DNA of 64,000 nucleotides from the IMG/VR virus record IMGVR_UViG_2910596823_000004; one strand, written 5' to 3'. How positions within the stretch are numbered: position 1 is the stretch's first letter; each line of letters opens with the position of its first letter. This document shows, in pieces, positions 1 to 64,000 of the stretch. This DNA is from a virus. Taxonomy: Duplodnaviria; Heunggongvirae; Uroviricota; Caudoviricetes. Below the pieces are notes generated by a model. The model had not been told where the DNA came from and made no database searches. It worked only from the letters and a program-made list of their open reading frames with translations. Both the position numbers and the translations under genes were made by a program.

Positions 1-1172
1 TTTTGTCACCAGCAGACTGTTAACGCGCTGGAAGTCGTACATCTTCGCTGCGCCCGAAGAGTTATCGATGCCCTGTGCGTTATCCTGCTTGGTTCGCTCA
101 CCTGCCACACCAACGGAATGGTAGATCTCGTTAATCACCGTCTTAATCGTGGTGATAATCATCTGGGCCTGTTTCGGGTCCGGAGACAGGTAGAATGGCT
201 GATTACCGCTCTCAGAGTCGAAGGTGAAGACGCGCTTTGTCCCCATTTCAAGCACTTTGGTGTGGTTTTCATCGCCCGGCAGCAATGACTGAACCGGGAT
301 CGCCAGCTGGCTGAATGTCTGATCCTGAATAATCGCGTCAAGGTTCGACAGGTAGTTGGCCACGGCGCGATCAAGATAGGCAATATCGTCAATCAACGAC
401 GGGCTGAAATACGGAGACTCGCTTTCACCAATGCAATCCACCGGGAACACCGGCACCACGCCCAGATTATGCTGGCCGCTATCCTCCAGAACGACTTTGG
501 CCTGACGGCGACCGCTATTTCCGGAACCCTTCTTCACTTCTTCACGGAACAGATACCACTCGTTTTGCGTCCACAGACGGTAACGCTGGTATTCCTGCCC
601 GGTTGAAGTGAACGGATCTTCGTCGTCGCGCGCGATTTCAACAATCAGCGCCCACAACATATTGCCGTCTTCATCCCAGGCAACATCAAGCAGCTGCTGC
701 GGCGAAATCCAGTAAGCGTAGGCACGCGCATCATTTTTCTTCTCGTCTGCAACAGACTCAACATCGACGTTCATCGTGCTATCCACGACAACCCAGATAC
801 GGCCATAAATGGATGATTGCAGATCGATAGCCGCCATAAACGCATCGATGGAGGCGTTCTGGCGCGTGGCTCGCTTCCAGAAATTGCGGATCTGCTCCGG
901 TGCTTCATCAGTGTTGCGGTGAATGACCTCTTTGAAGAGGTATTTGTTGATGAGGTTTACCACTTCGCGCGTATGGTTGAAGCGATAAGCGCGTTCCAGG
1001 CGCTCTTTGAACTCCTGATCGCCCTCTTTGAAGTAACGGAAGATATTGTCGTTGAACCAGGCACGCCCGCCAGCGTAGGTGCTGGCGAGGAAGTCCCAAT
1101 GTTCTTTTTTCTTCTCATATTCAGGGTGGCGTCGTGCCACAAGGTCTTTGATTTGCTTGTCAGTCAATTCCA
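1..1172 (-). CDS. Portal protein, partial. The ORF runs off the window start, so the C-terminus is missing.
   Basis: I translated the minus strand by hand. An ATG at 1170-1172 opens an uninterrupted frame to position 1 (MELTDKQIKDLVARRHPEYEKK...). It lies directly downstream of terminase large subunit, the canonical portal position. It is not in the ORF track because it is truncated by the window edge. Confidence 0.5.
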
Positions 1173-1206
1173 TTTGATTTCCCTTTCCACTTAGGTAAGT
1201 ACTTAC

Positions 1207-2463
1207 CTATCTAGATCCACCAAGAATAACACGATTTTTCACCGGATACCTACGATGAACCGGATAACCCAACGCATCCGCACTGTGTTCGATGCCGCCA
1301 GTCTTATCCATATCGCGTGAGCCTGGCTTGTAGATCACCTTCTCCAGCGAGTCGATGAGGTGTTTGCACTTCGGATCGATGTACAACCGGGTTTCGCCCG
1401 AGGCACTCATCAACATGCGGTTCACTGCGTTAACACGGTCTGCGATCGGCGGGTGCTTCTTCGGATAATCGACTCGAAGGAAACCTTTTTCCTTGAAGAT
1501 ATCGACGTCCGATTCGCCGCGTGCGTGCTGGCGATACGCACCTGCCGGGTCAGGGAAGATAGTGACCTGAGACTTCCAACGCCAGAAACGGCGCTCCAGC
1601 TCATCACACACTTCAGCCGTGTTGGAAGAGAACAGCACAACCTCGTCCACGGCCCACAACTCGCCATTTGGCTGCGGCTGCAGGATGACCGATGACATAG
1701 GGTCGATGTTGAAGTCCTGACCAACCCAGATCGGCAGTTTCGGATTGAACTGGAGTGGCTTCACATGCACATTGCGGTCGAACGGGTAGTAAACGCGTCC
1801 GGACATGTTTTCGAAGCTGGCCAGGTATTCCTGTGCGAACGATTTAGGGTCCATATCGTTCTTCGCTGCTTCGATTTCCGCGCTCGGTACGAACGGAGAA
1901 TCGGCCGTAACGAACTGCCAGCTCTTCCACTGCCCCTTGCGTTGCAAATCTTTGTTCTGACCGATAGTCCACAGCTTGTGGAACTCGGAGAAGCCTTTTG
2001 GCGTACCGATGATCAGCGCACCGCCACGGGTGGAGGACAGTGTCGGACGCAGTACCTTGTACCAGGTGTCAGGCTTCATATCCTGAAATTCATCGAGCAC
2101 CACAAAGTGCAGTGCCACACCACGAAGCGTATCGGGCTTATCCGCACCTTTCAGCGCGATTTCAGAGCCGTTCTTCAGCACGATGGTCATCGTGGTGTCG
2201 TTTTTCTTACGAACCCATTTACGCGGCAGAACTTCCTGCAGGTCATCCCACAAGATCTGGCGAGCCATCTGGTAAGTCGGTGCGACGTACCAGACACGTT
2301 GCTTCTTCTCTTTGGCTGCCGCGCGGATGATGGTGGAGATCGACAACCGGGATTTACCCCAGCGTCGACCCGCACACACCACTTTGAAACGATGTGGCGA
2401 CTGGAAGACTTGCATCTGCCCAGAATGCAGCTGTACGAGACTCAGAGACGACGGGATGGCCAT
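1207..2463 (-). CDS. terL: Terminase large subunit (TerL)
   Basis: 418 aa. It has an N-terminal Walker A (VVCAGRRWGKS) typical of terminase ATPase, a packaging-module position between the putative TerS and portal, and a 3-nt gap to the upstream gene. Confidence 0.75.
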   Translation of the reverse strand: MAIPSSLSLVQLHSGQMQVFQSPHRFKVVCAGRRWGKSRLSISTIIRAAAKEKKQRVWYVAPTYQMARQILWDDLQEVLPRKWVRKKNDTTMTIVLKNGSEIALKGADKPDTLRGVALHFVVLDEFQDMKPDTWYKVLRPTLSSTRGGALIIGTPKGFSEFHKLWTIGQNKDLQRKGQWKSWQFVTADSPFVPSAEIEAAKNDMDPKSFAQEYLASFENMSGRVYYPFDRNVHVKPLQFNPKLPIWVGQDFNIDPMSSVILQPQPNGELWAVDEVVLFSSNTAEVCDELERRFWRWKSQVTIFPDPAGAYRQHARGESDVDIFKEKGFLRVDYPKKHPPIADRVNAVNRMLMSASGETRLYIDPKCKHLIDSLEKVIYKPGSRDMDKTGGIEHSADALGYPVHRRYPVKNRVILGGSR

Positions 2464-2465
2464 AG

Positions 2466-3107
2466 TTAGACGCTCCCATCACTTTCATCACCAGACGCGT
2501 CAGAATCGCCCTCAGCTTCGCTCAGTGCTTCCTCTTCGAGTGACTCAAGCAGATCGTCATCAATCAGATCCGGCTCATCATCTTCCTTACGCAGCTGCGC
2601 CACCTGGGAAGGCGTAAGTTCGCCAAATACCAGGTTCGGGATTTCGTCGTCCTCGTTCTCCACGCGATCCATACCGAGCGCTTTCGACGATATTTCGAAG
2701 CACTTAGCGAGTGTGCCGCTGGCACGCTGGAGACTCTTCAGGTCATCTTCGATGGCTGCCAGTGGCCTGCCGTCCTTCTTGGCTGTGGCCACCTCATGCA
2801 TCACCATACGACCGAGTGCGAACGCCCAATCGTCGTAACGAGTCCGGCGCTCTTCGATTTTCTCTGCACGCGCCTTCGCACGCAGCTCTGCGTCGGATTT
2901 GAGCGACTCGCGCACCATCTTCCCAACGGAGTCCGCGCCTTTCTCTAATCCACGCTTTTTGAAATGTCTGGAGAGCGTTTCACGACGAATGCCGTACTCT
3001 TCCTCCAGCTTGGAGAGTGTGTATTCGCCGGAAGTCCACTTCGCTTCGGCTTCTGCCCACTCAGCTGGTGTCAGGCGAGTTTTGCTCTCGTCTTTTTCTA
3101 CAGTCAT
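2466..3107 (-). CDS. Putative terminase small subunit / DNA-binding packaging protein
   Basis: 213 aa, immediately upstream of and coupled to TerL. It has an HTH-like N-terminus and a very acidic C-terminal tail. The assignment is by position only. Confidence 0.45.
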   Translation of the reverse strand: MTVEKDESKTRLTPAEWAEAEAKWTSGEYTLSKLEEEYGIRRETLSRHFKKRGLEKGADSVGKMVRESLKSDAELRAKARAEKIEERRTRYDDWAFALGRMVMHEVATAKKDGRPLAAIEDDLKSLQRASGTLAKCFEISSKALGMDRVENEDDEIPNLVFGELTPSQVAQLRKEDDEPDLIDDDLLESLEEEALSEAEGDSDASGDESDGSV

Positions 3108-3302
3108 AGATCCCTCTAAAACACTCAGAGCGCATCCTTGCGCTCCTAAACAACTTGTTTAATTCAGTGCCTAACCAATTTGTTTTCTGGGTGTTTAAAA
3201 CCGGGCTGGGAAGTATTCAGAACCTGCTTCCGTATATATTTAATAAGTCACTTAGTATTTATATATACGGAAGCAGGCTCTCAAACTGGCTCCCAGACCG
3301 AC

Positions 3303-3569
3303 TTACATCACCAGTAATTTGGCTCTGGCACGACCTAACGTGGTCAGTCCCAGCGTGCGACGGTGGTAGCCGGAATCACCGCGCTGGCGGCACATTCCTT
3401 TCTCCACCAGCCCCTTTTTCACCAGTGCGCGGATAGAGAACTGCATACTCTGTTTGGTCGTTTTGTACGGCAGCACTTCAAGCAGCTCGTCCAGATCGAG
3501 CAGATGCCCACGCTCATGGCCTAAATTGATGGTTTTGATGATGTCTTTTTGTTTGTCGGTCAACGTCAT
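3303..3569 (-). CDS. Hypothetical small protein (88 aa), possibly winged-helix
   Basis: ORF in the same operon direction. It is followed by an 80-bp hairpin element. Confidence 0.4.
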   Translation of the reverse strand: MTLTDKQKDIIKTINLGHERGHLLDLDELLEVLPYKTTKQSMQFSIRALVKKGLVEKGMCRQRGDSGYHRRTLGLTTLGRARAKLLVM

Positions 3570-3578
3570 GGCAAATCC

Positions 3579-4478
3579 TTATGCCGGTAATGCAATTTCA
3601 AGAGGTTTATTCAAAGGCTGTTTGTCGAATGCCAGCAGTGGCAGCGTGTCCGGCAGCTGACGACCAAAGTCCGGGTTTCGGTACACGCCATACAGCGGAG
3701 ACGTGAAGCTCAGGTTGTGAATGTCCTTGAGCAGCTTCACGATGCTGGCCTCGTCCACCAGGCTGTCGGCAATGTCCTGAATCGTCGTGCCACGATTACG
3801 CCCGGCTTTGGCCAGGGAACTGTTCTTGTGGTAGTCAGCGACCAGATCACGCAGCGCACGACGACGGCGAGACTCACTCATGGCGAACAGCTCTTTGACG
3901 ATCGCTTCGTTGTCGCCAGGGTCAGAACGGAAATGACGCTGGAAGACGCGCAACGCACTCTCATAGCTCTTCGGACGCTCCGGACGGATGAACTGGAACC
4001 CTGCTTTCATGGCGAACGGGTTGTATTTGCTCATCGACGACTGGATCTCGATGATTGGCCGGTCGTGCATCCTGCTAACCAGGTTAATCATTCGATAGGA
4101 GACGCCGACACCGCGGTACTGAGTGTCAACAACGGAACGGCTGATCACGGCAAAGTTGTTGTTCACGTACCGGCCCCAATACTGGTTGGCCACGGTGGTA
4201 TTGGTGGTTGGCTTCAGCTTAGGAAACATGCGATGGCGAGGCGCCAGCAGCAGTTTCGGGTAAGCCATAACCACGACGCCCACCAGCCGGTCGTCCAGTT
4301 CGCAGCGATAATACGTTGGCGCGAACGGCTTACCATCCGTCTTGTAGTGCAGCGACTTCAGCGCGTGCCAGTCTTCAACCGTGCCTTTGGTAACGGTCAT
4401 ACGCTCCAGAAAGTCCAGATGACGCGGGAACTCTTCCGGGCGGTAGCGTTTGATGATGATGCCTGTCATGTCGATCAC
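3579..4478 (-). CDS. Hypothetical protein (299 aa). The central segment VVDTQYRGVGVSYRMINLV looks like GNAT motif A.
   Basis: Long ORF, tightly packed with its neighbours. Confidence 0.45.
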   Translation of the reverse strand: MIDMTGIIIKRYRPEEFPRHLDFLERMTVTKGTVEDWHALKSLHYKTDGKPFAPTYYRCELDDRLVGVVVMAYPKLLLAPRHRMFPKLKPTTNTTVANQYWGRYVNNNFAVISRSVVDTQYRGVGVSYRMINLVSRMHDRPIIEIQSSMSKYNPFAMKAGFQFIRPERPKSYESALRVFQRHFRSDPGDNEAIVKELFAMSESRRRRALRDLVADYHKNSSLAKAGRNRGTTIQDIADSLVDEASIVKLLKDIHNLSFTSPLYGVYRNPDFGRQLPDTLPLLAFDKQPLNKPLEIALPA

Positions 4479-4729
4479 CTACGCTCGATATTGGCATTGA
4501 TGAAGTCCAGGCGAAGCGATTCCATCGCCCCAACCATGACGTATGGACGCCCACCGTTATGCCAGCAATCCAGCACACTGCCGTCGTTGTTGATCATCAG
4601 CAGTGCCAGGCTCTGGCTTTTGCCTTCTCTGGCGTACTGGAGTGCTTCTTCCAGCAGGCGGATGACTTCAACGTTGTTGTTGTCAGCCTCTTTCGATGGC
4701 TTCAGCTCTACGATCTTCAAATCAGGCAT
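4475..4729 (-). CDS. Hypothetical protein (84 aa)
   Basis: ORF overlapping its neighbours by 4 nt and 8 nt (operon coupling). Confidence 0.4.
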   Translation of the reverse strand: MPDLKIVELKPSKEADNNNVEVIRLLEEALQYAREGKSQSLALLMINNDGSVLDCWHNGGRPYVMVGAMESLRLDFINANIERR

Positions 4730-5360
4730 ATTCCACCTTCACGCGTTCTTTGTAGTGCTTGGTGATCTGCATATCCGGGCGCAGCGCGTTCTTCAGGTCT
4801 TCGTGGGTCGTCGCCACCATTACCGTCGCACCAACCTTACGGGCGGCACGCTGGAGGTTCGACGCCACAACCTGGGCGGTTACACGGTCGAGAACAGCGC
4901 CAAATTCGTCGGCAGCCCAGACTTTCGCGCCGGACTCGATCAGCTTGGCGATCTTGAGACGGTATTTCTGGCCGTCAGACATCTCGGATGGCTTACGCAC
5001 AAAGAGATAGGCGTCGTTCAATCCGGCCATAGACAGCAGCCCCAGCGCTTCGCTGGTGGTTTTGCCCAGCTGGTCAATGACGTTAACCTCATTGTCGAAG
5101 GCAAAGTCATCGATGGAGGCTACAGAAAGCCCTTCATCCTTCATCTGGCGTTGCAGCTCGCGCAGCACAACGGATTTACCGGAACCGGATTGGCCGGTGA
5201 TGTACACCACGTCGCCCTGCTTCACTTCCAGCTCCAGATTGTCGTAAAGCGTCCACTCTTTTTCGTCCAGACCAAGACCGAACGATTCGGCAATCTCCAG
5301 CGTGCGCGTGGTTTTGTTCACGCGGGTCTGAAACGATACGTTGATGGTGTATTTGCTCAT
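4722..5360 (-). CDS. Minimal ABC-type ATPase
   Basis: Walker A GQSGSGKS, ABC signature MSDGQKYRL, Walker B VWAADEF, H-loop TTHE. Its start overlaps the upstream ParB-like gene (ATGA). Confidence 0.6.
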   Translation of the reverse strand: MSKYTINVSFQTRVNKTTRTLEIAESFGLGLDEKEWTLYDNLELEVKQGDVVYITGQSGSGKSVVLRELQRQMKDEGLSVASIDDFAFDNEVNVIDQLGKTTSEALGLLSMAGLNDAYLFVRKPSEMSDGQKYRLKIAKLIESGAKVWAADEFGAVLDRVTAQVVASNLQRAARKVGATVMVATTHEDLKNALRPDMQITKHYKERVKVEYA

Positions 5361-6058
5361 GCGGCCAGCTCCCCAGAAGAAACTTTCTCCGCATACGCCA
5401 CGAAAGCGTCTACCCCGCTCTCTCCCGTGATTTCTTCCATGTGGGCAAGCAAATCCCCAACCACAATGGCAGAGCCAGCAGGGAGCGTTTTAAAACCCAA
5501 TACGTCGATGACGCGGACTTCTTCAGCGGCCACTTCGCGACTGATCTCGGTGTGCTCTTCTTTCTGGCGTTCCGTCTCTTCGCCCAGATCGAGCACCAGA
5601 GAGCCGGTTTCCATCTCTTCGGTCATGCTGCCGACAAGCACGTTCAGCTCGCGCTCTTCAAAACCGAAGACCTCGACGTCGCCCAGCACCAGGGATTCCA
5701 GTTCCTGCTGCAATTTGATGGCGTCGTAGTCAATACTGGCCAGGCGGTTGTCTTCCAGACGCTTCGCCTTCACTTCTTCTTCGCTCAGATCGTCGCGAAC
5801 GATGACCGGCACACGCTCCAGACCAGCCAGAAGTGCCGCCTCGCGACGACCGTGGCCAGTAATGATGACGTCGTGCTTGTCGACCGTGATCGGCTGGTCA
5901 AAACCGCGCTTTTTGATGGCGGCCGCCAGGTCGCGGATCTGCTGTTCGTCATGTTTTTTGGCGTTCATCTCATACGGGATAAGTTCTGCCGGGTTTCGAT
6001 AGACGATTTCAAAGTTTTTGGTCATTACATACGCTCCTTGTAGTAGTCGACCAGCCAC
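5357..6058 (-). CDS. ParB/Srx-like N-terminal domain protein
   Basis: ParB-NTD motifs (NPAELIPYEMNAK ... ITGHGRREAALLAG). The real start may be the internal ATG at 6025 (MTKNFEIV). Confidence 0.55.
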   Translation of the reverse strand: MAGRLLQGAYVMTKNFEIVYRNPAELIPYEMNAKKHDEQQIRDLAAAIKKRGFDQPITVDKHDVIITGHGRREAALLAGLERVPVIVRDDLSEEEVKAKRLEDNRLASIDYDAIKLQQELESLVLGDVEVFGFEERELNVLVGSMTEEMETGSLVLDLGEETERQKEEHTEISREVAAEEVRVIDVLGFKTLPAGSAIVVGDLLAHMEEITGESGVDAFVAYAEKVSSGELAA

Positions 6059-6723
6059 ACTAGGGCTTCCCCGGCGTTCTCAATTTCGTTACCGGTATTG
6101 ATCCCCTGCTCTTTGATGATGGTTTTGATGGTGTCGGCGACGCGATCTGACGCATCAAACGTCACCTTAAAGCGCATCGTCTGGTGTTCAGCGCCGACTC
6201 GCTCGGTTTTCTCGCGTTTGTCATCATCGACCGGCTCGTCATCGCCACGGGAGAGTGCTTCCAGCGCCTCAAGATCGATAACGGACGCTTTGGCGAGTGT
6301 TGCCGCCATCTCGTCGTCATACGGGGCGATATCGGACAACCGGTAGTCGATTTCAGACTGGATTTCTTCGATTAAGCGCTGCAAAGCGACCTGATCGTCT
6401 TCGCCGTAGCGCTCGTTATCGACGAGGGACATCTGCTTGGCCACCAGGTCGTTAATTTTGCCCACGGAGATGACGGGAACCGTTGAAATGCCCTGCTCCA
6501 TCGCGGCACGCCAGCGGTGTTCGCCACCGAGGATCTCAAAAATGCCCCCGTCCAGCTCCCGCGCCAGAATTGGCTTAAAAAAGCCCAATTTTTCGATAGA
6601 GCCTTTCAGTTTTTCGAAGTTTTGCGCTCCAACGGAGTTGGTATTCCAGGGATTCGGACGCAGGTTCGCGACTTCCACCTGCAGAATCGTAATTTTCACA
6701 TCCATAATTCTGATACAATCCAT
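6025..6723 (-). CDS. ParB/Srx-like N-terminal domain protein (second copy)
   Basis: LRPNPWNTNSV ... ILGGEHRWRAAMEQGISTVPVI, which resembles the ParB GERRxRA box. Confidence 0.55.
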   Translation of the reverse strand: MDCIRIMDVKITILQVEVANLRPNPWNTNSVGAQNFEKLKGSIEKLGFFKPILARELDGGIFEILGGEHRWRAAMEQGISTVPVISVGKINDLVAKQMSLVDNERYGEDDQVALQRLIEEIQSEIDYRLSDIAPYDDEMAATLAKASVIDLEALEALSRGDDEPVDDDKREKTERVGAEHQTMRFKVTFDASDRVADTIKTIIKEQGINTGNEIENAGEALVWLVDYYKERM

Positions 6724-6787
6724 TGTATAAGTACTTACTTACTATAATAGCCAATTACCATACAAAAGGCACGAAGGAAAGAGGTTT

Positions 6788-8347
6788 ATGACAGTTCGGA
6801 TTGTATCGAATGCAGTCAATGCGCTGATTTCTGGCGCTGATGACAACGTGAAACGGCTCGTTCAGGAGATGTTGAGCTATGAAGTGGAGGCTGGTGACTG
6901 GAAAGGAACCAGCACGATGTTCAACTGGAGCAAAAACGCGTTCCCGGCTGGGTTTGCGAAACCAGTTGCAGCCAACCTTCTGAAAGCTGGCATCAAATGC
7001 GTGCATGTGCGCAAGGAAAAAGCCCCCGCGCTGGGCAAGCCGAACCCGGTAGTTAACCCATTCCCGTATAACCCGGACTATGCGTATCAGGATCAGACAG
7101 TGGAAACACTGGTGCGCGAAGGGATGATGATTGCCCAGATTGCGACGGGTGGCGGTAAATCGAACGTAGCGTGTAAGGCAGCTGCTCGCATTGGTCGTAT
7201 GACGCTGTTTTTAACCACGCGATCGGTTCTGATGTTCCAGATGGCAGAGAACTTCCAGAAATCCATCGACTACCGCGCGGAGAATGGCGAGCCGTGGCTG
7301 AAAGGTCAGAAAGTTGGGGTGATTGGATCGGGTGAGTTCCAGGTCTCGCGCCATATCAACGTTGCCACGGTGCAGACCCTGGCCAGTTTTCTCGAAGAGC
7401 CACCGCGCGACGCATCACCGGAGAAAAAACAGTACCACCTGAAGCGCCGGGAACTGGTTAAGCGCTTTCTGTCCAGCGTTTCTCTGCTGATTCTGGAAGA
7501 GGCACACGAATCATCTGGTTCTAACTTCTACGACATCGCCCGGTTGTGCATCAATGCTGACTACCGTCTGGCGCTGACAGCAACGCCGTTCATGAAGGAC
7601 TCGACTGAAGCAAATATGCGTCTCATGGCCGTTGCTGGTCGCATTGAGATAAAGGTCACGGAGAAATATTTGATCGATCGAGGTATTTTAGCCAAACCCT
7701 ACTTTCTATATCATAAAATCGCGTACACTCCAGACGAGGTGCGGATTAGAGCCGAACTTGCTTCAAAACACCTGAATTTTCGGGTTGGAATGAGTACGGC
7801 TTACCAGAAAGCCTATCAGTTAGGCATCGTTTATAATCTGGGACGCAACGAAGCTATTGTGCGTGAAGCGTTAATGTACAAGAGCCACGGTCTGAACTGT
7901 ATGACGTTGGTTCGCCTGAAGCGTCATGGTCAGATCTTGATGGAAATGATGAAAGAGAGCGGCCTGAAGGTCGATTTCATCTACGGAGAATCAAACCAGA
8001 CTACCCGACAAGCAAAGCTCAACAGTCTGGCGGCAGGCAAGATAGATGTTCTGATTGGTTCAACCATTCTGGATGTTGGTGTCGACGTTCCAAGCGTAGG
8101 GGCGGTGATTCTGGGTGGCGGCGGCAAAGCCGAAGTTGAGATGCGCCAACGTGTTGGTCGCGGTCTTCGAGCCAAAAAGAATCAGGCTAACGTGTGCTTT
8201 ATTACCGACTTCATTGACGTGAGCAATAAATACCTCATGTCGCATTCATATGAGCGGAAGCACATTATCGACACGACGCCTGGATTTGCCGAGGGAGTAT
8301 TGCCGGTGGGTAGCACATTCGATTTCACTGTTTTGAATAGAGAGTAA
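6788..8347 (+). CDS. SF2 DEAD/DEAH-box helicase (UvsW-like role possible)
   Basis: Walker A IATGGGKS, DEAH box LILEEAHE, and a C-terminal helicase domain (GSTILDVGVDVP ... QRVGRGLR). Confidence 0.7.
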   Translation: MTVRIVSNAVNALISGADDNVKRLVQEMLSYEVEAGDWKGTSTMFNWSKNAFPAGFAKPVAANLLKAGIKCVHVRKEKAPALGKPNPVVNPFPYNPDYAYQDQTVETLVREGMMIAQIATGGGKSNVACKAAARIGRMTLFLTTRSVLMFQMAENFQKSIDYRAENGEPWLKGQKVGVIGSGEFQVSRHINVATVQTLASFLEEPPRDASPEKKQYHLKRRELVKRFLSSVSLLILEEAHESSGSNFYDIARLCINADYRLALTATPFMKDSTEANMRLMAVAGRIEIKVTEKYLIDRGILAKPYFLYHKIAYTPDEVRIRAELASKHLNFRVGMSTAYQKAYQLGIVYNLGRNEAIVREALMYKSHGLNCMTLVRLKRHGQILMEMMKESGLKVDFIYGESNQTTRQAKLNSLAAGKIDVLIGSTILDVGVDVPSVGAVILGGGGKAEVEMRQRVGRGLRAKKNQANVCFITDFIDVSNKYLMSHSYERKHIIDTTPGFAEGVLPVGSTFDFTVLNRE

Positions 8348-8349
8348 GC

Positions 8350-8628
8350 ATGAGCGAGAAACGCGCTATACACTGCCAGGTTCAGTTAACCGAAAAAGCA
8401 AACGACAAGCTGGAAACCTTTCAGAATCGACTGCGTGAACGCAACATAAAACTGTCAAAGGCAGACATCATTAATCTGGTGCTGTCCAACATGACGATGG
8501 CTGATTTTGATAAGGCAGCTACATCATTAGAGGCTTCAGCCAAAGCTCGCGAAAAGGTCATGAAGATTTACGAAAACTCGGGTATGACCAAAGAAGATCT
8601 GGCCGATATTCTAAAACGCCTCGATTGA
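8350..8628 (+). CDS. Hypothetical protein (92 aa)
   Basis: Coupled 3 nt after the helicase stop. Followed by the terminator at 8631-8660. Confidence 0.45.
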   Translation: MSEKRAIHCQVQLTEKANDKLETFQNRLRERNIKLSKADIINLVLSNMTMADFDKAATSLEASAKAREKVMKIYENSGMTKEDLADILKRLD

Positions 8629-8630
8629 GT

Positions 8631-8660
8631 ATCATGGCGCCTTGAGGCGCCATGATTTTT
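8631..8660 (+). terminator. Rho-independent terminator
   Basis: Hairpin atcatggcgcc-ttga-ggcgccatgat followed by TTTTT. Confidence 0.6.
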
Positions 8661-8676
8661 CGTAAAGATAAGGATT

Positions 8677-9111
8677 TTGTTCGGTACAATGAAACACGCA
8701 TTACTTCCTCTGATTGCTACCTCCGCGTTACTTATCACTGCATGTCAATCTCGTCCTGTTTCTGTCTCTGATGCAAAGCCAGCACCGCAGGCCAGAATAT
8801 TCAAATACCAATCTCCAGCGGCATCTACGCTGGTGGTACTGAGGGATAAAAGCATGGTGGGCGCAGGTTGCGACGCATCGATCTTCATCAATGGCGAAAC
8901 CGTTGCCAAACTTGAGACAGGTGAAAAAGTCACTTTTCATCTGGATGCCGGAGAATGGATTGTTGGCGCTTCACTGGAAGGCGCCGGGCTGTGCGCACTG
9001 AACCCTGCTCGTCAGGAACGCGAGACGATCACCAAAGCTGGCGAGACGAAAGTCTTCCGGGTGTTCACCAGCAACGCAGGTGACATCGATATCCTACCAA
9101 CGACACTGTGA
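8677..9111 (+). CDS. Putative lipoprotein
   Basis: Signal peptide with lipobox LITAC. Start may be 8689 (MKHALL). Confidence 0.5.
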   Translation: MFGTMKHALLPLIATSALLITACQSRPVSVSDAKPAPQARIFKYQSPAASTLVVLRDKSMVGAGCDASIFINGETVAKLETGEKVTFHLDAGEWIVGASLEGAGLCALNPARQERETITKAGETKVFRVFTSNAGDIDILPTTL

Positions 9112-9116
9112 CGATA

Positions 9117-9643
9117 TGACGAATATTACTGACATCACCTACGGGATTCCTGCAGAAGTCTGGCCGCGAGATTACACCAACGTGGAGAAGGCGCTGATGT
9201 TCTGGCGTAAGTCTCTCATTCCTGTAAGGGTCACGATGGAAGATGGTCAGGTGTTCTGCATGTACGTTCAGGGTCTCATGTCGTCGCGCAACAAAGTCGA
9301 CCTTTGCCCTGCCCCGTTCGACAAAGAAAATCGTATAAGGCTCCCACTTGAGCGAATCAGCACGATTGAATCAGGTGTGACAGAAGGCATTGCGCACGAT
9401 TTCACGGGTCGGACAACGGTACACCCAGACTATGTGGAGAATCGGCCATCTCGCCGTGATTTCTTCAAAATTTGTCGCCAGGCTCATGAGATGCAGAAGT
9501 CTATAAGGGTCTACATGGCGGATGGCCGTGAAATTGAGGGTGTGTCTTCAGGCGTAGACGCTTGCCAGGTCACGCTCAACATGGGGGACGGTCGGAAGAC
9601 AGTCGTCATGTTCGATTGGGTCGAACGGATTTTACCGTTTTAA
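9117..9643 (+). CDS. Hypothetical protein
   Basis: ORF (MTNITDITYG...). The track start at 9080 overlaps the previous gene, so the ATG at 9117 is preferred. Confidence 0.45.
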
Positions 9644-9654
9644 ATCAATAAGGG

Positions 9655-9686
9655 TAATAACCGGCTAAGTCCGGTTATTATTTTAT
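9655..9686 (+). terminator. Rho-independent terminator
   Basis: taataaccgg-ctaagt-ccggttatta followed by TTTT. Confidence 0.6.
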
Positions 9687-9861
9687 GTGTCACTTCCCGT
9701 TATATTTATTTCCCCTAATCCCGATTCCGTTTTAAATATATAAGGGTGATTGACCGAATAGGAAATTTATTTAGGCAACACCTTCGAGAAAACGCGTTTT
9801 ATTTCTAAGACTTTGATTTTTATTGAAGAAAAATTTTTTCGTTCCCGCGTAAAAAACTCTT

Positions 9862-9891
9862 GATTTTAATTTCTGTATATCGATAATTAGT
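9862..9891 (+). promoter_or_regulatory. Candidate sigma70-like promoter for the AT-rich moron
   Basis: TTGATT, a 17-nt spacer, then GATAAT-like -10, in an AT-rich UP-like context. Weak inference. Confidence 0.3.
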
Positions 9892-9965
9892 CACATCGAA
9901 AGCGAACACGCTAACGATAAACAAATAACAAATTAAGTTATCAATATTACATAAGGATTAATATC

Positions 9966-10616
9966 ATGTCTAACGTTGCTATCTCTAAAAAATCCATCAT
10001 CGACGCTGCTGTAGTTATCGCTAATGAATTACAAGTTGCAGCCAATAATGCTACTCAGACTTATAACAATCATTATCAGAATGGTACGCACACAAAAGCA
10101 GATAAAGCTAACATGCTTGCAGCGACTACCAAACTTGCATACTTCACCAACAACGTTTTAAACGCTGTTAATGATGAGAAATTAGCTGGTGTCTTTTACT
10201 ACGCGATTAAAGCAAGCAAACAAGCGCCAGAAGTGTTTTTCCGCGAAGCTATGACCAATAGCTATTCACTCGAAAAATTGGTTTATCTGGTTAAATCTAT
10301 CAAGTCTGGTAAATGCGTTTATTCCGTCGCTGATATGTCCGGATCTCGTGTATTCGCATTAATCGAAATGATTAATGATGAACTGGAAACATTCACAAAT
10401 GGCGCTGTTTTCGATTTGATGAATGAAGCCAAAAAAGAAAATGAAATTAAATTGGACGCTGGATATACGCAAGCCAACCAGCTGATCAATCTTTGTGAAC
10501 GTCTCGGACTGGTCGAAAAGATCAAAGGAATGGGCGCAGCGAAAAACGGATCGCAGCAATATCGCTTTATCAAGAATGATTTTTATAACTATCTGGCTGA
10601 TGCTTTCAAAGCGTAA
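9966..10616 (+). CDS. Hypothetical protein (216 aa) in a very AT-rich island
   Basis: Clear ORF whose A/T-rich codon usage differs from the backbone. Flanked by terminators. Confidence 0.55.
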   Translation: MSNVAISKKSIIDAAVVIANELQVAANNATQTYNNHYQNGTHTKADKANMLAATTKLAYFTNNVLNAVNDEKLAGVFYYAIKASKQAPEVFFREAMTNSYSLEKLVYLVKSIKSGKCVYSVADMSGSRVFALIEMINDELETFTNGAVFDLMNEAKKENEIKLDAGYTQANQLINLCERLGLVEKIKGMGAAKNGSQQYRFIKNDFYNYLADAFKA

Positions 10617-10626
10617 TTAGATGGAT

Positions 10627-10654
10627 ATAGCGCCCACTATGGGCGCTATTTTTA
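10627..10654 (+). terminator. Rho-independent terminator (copy 1)
   Basis: atagcgcccactatgggcgctat followed by TTTTT. Confidence 0.6.
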
Positions 10655-10666
10655 AGGATAAAAATC

Positions 10667-10822
10667 ATGATTAGTTATGACCAGATCCGCGCGGAATATC
10701 GCGCAAAATATCGCGCTTATAAACTTGAATTAATCGACGACTTAAAAGCGCAACGTGACAAATTAAATTTTACGTTTTCTGATTTGCTTAACAGCAAAAG
10801 AGACTGTAAACGCAAACGTTAA
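10667..10822 (+). CDS. Small basic hypothetical protein (51 aa; below the track cutoff)
   Basis: ATG 7 nt after an AAGGA RBS (MISYDQIRAEYRAKYR...). Ends before the second terminator copy. Confidence 0.35.
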   Translation: MISYDQIRAEYRAKYRAYKLELIDDLKAQRDKLNFTFSDLLNSKRDCKRKR

Positions 10823-10872
10823 TATTTGCGCTTGTCTGAAATGATCGGAAAACTGCAAAACAGCATTTAAGC

Positions 10873-10900
10873 AATAGCGCCCACTATGGGCGCTTTTTTC
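10873..10900 (+). terminator. Rho-independent terminator (copy 2; same stem as 10627)
   Basis: aatagcgcccactatgggcgct followed by TTTTTT. Confidence 0.6.
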
Positions 10901-10921
10901 GTTTCAAGATCCGCACATCAT

Positions 10922-10947
10922 AACGCGCCATTGTTGGCGCGTTTTTT
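10922..10947 (+). terminator. Terminator-like hairpin
   Basis: aacgcgcca-ttgtt-ggcgcgtt followed by TTTTTT. Confidence 0.45.
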
Positions 10948-10949
10948 AT

Positions 10950-11470
10950 TGTCTGAAGTCAGCCAAAACAGACCAAAAATAAGCGCCATAAACGCGCCAA
11001 TTTAACGCGTTTTTATGTGTGGTGGTACATACCCATTACCCACAATAAAAATCACGTTATAGCGCGTTTTACAGCGTTTTAGCGCGTGGATTATTTTGTC
11101 GTGTCGTGGGCGTGATCGTCTGGCGATAGCTGGCGACGTGATCCGCGCTATCCTTCGGGACGTGTCGGCAATGTTGGCGCTATCCGTGGGCGCTCGCGTA
11201 TCATTGGCACGTTGGCGCGACGTGTACGCGCTTGCAGTGGTTTACCCACGGATTCACATAATCACATAGCGAAAGCTATCTGGATGGCTCAGGGGCTGAA
11301 ACCCCACCAGCGCTACCCCAGCGCCGCTACGCAATTTCTGGCGCGATTCTGGGCTTCTCCCGCTCTGTTTTCTACATAAAGGCAAACCCAGCCGTTTCCC
11401 GAAAATTTCCTGACCGTTTCCCTTCGGTTCCCCGGACAGCTCTCTGGCCGTTTCTGAAATTCCCTGCGGC
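10950..11470. repeat. Repeat-dense non-coding region
   Basis: Contains GCGCG hairpins, three copies of GCGACGTG, two of GCGCTATCC, and three CCGTTTCCC copies (minus-sense GGGAAACGG). It holds no credible ORF. Confidence 0.5.
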
Positions 11471-11514
11471 AGCTGGTGGACGAAAAGAAAGGGGCGTTTC
11501 CGGCCCCTCCCCTC

Positions 11515-11997
11515 TTACTTGCCAGCCATGATGTGAATGCGGTTCTTTCCGTACACCTCTTTCACGTATTCCCCGCACGAGACACTCCACGAGTCGATTC
11601 CTGCTTCGTAGGTGACGTTTTTGCACTTGATGGCATTGTTGGCGATGCGCATCCCCTCCCCCACTGCTTCCTGTTCGCTGAAGTCGAACCCGGATTCTGT
11701 TTTAACCCATAGCGCGATCTGCGTGGCGAACTCGATGAGTTTTGACTGGCAGAAGCGACCGCTGCGTACCGGGAAGATGAATACGCCAAATCCCGAAGTG
11801 GAGACATACGCTTTCTCAAATACGCGCTTATGGCGACGGTTGCAGATTATGTCATTGGTGATCTGCTGTTTCTCTTTACCGGACAGTTCGATGGTTACAT
11901 TGTCACGCCAGGCGCCCAGCACGCTTTTCTCGTTATCAGAGAACGTCACAGAAATATGGCCATGCGCAGGGGTGTTAACAGTAGCGATAAAATTCAT
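11515..11997 (-). CDS. Hypothetical protein (160 aa)
   Basis: ORF directly preceded by a class-B motif at 12011-12045. Confidence 0.5.
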   Translation of the reverse strand: MNFIATVNTPAHGHISVTFSDNEKSVLGAWRDNVTIELSGKEKQQITNDIICNRRHKRVFEKAYVSTSGFGVFIFPVRSGRFCQSKLIEFATQIALWVKTESGFDFSEQEAVGEGMRIANNAIKCKNVTYEAGIDSWSVSCGEYVKEVYGKNRIHIMAGK

Positions 11998-12202
11998 GGT
12001 GATAATCCTTTAAACAACTTGTTTTCTTGTTTGTTTAATTATCGCTACGCGCATAAGGCGTCCAAGCGTTCTGTTTCGGCAACTGGTGGCCGGCAGGGAT
12101 TCGGAGGGTTGTTCGGTAGCCTGGCGGTAAGAGGTGGGTGTTTTTAGCCTGCGGGAAACAGGATGGTCATTTAAGGCCACCAGCATGGGTGGCCTCGTTT
12201 TC

Positions 12203-12499
12203 TTAGTGGAGCAGACCGACGTCGATGGTATCGCCGGAGCCATCCACGCGGATCATCAGCATGGCGAAAGCATTTAATGGGTATCCTGCGTGCCAGTCCG
12301 GGAAGCGGTCATCGCGCATGAAGTCGGCAATGTCATAAACGCTGTCCTCAAAGCGGAAGAAGCGGGCATCACATTGTTCGTCCTGTTCAATGTGATCCAT
12401 TTCCTGCTGCTCTTCCGGCGACAGGTCGAGCCAGGATTCCAGCCATACGTTTTCAGCTTTAGGGGAGATAGTGAAATCGGTCATGTGCATATCTTCCAT
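12203..12499 (-). CDS. Hypothetical acidic protein (98 aa)
   Basis: ORF preceded by a class-B motif at 12503-12537. Confidence 0.45.
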   Translation of the reverse strand: MEDMHMTDFTISPKAENVWLESWLDLSPEEQQEMDHIEQDEQCDARFFRFEDSVYDIADFMRDDRFPDWHAGYPLNAFAMLMIRVDGSGDTIDVGLLH

Positions 12500-12611
12500 G
12501 CGTAAACATCTTGTTTTCTAGTTGGTGTAATTATCGCAGTGTGGATAAGGCAAAAAACATTTTGTTATCGGGGATAAGAAAATGGCGCGGGGTACGCGCC
12601 ATTGGAAGGGA

Positions 12612-13007
12612 TTATTCAAACACGCTTTCGGGAATAAATTCGTCTACCATCGCGCTGGAAACGATGCGCAGACCGTATTGACCCATCCAGGTGCTGTTAG
12701 AGTTCAAATCAGAGGTAAACAGCGTGTCGACTCTGGTCATCAGCTTATCGAACATCGCCTTGTCCGCGGTGCGGAAGTACGCTTCCAGCTTTAGCAGCAG
12801 CGGGTCGGTTGCGTTGCTGATGTTCTGATAACCTACGGTGTATACCGCACTTTCACCTTCCCCCTCGCGCACTAAGGTGCTGGTGTGAACCTCCGTTCCG
12901 GTAGTGTTGTCACGCAGAACGACGGTCAGTTTGGCAACTTTCTCGCCGAAGGTGGTTTCGGACGCATAATGTAAATCCAGCACAAGATTTTCGCGTAAAA
13001 CAGTCAT
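12612..13007 (-). CDS. Hypothetical protein (131 aa)
   Basis: ORF with a palindromic element upstream (13046-13064). Confidence 0.45.
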   Translation of the reverse strand: MTVLRENLVLDLHYASETTFGEKVAKLTVVLRDNTTGTEVHTSTLVREGEGESAVYTVGYQNISNATDPLLLKLEAYFRTADKAMFDKLMTRVDTLFTSDLNSNSTWMGQYGLRIVSSAMVDEFIPESVFE

Positions 13008-13074
13008 CTTTATCTCCCTGTATTTGACTAACCTATATTATTGTCATAGGTATGTACTTACAATACAGGAGACT

Positions 13075-13101
13075 AAAAAAGCCCCGAAGGATGAACGGGG
13101 C
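13075..13101 (-). terminator. Rho-independent terminator (minus strand)
   Basis: Minus-sense hairpin agccccgttcatccttcggggct followed by TTTTTT. Confidence 0.55.
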
Positions 13102-13134
13102 TGTCGTAGGGTCGACTAATCGCTTTTGCACATG

Positions 13135-13446
13135 TCAGGCTGTCGCCAGGAGAGAGGCACGCTGGATTTCTTGCTGGGCTGCTTTGTTCGCCTCCAGTAG
13201 CGCCTGTTCCAGCTCTCCTTCCGGCCAGATAATCTGTTTTGCCATCCACCCTCTTCCACTCTGGCGACGCACACTCATGACGTAACGCGTGCGGGAACCA
13301 TTGTCGAATGAGACCAGCGTCTCTTTGAACAGGCGAATGGCAGTGCCGTTGGCGATGATATCGAGCAGGGTCAGCTGGCTCATTGCGGTTGGCTTTTCTT
13401 TACGTGGCTGGCCCGCACTCAGTTTGGTGATCATCGCGTTTTTCAT
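13135..13446 (-). CDS. Hypothetical protein (103 aa)
   Basis: ORF preceded by a class-B motif at 13458-13493. Confidence 0.45.
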   Translation of the reverse strand: MKNAMITKLSAGQPRKEKPTAMSQLTLLDIIANGTAIRLFKETLVSFDNGSRTRYVMSVRRQSGRGWMAKQIIWPEGELEQALLEANKAAQQEIQRASLLATA

Positions 13447-13586
13447 AATTCACTCCGTAAACAACTTGTTTTCTTGTTGGTGTAAATAATACCAGCGAGA
13501 AAACGGCTACAAAGCATAGCGTTACGGCGCTGCGCAGCCCCGGAGGTTGCAAACAGCAAAAAGCCACCGTGCTGGTGGCCTCACGC

Positions 13587-13803
13587 TTAATCTTCGTCGT
13601 CCGGGAACTCGATGTGTACCGCATCCACCAGCTCCCGCTGTTCATCTTCACTGAGCAGGTGCCAGATCTCCTTCCCTTTGGGTGATTCCCCTTCAGCTGG
13701 TACGAACGACCACAACTTGCGGTACAACTCCGGCCCCACTGCATCCAGGCATTCAGCCAGGGAATCCACGCTCCACACCTCAACCATCACAGGCATCTTA
13801 ATC
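13587..13803 (-). CDS. Hypothetical acidic protein (72 aa)
   Basis: ATG at 13801-13803 preceded by a GAGGG RBS (MIKMPVMVEVWSVDSL...). The longer track ORF, 13587..13997, overlaps the next gene. Confidence 0.4.
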
Positions 13804-13815
13804 ATCTCTTCACCC

Positions 13816-14031
13816 TCACTTCGTTTCTGACATCGTGCAGTTCCACGCGACGGACATTGGGTTGTCCTCGATATGGAAATCAAACGTCCCTTCTCTGTAT
13901 CCTTCAGAGATGAGCGTCGCCACGCGGCCAGCAACATCCAGGGAACGGATAACGTCATCGAGGGAGATCTCACACTCGGATGACGCTTCCTCGCCACAGA
14001 GGGTGATGCTGATATTCAGATGTTTGTACAT
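13816..14031 (-). CDS. Hypothetical protein (71 aa)
   Basis: ORF preceded by a class-B motif at 14047-14081. Confidence 0.4.
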   Translation of the reverse strand: MYKHLNISITLCGEEASSECEISLDDVIRSLDVAGRVATLISEGYREGTFDFHIEDNPMSVAWNCTMSETK

Positions 14032-14176
14032 GTGTTTCTCCTTTGTCTAAACACATTGTTTTCTTGTGTGTGTTATTATCGCAATAAGAAAACGGGGAAA
14101 AAGAATTCCTTAAAGGCTGATGTGCTTGTGCCGATTTATTGATATGTATGTATCTGGCTAACTCAGAGGGAATGTG

Positions 14177-14419
14177 ATGAGCACTAAAGACTACACAGAC
14201 GGGTACTTCAGCATCGACGCCGAGAGAGGCGAGTTGCTACATGGCGGCATCGCTGTCGGACGCGTCATTTTGGTTAACGGTCAGATTTACACAGAGCTGG
14301 ACGATACCAGTTCAAGCGCACCTGTCGTCTCCGGCCCCTTCGGGACAAGAGAAGAGGCGCTCGATGATTTGTGGGACAACAGAGACGATGCGAATCAGGG
14401 CAGTGAGATTTTCGAATAA
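14177..14419 (+). CDS. Hypothetical protein (80 aa)
   Basis: ORF transcribed divergently from the small-gene cluster. Confidence 0.4.
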   Translation: MSTKDYTDGYFSIDAERGELLHGGIAVGRVILVNGQIYTELDDTSSSAPVVSGPFGTREEALDDLWDNRDDANQGSEIFE

Positions 14420-14429
14420 ACGTCCTCGG

Positions 14430-15700
14430 CGATTTCACCACCAAAACCCGTAACCCTTTACACTAGATCTGGCTTCCCGACATGAGCGTGCGAAGCTGAT
14501 CTGGTCTCAACGCTCAACTGCGGGATTCACCAATTCCCGCACTCTTCAGGTGAATGAGGAAAAGGCATACTCCCGCAGCCGCCCCTCGCTCTGAACCGGG
14601 ATGTACCCGTTTCCCGACCGGCAGCCAGCCTTTTCTCGGTTCGTATAGCGGGATTCCCACCGTTTCCCTGAAAACCTCCAGCCTTTTCCCTACGGCGATG
14701 CCCCGTTCCTGAAAAGGGACATGGCCTTTTCCCTGGATGGCCCGAAGGTTGACCGAAGGGGTGGATAGGGACGTTACGGGGGATGAAAACTATGGCTTGA
14801 ATTTCTACGAAGAAAGTAGCGATACCCCTCTTCCCCTTCCCACTTATACCTCCAGTTAAATCTCTACGGATTTTCTCTCCTGTGGACGTGCAAACCTTCC
14901 CCCTGATAACACTCTATACGGCGAGTATTCCTTTGGGTGAAATGGGTGGTTTGTTCTCTCTACCGGCGTATGTGGTTTCGTTCTTTTTGAGGTGGTTCTT
15001 CTCTGTGTTTTCGTCTGGGGTGTTCTCGTCGTTTTGGGGAGTGTTCTTCTCCCTGTATGGAGTAATGGCAGGTGCGCTTTTCTCTTCGTTTACGTGAAAT
15101 TGTGGAAGTGTGGGTAATGGCAGTAGGGCGCTTTAGTTGTTCTCCGCATATGAAGTAATGGCGTTCCCTGCTATTCAGGGATTTGCGCTCTCTTTCGGGG
15201 TAATGGTGGGTAAAGGAGATTGCGACGGTTCCTGTTCTGGTCTGGGTTTGTCCGGGGTTTCGTTCTGGCTGTTCTTCTCCGTGTATTGGGTAATGGCATA
15301 TAGGGGTTTGCGTGCACGAGCTGCATTCACGGTTGCCTGGGGAGATTAGGTGGGTGCTCTGTAGCCTGGGGCAAAGAGGTGGGTCTTTTCGGTAGCCTGA
15401 CAGGAAGAGGTGGGTGTTTCCGGGATTGTGGGTAATGGCGTCTCTGGGTTTCCTGTGGGTGTGGTTAACTTGTTTTCTTGTGCCTGAAAACAACTTGTTT
15501 AGATGTCCAACATAACGCAACGGGAGCGCTTCTGAGCGTGTCTGCTTTTGGGTGGTATCACGAGTCGTTTTTGACGTTTTGGTCGCAGGGAGATGGATTC
15601 TGGTGCGCAGGAATTTGGGTATAAGAGATGGCGTGCGAAAACATCAATTTTTTAGACCAAATCAGGGGAAAGCGTTGACTTTTCGTTGACGTGTTATTTA
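14430..15700. repeat. Large non-coding repeat region, G+T-rich on the plus strand
   Basis: Six copies of GTAATGGC, roughly 44-50 bp apart or multiples of that. Further repeats of TAGCCTG..AAGAGGTGGGT and CCTTTTCCC/CCGTTTCCC. The only ORFs are compositional artefacts. Confidence 0.55.
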
Positions 15701-15853
15701 TTTGTTTTCTTATGGGGGTAATTGGCTTAAATGCCTTGTCACGCCTGGGTTGGGGTAGGTTGGAGAGGTGGGGAAAGTGGCGATCAACGGACTCTTATAG
15801 AAATCCTCAATTTGTGACCGCCAATGTCAACGGATTGATTAAGCTAGTTGTGC

Positions 15854-17044
15854 TCAAACATCTCCGTTCTTAATCCACTGCCTGATTTCCTCGTCTCGTG
15901 CGACTTCTTTCTCGTGTTGGGTAACATACAGGTCGGGTAAAAGAGGTGGAGCGAATTCTGGCTCTGTCGAACACCACTTTTCATATGCCTCACGCATAGA
16001 TTTTTCTACATCCCAATGTTCCAACTCTTGGTATTCAATCGGCCAGTTATCCTGCAATTTCTTCACAGCTTTAGCCACGTCGTACCGGAAGTAAGGGTTA
16101 AGACCAATGAAATTACCAGCCAGCATGTCATCAACCTCCTTCACTCTGGCAATCTTGGAAAACTTACCAATAGCAATGTTGAGATCCCAATCAGACACGA
16201 ATAACAGCAGTGCGGCAAATGCCAGAAACTTAGCCTCTCCATATGCTCTGTCGCTAACCGTTTTTGTCTTAAACTCAATGTAATTGCTCATCACAAACCC
16301 AGTAAGCTTGTAAGTCTTATTTATCTCATCTTCCAAAAGCGATGGGTCGAGAATTGCACGGCCACGATTATTATCTATGTGTTCTAAGATTGCCGAAATG
16401 TCTCTATGGGATACTGAAATTTTACGCAATTGCTGGAGAGTCTTGATGTGAACTCTTAGCACCTCTTTGTCAATTGCACGAGACCAAGAAAAACCAGGCA
16501 CAGTAGCCTGAATGGGTGAGAAAGGCATAATATCCGGGTTTGTCCATGCCAAATATGATTCACGTAACCCGCTAATATAGTCAAGCCAATCCAAATGACC
16601 CTTTTCCAGCCATATTTCAAATGTGGAGTCCTTACGCTTATTGAAGAACCATTCCCTCATCTGCCACATTTTTTCTTGCGTAAAAATCCCTTCCTGTATG
16701 CCGGCGCATACCAGTTTTCGTATTACCTGCGAATACTTTGTTCGATCTTTCGTGAATGTGACAAGGTGCTGCCTTACCTCAGATGTTAACCTATCTCCGT
16801 AGAAGTCACATGATGGATGGTGGCCTTGGCCAGCTTCACCAGTAAATCTGAAATGCGCCTTCTTGTGATAACCATCATTCCTAGAGGCTCTAACAAACGA
16901 GCCACCTCCGACTTTGCAAATTGGACAGATGATGTCTTCACGAGCGACAGCATGAACTGAGCTGTCATCTAAATTTTTAAGTGCCAAGTACTGCTCGGGG
17001 TCGACTTCCTTTTGTAACGATTTCGAAAAAGCTGTATCCGTCAT
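15854..17044 (-). CDS. Hypothetical protein (396 aa) with N-terminal Cys/His cluster (CPICK...HHPSC)
   Basis: Long ORF. GC looks lower than the backbone by eye. Similar ~30-bp motifs lie at 15693-15722 and 17128-17160. Confidence 0.55.
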   Translation of the reverse strand: MTDTAFSKSLQKEVDPEQYLALKNLDDSSVHAVAREDIICPICKVGGGSFVRASRNDGYHKKAHFRFTGEAGQGHHPSCDFYGDRLTSEVRQHLVTFTKDRTKYSQVIRKLVCAGIQEGIFTQEKMWQMREWFFNKRKDSTFEIWLEKGHLDWLDYISGLRESYLAWTNPDIMPFSPIQATVPGFSWSRAIDKEVLRVHIKTLQQLRKISVSHRDISAILEHIDNNRGRAILDPSLLEDEINKTYKLTGFVMSNYIEFKTKTVSDRAYGEAKFLAFAALLLFVSDWDLNIAIGKFSKIARVKEVDDMLAGNFIGLNPYFRYDVAKAVKKLQDNWPIEYQELEHWDVEKSMREAYEKWCSTEPEFAPPLLPDLYVTQHEKEVARDEEIRQWIKNGDV

Positions 17045-17185
17045 ATTGTCCTCTTAAATGTCTCGTTCCAGTAATCGGTTGACTAAGGGGGCCGATCAAC
17101 TACTTAGCCAAGATATTATAGCTCTTGTTATTTATTTGTTTTCTTATATGTGTAAACAAATAAACGCTACAATTTCGACAATAAC

Positions 17186-18151
17186 TCAATTCCTATTGTG
17201 TCCTACTGAACGAGAAAGCAGTATGCGTTTCCAGTGTGATTCTCGTCGGTTTATCTCGCAGGCGTCACTGTTAATGTCCATGATTTCCAGAATAGAGAAC
17301 GTGACATTCTTGAGCCTTTCCTCATCGCCGGTTCCAAACGCTTCAATCAGGCCAGCATTCCCGCCGTGACCCGTTTTAAAGTAGGTCTTCCATCTTCCCC
17401 ATATTCCGCCTTTGCCGTTTGCCTGGCCAACATACAACTTCTCGCCATCAACATCAGTCAGCAGGTAGATGCCTTTGACAATACTCAGTGCAGTTCTCCA
17501 CGACTTTAACTCCTGCCGAATGATGGTTCCGAGACTGGCTCTGTCCAGAACTACGTCTTTGTAGCCGGGAAACTCGCCAAATGATAGACAGGATGGCGCA
17601 ATCTCAACGACTCGCAGTTTTCCGGCAAGAGTTTCGCCGTTCAAAATAGATCTGCGAGGACGCTCCGCACTGACATACAAACGTCCACGATATTCATCCA
17701 GTTCAGGAACAGGTGTCAGTTGATAGAGATAGTAGTCTTCGTTCCGGCCAGGTACTGCATGTGATGCTGTCAGAGAACACCCAACGTTGAGATAGGTGCC
17801 AGCATAGAGAAATCGCGCCTTATCTTCAGTCTGAATAAGAGAGACAACGTAAGTACGATTGAAGCTTTTCAGCTTCTGCAGGCATTGCCAGTCGTCGAAC
17901 GTCTCTTTCACGAACTCCTGTATCGGGTTTTCTTTATATTCGTTGGTGCTGGCTAAATGAATTTTGCTGTTATTTGGGGTCAGCTGCGGGTATAGCGACT
18001 GAAGGTACTGGAATAGTTCCATGCAGAAAATGTCCCTTATGAGATCGGCTCTGATATCTGGTATCTCACATGGAGAGCCGATCTGTCCACGACAAAAAAA
18101 AAGGCTTACCAGTCCCAGCCAGGTAATCCGTCCACCAGCTCGGCGTCGCAA
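17186..18151 (-). CDS. Protein with C-terminal GIY-YIG nuclease domain
   Basis: C-terminus reads KGIYLLTDVDGEKLYVGQANGKGGIWGRWKTY...NRRESHWKRIL (GIY...YVG plus conserved R and E). The N-terminal ~200 aa are unassigned. The true start may be the ATG at 18022 (MELFQYL). Confidence 0.55.
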   Translation of the reverse strand: MRRRAGGRITWLGLVSLFFCRGQIGSPCEIPDIRADLIRDIFCMELFQYLQSLYPQLTPNNSKIHLASTNEYKENPIQEFVKETFDDWQCLQKLKSFNRTYVVSLIQTEDKARFLYAGTYLNVGCSLTASHAVPGRNEDYYLYQLTPVPELDEYRGRLYVSAERPRRSILNGETLAGKLRVVEIAPSCLSFGEFPGYKDVVLDRASLGTIIRQELKSWRTALSIVKGIYLLTDVDGEKLYVGQANGKGGIWGRWKTYFKTGHGGNAGLIEAFGTGDEERLKNVTFSILEIMDINSDACEINRRESHWKRILLSRSVGHNRN

Positions 18152-18426
18152 TCGAAGTGAACCGCGTCAAAGCCGGCATCCACTATGGTCTGTATGTTAG
18201 AGATCGTCTCTTCGGAAATGCCATACTCACGCAGCTCTTCTTTCCAGTCATTCCCTCGCATTCCAGCACGAACAATCCAGCCGTACTGTGTACCGTGTAC
18301 CCAATTCAACCCGCGATCAGAAAGTGGGTCGAAGCAGGCAATGGGTAGCCGTTCTGAATCCGCTGCCGTTACGTGGGCGGTGCTGATCACCGCCGTCTTA
18401 TACGATTCGGTGATTTTCAGCATCAT
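18106..18426 (-). CDS. Hypothetical protein (106 aa)
   Basis: ORF. Its stop is followed by a T9 run and an imperfect hairpin. Confidence 0.45.
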   Translation of the reverse strand: MMLKITESYKTAVISTAHVTAADSERLPIACFDPLSDRGLNWVHGTQYGWIVRAGMRGNDWKEELREYGISEETISNIQTIVDAGFDAVHFDCDAELVDGLPGWDW

Positions 18427-18677
18427 GCCTTCTCCTTTGGAAACAGAATGTCGGCCGTGTCAGAAATGACATCCCAATTCACGCCGACGCTGGCGTCATG
18501 GCACTCTTTGATTTTTCGCAAAACCTGAACGCACTGTTCGTCAGTCAGGTCTGGTCGCACTTCACCTACATCTTCCTTGTGCCACATCACCATCAGCAGC
18601 GGCTCGTCTTCTGGGTAGTTCTCCAGCTTTTCGATGATGTCTTTTGCGGTTCCGAGCATGATTAACCCCTTAAACAA
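18423..18677 (-). CDS. Hypothetical protein (84 aa)
   Basis: ORF preceded by a class-B motif at 18671-18703. Confidence 0.45.
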   Translation of the reverse strand: MFKGLIMLGTAKDIIEKLENYPEDEPLLMVMWHKEDVGEVRPDLTDEQCVQVLRKIKECHDASVGVNWDVISDTADILFPKEKA

Positions 18678-18864
18678 TTTGTCTTCTTGTTGGTGTTATT
18701 ATCTCAAATAACAAAAGGCAGAAAACAAGATGTTTAAGGGATGATTAGGTGAGTTTGAAGTCGTCTATGTCATCAACAAACTCCATATACCTGGCTTCGA
18801 CACTCGACAATCTGATCAGATACGCAAGCCCGTAACTAAGTGAAGTGGGTTGCTCCAGCACAAA

Positions 18865-19011
18865 TTAGAACCCATCATCATGCGTTTTACCAAGCCAGAA
18901 TCCCCCACCGTATTCTTTTTCACGTTGGAAGAAAACGAACTGTCCTGGTATCAGGTGTTTGAGTGCTTCGCCTCTATAGACGATCTCATATTTGGAATTT
19001 TTGATGCCCAT
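18865..19011 (-). CDS. Small hypothetical protein (48 aa; below the track cutoff)
   Basis: ATG at 19009-19011 after a GAGG RBS. Translates as MGIKNSKYEIVYRGEALKHLIPGQFVFFQREKEYGGGFWLGKTHDDGF. A class-B-like motif lies upstream. It competes with a plus-strand ORF at 18850..19041. Confidence 0.3.
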   Translation of the reverse strand: MGIKNSKYEIVYRGEALKHLIPGQFVFFQREKEYGGGFWLGKTHDDGF

Positions 19012-19200
19012 TTTTCCCGCCTCATAACACTGTATAAATAAACAGTAATAATTATTGCAGTACCGGTCAACTTTGCTGGTTAAGGGAATAACAAGGTGGT
19101 GAAAACAATTTGTTTCGGCACTTGAGATTTTGCAAATCGCACATACATGGAAAACGGCAATTATTGAAACCTGATTTGACCCATGTGAAAGGAGGAAACG

Positions 19201-19404
19201 ATGAAGACCTATGATCGCAACCGTAACGCTATCACTACCGGCAGCCGAGTGATGGTGGCAACGAATGGTGCAACGGGAGTCATCAAGGAAATCTGCGGAG
19301 AAGGCAAATCAGAAGAACAATTACGCCGTTCTGACTGCGTATCTATCGAAGGTGTGGAGGGTCTGTTCTGCCCAATGGATTTGGTTCGCTTAGGGTTCCA
19401 CTAA
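19201..19404 (+). CDS. Hypothetical protein (67 aa)
   Basis: Strong RBS, GGAGGAAACG then ATG. Confidence 0.45.
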   Translation: MKTYDRNRNAITTGSRVMVATNGATGVIKEICGEGKSEEQLRRSDCVSIEGVEGLFCPMDLVRLGFH

Positions 19405-19454
19405 TTTCACCAACCAGAAAACAAATTGTTAAAGGCCACAATAGTGGCCTTCAT

Positions 19455-19826
19455 TTACTCAGCGATAAGCGATCCAATCATCGCCTGTAGCTCTCGTTCT
19501 TTTTCTTTGGCTACGCGTAGTAATTCGGCATTTACATGACGTTGCAGCTTATCCATTACACGGAACGACGGACGGCGCATGACGCTCTCGTCGATGGCTT
19601 TGGTATTCAAGCTAATAAGATGCCCGAAGTGGTTGAAGCCAGCCCCGACGAACACTTCATATAGCTGGGCATCGCGCTCAAACAGAGCGATCCCATTTCG
19701 CACCTCAAGCAGCGTTCCTTCCTCAATAAGCGTATCCAGCGCCTTATCCCAGACCGGACAAAAGCGATAATTGAAACCTTCCAGTAATGCTGTAAAAAAC
19801 AGCGAAACGGCATTACCCAACTTCAT
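19455..19826 (-). CDS. Hypothetical protein (123 aa)
   Basis: ORF in a three-gene minus-strand operon. Confidence 0.45.
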   Translation of the reverse strand: MKLGNAVSLFFTALLEGFNYRFCPVWDKALDTLIEEGTLLEVRNGIALFERDAQLYEVFVGAGFNHFGHLISLNTKAIDESVMRRPSFRVMDKLQRHVNAELLRVAKEKERELQAMIGSLIAE

Positions 19827-19828
19827 AG

Positions 19829-20119
19829 TTACTCTTCCTTGCTCCTTGCTCTGTTAGCCTGCACTTCCTTAGCCAGCTCGTAGGTAATTTTGCACGGCAC
19901 AATCATCGCCCAGCCTTTTTCGTGGCTGTTAATCACCTGCTGAACATGGCCGTCTGTAATGGGCAGATCCGGCAACTGTTTAAAAACTTCCATCTGCTCA
20001 TGGATATGCAGAAACCACCTTGCCAGCTCCATCTGCTCACCGCGGGTGAGGGGATTATCCAGCGGGGACTTAACAAAAGCGGAGACGCGCTCGACAGGCA
20101 GATCATTCATGCCGCGCAC
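19829..20119 (-). CDS. Hypothetical protein (96 aa)
   Basis: ORF with a 3-nt gap from the downstream gene. Confidence 0.45.
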   Translation of the reverse strand: MRGMNDLPVERVSAFVKSPLDNPLTRGEQMELARWFLHIHEQMEVFKQLPDLPITDGHVQQVINSHEKGWAMIVPCKITYELAKEVQANRARSKEE

Positions 20120-20676
20120 CTCTCTGCTTTATCCTGCAATTCGCGGACATACTCGACCAAAGAGCCGCCTGGTGGGATCTGGCATTCCTCAACTAACTGG
20201 AAGTAGATGTCTGCGGCCGCGCGTGTGTTCGAGCCTTTGTTTAGCTGCTCTTCGCGCAGCGCATCACGTTCGTTGATCAAACGAACACACTCGCCGTTAC
20301 GCTGATCAACAACGGCCTCAAGTTCAGCGATACGTTCGCCTGGCGTCTTGCCTTCTTTGCGCTGGATGGTGACGGTAAACTCGCCCATTTCAGGAACGTT
20401 GTACCCCAGCTCTAGGTAGTTTCTGGCGCCGCTGCGGACGAACTCACCTGCGAACATGGTGGCGAACATCGCAGAGGCCATTTCTCCTTTGAAAAGCGAC
20501 TCCAGAGCTAACGGAGTGCCGGCAGACAGAGCCTCTTTTGCTGTGTCCATTGCGTCCATGAACCGGTCGAACTCATTGGCGCGTTTCTCAAGGTCTCTCC
20601 ACTGCTGGCTCCAACGGCGTGCCAGATGTTCGATAAAAACCTGCGCCGATTCATCAAAGTTACCTTCGAACGTCAC
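20107..20676 (-). CDS. Hypothetical protein (189 aa)
   Basis: ORF with a GTG start 5 nt after an AAGGAG RBS. Confidence 0.45.
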   Translation of the reverse strand: MTFEGNFDESAQVFIEHLARRWSQQWRDLEKRANEFDRFMDAMDTAKEALSAGTPLALESLFKGEMASAMFATMFAGEFVRSGARNYLELGYNVPEMGEFTVTIQRKEGKTPGERIAELEAVVDQRNGECVRLINERDALREEQLNKGSNTRAAADIYFQLVEECQIPPGGSLVEYVRELQDKAERCAA

Positions 20677-20853
20677 AAGCTCCTTGTCGATTTTATGGTT
20701 CCGGCAGGCGTTCCTTCGTTCCCCTGTAGCACTAAATTAAATGGCAGCTTCGCCTGATTAACGCTGGCGAATGTAATTCTCGATTTTTCGCTCATGTGTT
20801 TACCTCTGATAAAGTGGCTCTATTCTTACACAAATTAGGTAAGTATTTACCTA

Positions 20854-22557
20854 TCATTTTACACGCTTGAAAACGTATACGCTGACAGTGATTCCGGTGT
20901 CTTCAAACTCGTCAGTAAACGACTTCCCTTTGGCATAAACGTAATTATCCAGCGACATCCAGTTCAGAACTGGCGCATCACCCGGCAGTACAGCCACCAG
21001 TCGCCCGCCGACTTTAAGATGCTCCAGCGCGGCCAGCGTATGCTCTCTGTGACGGCCAAGAGAGTAGGGCGGGTTCATGACGATTTTGTCGAACTGATAG
21101 CCTGCGTTGTCCTCAGACCACTTCATGAAGTCACAGCAGACCGTATTTGTGTACCCCTTGCCAAGCAGGATATCAGCGAAGAGAGGTGCGACTTCTATGC
21201 AGGTAACGTCTTCCGGATTGGCGTCGATGCAGGCCAACAGATCTCCGCGCCCGGCTTCAGGCTCCAGCAGCTTCTCACCTAGCTTCAGCTCGATGGCTCT
21301 GGCAACGTACTCCGCTATCAAACGTGGGGTAGGGTAGAACTGGTGTGATTTTGTATCCGGTATTAAGCCGGTGGCCACAATCGTATTGAGCGTATGGCCG
21401 ATCTCATACGGGAACTGCCAGTGCTTTTTCTCCTGCACGCCGCCAATGAAGTTCAGTGTGCGCTCAAGCTCTTCCACCTGTGACTTCTGTAGGTTGGAAT
21501 CAGAGAAGTACCAGACGCCTTTGTCTTTGCTGAATCGCCCGTCGCGCAGCGCGGTACGAACCGGCTCGGAGATCGTCTTCTGGATTAACCCGAACTCTTT
21601 TGGTGCCCGTGTTTTGGGTGCAGTACGGCATGGCGCCGGGATTGCTGCAGGCATACTGTAAGCCAGCACCTCATTCAGCTTCCAGGCCACGTCAGGATGT
21701 ATTTCAAAGTGAACGTTGCCGTTCTTGAACATCTTCACGCGCATCAGGTTTCCGTCGACATTCATCCAGTCACCGGTCTGGCAGTCGTTTGCCCGGTACG
21801 CAGCTGATAGCATCTCAGTTGTGCGGTTGATGGTGATGAACTCTTTGTGTGCGAAGAAATGAAGCATGACGCGCAGGTCGTCGATGTAGTCCTCTTTCCG
21901 GTAGTTCACGCTGACGCTGTCCCGCCAGAACTCGGAAATGCAGTTGGCGATGATCAGACGCTCGCTAAAGCCGTTCGTCTTATTGGTCTTGTGGGCAGGA
22001 CTCAGCGCTTTAAACAAGCCATACACGCGCTCAGAGAGATATTTGTGCCTGTCATTCAGCAGATTGAGCATCGTGGGGATGACCGTTTCTGCTTTGAACT
22101 CCGGCACACCAACGAACTCCTTAACCTTCATCTGGTAGCCGGTTCTGTCAGTCCTGATGGTCTCCTGCTTGCCCTCGATGAACTGCTCCCGCCACTCGTC
22201 GCGGCGGGAAGCTGGCATGATCAGCAGAACGTTTGTCATATCCGTGACCTTCTTCCAGTACTCGGCCCAGATATTCTGTTTCACCCATTCAAGGTCGACC
22301 TTATCCAGCCAGGCTCTGTTAAAGCGTGTGCGCTCGTCATCCGGCCGGTGGTTGAGTCGCAGCAGGCGGTTAATCATGTTGTGGCGTTCGTCGCCATAAA
22401 CGAAGTCGTGAACCTGATGCATGAATGCGATCTCTTTCTCGCACTCGGCCACAATTTCGTGGATGACGTTCATTTCCTGCCGGTAGTCGATATCAGTGTT
22501 TGGGGTGATAGCGTCAATGATGGAAAGGGCTGTATTCATGATTGCACCATTAAACAA
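20854..22557 (-). CDS. DNA N6-adenine methyltransferase with a long N-terminal extension
   Basis: C-terminal class-I SAM MTase with NPPY (FDKIVMNPPYS). The real start is probably the ATG at 22539 (MNTALSIID), since the track start lies inside the upstream class-B motif. Confidence 0.6.
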   Translation of the reverse strand: MFNGAIMNTALSIIDAITPNTDIDYRQEMNVIHEIVAECEKEIAFMHQVHDFVYGDERHNMINRLLRLNHRPDDERTRFNRAWLDKVDLEWVKQNIWAEYWKKVTDMTNVLLIMPASRRDEWREQFIEGKQETIRTDRTGYQMKVKEFVGVPEFKAETVIPTMLNLLNDRHKYLSERVYGLFKALSPAHKTNKTNGFSERLIIANCISEFWRDSVSVNYRKEDYIDDLRVMLHFFAHKEFITINRTTEMLSAAYRANDCQTGDWMNVDGNLMRVKMFKNGNVHFEIHPDVAWKLNEVLAYSMPAAIPAPCRTAPKTRAPKEFGLIQKTISEPVRTALRDGRFSKDKGVWYFSDSNLQKSQVEELERTLNFIGGVQEKKHWQFPYEIGHTLNTIVATGLIPDTKSHQFYPTPRLIAEYVARAIELKLGEKLLEPEAGRGDLLACIDANPEDVTCIEVAPLFADILLGKGYTNTVCCDFMKWSEDNAGYQFDKIVMNPPYSLGRHREHTLAALEHLKVGGRLVAVLPGDAPVLNWMSLDNYVYAKGKSFTDEFEDTGITVSVYVFKRVK

Positions 22558-22641
22558 ATTGTTTTCTTGTTGGTGTTATTTTCCCAAAGTTGAAAAGGCG
22601 TAAAAGCAGCATTCACAGGCGTTGCAGCTGATTTAAGGCGT

Positions 22642-22663
22642 AAAAAAGGGGGCTTTCGCCCCC
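22642..22663 (-). terminator. Rho-independent terminator (minus strand)
   Basis: Minus-sense gggggcgaaagccccc followed by TTTTTT. Confidence 0.55.
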
Positions 22664-22680
22664 TGTCGGCAGGTGAGAAA

Positions 22681-23251
22681 TTAGTGGTGTACGTGCTGCG
22701 TTTTGTGCGGCTGTTTGTTCAGGTCGTGGCGATGGGTCAGCTCGCGCATCATGTCTTCAAGACGGCTCTTGGTGTCGTCAAGCTGGTCGGCCATTGCCCC
22801 CAGCAGCTGGCGAACGGCCATCGGATCGTCGCTGTTCAGATCAGGCATTTTGAACCCAGCCTGGGAAGACATCAGTTTGAAGGCGGCCAGCAACATCGCC
22901 AGAGAAGACTTCAGTCCGGCGATTTCGCGATCTTTGCTGGCGTTGGTTTCATCTGCCTTGACTGAATCCGGTGAGCACTTCGGCTTGCTTACCATTTCCA
23001 GCGTTGCCTGAAGTTTGTCGGCGCGTTCTTTCTCTTCCAGATACGCTTCGCCGAAATGACGCGCCAGCATCACAATTTCAATCGGATCATCAATCATGCT
23101 TGAGAACTTGAGAACGCTGAAAAGGCGGTCGATAGGGGAGGCGTCGTCTTCGTGACCAACCACAAGACCCATGATCTCAACCAGTTCGGCCGCACCAACT
23201 TTTTTAATCACGCTTTCAACTTTGGCATTAGTTTTTTTGCATTTTTCGCAC
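22681..23251 (-). CDS. Hypothetical protein (~190 aa)
   Basis: ORF. The preferred start is the ATG at 23251 (MCEKCKK...) after an AAGGAAAAAACAC RBS. Class-B motif upstream. Confidence 0.45.
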
Positions 23252-23361
23252 ATGTGTTTTTTCCTTATGTTTTTAAACAAGTTGTTTTCTAGATTGCGTT
23301 ATTGTGGCGTGACTGAAAAGGTGGGCAAACGCTACGTAAAGGCGGACACCCACACTGACGG

Positions 23362-24177
23362 TTAATGAAGACGTTTGGATTCCTTCATTTCACGTTCGAC
23401 ATGCTCACGACACGGCTCATACTCAATGGCGCTGGCGGTAATTTTCCCGGCAGAAATTAGCTTCACGGCAGCAAAGCAAAGTCCTTTAAAGGTGAACTTG
23501 GCCTGGTTGCGTCCGTTTCCGATGACAACGTTTTTGCCATATCCGCGGTCAATGAAGATCTTGAGGAACTGGCGGTTAACAGTGATGTATTTGCGCTTAA
23601 CGTACACATCACCCAGCGAGTCCATCAGCGCACCCAGAACAGCCCCGGACGTTCCGAGAATGCGACCAGCTTCATTCAGCCCATAAAGCTCATCAGCAGT
23701 GCCGCAAATGGTGTCCATGAGAATGGCTTTTGGTTTTGCGTTAGATAGTGCAACGCCTAACGCCTCGTTCTCTTTCTCCAGACGCTCGTTTTCCTCGACC
23801 TGGTGTAACAAATGAACCAGAGCTTCTTTATAGGTACGTGGAATAGCAGGCGTTCCGCGGTCGGCAAACATGGACTCAAGCTCTCTCCACCGATCAACAA
23901 GGCGTGCGGTAAATTCAGGAGAAAGCTGCGCCACGACAACGATGCTGTCGCGTTTACCCTGTTCGGCTTCGAACAAGTAAAACGTAGCCGGACGCCCGGC
24001 AGTGGGCTTTTCCACCAATGGTGGAAAAGTAATAACGCCGGATTTAGCGAGTCTTTCAATGGTGCGTTTTACGCTGTCATGGCGACTGCCGACCATTTCG
24101 GCGATCTCCTGACTGGTCATCGATGGTTTGGCGTGTAAGCCTGTAGTGGTGGGAGTGTGTGCAGTTGCCTCAAACAT
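23362..24177 (-). CDS. Phage regulatory protein Rha / antirepressor-like
   Basis: Rha-type N-terminus (TSQEIAEMVGSRHDSVKRTIERLAKSG). Confidence 0.5.
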   Translation of the reverse strand: MFEATAHTPTTTGLHAKPSMTSQEIAEMVGSRHDSVKRTIERLAKSGVITFPPLVEKPTAGRPATFYLFEAEQGKRDSIVVVAQLSPEFTARLVDRWRELESMFADRGTPAIPRTYKEALVHLLHQVEENERLEKENEALGVALSNAKPKAILMDTICGTADELYGLNEAGRILGTSGAVLGALMDSLGDVYVKRKYITVNRQFLKIFIDRGYGKNVVIGNGRNQAKFTFKGLCFAAVKLISAGKITASAIEYEPCREHVEREMKESKRLH

Positions 24178-24198
24178 ACATTCTCCATTCAGTGTAAA

Positions 24199-24225
24199 AA
24201 GGGCCGTCAGTGGCCCTTGTTGTTA
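24199..24225 (-). terminator. Terminator-like hairpin (minus strand)
   Basis: Minus-sense agggccactgacggccct followed by TTTTT. Confidence 0.45.
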
Positions 24226-24285
24226 ACTCTCATTGGTTGATTGGCTAAACAATTTGTTTTAACAGTGCCGAAAAGAGATTTGGCA

Positions 24286-24474
24286 TCAAAAGAACCAGAG
24301 AATGCTGCCCACCGGAACAACGAAAATGCCCACGACACGCGCAAGTGTCATTCCGGCATCAAACTGAAGATCGCCACTGTTCACGAGTTTCACCAGATTC
24401 ATGATCCAGCCGCCAATCAGAAAAATGGCGAGGCCAACAATCATCGCGGTGACTTTCTGGAAGCTCCATTTCAT
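24286..24474 (-). CDS. Small two-TM membrane protein (62 aa)
   Basis: Two hydrophobic helices. Confidence 0.4.
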   Translation of the reverse strand: MKWSFQKVTAMIVGLAIFLIGGWIMNLVKLVNSGDLQFDAGMTLARVVGIFVVPVGSILWFF

Positions 24475-24483
24475 GCAATAGCC

Positions 24484-24978
24484 TCAGTCACAGCAGAAGG
24501 AAGATCCGGAGTTGCAGGTCGAGCTGGAATCGTGTCCAGCAGCATCCCATCCAGAGAGACAGGAGGTCGTTCTGGCAGGGGTGTCGTCTGCAAGGTTGTG
24601 GTGGAAGTAGTTGTGTCCGTCATCAACAGACTCTGACCGGTTGGTACGGCTACCGCTGCCAGGGTTGCTAAAATTACTCCGTAGGCCATTGGCTTCAGTC
24701 GATTTCGTTGAAAATTTTCCATAAGAACTGTCCTTGTGTGCCTGGGATTCACGCAACACACGAGAGGCGACGGAATCACGCACCTTCCCCATGCCTACTG
24801 TCGCACCCAGATTTGCTATGGCGGTAGCTTGCGCATCAATGCGCTTCTCCAGCTCAAACACTCGTTCTTCCAGTTCCGCAAGGCGTGCAGAAACACGACC
24901 GCTAAACAGCTCGGCCAGAACCAGGCGAATTGAACGGGGACGTTTATTGAAAGAAGTGAAAGGCGTTTGACGTGCCAT
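24484..24978 (-). CDS. Hypothetical coiled-coil protein. The C-terminal third is compositionally odd, and a second frame (24471..24779) with a signal-anchor overlaps it.
   Basis: ORF. The N-terminal 85 aa look protein-like (LAELEERVFELEKRIDAQ). The overlapping frames are unresolved. Confidence 0.3.
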   Translation of the reverse strand: MARQTPFTSFNKRPRSIRLVLAELFSGRVSARLAELEERVFELEKRIDAQATAIANLGATVGMGKVRDSVASRVLRESQAHKDSSYGKFSTKSTEANGLRSNFSNPGSGSRTNRSESVDDGHNYFHHNLADDTPARTTSCLSGWDAAGHDSSSTCNSGSSFCCD

Positions 24979-25387
24979 TTGGATTCCATTCAGTGTCAGA
25001 AAGAGTTGCGGCTGGCTTGGCCAGCCGCCTTTTGGCGTTCCATCCTGGAACAGTACCTAACCGGTACTTCGTCATCCTGACGAACGGTAAGATACCTGAT
25101 TTAAAATGATAGGTAAATGCTTACTTATTACTTTGTGACAAAAATCCAATATCACGCTTGTGAGGCATATCAGATGCGGAGTAGACGGCGATCATAGTAG
25201 GCCGTTCATTAGATCGGCTTTGAGAGCGGATTGGACCAAACCCTAGATAGCGAGAGAGCACGGTGCTAATACCCGGTCACGTCACCAGCCAGGCGACAAC
25301 AGATGAGTTCATGGCAACATTTCGGAAGGTATCTTCGTATCATTATGTGGTTAAATATACATAATTTAACCCAATGGAATTTTAGCC

Positions 25388-25990
25388 ATGCTAGCCTTCT
25401 GGCACGAAAATTCAGACCTCATCTCCGCATTTTTAGCAGCTCTTTTAGGTGGCTTTTTCACGATGCTAGGAGTGACAACTCAGGTGAAACAGCAAGCAAA
25501 ACAGCAGGCAACAGCGGCCAGAGAGAAGCGTATAACAACGCTATTGGGTGTCAGAGAGGAAATAGACTCACTGATTAAACTGTATCAGGCCAGAATGGCA
25601 GAAGAACTCAAAAAATACGACCAGAACTCACCGTTCGATAACATTTTCCCCATTACTCAAAACTACTTCACGTTCTATGAAGCCAACTCGGCATCCCTAC
25701 CTGAAGTTCATAGAGAAACACTCTCAAAAATTGTGGCTTTTTATACAAGCGCAAGAAGCCTAATTGATTCCTATCGCGGTAATAATGCACTTATCGAACG
25801 GCTGGACTCCACGCAGGTTGCAAGTGACATTACTGGCAACAAAGAGCATCTTGCACACCTGAAAAGATACACCATCCTAGCCACAAAGTACGGCCGCGGA
25901 TTAATGATGATTCATGAAGAGGTCATGCTGCGCTATAAACAGGTTATAGAAGCCATCGATGGTGAAATCTCACAGTTACAATGCAGTTAG
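25388..25990 (+). CDS. Membrane-anchored hypothetical protein (200 aa; N-terminal TM)
   Basis: ORF on the opposite strand, inside an apparently lower-GC island. Confidence 0.45.
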   Translation: MLAFWHENSDLISAFLAALLGGFFTMLGVTTQVKQQAKQQATAAREKRITTLLGVREEIDSLIKLYQARMAEELKKYDQNSPFDNIFPITQNYFTFYEANSASLPEVHRETLSKIVAFYTSARSLIDSYRGNNALIERLDSTQVASDITGNKEHLAHLKRYTILATKYGRGLMMIHEEVMLRYKQVIEAIDGEISQLQCS

Positions 25991-26187
25991 CACTACAATC
26001 TGTCCGCATATTACTCGACGCGGTCGGGCTTAACGGGCTGAAGATCCACTGTGAGCGAGAAGATGACTGTTACGCGTTGAAGTTAATTGTATTACTTAGG
26101 TAAACATTATCATTTTCCAGACGTTAAGTTGTATCTTTGATAGGATTAAAAAAGGTATAGATAGCTTATGTTACTGAAGGAATAAAA

Positions 26188-26997
26188 ATGACAAAAATTA
26201 GTGAACGATGGAAGCACAATGGCATTACTAAAGGTTATTGCAATATTTGTGGAAAATTTGACTTGCTCACAAAGGATCATGTCCCTCCAAAGTGCGCCAT
26301 AACCTTAGGTCCTGTCCTTCAGAAAACAGTTAGCGAATTTTTTAATGCTCAGGAACCAGTTAAACCGTTAAATGCTAAAAACGGATCTTATTTCAGAACT
26401 ATTTGCAGTCACTGCAACAATAAGGTGTTAGGTGGGTTCGATGTTGCAATTGAAAATGTAGCAAACTCCTTTAAAGAACAGTTGAGTCAATATATGAATG
26501 GTACGAATGTATATCCATTCATTAGAATACCTTTTGATAGCATATCTTTCACTAAGGCTATGATTGGACACGTGCTATCAGCAACTTCAGTTGAAGATTG
26601 TAAAAAAGAACCCGTACACAGCCTCTTCTATACACCTTTAAAGGATTATGTTTTGGGTAATAATCCAAGTTTTGAGGAAACTCATGATATTTACTACTGG
26701 TTTTACCCACACAGAATGCACATATCCGCTCAAAGTGTAGCATTTATGAACGAAGGACATGTGGCATTTATTTGTGCTTTACATTTTTTCCCTATCGGGT
26801 TTATTATCACAATGAAAAATGAAGGAACATACCCTGCCCACTCAACAAAATTAGATCTTGAAGATAAATTCCTTACATTTAATATGACCTCTATAAATTA
26901 TGAGTATACGACATTTCCATTTGTAAATCTTAAGGGAAACCAAATGTATGCTATAAGCAACGGCCATACTTGTGTTAGTTATCCAATAATTAAGTGA
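26188..26997 (+). CDS. HNH-endonuclease-domain protein (269 aa)
   Basis: N-terminal CNICGKFDLLTKDHVPPK ... CSHCNN, i.e. a Cys pair, DH and a second Cys pair in an HNH-like arrangement. The C-terminal ~180 aa are unassigned. AT-rich codons. Confidence 0.5.
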   Translation: MTKISERWKHNGITKGYCNICGKFDLLTKDHVPPKCAITLGPVLQKTVSEFFNAQEPVKPLNAKNGSYFRTICSHCNNKVLGGFDVAIENVANSFKEQLSQYMNGTNVYPFIRIPFDSISFTKAMIGHVLSATSVEDCKKEPVHSLFYTPLKDYVLGNNPSFEETHDIYYWFYPHRMHISAQSVAFMNEGHVAFICALHFFPIGFIITMKNEGTYPAHSTKLDLEDKFLTFNMTSINYEYTTFPFVNLKGNQMYAISNGHTCVSYPIIK

Positions 26998-27656
26998 CAG
27001 CTAAATTATACAATCAACGCATGTTCACGTTTTACATATACCATCGATAATGTCCGCTCTTGGCACATTGAAGACATTACGATGCGCGATTTTTTCCCTC
27101 GCGCGTGTGCGCACGCGTGCGTGTAAATATTAAAAATTTTTATTAGAAAAGAAAAACTTACTTCCCAGAACAGGTTTTAATAAAACCTGAACTGAACGAA
27201 CGAAGTGAGTGAAGTTCACCTCGAACGAAGTGAGAGGTTGTCTTTTCAGGTAATACTCTCCCAGGGAGGTGAGTACAAAATCTCCTCACCAACCTGGTCG
27301 TTACATAACCTGAAAAGTTATGACCTAAGTCTACTGCCAGCTTAGGCTTGGGAAGTTATGGATGACAGCACCCCAGAACCGAGATCTTCCCACACTTTAT
27401 GAAGGGGAGTACTGGATTCAACCTCTCGAAATACTCCAGACTCGACAATCATAAAGTGACCCTTCTCTCCGCTCACTTTGGTTCCCCCTTCCCCAACCCC
27501 TAAGCGGTGCCGGTTCTACGCTGGTAGTGAGCTTTTTTAAACCTGACGCCAGTGACGCTATCCCCCACCCATCAGGTCGAGCTGCCGGAATCAATCCGGA
27601 AAGCGAGTGGATTTTATCACTGGCGATCTGCGTTTTAAATGGTAAGTACTTACCGA

Positions 27657-27887
27657 TTATTTCGATTGATTATTTTCTCGACCATGAAGCTGGACGTTCA
27701 GGGCAAACACCTCATTGATGAGTTCCCCTAACAGCTGCTCCACCAGCTCTTTGTGCTCGCCTGAATGAAGACATTTGAGCGACCATTCGTAGAGACTGAA
27801 AGCCTTATCGCGATCTTTCATCATGTCGCGCACTTTGGCCAGAAAATCGCTCTCAACGAGCGCTACGACGTTCGTCGGGTATACCAT
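27657..27887 (-). CDS. Hypothetical protein (76 aa)
   Basis: ATG after an AAGGAAAAC RBS. Confidence 0.45.
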   Translation of the reverse strand: MVYPTNVVALVESDFLAKVRDMMKDRDKAFSLYEWSLKCLHSGEHKELVEQLLGELINEVFALNVQLHGRENNQSK

Positions 27888-28089
27888 GATAGTTTTCCTT
27901 ACTGTGGTTCATAAAATCGATTCTAGAGCGTCTGAAGAGGGGTTCCAGTGGGTTCTGGAGGTGTAAAACGGTCTGGGAGTTGTTTGGAAATCACGTCTTA
28001 AAAAGCCTGCGTCTGTATATATTAATAATTAGTACTTAGTTATTTATATATACGGAAGCAGGTTCTCAAACTAACTCCCAGACTGGTGT

Positions 28090-28707
28090 TTACGCTGCCT
28101 TTTTACGTGGTCTCTTCTTCCTGACAACATTGGCAGGATCATAACCACCCAGCTTTTTCATCACCGCCAGCGGTATCTTGCTGATGGTGTGCCCAGCTTC
28201 CTGACAGTAGCCACGGAAGATAAGCAACATGCTGCCACCAGGGTTGATGTTCACCTCCACCAGCCCAAGTTCAACATCCGGCTCAACGAACGCAACACGG
28301 CCGCCAGACAAGATGACGGTTTCGTTGGCGCATTCAGCCGCACGCTCGTACCACTGCGTATCGAGGGATTGTGGTATCAACATGACCGTCGTCACTCCAC
28401 GCGCCTGCTCGCGGATGGCTGCGTCTATCCAGGGGGTGATTTTGGAGTAGGGCGGGTTAAGGAACGCCACAGTGCCAGGTTCTCCCCAGCTGCACTTGAG
28501 CGCATCACGCTCAACACCGATAAAGTTCGGCAGGAGAGCATTATCTTTGTTGCAGGCGACGTCCACATCGAACTTTACGCCTATGTAACGTTGGATGGCG
28601 ACAAACAACCACTGCGGTGTGCGCCAAAGGTCGCGAAGAGAGGCATCACGCTCTCGCTTTTTGATTTTTTCGGCTGCGATCATTACTTTGCTTTGATAGG
28701 TAAACAC
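28090..28707 (-). CDS. dam: Phage Dam-type N6-adenine DNA methyltransferase
   Basis: LNPPYS motif and RDLWRTPQW as in the phage Dam MTase family. The real start is probably the ATG at 28683 (MIAAEK). Confidence 0.65.
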   Translation of the reverse strand: MFTYQSKVMIAAEKIKKRERDASLRDLWRTPQWLFVAIQRYIGVKFDVDVACNKDNALLPNFIGVERDALKCSWGEPGTVAFLNPPYSKITPWIDAAIREQARGVTTVMLIPQSLDTQWYERAAECANETVILSGGRVAFVEPDVELGLVEVNINPGGSMLLIFRGYCQEAGHTISKIPLAVMKKLGGYDPANVVRKKRPRKKAA

Positions 28708-28867
28708 TTACCTATTTTTTCATTTAATCCAACGAATAGCAAACAAAGAAGAACGCGCCAGATCCGCAAACGGGAAGCTCTCTGGCGCGTTTTATCGATG
28801 CTGGGTATGCGATTAGCTTACCCAGCGTCCTAAAGCTCTCAGGGGCTTTAGATCGGGTAGGGGAACA

Positions 28868-29710
28868 TCATCCAATGGAATACTCCGCTATGAATTTTTT
28901 GACGATCGGCGACTCTTTATTAAGGGTTAGATTTCCACCTTCCCTGGTGGCAATGCCAGTAGCTGGAAACACAGCCATCATCTGGCCAGCCTGAGTCGAA
29001 GCGGTGTTGAGCGGATATGGTTTCTCCGGGTTGCTCATTAGCGCCAGTTTAATGCTATTGCTGGTCGCCGTGTTCGCGTCAAGGATATGGCGCATTGCGA
29101 TTACCGTGTAGACGCTGATTTCCGGCCCACCACTAAACCAGTTCAAAAGGTTTAAGATCTTGTCTTTCGCTTTGACTGGCGCCCCTTCGAATGCGGCAGT
29201 AAAGCTCTCACTTTCCAGACCGGCTGTCGCATAGAACGATTCGTCCTTACCTTCCAGCGTGAAGCGAGGTTTGGCCGTGGTACGCTCTGATTTTGCCTTC
29301 TGGCGTTTTGGCTGCTCTTCTTCAGGTTTAGGCTCTGACGCCACTGAAGGTAAAGGGGTTGGATCTGTACCGGTAGTCTCAGTACTTCGAGCGTCAAGTT
29401 CAGGCGCTGGCTCGTTCACTATCTCCGCAACAAGGTCACGCTCTGGTTCCTCGACCTTCACCGATTCGTGCTCAATCTCAAGCTCTTCCAGAATGCTACT
29501 CAGATCGCCGGTAGAGCTGGCATTCATGACTTCATCCGCCACCGCCTCGACTGGTTTTGCGATTGCATCATCCAGACCAGAGAGAAGATCGTCGATCTCG
29601 TCGACACCGCTCGTTTTCGCAGCTTTCTGCACTGGTTCGTCGAGAGATTGCAACATTGCAGTCAGTTCGTCCAGGTCATCGTTTTTAACAGTGTTTGTAA
29701 CTGCGCTCAT
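28868..29710 (-). CDS. Hypothetical protein with an acidic, low-complexity N-terminal half (280 aa)
   Basis: ORF. Confidence 0.45.
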   Translation of the reverse strand: MSAVTNTVKNDDLDELTAMLQSLDEPVQKAAKTSGVDEIDDLLSGLDDAIAKPVEAVADEVMNASSTGDLSSILEELEIEHESVKVEEPERDLVAEIVNEPAPELDARSTETTGTDPTPLPSVASEPKPEEEQPKRQKAKSERTTAKPRFTLEGKDESFYATAGLESESFTAAFEGAPVKAKDKILNLLNWFSGGPEISVYTVIAMRHILDANTATSNSIKLALMSNPEKPYPLNTASTQAGQMMAVFPATGIATREGGNLTLNKESPIVKKFIAEYSIG

Positions 29711-29838
29711 TTTTAACTCCTTATGTTTTTGTTGGTGCGTTTCCGCGTTTTGGTTGAGCGTATTTTGTCAAAACCTATCAGGCGGAAAAGTCATAATTAC
29801 AGGCAGTTAGAAGAACTGAAGGCAAAGAAAAAGCGCCA

Positions 29839-30396
29839 TCAGGCGCTTTCGAATGGGAGTTTGAAGAAGCCGTATTTCTCTCGGGCTTTGAAGAAACACT
29901 GCATCATCAGATCAGTATCGTAGAGAGCACTATGGGCCTTCTCACGGTCGTAAGTGAACCCAAGTGAGAACGCCAGCTCTTCCAGGCGTGGGCGCTTCCC
30001 ATCCTCGGTAGCCCACAAGCCATCCAGCATGGAGTCAACCAGAGGGATATCTGGCAATTTCACCCCATAGCTACCGAACTCGTGGCGAATGAACGGAAGG
30101 TCAAAAGCCTCTCCGTTATGGGCGACTAACGCGCTACATGCGCCCATGTACGCAGCAATCTTGCCTGCGTGGTCAGCCAGTAGCGGTTCCGTCGCCAGAT
30201 CTTCCAGTGAAATGCCATGCACTGCCTGAGCCTTCGGATCGATACTGCGACGCGGGTTGAAGCGCATCTCAAGGCTGTCGATGTGCTTCTGGGTTTCCAG
30301 TTCATAACGGGTTATCGCGATTTCGATAATTTTGTGGCCGGATGTGAAGTCCAGCCCTGTGGACTCAATATCGACGCCACCGACAATCGTGGTCAT
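29839..30396 (-). CDS. DnaQ-like 3'-5' exonuclease (DEDD family)
   Basis: Exo I VDIESTGLD, Exo III HSALYDTD. It sits in the same replication cluster as the DnaE-like polymerase. Confidence 0.65.
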   Translation of the reverse strand: MTTIVGGVDIESTGLDFTSGHKIIEIAITRYELETQKHIDSLEMRFNPRRSIDPKAQAVHGISLEDLATEPLLADHAGKIAAYMGACSALVAHNGEAFDLPFIRHEFGSYGVKLPDIPLVDSMLDGLWATEDGKRPRLEELAFSLGFTYDREKAHSALYDTDLMMQCFFKAREKYGFFKLPFESA

Positions 30397-30405
30397 TGGT
30401 ACTCC

Positions 30406-30825
30406 TTACAGCTTCTTCGCGCCTTTCAGCAGTGCGCCACGCACAAACTGAGCAGCCTTTTTCAGTGCGTCCTCGCCACTTTCGCAGACGACCGGCTCGC
30501 GCCATTCGCCCGTTGATGTGTTGAGGATCTGGATTTGGTTGGTCTCCAGGCAGACGGACACGTACAAAACCGTACCGCCTGAGAGTTTGAGGTGCATAGG
30601 AAACAGAGGGCGCTTGGTGCCGCCATTGAACTGCGACATCGCCACATTGATGGCTTCGCCAACCTCTTCCCCAACAAGCCCTTGAACGGACTCAAACACT
30701 GCGCGGATAGCCAGACGTGCTTCACGTTCACTCATCAAAGAGCGGGATTGTTCGTCAGCAATGCGGATCAGTGCTTCAATCGCTTTACGATCTAATTCAT
30801 CCGAGAGGGGAAGTTCATCTATCAT
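30406..30825 (-). CDS. Hypothetical protein (139 aa)
   Basis: ORF. Confidence 0.4.
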   Translation of the reverse strand: MIDELPLSDELDRKAIEALIRIADEQSRSLMSEREARLAIRAVFESVQGLVGEEVGEAINVAMSQFNGGTKRPLFPMHLKLSGGTVLYVSVCLETNQIQILNTSTGEWREPVVCESGEDALKKAAQFVRGALLKGAKKL

Positions 30826-30888
30826 TCTGTTTTTCCTCGATTCATTTCGCGTGTCTTATTGTCACACTGCCCAACAGGGGAGCAATAT

Positions 30889-31533
30889 TCAGTGGAAGGT
30901 CACTCGTCCTGTTATACGGCGCTCGATGTTTTCAGCGGCTCTGTCCAGCACTCGCAATACCGATCTGGCTCGCGCTTCAACCGTGCGGCACTTTTCAGAG
31001 ATAACGAACACCTGCAGATCGCCGGTTTGGGGAAGCGTGTTGATTTTCGTCAGCTCACCGCACATAAGTGCATCGATGCGAGCAACATAGAGACGGTCAA
31101 GCGATCCTCGCTGGGGACGCGCGAGATCTTTGCTGGAAAGCTCAACGCCCGGGCGAAGACCCGCGATAGCATTGAAGTTGGAAATGGCCGCTTTGTGGCA
31201 AAACTGCTCAATGTCGAGAGCCAGCTCGATGCAGCGGTCTTCGTTGGTCTGGCCGACCAGGTCAAGCGTATAAGCCATGACATCGGCTGGCGTGCGGTCG
31301 ATAACAAAACCTTCAACGCCGCGGGTGATCATCTCGATATGTCTGGCAATCTCCATCTGAACCTGAAGACGTTCGTAAAGGGGCAAACGCTCGCCAACCT
31401 TCACCCCCAGACTGCCCATCAGCTTGCCAACGCCGGCATCCACATACGGAATGCCATAATGCGCATCGATGTACCTTGCCAGGGTTGTTTTTCCACTGCC
31501 CTGTGCGCCAGTGATTCCAATCCGGTAATCCAT
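30889..31533 (-). CDS. P-loop nucleotide (dNMP/thymidylate-like) kinase
   Basis: P-loop GITGAQGSGKTT. Overlaps folA (ATGA). Confidence 0.5.
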   Translation of the reverse strand: MDYRIGITGAQGSGKTTLARYIDAHYGIPYVDAGVGKLMGSLGVKVGERLPLYERLQVQMEIARHIEMITRGVEGFVIDRTPADVMAYTLDLVGQTNEDRCIELALDIEQFCHKAAISNFNAIAGLRPGVELSSKDLARPQRGSLDRLYVARIDALMCGELTKINTLPQTGDLQVFVISEKCRTVEARARSVLRVLDRAAENIERRITGRVTFH

Positions 31534-32009
31534 TACGACCTTCTGTATACGATCTGCAAAAAGCCAGGCTCATCCTCATTTGCACGTTGGGTATAAGCCG
31601 TTTCGACTGGTACGAACCCTAAAGAACGCATCATTGGCGCCGGGAAGAACGCATCCGCGCCCGGCACATCCACGCCAATATGCGACAGCCAGATCTCTTC
31701 TACGTGTGGCATAAAGAGCGAGTAAATCTGCCCGCCACCAATCACCCAGACCGGATCTGGCAGTCTCAAAACGTCATCGATGCCAGCGGGGTAGAACCCA
31801 TTGGGGATATACCCACGAGAGCGCGTCAAAACGAGGTTATGGCGCTCTGGCAGCGGGCGCTTGAGACTTTCCATCGTCTTGCGTCCCATCACGACAGTGG
31901 CGTTTTTGGTGAGTTGTTTGAACAGTTTCAGATCGGTCGGGCAACACCAGGGAAGTTCGTTGCCAATGCCGATTTCATAGTTGCGGCCGACAGCTGCAAT
32001 CATCTTCAT
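31533..32009 (-). CDS. folA: Dihydrofolate reductase
   Basis: MKMIAAVGRNYEIGIGNELPW...DLKLFKQLT is alignable by eye to the E. coli FolA N-terminus. 158 aa. Confidence 0.8.
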   Translation of the reverse strand: MKMIAAVGRNYEIGIGNELPWCCPTDLKLFKQLTKNATVVMGRKTMESLKRPLPERHNLVLTRSRGYIPNGFYPAGIDDVLRLPDPVWVIGGGQIYSLFMPHVEEIWLSHIGVDVPGADAFFPAPMMRSLGFVPVETAYTQRANEDEPGFLQIVYRRS

Positions 32010-32363
32010 TGGCTTACCTCATAGATGGTTGGTCGCTGGTGAGAATCTGCCAGCGCAGAACGCAGACGCGGATCATGAACCAGTGCGGCGATAAGTAAGT
32101 CGCCTTTGTGCTCTGCCAGCGTGCGCTTGATATGGGTTTCAAAACTGACACCGCGCGGAACAAGGTGGAGCCAGTCATAATCAATGCCGAAGTCCTTCAG
32201 CCAGCGTTTGGTTGGGCCTTCGAGCGCTTCCGGACGACTACTGATAAGCACCACTTCAGCACCGGAGCGAGCAAAACCACGCAACATGCGGCTGGTGTCA
32301 ACAACGGGTAAAAAGTGATCCACTTACCGCCACCACCAACGGTTTAATATTGATCCACCTTGT

Positions 32364-34193
<1,830 letters not shown>

Positions 34194-34381
34194 TAACCCC
34201 TGGATCAATTTTCAACCGCTGGGGTGGATCAGTTTTGCACCGTTGGTAACAGCTGGTGGGAAAGATGAGTTCATCACCGGCAATGAGAGCGCCTGCATCC
34301 GCATCAGACACTGCTTTGCGATGGCTGGCTCTCGCCAGCACACCTTCAATTTCACACAACACATACATCCCTCTGGCCATA

Positions 34382-35497
34382 TCACACCGCCACTGGAACC
34401 TTGATCCACGGAAGAGGGCTGTAGCCGCACACCTGCACACCTTCCCATTTGAAGTCGTCCAGTTCGGCCCATTCATGCGGGAAGATGACAACCGGGTCGG
34501 ACTCATTGGGCGGCTCGCGCTTCATCAGTTCCTCAACGCCTTCCATGTGGTTGTCGTAGAGATGAACGTCAAAGCCAAAATGCACGAATGCGCCAGCCAT
34601 GTGGCCGGTGATCTTCGCGAGGAAGTGGGTGAGAATGCCGTAACCGGCGATGTTGAACGGCATACCAACAAAGGTATCGACGCTGCGCTGCACCAGGCAT
34701 GAGTTCAGAATGCGTTTCGGGATGCCCAGCTCGTCCAGCATGTTCTCAGTAATGCCGCCATCTCTTTCCAGAAGACACAGCATCTGGGTGTAAATAGACT
34801 CGTGGCCGTGGCGGTTGTGCTGAATGCCAATGTCGGTGGCCATAGTCAGTCGGGTCTCAAAGTCCAGCTCGCGACTCCACAGTGAAAACACGAAATGGCA
34901 TGGCGGCAGCTTCATATCTTCCAGTTCGCCAACATTCCAGGCATTCAGCAGGATGCGACGATCTGTAGGGTTGGTGCGAAGCGTGTCAACGATACGCTGT
35001 AGCTGATCAATTTCACGGGACAACACAACGCGATCTTCACTTACGCCCAGATACCCCTCGACCTTGTACCCGCGCTCACGGAACGTGTCGATTTTGCTCA
35101 AATACTCGCTATGGCTCACGATGCGGGTATCTTCCCACCGACGCCATTGTTTGCCATAGACCGGGCCTAAATCGCCATTTTCATCAGCCCAGGCATCCCA
35201 GATTTTGACGCCATTGTCTTTCAGGAACTGGATGTTGCCCGTTCCTTTGAGATACCACTCCAGCTCAACCAGTAACGGCTTCAGGTTGACGGCTTTTCCG
35301 GAGATAAGTGGAACAGAGCCTCCCGTCAGCATGTAGTAGGAAGGGACATATGAAACGCTTTTTGTGCCGGTTCCGGTGCGATCACCCGCGTGAACGCCAG
35401 TGTTGAGCACCGTTTCAACCACTTTGGCATACGAACCACTGGCAAACTGACCGTTCGTAAAGTCTCGATTCAGTAGGATAGACAAAATCAACCTCAC
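34382..35497 (-). CDS. thyA: Thymidylate synthase (ThyA family)
   Basis: DRTGTGT, DLGPVYGKQWRRW, KLPPCH catalytic-Cys motif. Longer than E. coli ThyA, so it has inserts or an N-terminal extension. Confidence 0.7.
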   Translation of the reverse strand: MRLILSILLNRDFTNGQFASGSYAKVVETVLNTGVHAGDRTGTGTKSVSYVPSYYMLTGGSVPLISGKAVNLKPLLVELEWYLKGTGNIQFLKDNGVKIWDAWADENGDLGPVYGKQWRRWEDTRIVSHSEYLSKIDTFRERGYKVEGYLGVSEDRVVLSREIDQLQRIVDTLRTNPTDRRILLNAWNVGELEDMKLPPCHFVFSLWSRELDFETRLTMATDIGIQHNRHGHESIYTQMLCLLERDGGITENMLDELGIPKRILNSCLVQRSVDTFVGMPFNIAGYGILTHFLAKITGHMAGAFVHFGFDVHLYDNHMEGVEELMKREPPNESDPVVIFPHEWAELDDFKWEGVQVCGYSPLPWIKVPVAV

Positions 35498-35577
35498 ACA
35501 AGATAGGTAAGTACATACATATTATTTTATACAAGTTTATCTGTCAGAAGTGTGTAAGGCTAGGAGGGGAGTAAAAA

Positions 35578-35605
35578 AATGGTGGCTCTTAGGCCACCAT
35601 TGCAA
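35578..35605 (-). terminator. Rho-independent terminator (minus strand)
   Basis: Minus-sense atggtggcctaagagccaccat followed by TTTTTTT. Confidence 0.55.
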
Positions 35606-35673
35606 TGAGCAATTAAGAACTTGGACAATAAAACACGCCCAGGCAATATATAATGATAAGTAGATACTTACAA

Positions 35674-36543
35674 TTATTTTTTTACCATCTCGTAAAGAGA
35701 TGAGGCTTTCGCCTTCTCAACAAAGCGAGTCAGATCCACATCGCTGTAGGTTGGGGATTTGAGGATCTTGCCATCAGAAACTCTGAAGCCAATCATCATG
35801 TCAGTCCCTTCAGCGTGGCGGAAGCCCAGATCTTCCTTGTCGTATTTGCAATTCTCTACCGCCACACGACGCTCTTCGGCGTCAGCCGGCCACAGCTTGG
35901 TCATGTTGGAACGATGGATTTCTGCCACCAGCTCAACAATATCGATACCGAGAAAATCAGCCAGGCGGTAGGTCATCATGCAGGCAACGTAGATTTTATT
36001 CATCACGCGGCGCAGCTCCTGCACCAATTCGGAATCGCTAATCGGCTTCGCTTCGAGTTTGTCAGCCAGCGCATTCAGCATTAATGCAGCTTCTTTTGCT
36101 TCTTCAAACGGGATGGCCATGTCGTCAAAGACCGTGTTGCCTGGAACCATGATGGTGTGGATGAAGCGATCAACACTCTGCTCTTGGGTGTAGTAGCTCA
36201 TGCCTGTAGAGATACCGCCTTTGATGGCCACCATTGTGCCGACGCCCACGTAAAGGAAGTCAGCCATCGCATCCAGCAGCGCCGTCATGTCCCCGTTTTT
36301 AGCTGCCGGGATGCCCTCGGTAACAGCTTCTTCGTGGATCAGCTTGGCACGCAGACGCAGTAGTGCCGGATCTGAAATGGCACGGCGTGGGTGCTGAAAC
36401 AGTGTGTGGAACTGGTCAACCATCAGGTAGATGCTTTCCGTTGCCTTGCCAAAACCGGGATTCAACTCGTAAGGCTCTGGCTTAAATCCCACGAGTTTGT
36501 CTGCGGCAAGTTTCAGATGATCGGTCAGTTTCGTAAATTTCAT
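35674..36543 (-). CDS. Possible MazG-like nucleotide pyrophosphohydrolase (290 aa)
   Basis: LIHEEAVTEG ... DMTALLDAMADFLYVG resembles MazG EExxE/D motifs. Start chosen at the ATG after the AAGGAAAGAAAGAAGAC RBS. Low confidence on function. Confidence 0.4.
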   Translation of the reverse strand: MKFTKLTDHLKLAADKLVGFKPEPYELNPGFGKATESIYLMVDQFHTLFQHPRRAISDPALLRLRAKLIHEEAVTEGIPAAKNGDMTALLDAMADFLYVGVGTMVAIKGGISTGMSYYTQEQSVDRFIHTIMVPGNTVFDDMAIPFEEAKEAALMLNALADKLEAKPISDSELVQELRRVMNKIYVACMMTYRLADFLGIDIVELVAEIHRSNMTKLWPADAEERRVAVENCKYDKEDLGFRHAEGTDMMIGFRVSDGKILKSPTYSDVDLTRFVEKAKASSLYEMVKK

Positions 36544-36625
36544 GTCTTCTTTCTTTCCTTTGGACTTCATTTGATACGTCAATTGTGACCCAGCAGCGCC
36601 AGGCCACAAAGTGGTTAAACTCGGC

Positions 36626-37792
36626 TTAAAGGTCTGCGAACTGGCTCAGGCCGGAGCGATCGACAGCGGAGTCAATCTGGCCAACGAGGTAGTTGCTTTG
36701 TTCAGCTTCCTGCGGAGCGATCTGCAGGGTGTCTGACAGCAGCCATTTGTTCATCCATACCAGTGGATCGTCTTTGATTTCCGGGAACAGCGGTCGCAGC
36801 CCAAGACGACGCATTGCCAGGTTGGTGCGGTATTTCACATAGCTTTTGAGGATGTCGGCATTCAAGCCAATCATTGAGCCGTCTTTAAACAGATAGTCAG
36901 CCCAGCGCATTTCCTGCCCGGCCACATCCATCATGGTCTGATAGATGAAGCTCTCTTCTTCTGCGGCAATCATCTTCCACATCAGACCTTCACGACCGGT
37001 ACGCATAAAGCGGATCATGCGTTCAGTACCTTCGCAATGCAGAGTCTCGTCGCGCGCGATAAAGCGCATGATCTTCGTGTTGCCCTCCAGCAGCTTCCGC
37101 TCACCAAAGGCGAACGTACACGCAAAGCTCACGTAGAAGCGAATCGCCTCCAGTGCATTCACCGACACCAGTGTTCGGAACAGCTGGCGCTGGAGAGGGT
37201 AGGGCTTGCCATCAAACTCGCTGACATAAAGCCGTTCAAATTCGTCTTCGCCAAGATGCTGGCGAGCGCAGGTCATTTCGTACAGTCTGTCATATTCGCT
37301 TGAGATGCTTACAGCCCGGCTGATGATCTCTTCGTCCGTGACGATGCCGTCGAAAACGATGCTCGGGTCATCCACCATACCGCGGATAATGTGCGTATAG
37401 CTGCGGCTGTGAATCGTCTCGGAGAACGACCAGGTCTCGACCCATGTCTCCAGCTCAGGAATGGAGATCAGCGGCAGCAGTGTTGCGTTAGGACTGCGAC
37501 CCTGAACGGAATCCAACAGCGTCTGGTAACGCAGGTTGCTCAGGAAAATATGGCGCTCGTGCTCTTGCAGCTTGGTATTGAAGTCGATGCGGTCAGTGGT
37601 AATGTCGACTTCTTCAGGGCGCCAGAAGAACGAAAGTTGTTTCTCAATCAGCTTTTCGAAGTCACGGTACTTTTGCTGATCGTAGCGTGCTACGTTGACA
37701 GACTGGCCGAGGAACATAGGTTCCTTCGTTGCGTCGTTAGCGCCCAAACGGAAAGTAGAATAAGTCATGTGTTTCCCTCTGAATGTTATCAA
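36626..37792 (-). CDS. nrdB: Ribonucleotide reductase small subunit (class Ia NrdB)
   Basis: Di-iron/tyrosyl radical protein motifs ([12 protein letters not shown] ... EGxxH). The start may be 37768 (MTYSTF). Confidence 0.75.
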
Positions 37793-37875
37793 ATGGCTTT
37801 AAACAAATTGTTATCTTATTGGTTTAAACAAGGTGCTCAACTCAATGAAAAGGTGGGGATTTCTCCCCACGCTCA

Positions 37876-40191
37876 TCAGATTTTGCACGCGCCATCGCAC
37901 TCATCTTCTGGCTCAACAACCTCCGCAGCGGAAGGGTCTGACACCTGATCGTCGTCATCACGCTTACCAGCGCCATCACGCGTGTTGTGGTAATAAAGCG
38001 TCTTCACACCTTGCTGATACGCAAACAGCAGATCTTCCAGCAGCTTCATCATTGGAACCTTGTCGCCAGGGAAGCGAGTCGGGTCGTAGTTGGTGTTCGC
38101 AGAGATGGCCTGATCGAAGAACTTCTGAATGATGGCCACCTTAGTCAGATAGCCGCGGTTATCCGGCATATCCCACAGGTACTCGTACTGGTCTTTCAGT
38201 TGAGCGAAGTCCGGAACGACCATCTTCACGATGCCGTCTTTGGAAGACTTCACGGACACCGGGCCGCGGGGCGGCTCAATACCATTGGTGGAGTTGGTGA
38301 TCTGGCTGGACGTCTCACACGGCATTTGAGCGGTCAGAGTTGAGTTACGCAGACCATGCTCACGGATACGGCCACGCAGCTCTTCCCACGGCATTTTCAG
38401 CTCGAAAGAGGTCTCCGGGTTGGTATCCAGCGTTTTGCGATAGTGGTCGACTGGCAGCTGGCCCTGTGCGTATTTGGTGTGGGAGAACCAGTCACATGCA
38501 CCTTTCGCTTCGGCCAGTCGGCAGCTCGCATCGAGCAGGTAGTACTGAATGGCTTCGAAGGTCTCATGAACCAGCTGGTTGCCCGCAGCGTCAGAGTAGT
38601 TAAAGCCGTTCTTCGCCAGATAGTAAGCAAAGTTGGTCACGCCAATACCCAGACTACGACGAGCTTTAGCCGGGATTTCTGCAGCAGCCATCGGGTAGTC
38701 CTGATAGTCGAGCAGAGAGTCCAGTGCCGCCACAGCGTAAAACGCCACGTCTTTCAGTGAGTCCAGCGTGCGGATCGCACCCAGGTTGAACGCAGACAGG
38801 GTGCAAAGCGCGATTTCCCCGTTCGGATCGTCAGTGAACGCCAGTGGCTTGGTCGGTAGCGTGATCTCCATACAGAGATTGGACTGGTGTACCGGTGCAA
38901 TTTCCGGAACGAATGCGCCGTGATCGTTCATGTGGTCGACGTTGGCAATATAAACACGACCAGTGGAGGCACGCTCCTGCATCAGCGTAGAGAACAGGTC
39001 GACGGCCGGGATAGATTTCTTACGGATGCTCTCGTCGGCTTCGTACTTCAGGTACAGCTCTTCGAACTTGTCCTGATCAACAAAGAACGCGTCGTACAGG
39101 CCCGGCACATCGTGTGGGCTGAACAGCGTAATGTTTTCGTTGCGCACCAGGCGGCGATACATCAGACGGTTGATCATCACGCCATAGTCGAGATGACGAA
39201 CGCGGTTCTCTTCAATGCCACGGTTGTTTTTCAGCACCAGCAGACTTTCAACTTCCAAGTGCCAGATCGGATAGAACGCTGTAGCAGCGCCGCCGCGAAC
39301 ACCGCCCTGAGAGCAGGATTTCACCGCCGTCTGGAAGTGTTTCAGGAATGGAATAACGCCAGTGTGGGTGGCCTCGCCATTGCGGATCTCACTGCCCAGC
39401 GCACGCAGACGCCCAAAACCAATACCAATGCCCGCGCGACGTGACACGTAGTCGATGATTGCGGAAGACGCAGCGCTAATCCCTTTCAGACTATCAGCAG
39501 CTTCAATCAGCACGCAGCTGGAGAACTGGCGAGTAGGGGTGCGCACGCCGGCCATAATTGGCGTTGGCAGAGACAGCTTGAATGTACTGGTCACATCGTA
39601 GAAGCCCTTAACCATCTCCAGACGCGTCTTACCGGCGCAGCCATCTTCCCAATTCTGGAACAGGCACATGCCGACCAGCATGTAGAGTTGCTGTGGCCCT
39701 TCGTAGATAGCGCCAGTTACACGGTTTTGAACGAGATACTTGCTCGCCAGCTGCACGGTGGCGGCATAGCCGAAGTATTCGTCGCGCTTAGGCTTGATGT
39801 ACACGCCCAGCTCGGCAATTTCTTCCTGAGAGTAGTACTTGAGAAGGTCTTCATCGTAAACGCCACGACTGACGTTGCTGACGATGTGATTGTAGAAATT
39901 CGGGTAGTCATACTGGCCGAAGGCGTCCTTGCGGATCTTGAACAGGCTCAGTCGCGCGGCAACCTGCGAGTAGTTCGGGGTTTCCGGAGAGATCAGATCG
40001 GCAGCGGACTTCACCAGCGCCTCATGCAGCTGGCAGGTGGTCATTCCGTCGAAAATGCTGGCAGCAGCGCCCATAGCGACAGCAGACGCGCTAACGTTGC
40101 GAATGTTTTCGACTCCCCACATCACAACGCGGTTGTATTTTTCCTCTGACAACGGCTCAGTGGAACCGTTACGTTTTACGATGCTTATCAT
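37876..40191 (-). CDS. nrdA: Ribonucleotide reductase large subunit (class Ia NrdA)
   Basis: 771 aa with an N-terminal ATP-cone (VKRNGSTEPLSEEKYNRV) and a C-terminal CxxC tail. Confidence 0.8.
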   Translation of the reverse strand: MISIVKRNGSTEPLSEEKYNRVVMWGVENIRNVSASAVAMGAAASIFDGMTTCQLHEALVKSAADLISPETPNYSQVAARLSLFKIRKDAFGQYDYPNFYNHIVSNVSRGVYDEDLLKYYSQEEIAELGVYIKPKRDEYFGYAATVQLASKYLVQNRVTGAIYEGPQQLYMLVGMCLFQNWEDGCAGKTRLEMVKGFYDVTSTFKLSLPTPIMAGVRTPTRQFSSCVLIEAADSLKGISAASSAIIDYVSRRAGIGIGFGRLRALGSEIRNGEATHTGVIPFLKHFQTAVKSCSQGGVRGGAATAFYPIWHLEVESLLVLKNNRGIEENRVRHLDYGVMINRLMYRRLVRNENITLFSPHDVPGLYDAFFVDQDKFEELYLKYEADESIRKKSIPAVDLFSTLMQERASTGRVYIANVDHMNDHGAFVPEIAPVHQSNLCMEITLPTKPLAFTDDPNGEIALCTLSAFNLGAIRTLDSLKDVAFYAVAALDSLLDYQDYPMAAAEIPAKARRSLGIGVTNFAYYLAKNGFNYSDAAGNQLVHETFEAIQYYLLDASCRLAEAKGACDWFSHTKYAQGQLPVDHYRKTLDTNPETSFELKMPWEELRGRIREHGLRNSTLTAQMPCETSSQITNSTNGIEPPRGPVSVKSSKDGIVKMVVPDFAQLKDQYEYLWDMPDNRGYLTKVAIIQKFFDQAISANTNYDPTRFPGDKVPMMKLLEDLLFAYQQGVKTLYYHNTRDGAGKRDDDDQVSDPSAAEVVEPEDECDGACKI

Positions 40192-40206
40192 GTATCACCC
40201 AATAAA

Positions 40207-40232
40207 AAAGGCCACTAAATATAGTGGCCTCA
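40207..40232 (-). terminator. Rho-independent terminator (minus strand)
   Basis: Minus-sense aggccactatatttagtggcct followed by TTTTTT. Confidence 0.55.
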
Positions 40233-40268
40233 TGTTAATAGATAAGTACTTACCTATCAATTACCGAC

Positions 40269-40874
40269 TTATAAAATTCCTGCAAGAACATCGCGAACCT
40301 GACGGAATTGATCAGTTTGCATACCGGTGTAAATCGACGCGACAGCGTCCGCAAGGTGCTCGTTTTTATTCACCAGCACTTCCTTACCAGATTGCTTCCG
40401 GCGCAACCACGGGGCGTTTGGCTGCTTCTGCGTAGCCCACTGAATGATCTCTTCCTTCGACGTGGTCAGCTTATTCCCGACATAGTGCTTAATCTCGTTT
40501 GGCGTGACCTGTATCAGTGGCTTATCCACGCACGCCAGTACGCCAATGCAGATGCCGTATGAGGTTTGTGCGCGACTGGACTGGCTACCAACCGGAAGTT
40601 CACAAAACACCATATGGGCCTGTTCGATTATGGGCTTGGCGGTGCGCCAGATTTCGTTAGCGCGGCGCAGATCGTCGCTGTTTACGCGAACCGTCTTCTT
40701 GTTGCCGCCAGCTTTGGTTTCCACCAATGTCAGGCCATGAATGTCCAGCTTATCCGTTTCCAGATCCAGCGTGCCAATCGCCAGGCCAAAGTTGCTCATT
40801 GAAGGGTCGACGCCGACCACACGAATGGTTTTACTCACTTTTGGTCTCCTTACCACGTAGCCCAGGTTGGGCAT
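40269..40874 (-). CDS. RuvC-like Holliday-junction resolvase
   Basis: VVGVDPSMSNFGLAIG at the N-terminus, with acidic catalytic residues later (NEHLADAVA). Confidence 0.55.
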   Translation of the reverse strand: MPNLGYVVRRPKVSKTIRVVGVDPSMSNFGLAIGTLDLETDKLDIHGLTLVETKAGGNKKTVRVNSDDLRRANEIWRTAKPIIEQAHMVFCELPVGSQSSRAQTSYGICIGVLACVDKPLIQVTPNEIKHYVGNKLTTSKEEIIQWATQKQPNAPWLRRKQSGKEVLVNKNEHLADAVASIYTGMQTDQFRQVRDVLAGIL

Positions 40875-41596
40875 TCCATTAGTTTCTGTTCAAGTGTCTT
40901 TTCCGGCTCGCGATCTGGCGGCTTCGGAATGTCGCTAACAACGTGAATGCTATCGTTGGTTAGAACGCCTGCAGCAATGTCTGCATCGATCATGCTCTGG
41001 CCGATGAAATGCCGCATGATGTCGATCAGATGGTGTGCAGCCGTTTCATTCGCGCTGAATACATGGGGGAGAAGAACTTCAATAATCGCTACTTCACATC
41101 CCTCCTCGTAAAAGCAGAGTTTCGCCCGCTTTGAAATTGGCGCGTGCCGGTCATAGTCAACAGAGAAGCTGGCGAAGGCAGCACCCGGCATTGCAACGTG
41201 ATCCGCGCGTGCGTTAGCGTGTCGAATCAGATTAGTGAATGCGGTGCTGATGTGCGTCTCCATTGCATTGAAGAGTGCATTTTCTTGGATGTTCAGCGTT
41301 CCGGTTTCAGGAATCACAACGAACCCCGGCCCAGAATGTGGGAGATATCCACCTTCCGTAAATGGATTAATAAGGATCGGCGCAGTGCTTCCTGACGGCA
41401 GCATAGACAAACTCGGCATCAACGGAGTCGATGACAACAGACTGGTTAATACCGCGAACTGGTCGTCATTGATGTTTTCGTTTTTCCACAAAAGTGCAGG
41501 CGCAGCTGCTTTTGCCGTATGGTGGTTTATCAGCTTTATAGACTGCATCACGGCAAACATTTGCAAAAACTGCGTGCGGCTCAAGTTAAACGACAT
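40850..41596 (-). CDS. Hypothetical protein (248 aa)
   Basis: ORF. Confidence 0.4.
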   Translation of the reverse strand: MSFNLSRTQFLQMFAVMQSIKLINHHTAKAAAPALLWKNENINDDQFAVLTSLLSSTPLMPSLSMLPSGSTAPILINPFTEGGYLPHSGPGFVVIPETGTLNIQENALFNAMETHISTAFTNLIRHANARADHVAMPGAAFASFSVDYDRHAPISKRAKLCFYEEGCEVAIIEVLLPHVFSANETAAHHLIDIMRHFIGQSMIDADIAAGVLTNDSIHVVSDIPKPPDREPEKTLEQKLMECPTWATW

Positions 41597-43502
41597 AGCT
41601 GCGACCCTCTTTGACTTCGACTGTGATGGTTTCCCGGAACCATGATTTCATCTCTTTGTGGGAGATGATCATCACTGTGCCGCGTTCACGCGCTTTGGCT
41701 TCCAGAATCCCCATGAGACGCTCCAGACCGGCAGTGTCGAGCGCGTCATCAATTTCATCGCCGATAAACAACTCAATATTCTTACTGGCACGACTGGCAA
41801 CCAGATCCTGCAAGGCAAGAGAGCACGCAATGCGCACCTTACGCTTCTCGCCACCAGACAACGTCTGGAAGGATTTGCTGGAGCCTGTTTTGGTCACGCT
41901 GATATTGAATTTGTCGCGATACTCGCCTTTCTTCGTTGTCTCCATTGTCGACCATTCGGCAACGATGTTGCCGTCCGACAGCGTGTTGAGATACTCCGCA
42001 GTTCTGATGTTCAGGAAAGGCGTAACGGAGGTCAGGATGTGTGAACGCACACCAGCTGGGGAGTAAACCTGGCGAGCTTTCTCCAGCAACAGAGCCTGTT
42101 CCTGAATACTCTTTAACTCATTTTTAAGTACTGCATGATTAGATTTATTGGCAGCCAGGTTGTCTTCATGACGCTTAATAACGGCCAGAAATGGGTTTAC
42201 CTCTGCCATAATGCGATTCATGTCGGTACGCGCCCGCGCCACCATCGCTTCGACGGCCACAACTTCACGTTCGCGATGACGCAGCGCACTTAGCTCATTG
42301 GTCAGGCGTTCGATTCTGGCGATGATTTCTGAGACGTCGGGTGTGGCTGAGACCAGTGCAGACTCGATGCCGAGCGCTTTCTCAAGACGAGCTTTGTGTT
42401 GAGCCACTGCCGCTGCTGATGCCTGCGCCTGGCCGATCTCATTACGCGCTTGTTCAATGAAACTCTCCTTCACGGTGGACAAATCTTCTTCGCAGTAGGG
42501 CTTTCCGCACGTAACACAAGGTGCTCCGACCTTTGTGCTGACCTCTTCTGCTTTGGTTTTAAACGAGCGAGCACGGTTCATCGACTCGTTCTGTGCCGCT
42601 TCTGAAGTGCGGATGCTTGAGCGGATCCCCGTAATCGCACCGCGCACCTTCAGCAGTTTGGCATCATGCTCTTCTTTGGAGGCCAGCTTGCTGCGTTCGC
42701 CAGCAATCGCGTTTTCCGTATCCCGGATCTGTTCCGGCAGCGAGCGAATTTCCATCACGACTTCAGACAGCGTTACCTCCGCGCCAGCCAAATCGACACG
42801 GGCCTTGTCCAGACGTTCGCCGCGATCGCGTTCCCAACTATCAGAGGACGCTTTGGCCGCCTCAATCTCTGACTGCGCGGTCTCGATAAGCGTGAGACAG
42901 GCGTCCATTTTGGATTTTGTAACATCCATGCGTGCGGCAGCTGCATTAGCACGCTCGCGAGCAATGGCATAGGCTCGCGTTAACCGGTCGACGCCAGCGG
43001 CTTCTTCAACGATGGTTTTGAGGTTCTTGTCAGACATACCCGGCAGATCTGGCATTGCTTCCTGACTGGCGTAGATGGACGCCATGAACACCTCTTTGGA
43101 TGCACCAATCAGGCGTTCAACGAACTCCTGCGTCAGTGTGTCTTTGCCTTTGGTCATGTCACCGTCTTCGCCACGGACGATCAGCCGGTTCTTGAACTCT
43201 TTGTGTTTGCGGTGGCGAATGATGGCGTAACGCTTTCCTTCATCCTCAACAGTCACCATCACACGACAGTTTTTCTCGTGACCGGTAGACAGCACGTCAT
43301 CACCTTTGACGCCATGCGCAGTTTCGCCATACAGACACCACATCAGGCTGTTCATCAAAGTCGATTTGCCCGCGCCATTGCTGGCAGCAGAAGAATCTCC
43401 ACTATTAACACCCTGAATGAGCACCAGACCGCGTTGGTCTAACTCAACTTCGGCGCTGGCTAACGCCATGAAGTTCTCAACCTGGAGCTTTAGAAATTTC
43501 AT
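41586..43502 (-). CDS. SbcC/Rad50-like ATPase (T4 gp46-like)
   Basis: N-terminal Walker A GVNSGDSSAASNGAGKST. A long coiled-coil with a CxxC hook (CVTCGKPYC). C-terminal signature and Walker B (LSGGEKRKV ... FIGDEID). Confidence 0.7.
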   Translation of the reverse strand: MKFLKLQVENFMALASAEVELDQRGLVLIQGVNSGDSSAASNGAGKSTLMNSLMWCLYGETAHGVKGDDVLSTGHEKNCRVMVTVEDEGKRYAIIRHRKHKEFKNRLIVRGEDGDMTKGKDTLTQEFVERLIGASKEVFMASIYASQEAMPDLPGMSDKNLKTIVEEAAGVDRLTRAYAIARERANAAAARMDVTKSKMDACLTLIETAQSEIEAAKASSDSWERDRGERLDKARVDLAGAEVTLSEVVMEIRSLPEQIRDTENAIAGERSKLASKEEHDAKLLKVRGAITGIRSSIRTSEAAQNESMNRARSFKTKAEEVSTKVGAPCVTCGKPYCEEDLSTVKESFIEQARNEIGQAQASAAAVAQHKARLEKALGIESALVSATPDVSEIIARIERLTNELSALRHREREVVAVEAMVARARTDMNRIMAEVNPFLAVIKRHEDNLAANKSNHAVLKNELKSIQEQALLLEKARQVYSPAGVRSHILTSVTPFLNIRTAEYLNTLSDGNIVAEWSTMETTKKGEYRDKFNISVTKTGSSKSFQTLSGGEKRKVRIACSLALQDLVASRASKNIELFIGDEIDDALDTAGLERLMGILEAKARERGTVMIISHKEMKSWFRETITVEVKEGRSYVV

Positions 43503-43690
43503 ACTTTGCCTCTAACTTTTTGATTCAAATGCTGGCCTTTTCGCAGTTGAAACTCTGTGTGGGCCGGGAAAGACCTGCGTTTCAGTACGCCTTGTTTGCT
43601 CAGTCTCCCCAGGTAAAACGCCACAGGGTTTCCGTTGGGTGGGTAGGGCTTGTGGAACATCACCGTCTGGCCTCGTTCAAGTCTTTTCAT
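43499..43690 (-). CDS. Small hypothetical protein (63 aa) between sbcD and sbcC
   Basis: Internal ATG (MKRLERGQTV...). Its stop overlaps the sbcC start (ATGA). The longer track ORF overlaps sbcD. Confidence 0.35.
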   Translation of the reverse strand: MKRLERGQTVMFHKPYPPNGNPVAFYLGRLSKQGVLKRRSFPAHTEFQLRKGQHLNQKVRGKV

Positions 43691-43731
43691 CGTGGAGATG
43701 AAGTCCCGAAAGCTCCCAGAATGGCTCGTTC

Positions 43732-44817
43732 TCACACTGCCTCCGCACTCTCCGCTTCGGTCAGGATCTCCTGACACAGCATGTCCAGCTTGCTCAGGTC
43801 GAAGCCGCCGTCAGTGTCGTGAACGATCTTGCAGTACGCCGCGACGGACTCGCCCAGGCTGTCTATTTTGCTGGTCTCCGCAGTACTGGCAGTGCCTTCC
43901 ATCATCGATGCCTTGCGGATGAAGTTGCAGACGACCCCCTTCGCGCCCATTGTCTTCAGGACGTTCTGGAGTTTGATGCCTTCTTCATCGCTCTCAACAA
44001 CGGCACGGAAGCGCACGTAGTTACCGCGGATTTGGTCGTCTTCCACATCGTCCTCAAGGTTCACGAACTTTGGCGCAGAAGTTTCGTGGTGGGTGAATGT
44101 GCCGTCAGGGTTGACGATCATGAAGCCAGCCAGCGAACCAACATCGCCCCAATTCTGGTGCGTCAGCGCCCCGATGCTGACCACTCCAGGCAGCACTTCT
44201 TTGTGGTTGTGGTAGTGTCCGGACAGCAACAAACGGAAGCCGATATCTTTCAGTTCCTGTGCGTCGATGCCGACATCAGGCATGGTGGGGATCGCTTTGT
44301 TGATCGAGGTATGCACAACGACATCATGGTTGTCGCCATCCAGCCCGGAACGCAGTGTTTTGAGGTCGCTGATAAGCTCTGCGTGGTTATTGCGCCAGCT
44401 AATCAGGTGGACGGTAACGTCGCCCATTTTGATGGAGTGAGGACGTTTGCCGCAGACGATTTCCACACCGATTGAGCGCAGAGAGGCCGCTGCATTGGCG
44501 CTGTATACGGAATCGTTGGTTTCGAGGTCGTGGTTGCCGGCCAGCATAACCACTTCGAGGCCCAACTCTTTGATGATCCACTCGTAAGTTTCTGTCACGA
44601 AATGCAGGACGGAAGGCGAGATAGCACCACGAACATGGAAAGTATCACCAGCCACCAGCATGTGTTTGCAGCCCGCAGCTTTCATGGCTTTGGCAGCTTC
44701 TTTCGTGGCGTCCAGTTGGATCTCCAGTCGAGAGTTCAGCCCGTCAGCGTTTGTTGTCGCAAAAGCATCCCAACGATGATAATGGGGGTCTGATATCACC
44801 CCGTATGGCAATGTCAT
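43732..44817 (-). CDS. SbcD/Mre11-like nuclease (T4 gp47-like)
   Basis: Calcineurin-like phosphoesterase motifs (ISDPHYH, GDTFH, GNHD). Confidence 0.7.
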   Translation of the reverse strand: MTLPYGVISDPHYHRWDAFATTNADGLNSRLEIQLDATKEAAKAMKAAGCKHMLVAGDTFHVRGAISPSVLHFVTETYEWIIKELGLEVVMLAGNHDLETNDSVYSANAAASLRSIGVEIVCGKRPHSIKMGDVTVHLISWRNNHAELISDLKTLRSGLDGDNHDVVVHTSINKAIPTMPDVGIDAQELKDIGFRLLLSGHYHNHKEVLPGVVSIGALTHQNWGDVGSLAGFMIVNPDGTFTHHETSAPKFVNLEDDVEDDQIRGNYVRFRAVVESDEEGIKLQNVLKTMGAKGVVCNFIRKASMMEGTASTAETSKIDSLGESVAAYCKIVHDTDGGFDLSKLDMLCQEILTEAESAEAV

Positions 44818-45045
44818 GTGTCTTTTCCTTTGTGGTTATTTTGATACAGATATTAAGCGTGTTTAAGAGGCGATCAACCCAGACAACACGGCACATTAGA
44901 AAATCTACAGGCACATGATTATGACAAAATATATAAGTAAGTGAATACCTATTTTATGGAGCGGTAAAGATTTCTAAATGTTACAAGCCACTCTATAATC
45001 GCAGTCACTCAATGATGACAACCAAACGAAAAAGGAGAACGGACG

Positions 45046-45549
45046 GTGAAACGCGTAATTATTGGGACGATGGCCATTGCTCTGATCGGATGCGTGCCAA
45101 AACCGCCTCAAGATGAAAAGTCAGCTGGCGGGTACGTTGATATTTACTCCACTTCAAGCGTAGCTATTGCCCAGGACAGAGCCGACAAATTGTGTGGAAG
45201 CCATGCCTATTATGTCTCCAACGACAATGATTTAACCAAAGTCATGGGTAGATACGCGCCTTCATTCCCAAAAATCCGTTTCAACTGTGATCTTGAAATG
45301 GCCGCTTATCTCGGTAGCAAAGAGGCAAAGGAGATCAAGATGAAGCGCATAGAGGAAGCCTACAAGGAGATGTACAAGGCCCAATATGAGCTGAAAGAAG
45401 TGCGCCGTAAGAACGCTGATCCGAAGAAGCTGGAGTCCTACACAGAACGCGATCCGGACGGCACTATTCGCAGCTACAGCTTCTTGGACGGCAAGTCGTG
45501 CGAATCCATCGTATACCCAGACGGCACTGGCAAAACAACTTGCGATTAA
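45046..45549 (+). CDS. Putative lipoprotein (167 aa)
   Basis: GTG start after AAGGAGAA. Lipobox LIGC. Confidence 0.5.
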   Translation: MKRVIIGTMAIALIGCVPKPPQDEKSAGGYVDIYSTSSVAIAQDRADKLCGSHAYYVSNDNDLTKVMGRYAPSFPKIRFNCDLEMAAYLGSKEAKEIKMKRIEEAYKEMYKAQYELKEVRRKNADPKKLESYTERDPDGTIRSYSFLDGKSCESIVYPDGTGKTTCD

Positions 45550-45559
45550 TTCTTCAGAA

Positions 45560-45582
45560 GCACCTCATATGGGGTGCTTTTT
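45560..45582 (+). terminator. Rho-independent terminator
   Basis: gcacctcatatggggtgc followed by TTTTT. Confidence 0.55.
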
Positions 45583-46075
45583 ACTTTGGATCGCGAAACA
45601 GCATCTGCGTGCCTTTGGGGGACGTGTCGAAAAGGTGAAAACCTCTGCGTTTTAGCATGTCGGCCATTTGCGAGGATTTGACGTAGCACTTCGCCATCAT
45701 CGGCTGGTTCGGGTTTGAATCGATCATGTCGGACACCAGCATTGACCCATAGCCTTTCCCGCGTAGTTCTTTGACGATACTGACGGCACGGAGTTCAAGT
45801 CGTGGCGCACCGGTTGGATCGAGTGCGGCACAGAACCAGATTAGCCCTGCTTTTTTGTCATCAGAACGGCGCAGCAGGATGTAGATATAATGCCCGGAGT
45901 ATTGACCCTGCTCGTTCGTCTTGATTGCCAGCCTGGTCTGCTTCTCAAAGGTTTTACCCCCCTTTGATGTGAGGATCTCTTCGTAGAAGTGACCCTTGCG
46001 TGCGCCGTCTTCGAACTCCCCCATGATAAATGGCATGTCTGCCTCAGTCGCTGCCCTTGAATAAAATTCACTCAT
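45581..46075 (-). CDS. GNAT-family acetyltransferase
   Basis: Motif A VKELRGKGYGSMLV. Confidence 0.5.
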   Translation of the reverse strand: MSEFYSRAATEADMPFIMGEFEDGARKGHFYEEILTSKGGKTFEKQTRLAIKTNEQGQYSGHYIYILLRRSDDKKAGLIWFCAALDPTGAPRLELRAVSIVKELRGKGYGSMLVSDMIDSNPNQPMMAKCYVKSSQMADMLKRRGFHLFDTSPKGTQMLFRDPK

Positions 46076-46150
46076 GTATTAATCCCTAAAGCTCTCAGTG
46101 TCTTTCTAAGACACCATATTTTATGCCCCGGTAAAACCATGAGTTTACGT

Positions 46151-46795
46151 TTAAAACGTCTCAGAGGGATTCTGACGCGCAACGCTGATGTCGATTACCC
46201 CAGCTTTTGGACGAGGGTCGACAAGATTCAACTCTTCAGCACTGTGATACTCCGTATCGAACTCCCGATCGACATGGCGAATGTAGATGGCCGTGAGAAG
46301 GCTGTCGTCGTTCAGGAAGTGTCCGTAGGATTTGCGGATCACTTCGCCAACCTTCTCGATCTTCTCTCCGCCCATACAGAGATGGTTAAACCGGCTGTGT
46401 TTTCGCAGCATCTCATCCACCGGGCCGGAGTAGACCTTATCGACTCTCCCGAATCGGATGATATTTCCAGTATCAGCCTCAACCAGACAAACGAGTTTGC
46501 CAGGCTCGACCCGGTCCCGCCATGTTACACCAGAGCGGAGTGTGTTGAAGTAGGGAGCGTCCAATCCGATGATCGGTTTACGAAATGCCAGCAGTGGCAC
46601 GTAACGTATGCAGCTGTTCAGGTGGAAGTGCGCACCGGCGTCGTGGAGTTTGAGCCGGGTTTCGTTAATCGGGCACTTCGACGCAATGCCGCACAGGTCG
46701 CAGAGCAACTTCTGTTTGTTCAGGCTAGTGTTCGATTCAATGGTGTAGGAGCCATCTTCAAGACGGCGAACCCAGCGCGTGCGTTTGAGATCCAT
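46151..46795 (-). CDS. Hypothetical protein (214 aa) with a CxxC cluster
   Basis: ORF. Confidence 0.4.
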   Translation of the reverse strand: MDLKRTRWVRRLEDGSYTIESNTSLNKQKLLCDLCGIASKCPINETRLKLHDAGAHFHLNSCIRYVPLLAFRKPIIGLDAPYFNTLRSGVTWRDRVEPGKLVCLVEADTGNIIRFGRVDKVYSGPVDEMLRKHSRFNHLCMGGEKIEKVGEVIRKSYGHFLNDDSLLTAIYIRHVDREFDTEYHSAEELNLVDPRPKAGVIDISVARQNPSETF

Positions 46796-46879
46796 AGTTC
46801 TTATTCAAATAGTTTTGTCCGGGGCAACGATAACTGACAAGGCGCACCGATGTTTGCAAATGCCTGTTTTACTTATACC

Positions 46880-47000
46880 CATTATTCACAGGCCCGATCC
46901 AATAATTAGATCCCCAGAGAGATCCTACAGAAGATCAAAAGAGATCCCCGATCGTCTCCAGCCGTTGCGGTTACTGGCCTGAGAGGGGGTTACTATCCAC
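46880..47000. repeat. GATC-rich origin-like segment (copy 1). A ~120-bp direct repeat of it lies at 47262-47350.
   Basis: Six GATC sites within ~90 bp. The second copy conserves CACAGGCCCGATCCA.TAATT.AGATCCC. Confidence 0.5.
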
Positions 47001-47525
47001 TATGGGGAGGAAAGTAACCTCTGTAGAGAGCATAATAACCGCTATGAAGAGCAAAACAACCTCTCTGGAGAGTGGTCGGTATCCACTGTAGTGAGTAGGA
47101 GACATTGTCTTAACTGGATAACTCAGTGCCTGTTTTTCTACGTCAGGTGGCTGATATTCATAGAGATGTTGGAAGTTTTGCGTTCAGGCGTGTTTGTTTC
47201 GACCACACATTATCCCCAGAAGGGGAGTGATGGCTGGTTTTGCAATTACCTGATTTTTATACACAGGCCCGATCCAGTAATTCAGATCCCAAAGAGAACC
47301 AAAGAGGCCCACAAAGACCCAAAAAGATCCCCGCACCCCGCAAACCGTTGTGCCACATGGCCTTAGAGGTGATCGATATCCACTATAGAGAGAAGATCAG
47401 CCACTATGAAGAGTAAACCAACCACTGTAGAGAGTAGAAAAACCACTATAGGCGGTAGGATAACCGCTGCGATGAGTGCTACTATCCACTGTAATCAGTA
47501 AAGGCCACCAAAGCGGTCGAATAAA
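46990..47525. repeat. Iteron array upstream of repA (about 10 copies in two clusters)
   Basis: Repeats of ~19 bp, consensus (T/C)ATCCACTGTAGTGAGTA, with variants CCACTATGGGGAGG, CCACTGTAGAGAGTAG, CCACTATAGGCGGTAGG. Confidence 0.65.
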
Positions 47526-47539
47526 AAGAGACACTTGGA

Positions 47540-48604
47540 ATGAGCGAAAACGGCAATAAAAACATAGCGATCGTTGAAGCATTCTCAGAAACAGACAAAA
47601 AGACCGGTGAAGTTGTTACGTTAGTTCCTAACACCAACAACACAGTTCAGCCTGTTGCTCTGATGCGTCTTGGTCTCTTCGTTCCGACGCTGAAATCGAC
47701 CGCCAGGGGCAGAAAGGGGCAAATGGTCTCTATGGACGCCTCTGCTGAACTCAAACAGCTGTCTCTGGCCAAAGCCGAAGGGTACGAGGACATAAGGATC
47801 TCCGGCGTTCGTCTGGATATGGATAACGACTTCAAAACGTGGGTAGGCATCATCCATGCGTTCGCCAAGCACAAGGTTGTTGGCGATACTGTCACGTTAC
47901 CGTTCGTCGAGTTCGTCAGGCTCTGTGGCATACCAACGGCCAGATCGTCCGCGAAGTTACGCAAGCGCCTGGACAGTTCTCTAACTCGTATTGCCACAAA
48001 CACTATCTCATTCCGCAGTAAAGGCTCTGATGAGTATTACGTGACGCACCTTGTGCAGACAGCAAAGTACAGCACAAAGAACGACACGGTCTCGCTGCAG
48101 GCTGATCCTAAGATTTTCGAACTCTACCAGTTCGACAAAAAGGTTCTTCTGCAACTCCGGGCAATTAACGAACTCTCCAGAAAAGAATCCGCGCAGGCGC
48201 TCTACACCTTCATCGAAAGTTTGCCACCTGACCCGGCACCAATCTCGTTGGCTCGCTTACGCGCCAGACTTAACTTAACCAGCCGCACCATTACCCAGAA
48301 CGCGACAGTCAGGAAGGCGATGGAGCAACTTCGGGAGATCGGCTATCTCGATTACACCGAAGTGAAGCGCGGCAGCTCGGTCTACTTCATCATCCACTAT
48401 AGGCGGCCGAAGTTACGCCCGGCATTGCCACCAGCTAAAGCTGCGCCGGAAGAACCAGAAGAGCAGGAAGATAGCTTGCCTGGTGATGATCAGGAGGACA
48501 TCATCGATGTTGTTCCTGAAGAAAAAGACGGTGAGATGGTCATGTTGAGCAAGGAAGAACTGGCGATTCTCGAAGAGCTACGCAAGGCAAAAGCTCGCAA
48601 ATAG
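47540..48604 (+). CDS. repA: Plasmid replication initiator RepA (iteron-binding, P1/F-RepE type)
   Basis: 354 aa bracketed by iteron arrays on both sides. Resembles Rep_3-type initiators by eye. Acidic C-terminus. Confidence 0.65.
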
Positions 48605-49165
48605 CTCAACCACTGTAGAGAGTAGAAAGGCTCACTATCCACTGTAGTGAGCCTTTTGTTTATCTGAAATCCGCTATCCACTGTAGTGAGTAACAACAAC
48701 CTAAGAGTAACCACTGTAGGCAGTGGCGCTCAAATAACGAAATAAATGTTAGTGGTTACAAACCCAGATGAAACAAGGGCTGCGAGGTTAGTGGTCACTG
48801 GGTATCTTGTTAAATCCACTCTCTATAGTGGTTATCGTTGTTCCCGTCGTTATTGGCTATCCACTATGGAGAGCAGAATCGGTTGGCCGGATTTGCTAAC
48901 CACTGTAGTGAGTAGATATCCGCTGAAAACAGTGACGGTTTACTCTCCATAGTGGATACCCGCTGGAGAACGCATTCCATCACTCTCTATAGTGGTTGTT
49001 GGCTGCTGATGAACGCCTGTTTACTCCCTACAGTGGATAGCGACGTCGATAATCGCCACTTTACTCACTACAGTGGATACCGGATGTCACGGCAGGCGTT
49101 TTACTCAATACAGTGGTTATTGGTCGGATACGCACGCGGTGAGCTGGCTACTCACCGCAGTGGTT
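48605..49165. repeat. Iteron array downstream of repA (about 13 copies, both orientations; incA-like)
   Basis: CCACTGTAGAGAGTAG, ATCCACTGTAGTGAG (twice), CCACTGTAGGCAGTGG, reverse-orientation TCTCCATAGTGGATACC / CTCTATAGTGGTTG / TACAGTGGATA, and others. Confidence 0.65.
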
Positions 49166-49172
49166 AGTGTTA

Positions 49173-49388
49173 TCAATGGATTTTCTTCAGCAGACCCCAG
49201 AGTGTCCCGGCCTTCGTCGTGAGCTTACCTGTTTCCGGATCATACATGCGCCATTCGCGACGCTGGTGGACAATGACACCGTCCTCACGTTCCAGACGCT
49301 CCAGCACGCCGGGTTGCTTAAACCCTTTGGCACGCCAGTAGCCGCTTGTTTTTTCGATTTCCAGACCTGCCAGTGTAACCGCCATCAA
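49173..49388 (-). CDS. Hypothetical protein (71 aa)
   Basis: ORF. Confidence 0.35.
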   Translation of the reverse strand: MMAVTLAGLEIEKTSGYWRAKGFKQPGVLERLEREDGVIVHQRREWRMYDPETGKLTTKAGTLWGLLKKIH

Positions 49389-49720
49389 CCAACCTCCTTG
49401 CAGTCATCGAAAAGGTAGCTGGCGTTCTTCGCGTGAACGCCGTAGACATCACTTGATTTGTTGTAAACGAACTTATCTTCACCCACGCCAGACAGTTTGC
49501 CGTTACGTTTGGTGAGATAGGGGGAAGACAGGACGCGATCATCGCGCACAACATAAAACTGTTCGCCGCTGTCCACAACCATCGCACCGTAGCTGGCTTT
49601 GACGACATTGCGGATCACGTCGTTTTTCACTTCGGCCACTGACATCTCACACTCATAGACGTGCGTGTCCGCGTAGACAGGGAGGGAGAGCAGCGCCAGA
49701 GTCAGGGCTATTTTCTTCAT
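49385..49720 (-). CDS. Secreted/periplasmic hypothetical protein (111 aa; signal peptide)
   Basis: MKKIALTLALLSLPVYA signal. Confidence 0.45.
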   Translation of the reverse strand: MKKIALTLALLSLPVYADTHVYECEMSVAEVKNDVIRNVVKASYGAMVVDSGEQFYVVRDDRVLSSPYLTKRNGKLSGVGEDKFVYNKSSDVYGVHAKNASYLFDDCKEVG

Positions 49721-49896
49721 GCCACGACTCCTTTGATAACGCCGAATGCTGAGTCGAATACCAGCACTACGGCCAGCGAATTAACCATCGCGCCATTAAC
49801 AGGCGCCAGCGCTTTACGGATTGATCCGGTGAAGATGCAATCGAGCACAAAAGCTATCGAGACAATAAGTAACAAGGTGTCTAATACAGTGTTCAT
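49717..49896 (-). CDS. Small membrane protein (59 aa; below the track cutoff)
   Basis: Hand translation gives MNTVLDTLLLIVSIAFVLDCIFTG... It overlaps the downstream gene (ATGA). Confidence 0.3.
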   Translation of the reverse strand: MNTVLDTLLLIVSIAFVLDCIFTGSIRKALAPVNGAMVNSLAVVLVFDSAFGVIKGVVA

Positions 49897-49936
49897 GATA
49901 GGTAAATACTAACTTATATATTTTTTGCTGTAAATA

Positions 49937-50213
49937 TCACTCAAAAGTGCTGATGCCTAAGATACGCTCAAGATGAGCCGCGTCTTCATCGCTTACCGGC
50001 ATCGTGTCGTCGACGTACCAGCAACTACCGTTGTGCCAACAAACACCGTCATCATCGACATACACAGAATCTGCATCAATGCCTGTGTACTCAACGAGAT
50101 TGCGCTCAATTGCCGCTTGAATTTCTTCATCGTTCAGCCCATCACACTTGACCATGAACAACGGGTAAACGTCATAGTCGGTGCTGGCTGAAATGCGAAC
50201 CAAAATCTTCATG
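49937..50213 (-). CDS. Hypothetical protein (~92 aa)
   Basis: ORF. Start chosen at the ATG after a GGAGAAAACAC RBS (MKILVRIS). Confidence 0.4.
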
Positions 50214-50280
50214 TGTTTTCTCCTTGTTGGTAAGTACTTATTTATATTAATGTGCGCCATGCGGCGCACAATCATTGTGT

Positions 50281-50691
50281 TTAGGCTGGTGGAAAGAACT
50301 TCTCCAGCGTGCGGTCGACAGCCTTATCAATGTGCATCAGATGCCAGACGACCATATCTTTGTTTCCCAGACCGCGGGTGTAGATCACGTCGAACTTACG
50401 CCAGGCGGCGTGAAACCAGTGCGGTGTATCATCAACCGGCAGATTCTCTCCAGCCTCCTTGAAGTACTTGAGCAGCATGGCCTGTTCAGCGGTGGGCGTC
50501 GGGCCAATCTCTTCCGCATACATTCTGATGAAACGCTGCCAGTCGGCTTCATCTTCTGAAGGTTCCGGTGAGTTCATCTCTGCAATCGCCTCACGCAGCT
50601 GCGTCGCCCATTCTGGCTCCGGGAAGCCCTGGGCAATTTCGGTATCCACTACATCCAGCGCAGCGTTGGCCGCGTCATACAGTTTCTTCAC
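50281..50691 (-). CDS. Hypothetical protein (136 aa)
   Basis: ORF. Confidence 0.4.
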   Translation of the reverse strand: MKKLYDAANAALDVVDTEIAQGFPEPEWATQLREAIAEMNSPEPSEDEADWQRFIRMYAEEIGPTPTAEQAMLLKYFKEAGENLPVDDTPHWFHAAWRKFDVIYTRGLGNKDMVVWHLMHIDKAVDRTLEKFFPPA

Positions 50692-51064
50692 TCTTTTTCT
50701 CCTGCATTAAAAGGAACACGGTCATTGCCGCTCTGAAAGGGTTAGGGTTCTGGATCAGATGTTGTGGAGTTGAACTATCCACCGTTCTGTGGGCCGCTCT
50801 CCACTCACCGGGCTGTCTTGCAGGGACTACACCAATTCTGTGTCGGTAAATAATGTCCCACGCATCCTCCGGATCGTTACACCAGTCGAAGGTTCCGGCT
50901 CCGTTCGGACCGATGGCGACCACTGCTGTGTAATCACCTTCCTGTGAGCCTTTCCAGCCGTATTGTGAGATGAGCGGTCGATGGCCGGTGGCTTCCGCGA
51001 CCAGACAGTTGATTTCAAAGTCCGTCATCTCGCTGTAATTTTTCATTCCCGATCTCCTTCTCAT
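50675..51064 (-). CDS. Hypothetical protein (129 aa)
   Basis: ORF preceded by a class-B motif at 51130-51162. Confidence 0.4.
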   Translation of the reverse strand: MRRRSGMKNYSEMTDFEINCLVAEATGHRPLISQYGWKGSQEGDYTAVVAIGPNGAGTFDWCNDPEDAWDIIYRHRIGVVPARQPGEWRAAHRTVDSSTPQHLIQNPNPFRAAMTVFLLMQEKKSEETV

Positions 51065-51162
51065 CCGTTGCCGAACAACTATGTGGCGTTGTCACTTTGT
51101 ACTTCTACGGATGGTAATTCCGTATTAGTAACCAATTTGTTTTCTTGTTGGTGATAATACGG

Positions 51163-51190
51163 AAATAAAAAAGGCGTCCAAGTGGACGCC
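51163..51190 (-). terminator. Rho-independent terminator (minus strand)
   Basis: Minus-sense ggcgtccacttggacgcc followed by TTTTTT. Confidence 0.55.
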
Positions 51191-51208
51191 GTATCTTTGA
51201 AAAGGCTG

Positions 51209-52039
51209 TTACTTCAACGCGATAAACGGAGTATTAGCCCCTTCAGTCATGTACTGAGGCAACTGACCATTCCATTTGTTGATGGCTTCCAGCTCCATGA
51301 CGTTCGGGTTCTGACGTAATGCTTCACCGCGCAACTTGATGGCATCAGCTTCTGCTTGAGCACGCTTGCGGATAGCGTCGGCTTCACCTTCGGCTTGTTC
51401 ACGCAGCATGTTCGCTTCTGCCTTGCGCTGCTCAACTTCCTGCTGGCGCTGGAGCGTTTTCTGGTTCGCGGTCACTTTGGCATTGATAGATTCGATGACA
51501 GTGTCCGGGTAGTCTGGTTTGCCCACCCATGACAGGCTAATAACCTCAATACCTACCGGTGACATTTCTGCCTGAATGTCTTTCAGCGCATTGTCGAGCA
51601 GAGACGCCTTGCCACCGTCGATGAACGTGTCGGTAGTCATGCGGCTGGCCAGACGGTTCAGTGAGTCCGCAATCTTCTGGCGCAGATCAGTGTCGGTAAT
51701 GTCATCAACACCTTTGCGATAGGTCTGGAATACGGTAGTTACTTTGTCGCGATTAACCAGATATGCCACACCAATTTTGTGGCCGATGGCTGTACCGTCG
51801 CTCATCTGAAATGTGAACGGCTCATCGTAGGTTTTCATCTGTTTGAAAGTGGGGAAGGTGTACAGCTCGGTATTCAGACCAGTCCACTGACGGCCAACGC
51901 CGACAACTTCACCGATACCTTTGTCTTCACCCAATTTGTTTACCTTAATGCCAACGTATCCCGGTTCCACGCGATCGCAGCCGGTCAGACCCATTGTGCA
52001 AATAGCAGCCAAAGCCACCGCCAGTAAACCTTTCTTCAT
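51209..52039 (-). CDS. SPFH/band-7 domain lipoprotein
   Basis: Lipobox LTGC. The SPFH core is followed by an Ala/Glu-rich coiled coil (AEANMLREQAEGEADAIRKRAQAEADAIKL). Confidence 0.55.
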   Translation of the reverse strand: MKKGLLAVALAAICTMGLTGCDRVEPGYVGIKVNKLGEDKGIGEVVGVGRQWTGLNTELYTFPTFKQMKTYDEPFTFQMSDGTAIGHKIGVAYLVNRDKVTTVFQTYRKGVDDITDTDLRQKIADSLNRLASRMTTDTFIDGGKASLLDNALKDIQAEMSPVGIEVISLSWVGKPDYPDTVIESINAKVTANQKTLQRQQEVEQRKAEANMLREQAEGEADAIRKRAQAEADAIKLRGEALRQNPNVMELEAINKWNGQLPQYMTEGANTPFIALK

Positions 52040-52042
52040 TAC

Positions 52043-52243
52043 TTACTTCTCCTTAGTTTTATTGAGTGAGTTGATATACCTGCGGCCAGCTTTTAACAAG
52101 GCAACCGGGAAGACTACAGCGATGGCAAGTCCGATAAATAAGGCCAGATCGCTTTTAGCTGATATAAGCGATGGAACCAGTAAACCGTAGATAAAGCAGA
52201 CTGATATCACCGCTGAAACAGCCATGAGATAACCCTTGATCAT
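52043..52243 (-). CDS. Small two-TM membrane protein (66 aa), partner of the SPFH protein
   Basis: Hydrophobic ORF 3 nt upstream of the SPFH gene. Confidence 0.4.
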   Translation of the reverse strand: MIKGYLMAVSAVISVCFIYGLLVPSLISAKSDLALFIGLAIAVVFPVALLKAGRRYINSLNKTKEK

Positions 52244-52304
52244 GTGTTTCCTTTTGTCGTTTTGGTGTAGAAATGATAAGTAAGTACTTATATATTTTCA
52301 AGTA

Positions 52305-52329
52305 TAAAAAAGGCGTCCAATGGACGCCT
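52305..52329 (-). terminator. Rho-independent terminator (minus strand)
   Basis: Minus-sense aggcgtccattggacgcct followed by TTTTTT. Confidence 0.55.
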
Positions 52330-52334
52330 TGTGA

Positions 52335-53411
52335 TTACGCTTCTTCTGTCTCTGCTGGGGACGACTCTTTCGCTCGCCGTTCGTCTATCGCCTGGAGTGC
52401 TGCGATGATTTCCGGGAGTGGCTTCTCGCGGTACATCTCGACGATCTGCGATTTGGTGTATTTCTTATCGCCAATTTCCACACGCCCGCTGGCGTTCTTG
52501 GGCAGGTATCCTTCCTCCAGCATGTACTCAACCAGAGATTCGATGACGTCCAGCCCGCGAGTCGGGTCGAAGTAGAATTTCCATGAGCATTTGCCAAACG
52601 GAGGTGCGACTTTGTTTTTAATGCACTCGGCGCCAACGTCCTGTCCGATCTTCTCTTTACCATCCTTCATGACGGATGCACCCAGACGGATGCGCACCGA
52701 CGCGTAGAACTTCGGAGAGTCGCCACCCGGAGACGTAGTCGGATCGCCAAACATCACGCCAATTTTGGTACGCACCTGGTTCAAGAAGATGATGCACGCG
52801 TTGTACTTACGCGCCCAAAGCGCCAGAGTAGGGAAGTTCGCACTCGTCGCGCGAGCCAGCGCCGTGTTGTCGTTCATGTTCAGCTGATCTTTGTCCTTCG
52901 CAGTGCCTTCTGCCATCTTGTCGAACTTCTCAGCCTTCGAGTTCGGAACCATCGACGCCAGAGAGTCGGCAACGATGCAGATAGGGGCTGTTTCCGGGAT
53001 AAGCTCTTCGTCGCGAACCAGCTTGAGGATTGTGCCGATCAGCTCAACGGAGTCTTCGAAGGTATCCGGCTGTTTGTAGACCCACTGACCATCGTCTTCG
53101 TCGGCGTTCAGACCGTTCGCCACCGCAAGACCAACGTCGAAGCTGTTTTCGTGGTCGAGGAACACGGCCAGACCATCCTGCTTTTGTGCTGACACCATCG
53201 CAGCCGTTGCCAAAAAGGTTTTACCGGCGCTTGGCGGCCCGAAGACTTCAACGATACGCCCACACGGAAAACCACCGTCGTAACGTCCGGAAATGGCTTT
53301 GTTCAGTGGAGGGAAACCGGAGTCAATCCAGTGGGAGACCTTCTGGATCTCGTCATTGCTGCCGATTTTCTTTTTCAGCGCCAGTGCCAGTGCGGATTTG
53401 CCTTTTGCCAT
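52335..53411 (-). CDS. RecA/UvsX-like recombinase
   Basis: Walker A GPPSAGKT in a RecA-like context (GRIVEVFGPPSAGKTFLA) and Walker B-like CIVADSLASM. 358 aa. Confidence 0.65.
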   Translation of the reverse strand: MAKGKSALALALKKKIGSNDEIQKVSHWIDSGFPPLNKAISGRYDGGFPCGRIVEVFGPPSAGKTFLATAAMVSAQKQDGLAVFLDHENSFDVGLAVANGLNADEDDGQWVYKQPDTFEDSVELIGTILKLVRDEELIPETAPICIVADSLASMVPNSKAEKFDKMAEGTAKDKDQLNMNDNTALARATSANFPTLALWARKYNACIIFLNQVRTKIGVMFGDPTTSPGGDSPKFYASVRIRLGASVMKDGKEKIGQDVGAECIKNKVAPPFGKCSWKFYFDPTRGLDVIESLVEYMLEEGYLPKNASGRVEIGDKKYTKSQIVEMYREKPLPEIIAALQAIDERRAKESSPAETEEA

Positions 53412-53413
53412 GA

Positions 53414-53680
53414 TTAGGCTCCTTTTGATTCGTTGATTCGCTTCGAAGCAGCGGCTTCGTCAAACTTGATTGCGTCGTGGTTCAGGTGTTTGGCGACGCG
53501 AGCGATGATCTTCACGACCTGCTCGCTGACCAGCGCGAACTCACGCTCAGTAGCAGAAATGCCAGCAGCGCCCAGAATGTTCGGCAGCGCCACCACAGCG
53601 TGCTCGCCGTGGCAGAAGACAATCTCTTTAGCCAGCATGGTTGGCGTAGTTGCCCCGCCATTAATGATGGATTTCAGCAT
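53414..53680 (-). CDS. Hypothetical protein (88 aa)
   Basis: ORF coupled between the recombinase and the FEN. Confidence 0.4.
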   Translation of the reverse strand: MLKSIINGGATTPTMLAKEIVFCHGEHAVVALPNILGAAGISATEREFALVSEQVVKIIARVAKHLNHDAIKFDEAAASKRINESKGA

Positions 53681-54624
53681 CAGCAGTACCTCTCAAACGG
53701 CAGAACAAACACTTCCAGATCTTCCAGAAACGACCGGAAGTTCAGCTCGTAACACATCTGTTCGAAGGCATTCATGTCGCGTGCGCCTTTAATCGACTCG
53801 ATTTCGCTGGGTGGGAATTTTGTGTCGATAAGGTTCATCAGCATCATGTTGCGCTTAAAGGCTTCGAGCATCCGGCAGCCCGTCTTCTCGTTGAAGGCGT
53901 TCTTTGCCAGCTTGTTGAATGCCGTCTTATAGCGACCTTTGTTGATGACAATGGAGCCGTCGTTAATGCCGCGTACCATTGCGGCCACGCTTCCCCATTC
54001 ATGAAGTAACTCTTTCGCGCCACCGTCACCAATGCCACCGACGCCTTTGATGTTGTCCGAGTTATCGCCCTGCAACGCTTTCGCTTCCAGAAACGCGCGT
54101 GGCGTTGGCAGACCGGTCAGCTCTGCGAACTGTTCGAAGTTCACCTGCTTGTGCTTGGCATCTTCACGCAGGCTTACCCAGCTCACATTCTCGCGAACCA
54201 GCTGGAGCCAGTCGCCATCGCCAGTCAGCAGGTAGATGTGATCGACGGTCGGCTGCGGAGCCAGGCGAGAGACCAGCATTCCAGCCAGGTCGTCCGCTTC
54301 TGCGTCCTTTGCAATGAGTTGGTTAACGCCCAGCGCGGTCATCATTTTCAAGATGTACGGCTTCTGGATGGCAAAGCCTTCTTTCATCTTCTTCATATCC
54401 GGGTCGTCATCGCGATTCGCTTTGTACTCCGGGTAGAAGTCGCGACGTTTGTCGCTGAATCCATCCCACAAGATCATTGGGCGGGCATGGAGAATTGAGG
54501 CGTAACGACGAACGTTCTTCACGAAGCCAAAAGCCGCCTGAACTTCCATCTCGCCGTTGTGTAATTTGTCGGATTGCTGGTGGTAATAGCCAAGGCTGTT
54601 ACCGTCCACAAAGAGATAATTCAC
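53680..54624 (-). CDS. 5'-3' exonuclease / flap endonuclease (T4 RNase H / T5 D15-like)
   Basis: FEN acidic clusters (EADD, TGDGD) and helix-hairpin-helix GDNSDNIKGVGGIG. GTG start after GGAAGGAG. Confidence 0.7.
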   Translation of the reverse strand: MNYLFVDGNSLGYYHQQSDKLHNGEMEVQAAFGFVKNVRRYASILHARPMILWDGFSDKRRDFYPEYKANRDDDPDMKKMKEGFAIQKPYILKMMTALGVNQLIAKDAEADDLAGMLVSRLAPQPTVDHIYLLTGDGDWLQLVRENVSWVSLREDAKHKQVNFEQFAELTGLPTPRAFLEAKALQGDNSDNIKGVGGIGDGGAKELLHEWGSVAAMVRGINDGSIVINKGRYKTAFNKLAKNAFNEKTGCRMLEAFKRNMMLMNLIDTKFPPSEIESIKGARDMNAFEQMCYELNFRSFLEDLEVFVLPFERYC

Positions 54625-54639
54625 CGGTACACTCCTTCC

Positions 54640-54669
54640 AAAAAAGTAAGGCGTCCGTAGACGCCTTAC
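54640..54669 (-). terminator. Rho-independent terminator (minus strand)
   Basis: Minus-sense gtaaggcgtctacggacgccttac followed by TTTTTT. Confidence 0.55.
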
Positions 54670-54685
54670 TGGTCACGTTATGGGA

Positions 54686-55714
54686 TTACAGAGCGTCCAG
54701 TTCAGCCAGCAGGTCGTCGAGACCTTCGTCAGCTGGTGCAGATGCAGTGGCAGCAGATGCTGAAGCACTTGCAGCTGCGGCGGCTTCCGGAGCTTTAACT
54801 TCTTCCGGTTTAGTTTCCGGCTTGAACTCAGCTTCAGCGGCACGCAGGATCTCTTCATCAACCAGGCTGGTGGACTCTGGAGCCGGAGTGTGTGCTGTAG
54901 CGACAGCAGCTGCACCTTCCGTATGACCAGTGATAGAGCCAAAGCCTGGCAGTTCAGCAGCAGCTGATTTTGCAGCGGAAGAAATGGCCGGAGAGGACAT
55001 TGTTGCTGCCGGAGCCGCGATACCAATCAGACGACCCATAGTGCGAGCCGTAGACAGCAGACGGGTTTCGTCAGCCTGGTTCGCGTATGCGATCAGATCG
55101 TGTTGGGTAGTCCAGAGCTTCTCAGGAATGTCGCCTTTGTAGACTTTACGTTTCGGGGATACGTCGTACTTGGTGTCACGACCGGAACCGGTACGCTTAA
55201 TCAGGAACGCATAGCCTTCTTCTTTGCTCAGTGGGTTGCCGATATCATCCGCAATATCTTCGGACATCACTTTGCAGATATCGTCGAAGACCGTAGACGG
55301 CAGCTCAATCAGCTGGCATTTCTCTGCGTCCGCAAAGTCTTCACGCGCAGACAGAACACCGTTGACCAGATAACGAGGTGTAGCACGCATACTGTTAATG
55401 CGCTCTTCCATCGCTTTGTTGCCCTTAAAGCGAGCACGACCTTCCATAACCATCTCACACAGCTGGCAAGCGTGGCCGTGGGTGTGTTGTTCGCAGATGT
55501 AGGCGGTGGTTACATCTTTGCCTTCCTCATTCTGATGCTTAACGTAGTGCATACCGAAAGTCTGGAAGAACACGCCATTCGGGTCGTCCTTGTTCGGAAA
55601 AATGCGCAGATAGTTATTGCCGTCTTTCAGACGGGTCAAATCAACGTTATTGCCACGTTTAGAAGCAATATCGCCACGGGTCTTGTTAAGCAGATCAAGT
55701 AATGACTTAGACAT
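54686..55714 (-). CDS. gp32-like single-stranded DNA-binding protein
   Basis: Zn-ligand cluster CEQHTHGHACQLC and an acidic C-terminal tail (ADEGLDDLLAELDAL). Confidence 0.5.
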   Translation of the reverse strand: MSKSLLDLLNKTRGDIASKRGNNVDLTRLKDGNNYLRIFPNKDDPNGVFFQTFGMHYVKHQNEEGKDVTTAYICEQHTHGHACQLCEMVMEGRARFKGNKAMEERINSMRATPRYLVNGVLSAREDFADAEKCQLIELPSTVFDDICKVMSEDIADDIGNPLSKEEGYAFLIKRTGSGRDTKYDVSPKRKVYKGDIPEKLWTTQHDLIAYANQADETRLLSTARTMGRLIGIAAPAATMSSPAISSAAKSAAAELPGFGSITGHTEGAAAVATAHTPAPESTSLVDEEILRAAEAEFKPETKPEEVKAPEAAAAASASASAATASAPADEGLDDLLAELDAL

Positions 55715-55833
55715 GTATTTCTCCTTGTTGTGATTGTGGCCATTGGCGCTATGCGCGTTGGGCGTTCGTTTATTCGTGGCTCTTTCGAGCGAGAAGGATG
55801 ATAGATCAGTGCTTACTTATGATCTAGCATAAA

Positions 55834-56265
55834 TTAACGGGGAGAGTGGAAACGTTCGGCGCCCAAACGTTCAATCTCCACGATAGCCATTTTGGACGCC
55901 TGGACAATCATGTCGCGGCGGTGGGAGAAGGCGGCTACAGCGTGCTTGTACAGATCTGCAATGTGCCGGGCATCGTCGAGTTTCTGGCGCTTTGCGAGGT
56001 ATTGCGGGTTGGTTCTTACCTTCGCCTCCAGTACGGATTCATTGAACTTAATACCGTTCATACTCAGGTTCTTACGCTCATTGTCGTAGATTTTCGCCTC
56101 AATCGCATCGAGGGAGAGTTTTGCATCTGCGACTTCGCGTTCTGCCCGCGCCAGCTTAGAGCCGTACTCCATCAACAGGCGCGGTTGCTGACGCCAGACT
56201 TCCTCCAGATTGTCGCGGTCGAACTCCAGATCGGACATGATTTTTTCGTAGATATCGGTGCTCAT
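55834..56265 (-). CDS. Hypothetical protein (~144 aa; possible recombination-mediator role by position)
   Basis: ORF. Start chosen at MSTDIYEK. Confidence 0.35.
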   Translation of the reverse strand: MSTDIYEKIMSDLEFDRDNLEEVWRQQPRLLMEYGSKLARAEREVADAKLSLDAIEAKIYDNERKNLSMNGIKFNESVLEAKVRTNPQYLAKRQKLDDARHIADLYKHAVAAFSHRRDMIVQASKMAIVEIERLGAERFHSPR

Positions 56266-56473
56266 GGTGTTAATTACCTGCTTATTTATGTATATCAATT
56301 TTATCATGGAGGAATCAGGCGGAGGAGATTATGACATGATGAAATGGAGGTTATGAGATAGGTAAGCCAGTGAAAAATCAGGTGGTTCTGGTACTCTATG
56401 CCCCGTTAAAAGCTGGCCGTAGACAGCGTACGACAATGTGGTGGAGACACGGACGGATGGAATTCACTCGCCG

Positions 56474-56502
56474 TTGACAGTTGTCAACATCGAACATATA
56501 AT
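56474..56502 (+). promoter_or_regulatory. Near-consensus sigma70 promoter with a palindrome across the -35
   Basis: TTGACA (56474-56479), a 17-nt spacer, TATAAT (56497-56502). The palindrome GTTGACAGTTGTCAAC spans the -35. Confidence 0.55.
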
Positions 56503-56516
56503 ATGCCGGAGATAAA

Positions 56517-56747
56517 TTGTATCTGAAGAAACATACTAATAAGCACATTCAAGCGGCCATTGAATATGCTGTAACTCAAGGCTGGGTTTGGGTTCCACCA
56601 GGCGATTCTGCACACTGTTTTTGCAAATTGCGCTGCGGCAGTCCAGAAGGTGAACACCGAGATCACCAGATGAGCGTATGGTCGACACCGAGAAGTGCTG
56701 AAAACCATGCCAAGCAAATCATTCGTATGGTTGATCGCTGCGATTGA
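56517..56747 (+). CDS. Small protein (76 aa), possibly HicA-like toxin. Weak call.
   Basis: TTG start ~15 nt after the -10. Only loose GW...GS.H pattern similarity. Confidence 0.3.
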   Translation: MYLKKHTNKHIQAAIEYAVTQGWVWVPPGDSAHCFCKLRCGSPEGEHRDHQMSVWSTPRSAENHAKQIIRMVDRCD

Positions 56748-56828
56748 TTTTGCCCGGTAAGGAGTTGCTACAACAACTCCTTACCGAATCAACAAGAGAA
56801 TACTCTGAATACTAAACGAAGAGGTACT

Positions 56829-57386
56829 ATGGCGCTTTATAACTTCACTCTGACACTCTCAGGCGTAACGTATGAGACCGAAGGACTGGAAGACGCGCTG
56901 TACGGAAGCGGCTGTGACGATGCGCTGATTTGCGCATATGGAAACTCCGTATATGTTGAGTTCGACCGCGAAGCTGAATCGCTCGATGCAGCAATTGAAT
57001 CAGCGGTCGACAATATCGAATCAGCCGGAATCGGCGCTATTGTTGAATCTGTCGACTCTGCTCTTGTAGGCTTGAGCGACATTGCGGAAATTACTGAAAT
57101 GTCCCGACAGGCGATTGCAATGCTGAAAGATGGCACTCGCGGTAGCGGTGACTTCCCTTGCCCTGTCCAACGCATTAAAGGTCAGTCTCCACTCTGGGAT
57201 TGGGCTGATGTGGCCGAATGGTTACTAAAGAACGGTAGATTGAAAGATAATAGCGACCTGGTAATTAACGCTCGTGTGCTGAGTAAATGGAACCTTGCCT
57301 TACGTGCGAGCGCTTCAAAAGATTTTCAAGAAGTTGAGTCAATAGCGGCAGCACTAATCGAACGTCGACGTAAAACTATTTCATAG
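56829..57386 (+). CDS. Hypothetical protein with an HTH (EITEMSRQAIAML), possibly HicB-like antitoxin. Weak call.
   Basis: ORF downstream of the small protein. Confidence 0.4.
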   Translation: MALYNFTLTLSGVTYETEGLEDALYGSGCDDALICAYGNSVYVEFDREAESLDAAIESAVDNIESAGIGAIVESVDSALVGLSDIAEITEMSRQAIAMLKDGTRGSGDFPCPVQRIKGQSPLWDWADVAEWLLKNGRLKDNSDLVINARVLSKWNLALRASASKDFQEVESIAAALIERRRKTIS

Positions 57387-57451
57387 TCCTTACGCGTTTG
57401 GTCTTACTGCCCCTCCATTTAATATTAATAACGATGTGCAATTGAGGAATT

Positions 57452-58096
57452 ATGGCCCAAGACTCCAAACGTGGTAGTGCATTGGTTGAGGTTATAAAAT
57501 CTGATGATGTAACCGATCTGTTCAAGGATTACGGTGAGCTAGTTATTGACTCTGCCCTTGAATCGGGAACGCTTGAGTCGATTCCTTTACTCAATACTCT
57601 CGTAGGAATTTTCAAGACAGCCAGCTCAGTGCATGATCGTCGGTTCACGGAAAAGTTAATTCGTTTCATCTCTGGCTTCGCCGATCTAGACGATGCTACA
57701 CGAATAAATATGGCCAATCGGTTGAACGAAAATGACAAATTTGCGGGTAAGGCTGGCGACAGACTGATTGAAATCATTGACCGCATGGAGAGTGAAAATA
57801 AGCCAGAAATTGCAGCAGCATTCTTGAAAGCGTTTGCGTTTGAATACATTGATTTTATTACATTACGTCGCTTAATGGTTGCGCTTGAGCGTATCCCTTC
57901 CTTTGAGATTGATGAGTTAGATACTTTTTCCAAATACGATGAAAACAACCATCATCAAATATCAGATGAAGCGCTTTTACTCTCATTTGTTAATGCTGGG
58001 TTGGGGAAAAACAATGGCGGGTTTGACGGCGGTATTATTTTGCCGACAGATTTGTGCACAGCATTCGTTCGGTTCAAAGGCTTCAAACCGGAATAA
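57452..58096 (+). CDS. Hypothetical protein (214 aa)
   Basis: ATG after a GAGG RBS. Confidence 0.45.
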   Translation: MAQDSKRGSALVEVIKSDDVTDLFKDYGELVIDSALESGTLESIPLLNTLVGIFKTASSVHDRRFTEKLIRFISGFADLDDATRINMANRLNENDKFAGKAGDRLIEIIDRMESENKPEIAAAFLKAFAFEYIDFITLRRLMVALERIPSFEIDELDTFSKYDENNHHQISDEALLLSFVNAGLGKNNGGFDGGIILPTDLCTAFVRFKGFKPE

Positions 58097-58134
58097 TTTA
58101 GATCATATAACCCGCCGTTCGGCGGGCTTCTCTA

Positions 58135-58560
58135 TTATGCGACTTTCTTACCAAAAATTCTCGATAGCGTGACTCTGGTCTGGCGCTTCAGTCTGTACTG
58201 TCTCACATCGCCAATCTTGTTCACTTCCATAAACTCTTTGGCCACCTTCAGTACCAACCGATTGCGGAACAATTTGAACGCCTCCAGATGTTCCTCTGGG
58301 TTATCCGATTCGTAGATCTCCAGCAGATACTGGCACGCCTTCGGATCTTGCGTTTTGAGCGCCAGCGCTCTGGCACATTTACGCAAACGACTGACTTTAT
58401 CGGCACCATCCAGCCCGGCGAACGCCAGCGCCAGATCTAACGTGACCGGGCAGTCGATGATTTCCCAGAACTGCGACCGCATGGTGGCCGCAACTGCTTT
58501 ATCCTGAAAATCCGCTGGGATAGCCGCCAGCGCTTGTGCAATCTTCTGTGCCTCGTTCAT
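58135..58560 (-). CDS. Hypothetical protein (~141 aa)
   Basis: ORF just upstream of dnaE. Confidence 0.4.
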   Translation of the reverse strand: MNEAQKIAQALAAIPADFQDKAVAATMRSQFWEIIDCPVTLDLALAFAGLDGADKVSRLRKCARALALKTQDPKACQYLLEIYESDNPEEHLEAFKLFRNRLVLKVAKEFMEVNKIGDVRQYRLKRQTRVTLSRIFGKKVA

Positions 58561-58574
58561 GGTGTTCTCTTTAT

Positions 58575-61500
58575 TCATTTGCTAATAGTCTCCGCTACCT
58601 CTGCCAGAATTGCTTCCAGCTTTTCGCCTTCCTCTGGGCGAAAGTACAAAATGTTCGGGTTAAATCCGTAGAAAACGGTCACATCCAGCTCTGGCAGATA
58701 CTCTTTGCGTCCAACCAGGTCGGATGGTTTGCTCTTGTTGTTGAAGAGTGACGTCGCCCGGCTGCCACACGTCAGCACATAGGTCGGACGCACCAGATTG
58801 ATCTCTTCACGCATAAAGTCGGTGAACTGGCCGATCTCGTCTTTGGTGTAGTCCTTCTCTTTGTCCTTCACCTTTTTGCACACGCCTGTGACGTAGAGAT
58901 CGCCCATGCGCAGATCGCCTGCAGTAAGCAACTTCGCCTTAAAGTCGTCGTAGCCGTTCTCCATGAAGTAGCCGGTACGCCCATCATTGCCGTTCGCGTT
59001 GTCCAGAATGACCATGATTTTCGGCTTAATGCCAATGCTTGGGCGGATCAGGTCGTCTCCCAGACCCATTTCGGCCGCCATGCGAGTCATCAGTACATTC
59101 ACCTCGGCAGAGCGCTTAGGGTTCATCTCGAACGGTCGAGAGGCTTTTACAGCGTCGATCACCAGATTGCCCATCAACTCTGCCTGGTCGCGCAGTCGTT
59201 CCGGATCTGTCGCTGGCAGACTGCCAGGCTCAATCGATGCGAACGCACCTACTTTTTGCAGTGATTCGCGTACCCGGCTGTTACATGCACGCTTCTCGAC
59301 CGCTTCCTCAAATTGCTCAAGTGACTCGAATTTGCCGCCAACTTTCTCTCGCGCTCTCATGATGGCCTGGCAACCATTCTCAGAGCAGCCTTTCACAGCA
59401 GAGAATGGCGCATACAGAACCTGGCTGCCGTCTTCCAGCGTGCGGATCTCAATTCGGTTAGATGACACGTTAACGTCTGGTGGCAATACGCGAATGCCAT
59501 AGGTCAGCGCATCCTTAACCAGCCCCTGGTGCTTATCCTCGCCCAGAATGGTGAGCGCAGCAGCGAAGAACTCAGCAGGGTAATGTGTCTTTAACCACAT
59601 AGACTGATAGCTGATTAAAGAATAAGCAACACTGTGTGATTTGTTGAATTGGTACGCACCGTTCTTCTCGAAGGCATCCCAGATCTCCTTCGCTTTCGTC
59701 TCAGACAATCCCGGTTGTGACCCTGTAACGCGTACAGCAGCCATAGGTAATTTCACACCAGCCTCCAGCGCTTCTTCAACCGTCCGCAGTGCGCCGTCCT
59801 CACATTTGAAGTGTTCCGCGCGGTGAATACGCTGCGTGGTGCCGTCTTCCATCTCAACGTCGATCCAACCAGCTTGAGCCTGAACGACGAACTTTTCGCC
59901 CATGCTCTTCATCTTTTCCATATCCTTTTTACCGATCGCTTTACGCACACCATCAGCTTCGGCCATCGTGAAGCCAGCCAGCAATCGTGTCGCGTTCATC
60001 GTCTGTTCCTGATACAGAATCACGCCGTTGGTTTCCGCGGTAAGTTCGTCCAGTACCGGGTGCAGCGACTGTGGGGCCATGAAGCCTTTGGCCACGGAGA
60101 CATAGTCGTCCAACATGCCGGATTGGATCGGGCCAGGTCGGAAGAGCGCGGTCGTGGCGACAACGGTTTTGAAGCTCATTGGCTCAATGCCACCGCCCAG
60201 ATCTTTAAGCAGCTTGCGCATGGGGCCGGACTCCAGCTGGAATACGCCCTGCGTGTACCCTGCAGCGAACCCATCCAGAACCTTGCGATCGTCCAGTGGG
60301 ATAGCATCGAGATTGATGTCTTCACCGGTGCTCTCTTTGATGTAGCGTTTCGCGCTATCCAGCAGATCGAGCGTTGCCAGACCGAGAACGTCCAGCTTAA
60401 TCAGCCCCATTGCCTCGCAGTAACGTTTATCGAATGCAATACAGCGAGCGTTGCCACGCAGCTCGACGGGCGTGCGCTCTACCAGTGGAACGCCAGCGAC
60501 GATCATCCCCGCTGCATGACGGCCAAAACCACGCATCAGGCTTTGCAGTTTACACGCCGCTTTGAACGCTTCCGGGTTTTTCGTGGCGTATTTGTCCAGG
60601 CTGGCCAGTTGCTCGCGCAGCTCTTCCAGCGACAGGCTATCGTCCTCCAGATTCTTGAACTCTTTGGATACCGCCATATCCGCAGCGTCGACACCGTAAA
60701 TACGCGCAGTGTCACGCAGCGCAGAAGCGGCGCCCAGATAGGTGAAGTTCGGAATACCGGCAACGTAATCTTCGCCATAGCGTTCATTCAGATACTCGAT
60801 CACCTCATGACGACGTGCCTGGCTGAAGTCCAGATCCGCATCCGGTAAGTCGAGACGTTCAGGGTTGATGAAACGCTCAAACAGAAGACCGTGACGGATA
60901 GGATCGACGTTGGTTATGCCTATGCACCACGCCACCAGAGAACCGGCAGAGGAACCACGACCTGGCCCGACAGGAATGCCAGTTTCACGGCTGTGATTCA
61001 TCAGGTCGCGCACCATCAGGAAGTAGCCACAGAAGCCCAGACGGGTCAGCGTGTCCATTTCGTACTTCAGGCGATCAACATACACACGGTGCTCAGAAGC
61101 CGGTGGTGTGTAGCCAAACTCTTTGGTAGTAAGACGCTTGCGCAGCCCCGCGACAGCCAGCTTCATCAGCGTTGCAGGCTCGTCGTCTGCCATCTTGGGC
61201 AGTGCTGGTGGCAATTCATGCCAGCGCCATGTGCAGGCTTCAATAATGGTGTCCTGCGTTGTTGAGGCCATTGCAGCTGTTACCGGCACATCCATTCGAA
61301 CGGAGAAGGCTTTCAGCGCTTCAAGAAGATGGCGGCGACCATTAACGGCGTTATCTCGCTGGTGGGGAATACGCAGACGATGCGGCTGGTCGATTTTGAT
61401 GTTGTTCGTAACCATGTGCGCAATGTCTTTAATGTCAGCGTCGTCGACCGCTTCGTAATAAGCGGGATAGAACGCCACTGGCTCTATTTTCAGTGCGCTC

Positions 61501-62093
61501 GCCACTTTCATCGCCCGGACGTTAATCTGGTCGTAGAATGGGGTAGGGTGCGGATAAACCACGCTGTAGAAGTTATCGCGTCCTCCAGCTGTCACCAGCG
61601 TCCCGATAATCTTTGCGAAGTCCCGGCGCTGGAATACACTGCCAATGTCGGACGTCAGCAGGATGATGTTGCCTTTGGCATATGCGGCCGCCAGCTGGTC
61701 AAGTGCCAGACGCGGGACAAAGTAGAATTGCTCGCGCTTGTTGGCTAAGGTCATCAGTTCGCACACGTCGCGATAACCTTGCTCATTCTTTATCAGTGCC
61801 GTGAAGCAGTAGCTGCGATCACGCACCAATGATTCCATACATCCTCCTGACTCTTTCGCCAGGCGGGCGCGGTGCTCGTATGTCGGATCGTCGACCACAT
61901 TCAGCTTAACACCACAAATAACCGCCATGTCGTCGCCAGCGGCACGCTGCAGGGGGATCACACTGGCAATGTTCATGCTGTCAGCGGAAATGACAGCGGT
62001 GTAGCCAGCGTCTCTCGCGATTTTCACCGCGTTTTCTGCTTTTAGAGCCGACTCTCCCAGGGAGAAGTCAGTTCTGACCATCAGAGCCTTCAT
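58575..62093 (-). CDS. dnaE: DNA polymerase III alpha subunit (DnaE-type, N-terminal PHP domain)
   Basis: 1172 aa. Conserved C-family polymerase segments such as FERFINPERLDLPDADLDF and GxxLYQEQ. Confidence 0.8.
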   Translation of the reverse strand: MKALMVRTDFSLGESALKAENAVKIARDAGYTAVISADSMNIASVIPLQRAAGDDMAVICGVKLNVVDDPTYEHRARLAKESGGCMESLVRDRSYCFTALIKNEQGYRDVCELMTLANKREQFYFVPRLALDQLAAAYAKGNIILLTSDIGSVFQRRDFAKIIGTLVTAGGRDNFYSVVYPHPTPFYDQINVRAMKVASALKIEPVAFYPAYYEAVDDADIKDIAHMVTNNIKIDQPHRLRIPHQRDNAVNGRRHLLEALKAFSVRMDVPVTAAMASTTQDTIIEACTWRWHELPPALPKMADDEPATLMKLAVAGLRKRLTTKEFGYTPPASEHRVYVDRLKYEMDTLTRLGFCGYFLMVRDLMNHSRETGIPVGPGRGSSAGSLVAWCIGITNVDPIRHGLLFERFINPERLDLPDADLDFSQARRHEVIEYLNERYGEDYVAGIPNFTYLGAASALRDTARIYGVDAADMAVSKEFKNLEDDSLSLEELREQLASLDKYATKNPEAFKAACKLQSLMRGFGRHAAGMIVAGVPLVERTPVELRGNARCIAFDKRYCEAMGLIKLDVLGLATLDLLDSAKRYIKESTGEDINLDAIPLDDRKVLDGFAAGYTQGVFQLESGPMRKLLKDLGGGIEPMSFKTVVATTALFRPGPIQSGMLDDYVSVAKGFMAPQSLHPVLDELTAETNGVILYQEQTMNATRLLAGFTMAEADGVRKAIGKKDMEKMKSMGEKFVVQAQAGWIDVEMEDGTTQRIHRAEHFKCEDGALRTVEEALEAGVKLPMAAVRVTGSQPGLSETKAKEIWDAFEKNGAYQFNKSHSVAYSLISYQSMWLKTHYPAEFFAAALTILGEDKHQGLVKDALTYGIRVLPPDVNVSSNRIEIRTLEDGSQVLYAPFSAVKGCSENGCQAIMRAREKVGGKFESLEQFEEAVEKRACNSRVRESLQKVGAFASIEPGSLPATDPERLRDQAELMGNLVIDAVKASRPFEMNPKRSAEVNVLMTRMAAEMGLGDDLIRPSIGIKPKIMVILDNANGNDGRTGYFMENGYDDFKAKLLTAGDLRMGDLYVTGVCKKVKDKEKDYTKDEIGQFTDFMREEINLVRPTYVLTCGSRATSLFNNKSKPSDLVGRKEYLPELDVTVFYGFNPNILYFRPEEGEKLEAILAEVAETISK

Positions 62094-62273
62094 GTGTTTT
62101 TACCTTTCTGGTTTTCTTGATTTTGTCATTGGGGAAGCCAACGAACTTCCCATACATCGAAATCGCAACCTCTTTGGCTGACTGGTGGCACTCGGACCTA
62201 TCCGGACACGCCAGACAAGCCCGGCCAGTTTCAGACGCTGCGATAAGAGAGCCGAAACATCCTTTACGCACGA

Positions 62274-63509
62274 TTAACCGAAGATCTTCTGAACCACTTC
62301 ACGCGCTGCCTGTGCAGACGTGGATGGAAGTTTATTGATAAACGACTTTTCGATGCCGGCAGAGAAATCACCGCGCATCATTCCGATTTTTGCGGACAGC
62401 AGCAGCTCGCGAGGGCCGATTGGCTGGCTGATCAGATGCTGTTCATAACCTTCACGGACAAGGTTCGCGAACTTCACCATCTTCTCGGCGTATTCGCGGA
62501 TGACGCCAGCCTCAGCCAGCATGTTGACTTCAGCCTTAGTGCTCATGTACTTCACGTTCGAAACAATGCCGAAGCGCGAGAAGTTCGCCGCGTTTTGGAT
62601 GTTCGTACCTTGATAGAGACCCGTTTCGTCGCCAGAGCCGTTAGTGTTGCCAGTGCCAATGAAGGCAAAGCGTTTATGCGGAGTGATACGGCGCCAGTCC
62701 GGAGTTGCCTCTTTGATGATCAGCGGCTCTCCTTCAAGAACTGGCTGGTACACACCCAGAATCTGCGGGAACGCGAAGTCATATTCATCAGCGAGGTACA
62801 CCCAGCCATTTTTCATCGCCAGCGCCAGCAAACCAGGCTCGAAGTAGGTGGAGCCATCGCGAGCGAGGATCTGACCTGTAACGTGTGCTTCTTCCATAGA
62901 TGCCGTATGCTGGGCGCGGATCAGTGGTCGATTCAGCAGGGCGCATAGCTGCGTAGGAAGAGAAGATTTACCGGTTCCTGCATGACCCCAGAGATAGCCT
63001 GGGATTCCGATTTCCAGCATCATGAAGATGTCTTTAATTAGGTCGAAGTCGCCATACACATAGTTCTTCTTCGCTTCCGGTACGAACTCCGGATATGGCG
63101 TGTTGACGTTGACTGTCACCTGTAGTGGTTTTCCGCGTGGCGTTCCCAGCTCTTTGATCGTTACGCCAAGCAGCTCGTGCGCGGCCACCAGTTCAGTCTT
63201 GTATTCGACCGTTCCTACGTAGCCCGGATGTGCGCTAATCTCCGCTACTTTTCCTTCGCCTGAATGCTTTTCGGCACGCTTCTCATTGAGTTTGGCCAGT
63301 GCCGTGCGAGAGATCGTTGGTTCATCCGGAAACGCAGAGGTGTACATTTTCACCACTTCGTCCACGTCCAGACCCTTCGCGGACTCAGGAATGTTTTCGC
63401 AACGGCCCATAGAGATATGGGATTTCAGGTAATGAAAGGATTTGCCACACCACTTGCAGACGATGGCTTCCGGCAAATGTTCTTCTTGCTGTAGTGCAGT
63501 AGCGGTCAT
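62274..63509 (-). CDS. AAA+ ATPase (MoxR/CobS-like, AAA_5 type)
   Basis: Walker A GHAGTGKSSL, Walker B VYLADEYD. Confidence 0.55.
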   Translation of the reverse strand: MTATALQQEEHLPEAIVCKWCGKSFHYLKSHISMGRCENIPESAKGLDVDEVVKMYTSAFPDEPTISRTALAKLNEKRAEKHSGEGKVAEISAHPGYVGTVEYKTELVAAHELLGVTIKELGTPRGKPLQVTVNVNTPYPEFVPEAKKNYVYGDFDLIKDIFMMLEIGIPGYLWGHAGTGKSSLPTQLCALLNRPLIRAQHTASMEEAHVTGQILARDGSTYFEPGLLALAMKNGWVYLADEYDFAFPQILGVYQPVLEGEPLIIKEATPDWRRITPHKRFAFIGTGNTNGSGDETGLYQGTNIQNAANFSRFGIVSNVKYMSTKAEVNMLAEAGVIREYAEKMVKFANLVREGYEQHLISQPIGPRELLLSAKIGMMRGDFSAGIEKSFINKLPSTSAQAAREVVQKIFG

Positions 63510-63605
63510 GTGTTTTTCCTTACTGTTTGTCGTTCGTGGGGTATATCTTATATAAATATATTAGGCTGTATAGTAAGTGATTACTTATTTTTACAGGTAA
63601 AGCCA

Positions 63606-63935
63606 TTACCCAAGAATGATACGAGATAGCTCAGTGACAACTGACGGCCCTAACTCTTCTACGCTGTTTACCAATGCGTAATTTTTGTAGTAACGCCGTG
63701 GTGCGTCGGTCAAAACGCCGATAGCCATCAAATCGATGTCACTCAACGTCTCAATTTCTTTGGTGACGGTTCGCAAATGCTGATGGAACCCATCGCCTGC
63801 AGCACATGGCGCCCCGTCGCTCATAACCAGCATGATCTTCTTGTCCTCCATTCGCCCCGCAAACAGAGTCGCCAGCTGCGCGACGCTCTCACCATCGACG
63901 TTATTGGAGAGCATGAAAAACCTCGGGGCAGCCAT
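63606..63935 (-). CDS. Small vWA-like (CobT-like) protein fragment (109 aa)
   Basis: vWA beta-strand signature KIMLVMSDGAP. An in-frame TGA lies a few codons upstream of the ATG. Confidence 0.35.
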   Translation of the reverse strand: MAAPRFFMLSNNVDGESVAQLATLFAGRMEDKKIMLVMSDGAPCAAGDGFHQHLRTVTKEIETLSDIDLMAIGVLTDAPRRYYKNYALVNSVEELGPSVVTELSRIILG

Positions 63936-64000
63936 CGAATGATGCCATCTACAGGGGTTAAAATAACCACCATCATTTCATAACAATACCTGCTGACTAT

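Follow-up and report, generated by a model that had tools for sequence, protein, structure and literature searches.

The locus raises the question of whether a tailed-phage genome carries a complete plasmid replicon, and of how such a replicon is put together. The window examined here, a 64-kb stretch of phage DNA, had been read in a preliminary description as a phage-plasmid with an iteron replicon of the P1 type. Comparison of its sequence with known replicons supports this reading and indicates that the segment 46861-49167 is very probably an SSU5/pHCM2-type iteron replicon, P1-like and RepFIB-type and of the theta kind, through which a phage-plasmid would be kept as a plasmid-prophage. The identification in itself is already known: PMC7969092 and PMC9928086 describe the family and its dual lifestyle, near-identical sequences are deposited, and the RepA type of the window stands in plasmid-typing schemes as IncFIB. 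What goes modestly beyond existing annotations is a base-level map of two origin-like modules, a control array of variable length and a conserved island. Searches of the accessible literature on SSU5/pHCM2 iterons or origin turned up no account of the anatomy of this replicon, and older pMT1 papers may cover it.

The center of the replicon is repA (47540-48604, + strand), an exact open reading frame of 354 amino acids at the position first assigned to a RepA-like initiator. Its product is predicted to be an iteron-binding replication initiator from three lines of evidence. The Pfam domain Rep3_N matches at E=7e-11 (43.1 bits against a cutoff of 22.4), while Rep3_C is marginal, its 21.0 bits falling just under the Pfam cutoff of 21.1; the phrog_775 profile matches at E=1e-147; and tblastn aligns residues 40-288 with P1/P7 RepA at 47.2% identity (E=1e-68 to 2e-72) and residues 6-288 with a RepFIB-annotated RepA at 45%. 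As judged by these alignments, RepA is a true homologue of P1/P7 RepA. The WH1 and WH2 domains of the Rep3 core would lie within approximately residues 40-288; compared with P1 RepA, the protein has an extra C-terminal tail of 66 amino acids, acidic and lysine-rich, past the alignable part, and, at the N-terminus, some 39 additional residues outside the alignment. A phmmer search of PDB sequences with RepA gave no match at E<=0.01, and the fold assignment therefore rests on Pfam and on homology to P1. RepE, pi and pPS10 RepA are too far from RepA for phmmer, and no NCBIfam model fits the protein.

On either side of repA lie the iterons, of which 24 strong copies are confined to 2.2 kb. The pattern TAWCCACTRTAGWGAGTA, with up to three mismatches allowed, has 19 matches in the window, every one within 46994-49166; 0.14 are expected by chance, and 0 of 100 shuffled sequences reach 19. 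A PWM scan and a mismatch scan agree on 11 iterons upstream of repA, all on the + strand, and there are 13 strong iterons and one weak one downstream (48606-49167), close to the earlier estimates of about 10 and about 13. The two orientations that had been ascribed to the iterons at large are a property of the downstream array and do not extend upstream. The proposed incC-repA-incA layout is borne out by the annotated P1 record, which has the same succession of origin iterons, repA and an array starting from the stop codon.

The upstream region is more elaborate than one origin. Its left part, the distal module, begins with two abutting DnaA-box-like 9-mers, TTATACCCA and TTATTCACA (46873-46890, + strand), for which the aligned P1 oriR sequence has an annotated tandem DnaA site; the former has two mismatches to TTATCCACA, and the latter has one and fits TTWTNCACA. 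The phage-plasmid Cyrano reads TTATCCCAGTTATCCAC at the place of this pair. There follow six clustered GATC (Dam) sites, the counterpart by homology of the five that are annotated in P1 oriR, with starts from 46896 to 46950 and spacings of 13, 12, 12, 10 and 7 bp. The six sites had been counted correctly, although their span is 58 bp (46896-46953) and not the roughly 90 bp first given. The cluster is the densest in the 64 kb (the runner-up has three per 60 bp), and all six sites are kept in the SSU5, pMT1, E. coli, Shigella, Buttiauxella and Cyrano relatives. Next come five 19-bp iterons (46993-47097, + strand; starts 46993, 47014, 47035, 47056 and 47079; PWM scores 18.7-28.2 bits) with a phasing of 21-21-21-23 bp, which equal P1 incC in number and phasing (iteron starts 2245, 2266, 2287, 2308 and 2330 in the P1 record compared). 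The origin core thus aligns base by base with annotated P1 oriR across the DnaA site, the Dam sites and the five phased iterons. Among relatives, conservation of the distal iterons is 87-100%; the adjoining inter-module spacer (47098-47232), in which a further DnaA-box-like 9-mer, TTATCCCCA, occurs at 47210, falls to 64% in the most diverged lineage.

Past the spacer the same arrangement recurs. The proximal module opens with a DnaA box, TTATACACA, at 47257, followed by a diverged GATC tract (47257-47329 with the box, + strand) that retains three of the six GATC (47271, 47285 and 47326), the remaining positions reading GAACC, GGCCC and GACCC. Two more GATC flank the start of its iterons, one at 47371 before the first and one at 47395 between the first and the second. 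The six proximal iterons (47376-47500, + strand; starts 47376, 47397, 47418, 47439, 47460 and 47482) are phased by 21 bp, with a last step of 22, and end 39 bp 5' of the repA ATG. The tandem duplication of the GATC block, formerly placed some 380 bp apart, is real, with an offset of 375 bp, but it is imperfect: the copy is degenerate, the identity over the origin core is about 69%, and what was copied is the whole module. On these alignments, the upstream region is two whole tandem origin-like modules rather than one origin plus a copy of its GATC block, and the proximal module is a diverged copy of the distal one, adjoining repA. In the most diverged lineage, conservation is 80-88% for both modules and 64% for the spacer and the leader, and the pattern of 5+6 iterons and 6+3 GATC is constant in the seven elements compared. 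The earlier remark that the iteron core lies near a DnaA box also stands, as TATCCACT-type iterons (CTATCCACT) differ from TTATCCACA by two mismatches; the better DnaA-box candidates are the 9-mers at the left end of each module, where P1 oriR has its DnaA boxes at homologous positions. As a composition, the proximal module amounts to one DnaA box, a tract with half of its GATC lost, and six iterons abutting repA.

The presence of two modules poses the question of which would be the origin. With its tandem DnaA-box pair, six GATC and five iterons, the distal module would most likely be the working origin, and the proximal module would most likely act mainly as the repA operator while providing extra RepA-binding or handcuffing sites. 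We regard this assignment of roles, distal as origin and proximal as operator, as evenly balanced. The roles might instead be reversed or shared (both modules might fire), the proximal module (47257-47500) being the functional origin and the distal module a second origin or an extra array for incompatibility and copy control, an arrangement we judge rather unlikely. It would accord with the place of the proximal module directly upstream of repA, where P1, pJN2-26 and SJ46 have their only module, and with its 85-88% conservation in the most diverged lineage. It would also accord with the E. coli/Shigella/Cyrano lineage, in which the proximal DnaA box is a perfect TTATCCACA and a strict TTWTNCACA scan finds no distal box. 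Against it stand the loss of three of the six proximal GATC in all lineages and the resemblance to the single cores of P1, pJN2-26 (pKpn-type) and SJ46 (RepFIB-type), which is 68-79% for the distal core and 62-65% for the proximal core; the P1-like tandem DnaA pair and the count of exactly five iterons are likewise retained in the distal module.

As an operator, the proximal iterons are presumed, on the P1 analogy, to be the site of the repA promoter. Neither a consensus scan nor a lenient one revealed a strong or convincing sigma-70 promoter for repA. At 47456-47461 stands the hexamer TAGGAT, the very -10 sequence annotated for P1 PrepA, and it occupies the aligned position. An Rfam search of 46600-49400 on both strands had no match at E<=1, and there is thus no sign of an antisense-RNA control system.

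Downstream of repA, the control array falls into two parts. Part A (48606-48725, + strand) comprises four iterons in the sense of the origin iterons, with starts at 48606, 48635, 48674 and 48707; the first begins 2 nt past the repA stop codon, and the second sits within a terminator-like hairpin with a 14-bp stem (48625-48657). Part B (48817-49167) has nine strong iterons and a weak one on both strands, in the order 48817 (-), 48857 (+), 48896 (+) and 48916 (+, the weak copy), and then six inverted copies on the - strand at 48941, 48981, 49022, 49062, 49102 and 49149, spaced by about 40 bp. Relatives have between 12 and 16 downstream copies, units of about 40 bp having been gained or lost.

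Between the two parts lies a conserved island that is not made of iterons (48745-48805). It contains a pair of direct repeats, TGTTAGTGGTTAC and GGTTAGTGGTCACTGGG, at a distance of 39 bp. Its identity in the most diverged lineage is 89%, compared with 85% for repA. The Klebsiella phage pJN2-26, whose iterons differ, has the island in inverted orientation; the replicon loci of P1 and SJ46 lack it. Folded as RNA, neither strand does better than shuffled sequences (z=-0.9 and -0.7). A reading of the island as half-iterons was considered and, as the chief explanation, rejected, since pJN2-26 retains the motif although its RepA goes with an unrelated iteron. A bolder proposal is that the duplicated oriR core was fixed by selection with divided roles and that the island, together with it, constitutes undescribed functional control elements, the proximal module then being either operator or second regulated origin; we put this forward tentatively and think it doubtful. 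On this proposal, the duplicated core or the island could have a part in switching from plasmid to lytic replication or back.

The relatives of the region speak to whether the replicon supports plasmid maintenance. Over 2.4 kb, the replicon region is 99.7% identical to a 109,917-bp circular plasmid of Salmonella Tennessee typed IncFIB, 97.8% to 106.7-kb Salmonella plasmids (pHCM2-size, IncFIB), 97.2% to phage SSU5 and 95.8% to Yersinia pestis pMT1 (pFra), also IncFIB; the matches to pMT1 and to the 106.7-kb Salmonella plasmids cover all 2.4 kb as one block or two. These values support the SSU5/pHCM2 affiliation that the preliminary description had offered. Plasmid records that carry the region, with repA annotated, number 339; the majority are about 105-120 kb long, and most are non-mobilizable. 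The 22 kb around the replicon are 98-98.7% identical to many members of the group; PLSDB holds no identical record, the best reaching 98.7% over 91% of these 22 kb. SSU5 is among the established phage-plasmids listed in PMC7969092, in which an SSU5 supergroup takes in SSU5_pHCM2, pMT1, pSLy3 and pKpn (Pfeifer et al. 2021). For Cyrano/pLF82, about 5.5 copies per cell have been measured and virions are ciprofloxacin-inducible (PMC9928086); its RepA is 90.7% identical to that of the window, and its replicon layout is alike. In the entry for Ni et al. (2008) tabulated in PMC6199537, the cloned pMT1 replicon displaces pMT1 by incompatibility. Among relatives both states are on record, with complete circular plasmids, SSU5 isolated as a phage, and Cyrano as plasmid and as virions.

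It is very improbable that the replicon is a relic, in the sense of a RepA-iteron region that no longer supports plasmid maintenance in a phage that is purely lytic or virulent. SSU5 was obtained as a plaque-forming phage, its genome was deposited as linear, and the 64-kb window alone shows no circular plasmid, which would suit such a relic. But repA is intact and 99.4% identical to SSU5 RepA, the non-coding modules are visibly constrained, and the same region is borne by the many plasmid records cited above; Cyrano is maintained at its measured copy number, and pMT1 and the pHCM2-size Salmonella plasmids persist stably with the same replicon.

The 64 kb of the window are part of an element of about 110 kb, whose circularity and completeness as a phage are taken from near-identical records. 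It is collinear with a complete circular 109.9-kb plasmid over about 57 of its 64 kb at 96-99.5% identity, and differs from deposited members by an IS21-family insertion (32297-34252) alongside a few other indels. A terminase is present in the window, and the collinear plasmid carries genes for phage structure and DNA metabolism; its annotation lists a terminase, nrdAB, thymidylate synthase, DHFR, an SbcCD-like nuclease, a RecA-like recombinase and Pol III alpha, in keeping with the terminase and DNA-metabolism set reported at the outset. An integrated prophage with an integrase elsewhere had been named as the finding that would change the interpretation: neither the scanned open reading frames nor the collinear annotation contains a tyrosine or serine integrase, and the sole match to an 'integrase core' is the IS21-family transposase. 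That the window is instead an integrated prophage or chromosomal island with a plasmid-type rep gene is accordingly a reading to which we give hardly any weight. A preprint does note S. Agona genomes with a chromosomally integrated plasmid bearing SSU5-like rep/par genes, and the IS21-family insertion might be seen in the same light; the integrated Agona elements, however, are described there as being without phage structural genes, whereas the window has its terminase, is collinear with a circular plasmid and has no chromosomal flanks.

Two further sets of genes bear on the plasmid state that we favor. A phage-type Dam (N6-adenine) methyltransferase is encoded at 28090-28707 (- strand; Pfam PF05869, E=5e-37), and the collinear plasmid annotates its Dam gene as a phage N-6-adenine-methyltransferase; judging by this domain, it is possible that a Dam-family enzyme of the element itself supplies methylation at the origin GATC sites. 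Candidate partition genes, all on the - strand and remote from the replicon, are two encoding ParB_N-domain proteins (6025-6723 and 5357-6058) and one encoding an ABC-type ATPase (4722-5360). The ParB-like genes lie about 41 kb from the replicon, and no parAB operon adjoins the control array, the gene after which is a Cra-like open reading frame on the opposite strand.

A working scheme for the replicon can be drawn from P1. RepA monomers would bind the 21-bp-phased origin iterons and host DnaA the boxes at the left end. Dam methylation of the GATC tract would be required, SeqA would sequester its hemimethylated form, and the strands would open and the host replisome load there. RepA on the iterons 5' of repA would repress its own promoter, while the downstream array would titrate RepA and pair with the origin ('handcuffing'), keeping the element at few copies per cell. 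Lytic growth would proceed through separate phage replication genes, among them Pol III alpha and a helicase. Phage-plasmids of the SSU5 type occur widely in Salmonella, E. coli, Enterobacter, Citrobacter and Yersinia, and members of the phage-plasmid class at large can bear resistance genes; knowledge of the replicon anatomy aids typing, incompatibility-based curing and the understanding of copy-number control during lysogeny.

Comparison with individual systems places the replicon more closely. SSU5 has the same 5+6 upstream iterons and 6+3 GATC, and its flanks equal those of the window, with an ASCH-like gene upstream, a Cra-like gene downstream, and SbcCD-like, nrdAB, RecA-like and Pol III alpha genes; it differs by one extra 41-bp downstream iteron unit (14 strong iterons against 13). 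The layout of modules and iterons in pMT1 is identical to that of the window, but its cargo is other and the gene upstream of its replicon encodes an ABC transporter substrate-binding protein. pMT1 presumably carries P1/P7-type parABS.

P1 shares with the window a homologous RepA and an origin core of tandem DnaA boxes, then a GATC tract and five iterons at 21-bp phasing. Its control array (GenBank AF234172) likewise begins at the repA stop and runs direct then inverted with a spacing of about 30-40 bp, the plan of incA being three direct and then six inverted iterons. The P1 iteron, in contrast, is unrelated (GATGTGTGCTGGAGGGAAA vs TAWCCACTRTAGWGAGTA), and P1 has one origin module with five upstream iterons where the elements of the present type have two with 11, and nine control iterons against 13-14. 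The DnaA-box-like 9-mers between the iterons and repA of P1 have no counterpart in the window, parAB is immediately downstream of incA in P1 and not beside the array here, and the backbone is that of an SSU5-type siphovirus rather than of a P1-type myovirus. The element would function in the manner of P1, but its replicon forms a lineage of its own, separate from the P1 replicon, because it has two modules, a Cra-like gene after the array and remote ParB-like genes.

The Klebsiella phage pJN2-26 (pKpn/IncpKPHS1-type) resembles the window in gene neighbourhood and in a RepA of 51% identity, and both have the GGTTAGTG..CACTGG island. Its origin core, near-identical to that of P1, has seven GATC within 132 bp, six of them in the tract and the seventh directly beside the first iteron; five phased iterons come next. 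Unlike the window, it has a single module, the iteron TATGCTGTCAGCGGT and eight downstream iterons in one orientation, and its inverted island lies outside the array, whereas that of the window lies inside. SJ46, a P1-like phage of RepFIB type, has a homologous origin core, then five 21-bp-phased iterons, and a downstream array of direct followed by inverted copies. It departs from the window in its single module, its iteron TGTTGACTATACGCGA and its shorter downstream array of six copies. A faint similarity at an offset of 349 bp occurs in SJ46 inside the N-terminal coding region; from its sequence, it might be what is left of the same duplication in replicons of the RepFIB type.

The replicon region is already represented by near-identical deposited sequences. 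Across its 2.4 kb, Salmonella phage SSU5 is 97.2% identical and carries there an ORF annotated as 'putative replication protein RepA', three circular 109,917-bp Salmonella enterica plasmids are 99.7% identical, the pHCM2-size 106.7-kb Salmonella plasmids 97.8% and Yersinia pestis pMT1 95.8%. Matching plasmid records (n = 339) come from Escherichia, Enterobacter, Yersinia, Salmonella and Citrobacter; nearly all are non-mobilizable, and those inspected are typed IncFIB. The window itself is collinear with one complete plasmid of the 109.9-kb group at 96-99.5% for most of its length. No PLSDB record is identical to it, and the best match there does not have its IS21-family insertion; the window is a slightly new variant of a known element. 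The SSU5 supergroup (SSU5_pHCM2, pMT1, pSLy3, pKpn) is a phage-plasmid family (PMC7969092), and the SSU5 replication gene is already IncFIB in plasmid-typing tools (bioRxiv 10.1101/2025.09.12.675607). pMT1 has been cured through incompatibility by the cloned pMT1 replicon (Ni et al. 2008, as tabulated in PMC6199537). In the relative Cyrano/pLF82, whose virions are ciprofloxacin-inducible (PMC9928086), RepA is 90.7% identical and the replicon layout is the same. The preliminary description of a phage-plasmid with a P1-type replicon, including its mention of SSU5/pHCM2, was thus essentially correct, although this replicon is already known: annotated sequences are deposited, typing schemes list it and the lifestyle is published. 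Our modest addition is a detailed map that covers both origin-like modules, the length-variable control array and the conserved island; no description of it was found in the searchable literature, but older pMT1 and pHCM2 papers may contain one.

The repA gene (47540-48604, + strand, 354 aa) is the only rightward ORF in an interval bounded by genes on the - strand (46151-46795 and 49173-49388), with repeat-rich non-coding DNA of ~740 bp on one side and ~570 bp on the other. Its proposed product, a RepA-like initiator, is borne out by matches to Pfam Rep3_N (WH1; E=7e-11) and phrog_775 (E=1e-147), with Rep3_C (WH2) marginal at 21.0 bits against the Pfam cutoff of 21.1. Residues 40-288 are 47.2% identical to RepA of P1 and P7 (E=1e-68 to 2e-72), and identity to RepA proteins annotated as RepFIB is 45%. 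Outside the part that aligns to these proteins lies a proline- and acid-rich C-terminal tail of 66 residues (289-354), which ends in a lysine-rich helix-like stretch. RepA homologues in several RefSeq phage records, as well as phrog_775, bear the label 'replication helicase'; the term misdescribes a Rep3-type winged-helix initiator and is spreading through databases.

Iterons were detected by a mismatch scan with the 18-mer TATCCACTGTAGTGAGTA and by a 19-column PWM. Upstream of repA there are 11, every one on the + strand and phased at 21 bp: five distal (46993, 47014, 47035, 47056 and 47079) and six proximal (47376, 47397, 47418, 47439, 47460 and 47482). Downstream there are 13 strong copies and one weak, the first beginning 2 nt past the repA stop codon; seven lie on the + strand (48606, 48635, 48674, 48707, 48857, 48896 and the weak 48916) and seven on the - strand (48817, 48941, 48981, 49022, 49062, 49102 and 49149). 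The earlier counts of about 10 and about 13 therefore hold closely, whereas the mixed orientation reported for the iterons applies to the downstream array and not to the upstream sets. All 24 strong iterons score at least 17.6 bits, against a maximum of 16.5 in the rest of the 64 kb. Because the PWM was self-trained, the degenerate pattern TAWCCACTRTAGWGAGTA served as an independent test: with up to three mismatches it gave 19 matches, all between 46994 and 49166, against a mean of 0.14 in shuffled sequence (0 of 100 shuffles reached 19). Two isolated iteron-like sites may be chance matches, namely TCATCCACTATAGGCGGCC at 48390-48408 in the stretch of repA that encodes WH2 (11.2 bits) and GCATCCACTATGGTCTGTA at 18176-18194, 29 kb from the replicon (16.5 bits, the top score outside it).

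Comparison with P1 provides the reference for this anatomy. In the P1 annotation (AF234172), a tandem DnaA site is followed by five Dam sites, five 21-bp-phased RepA iterons (the incC set, which contains PrepA), repA, nine incA iterons that begin at the repA stop codon, and parAB. P1 oriR can be aligned at single-base level to the left portion of both upstream modules: the abutting 9-mers TTATACCCA/TTATTCACA (46873-46890) align to P1's TTATCCACATTATCCAC, and the GATC sites align to the P1 Dam sites with similar spacing. These left ends hold better DnaA-box candidates than the iteron, in which a resemblance to a DnaA box had been noticed; its core CTATCCACT is indeed two mismatches from TTATCCACA. 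In contrast, the window iteron is unrelated to those of P1 (GATGTGTGCTGGAGGGAAA), the RepFIB-type phage SJ46 (TGTTGACTATACGCGA) and the Klebsiella SSU5 relative pJN2-26 (TATGCTGTCAGCGGT). A homologous host-factor core is common to all four replicons and is joined to lineage-specific RepA-iteron pairs.

Six GATC sites start at 46896-46950, inside 58 bp rather than the ~90 bp first given, and form the densest cluster in the window, where any other 60-bp stretch has at most three. A second copy of the segment lies 375 bp further downstream, close to the ~380 bp described, but it has diverged (~69% identity across the origin core) and keeps three of the six GATC, with GAACC, GGCCC and GACCC at the other positions. 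With these small corrections the described replicon anatomy is confirmed. Both modules are present in the window, SSU5, pMT1, Cyrano and one plasmid each of E. coli, Buttiauxella and Shigella, all with 5+6 iterons and 6+3 GATC placed identically relative to the ATG, also where overall identity is down to 83%; P1, SJ46 and pJN2-26 have a single module. In the most diverged lineage the modules are 80-88% conserved, compared with 64% for the inter-module spacer and leader, and both are therefore under selection. As to their roles, we favor the distal module (46861-47097) as the origin, since its core is nearer to those of the one-module replicons P1, pJN2-26 and SJ46 (68-79% identity, against 62-65% for the proximal core) and since both DnaA boxes of the tandem pair, the full set of six GATC and a set of exactly five iterons are retained there. 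The reverse assignment, with the proximal module as the origin, is a live rival, as that module sits in the ancestral position and its DnaA box is perfect in the E. coli lineage. With the distal module as the origin, the proximal one would be the derived copy, providing chiefly the repA operator and additional sites for RepA. In SJ46, two short left-origin segments recur at a constant 349-bp offset (1448-1524 and 1797-1873 of locus L012; 72-79% identity), the second copies falling where the annotation places the N-terminal codons of repA. The resemblance may be the weak remnant of an ancient tandem duplication, comparable to that fixed in the SSU5 lineage, or chance.

The downstream array has the layout of P1 incA, which reads as three iterons in the incC sense and then six inverted, but is longer. 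Relatives have between 12 and 16 copies, ~40-bp units having been gained or lost. Directly 3' of repA, a terminator-like hairpin (48625-48657; 14-bp stem, then a T-run) encloses the second iteron within its stem-loop, an arrangement in which bound RepA and transcription termination could hinder one another. The Buttiauxella relative has lost this hairpin. The array also contains a non-iteron island (48745-48805) in which two direct repeats, TGTTAGTGGTTAC and GGTTAGTGGTCACTGGG, lie at a distance of 39 bp. The island is 89% identical where repA of the same lineage is 85%, and it occurs in pJN2-26 (~3299-3350 of locus L011) as well, inverted and outside an array of unrelated iterons. It was not found in the P1 or SJ46 replicon loci, and its motif has no other occurrence within the 64-kb window. 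Rfam returned no match and RNA folding no signal. The island is probably a binding site of some factor other than RepA.

The replication genetics of P1 are the work of Chattoraj, Abeles, Austin and Brendler. Beyond homology and anatomy, every step of the mechanism that we propose follows the P1 paradigm, with P1 features as annotated in GenBank. RepA monomers would fill the phased origin iterons and DnaA would bind the left boxes; the GATC tract would open when fully methylated and, once the origin has fired, be sequestered by SeqA. Bound to the iterons adjoining its gene, RepA would repress repA transcription, and the downstream array would titrate RepA and handcuff the origin, giving few copies per cell. 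The ~5.5 copies per cell measured for Cyrano (PMC9928086) agree with this expectation. Partition probably proceeds via distant ParB_N/ABC-ATPase genes, and lytic replication probably via polymerase and helicase genes that the element itself carries.

Genes common to the collinear plasmid and the window ORFs encode the terminase large subunit (1207-2463), a DEAD-box helicase, DHFR, thymidylate synthase, nrdAB, a predicted phage Dam methyltransferase of the Dam family, an SbcCD-like nuclease, a RecA-like recombinase and Pol III alpha. They also include two ParB_N-domain paralogues with an ABC-transporter-type ATPase (4722-6723, - strand). This candidate partition locus is unusual in having an ABC-type ATPase in place of a ParA/SopA Walker ATPase, and it lies ~41 kb away, whereas the P1 partition genes adjoin the replicon. 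Apart from an IS21-family transposase, no integrase was seen in the collinear plasmid annotation or the window ORFs scanned, in agreement with a plasmid rather than an integrated prophage. The IS21-family insertion (32297-34252) separates the DHFR and thymidylate-synthase genes and encodes an IstA-like rve transposase (33143-34165, - strand, 340 aa) and IstB (32364-33146, - strand, 260 aa; IstB_IS21 E=8e-111); it is missing from the collinear Salmonella plasmid and the best PLSDB matches. Segments 15839-17190, 25193-27050, 44959-45568 and 56256-58133 have no counterpart in NZ_CP033346, the closest complete plasmid; this isolate carries them as accessory or variable cargo. Pfam gave no match for ORFs 15854-17044, 25388-25990, 26188-26997, 56829-57386 and 57452-58096; ORF 45046-45549 is the counterpart of SSU5_072.
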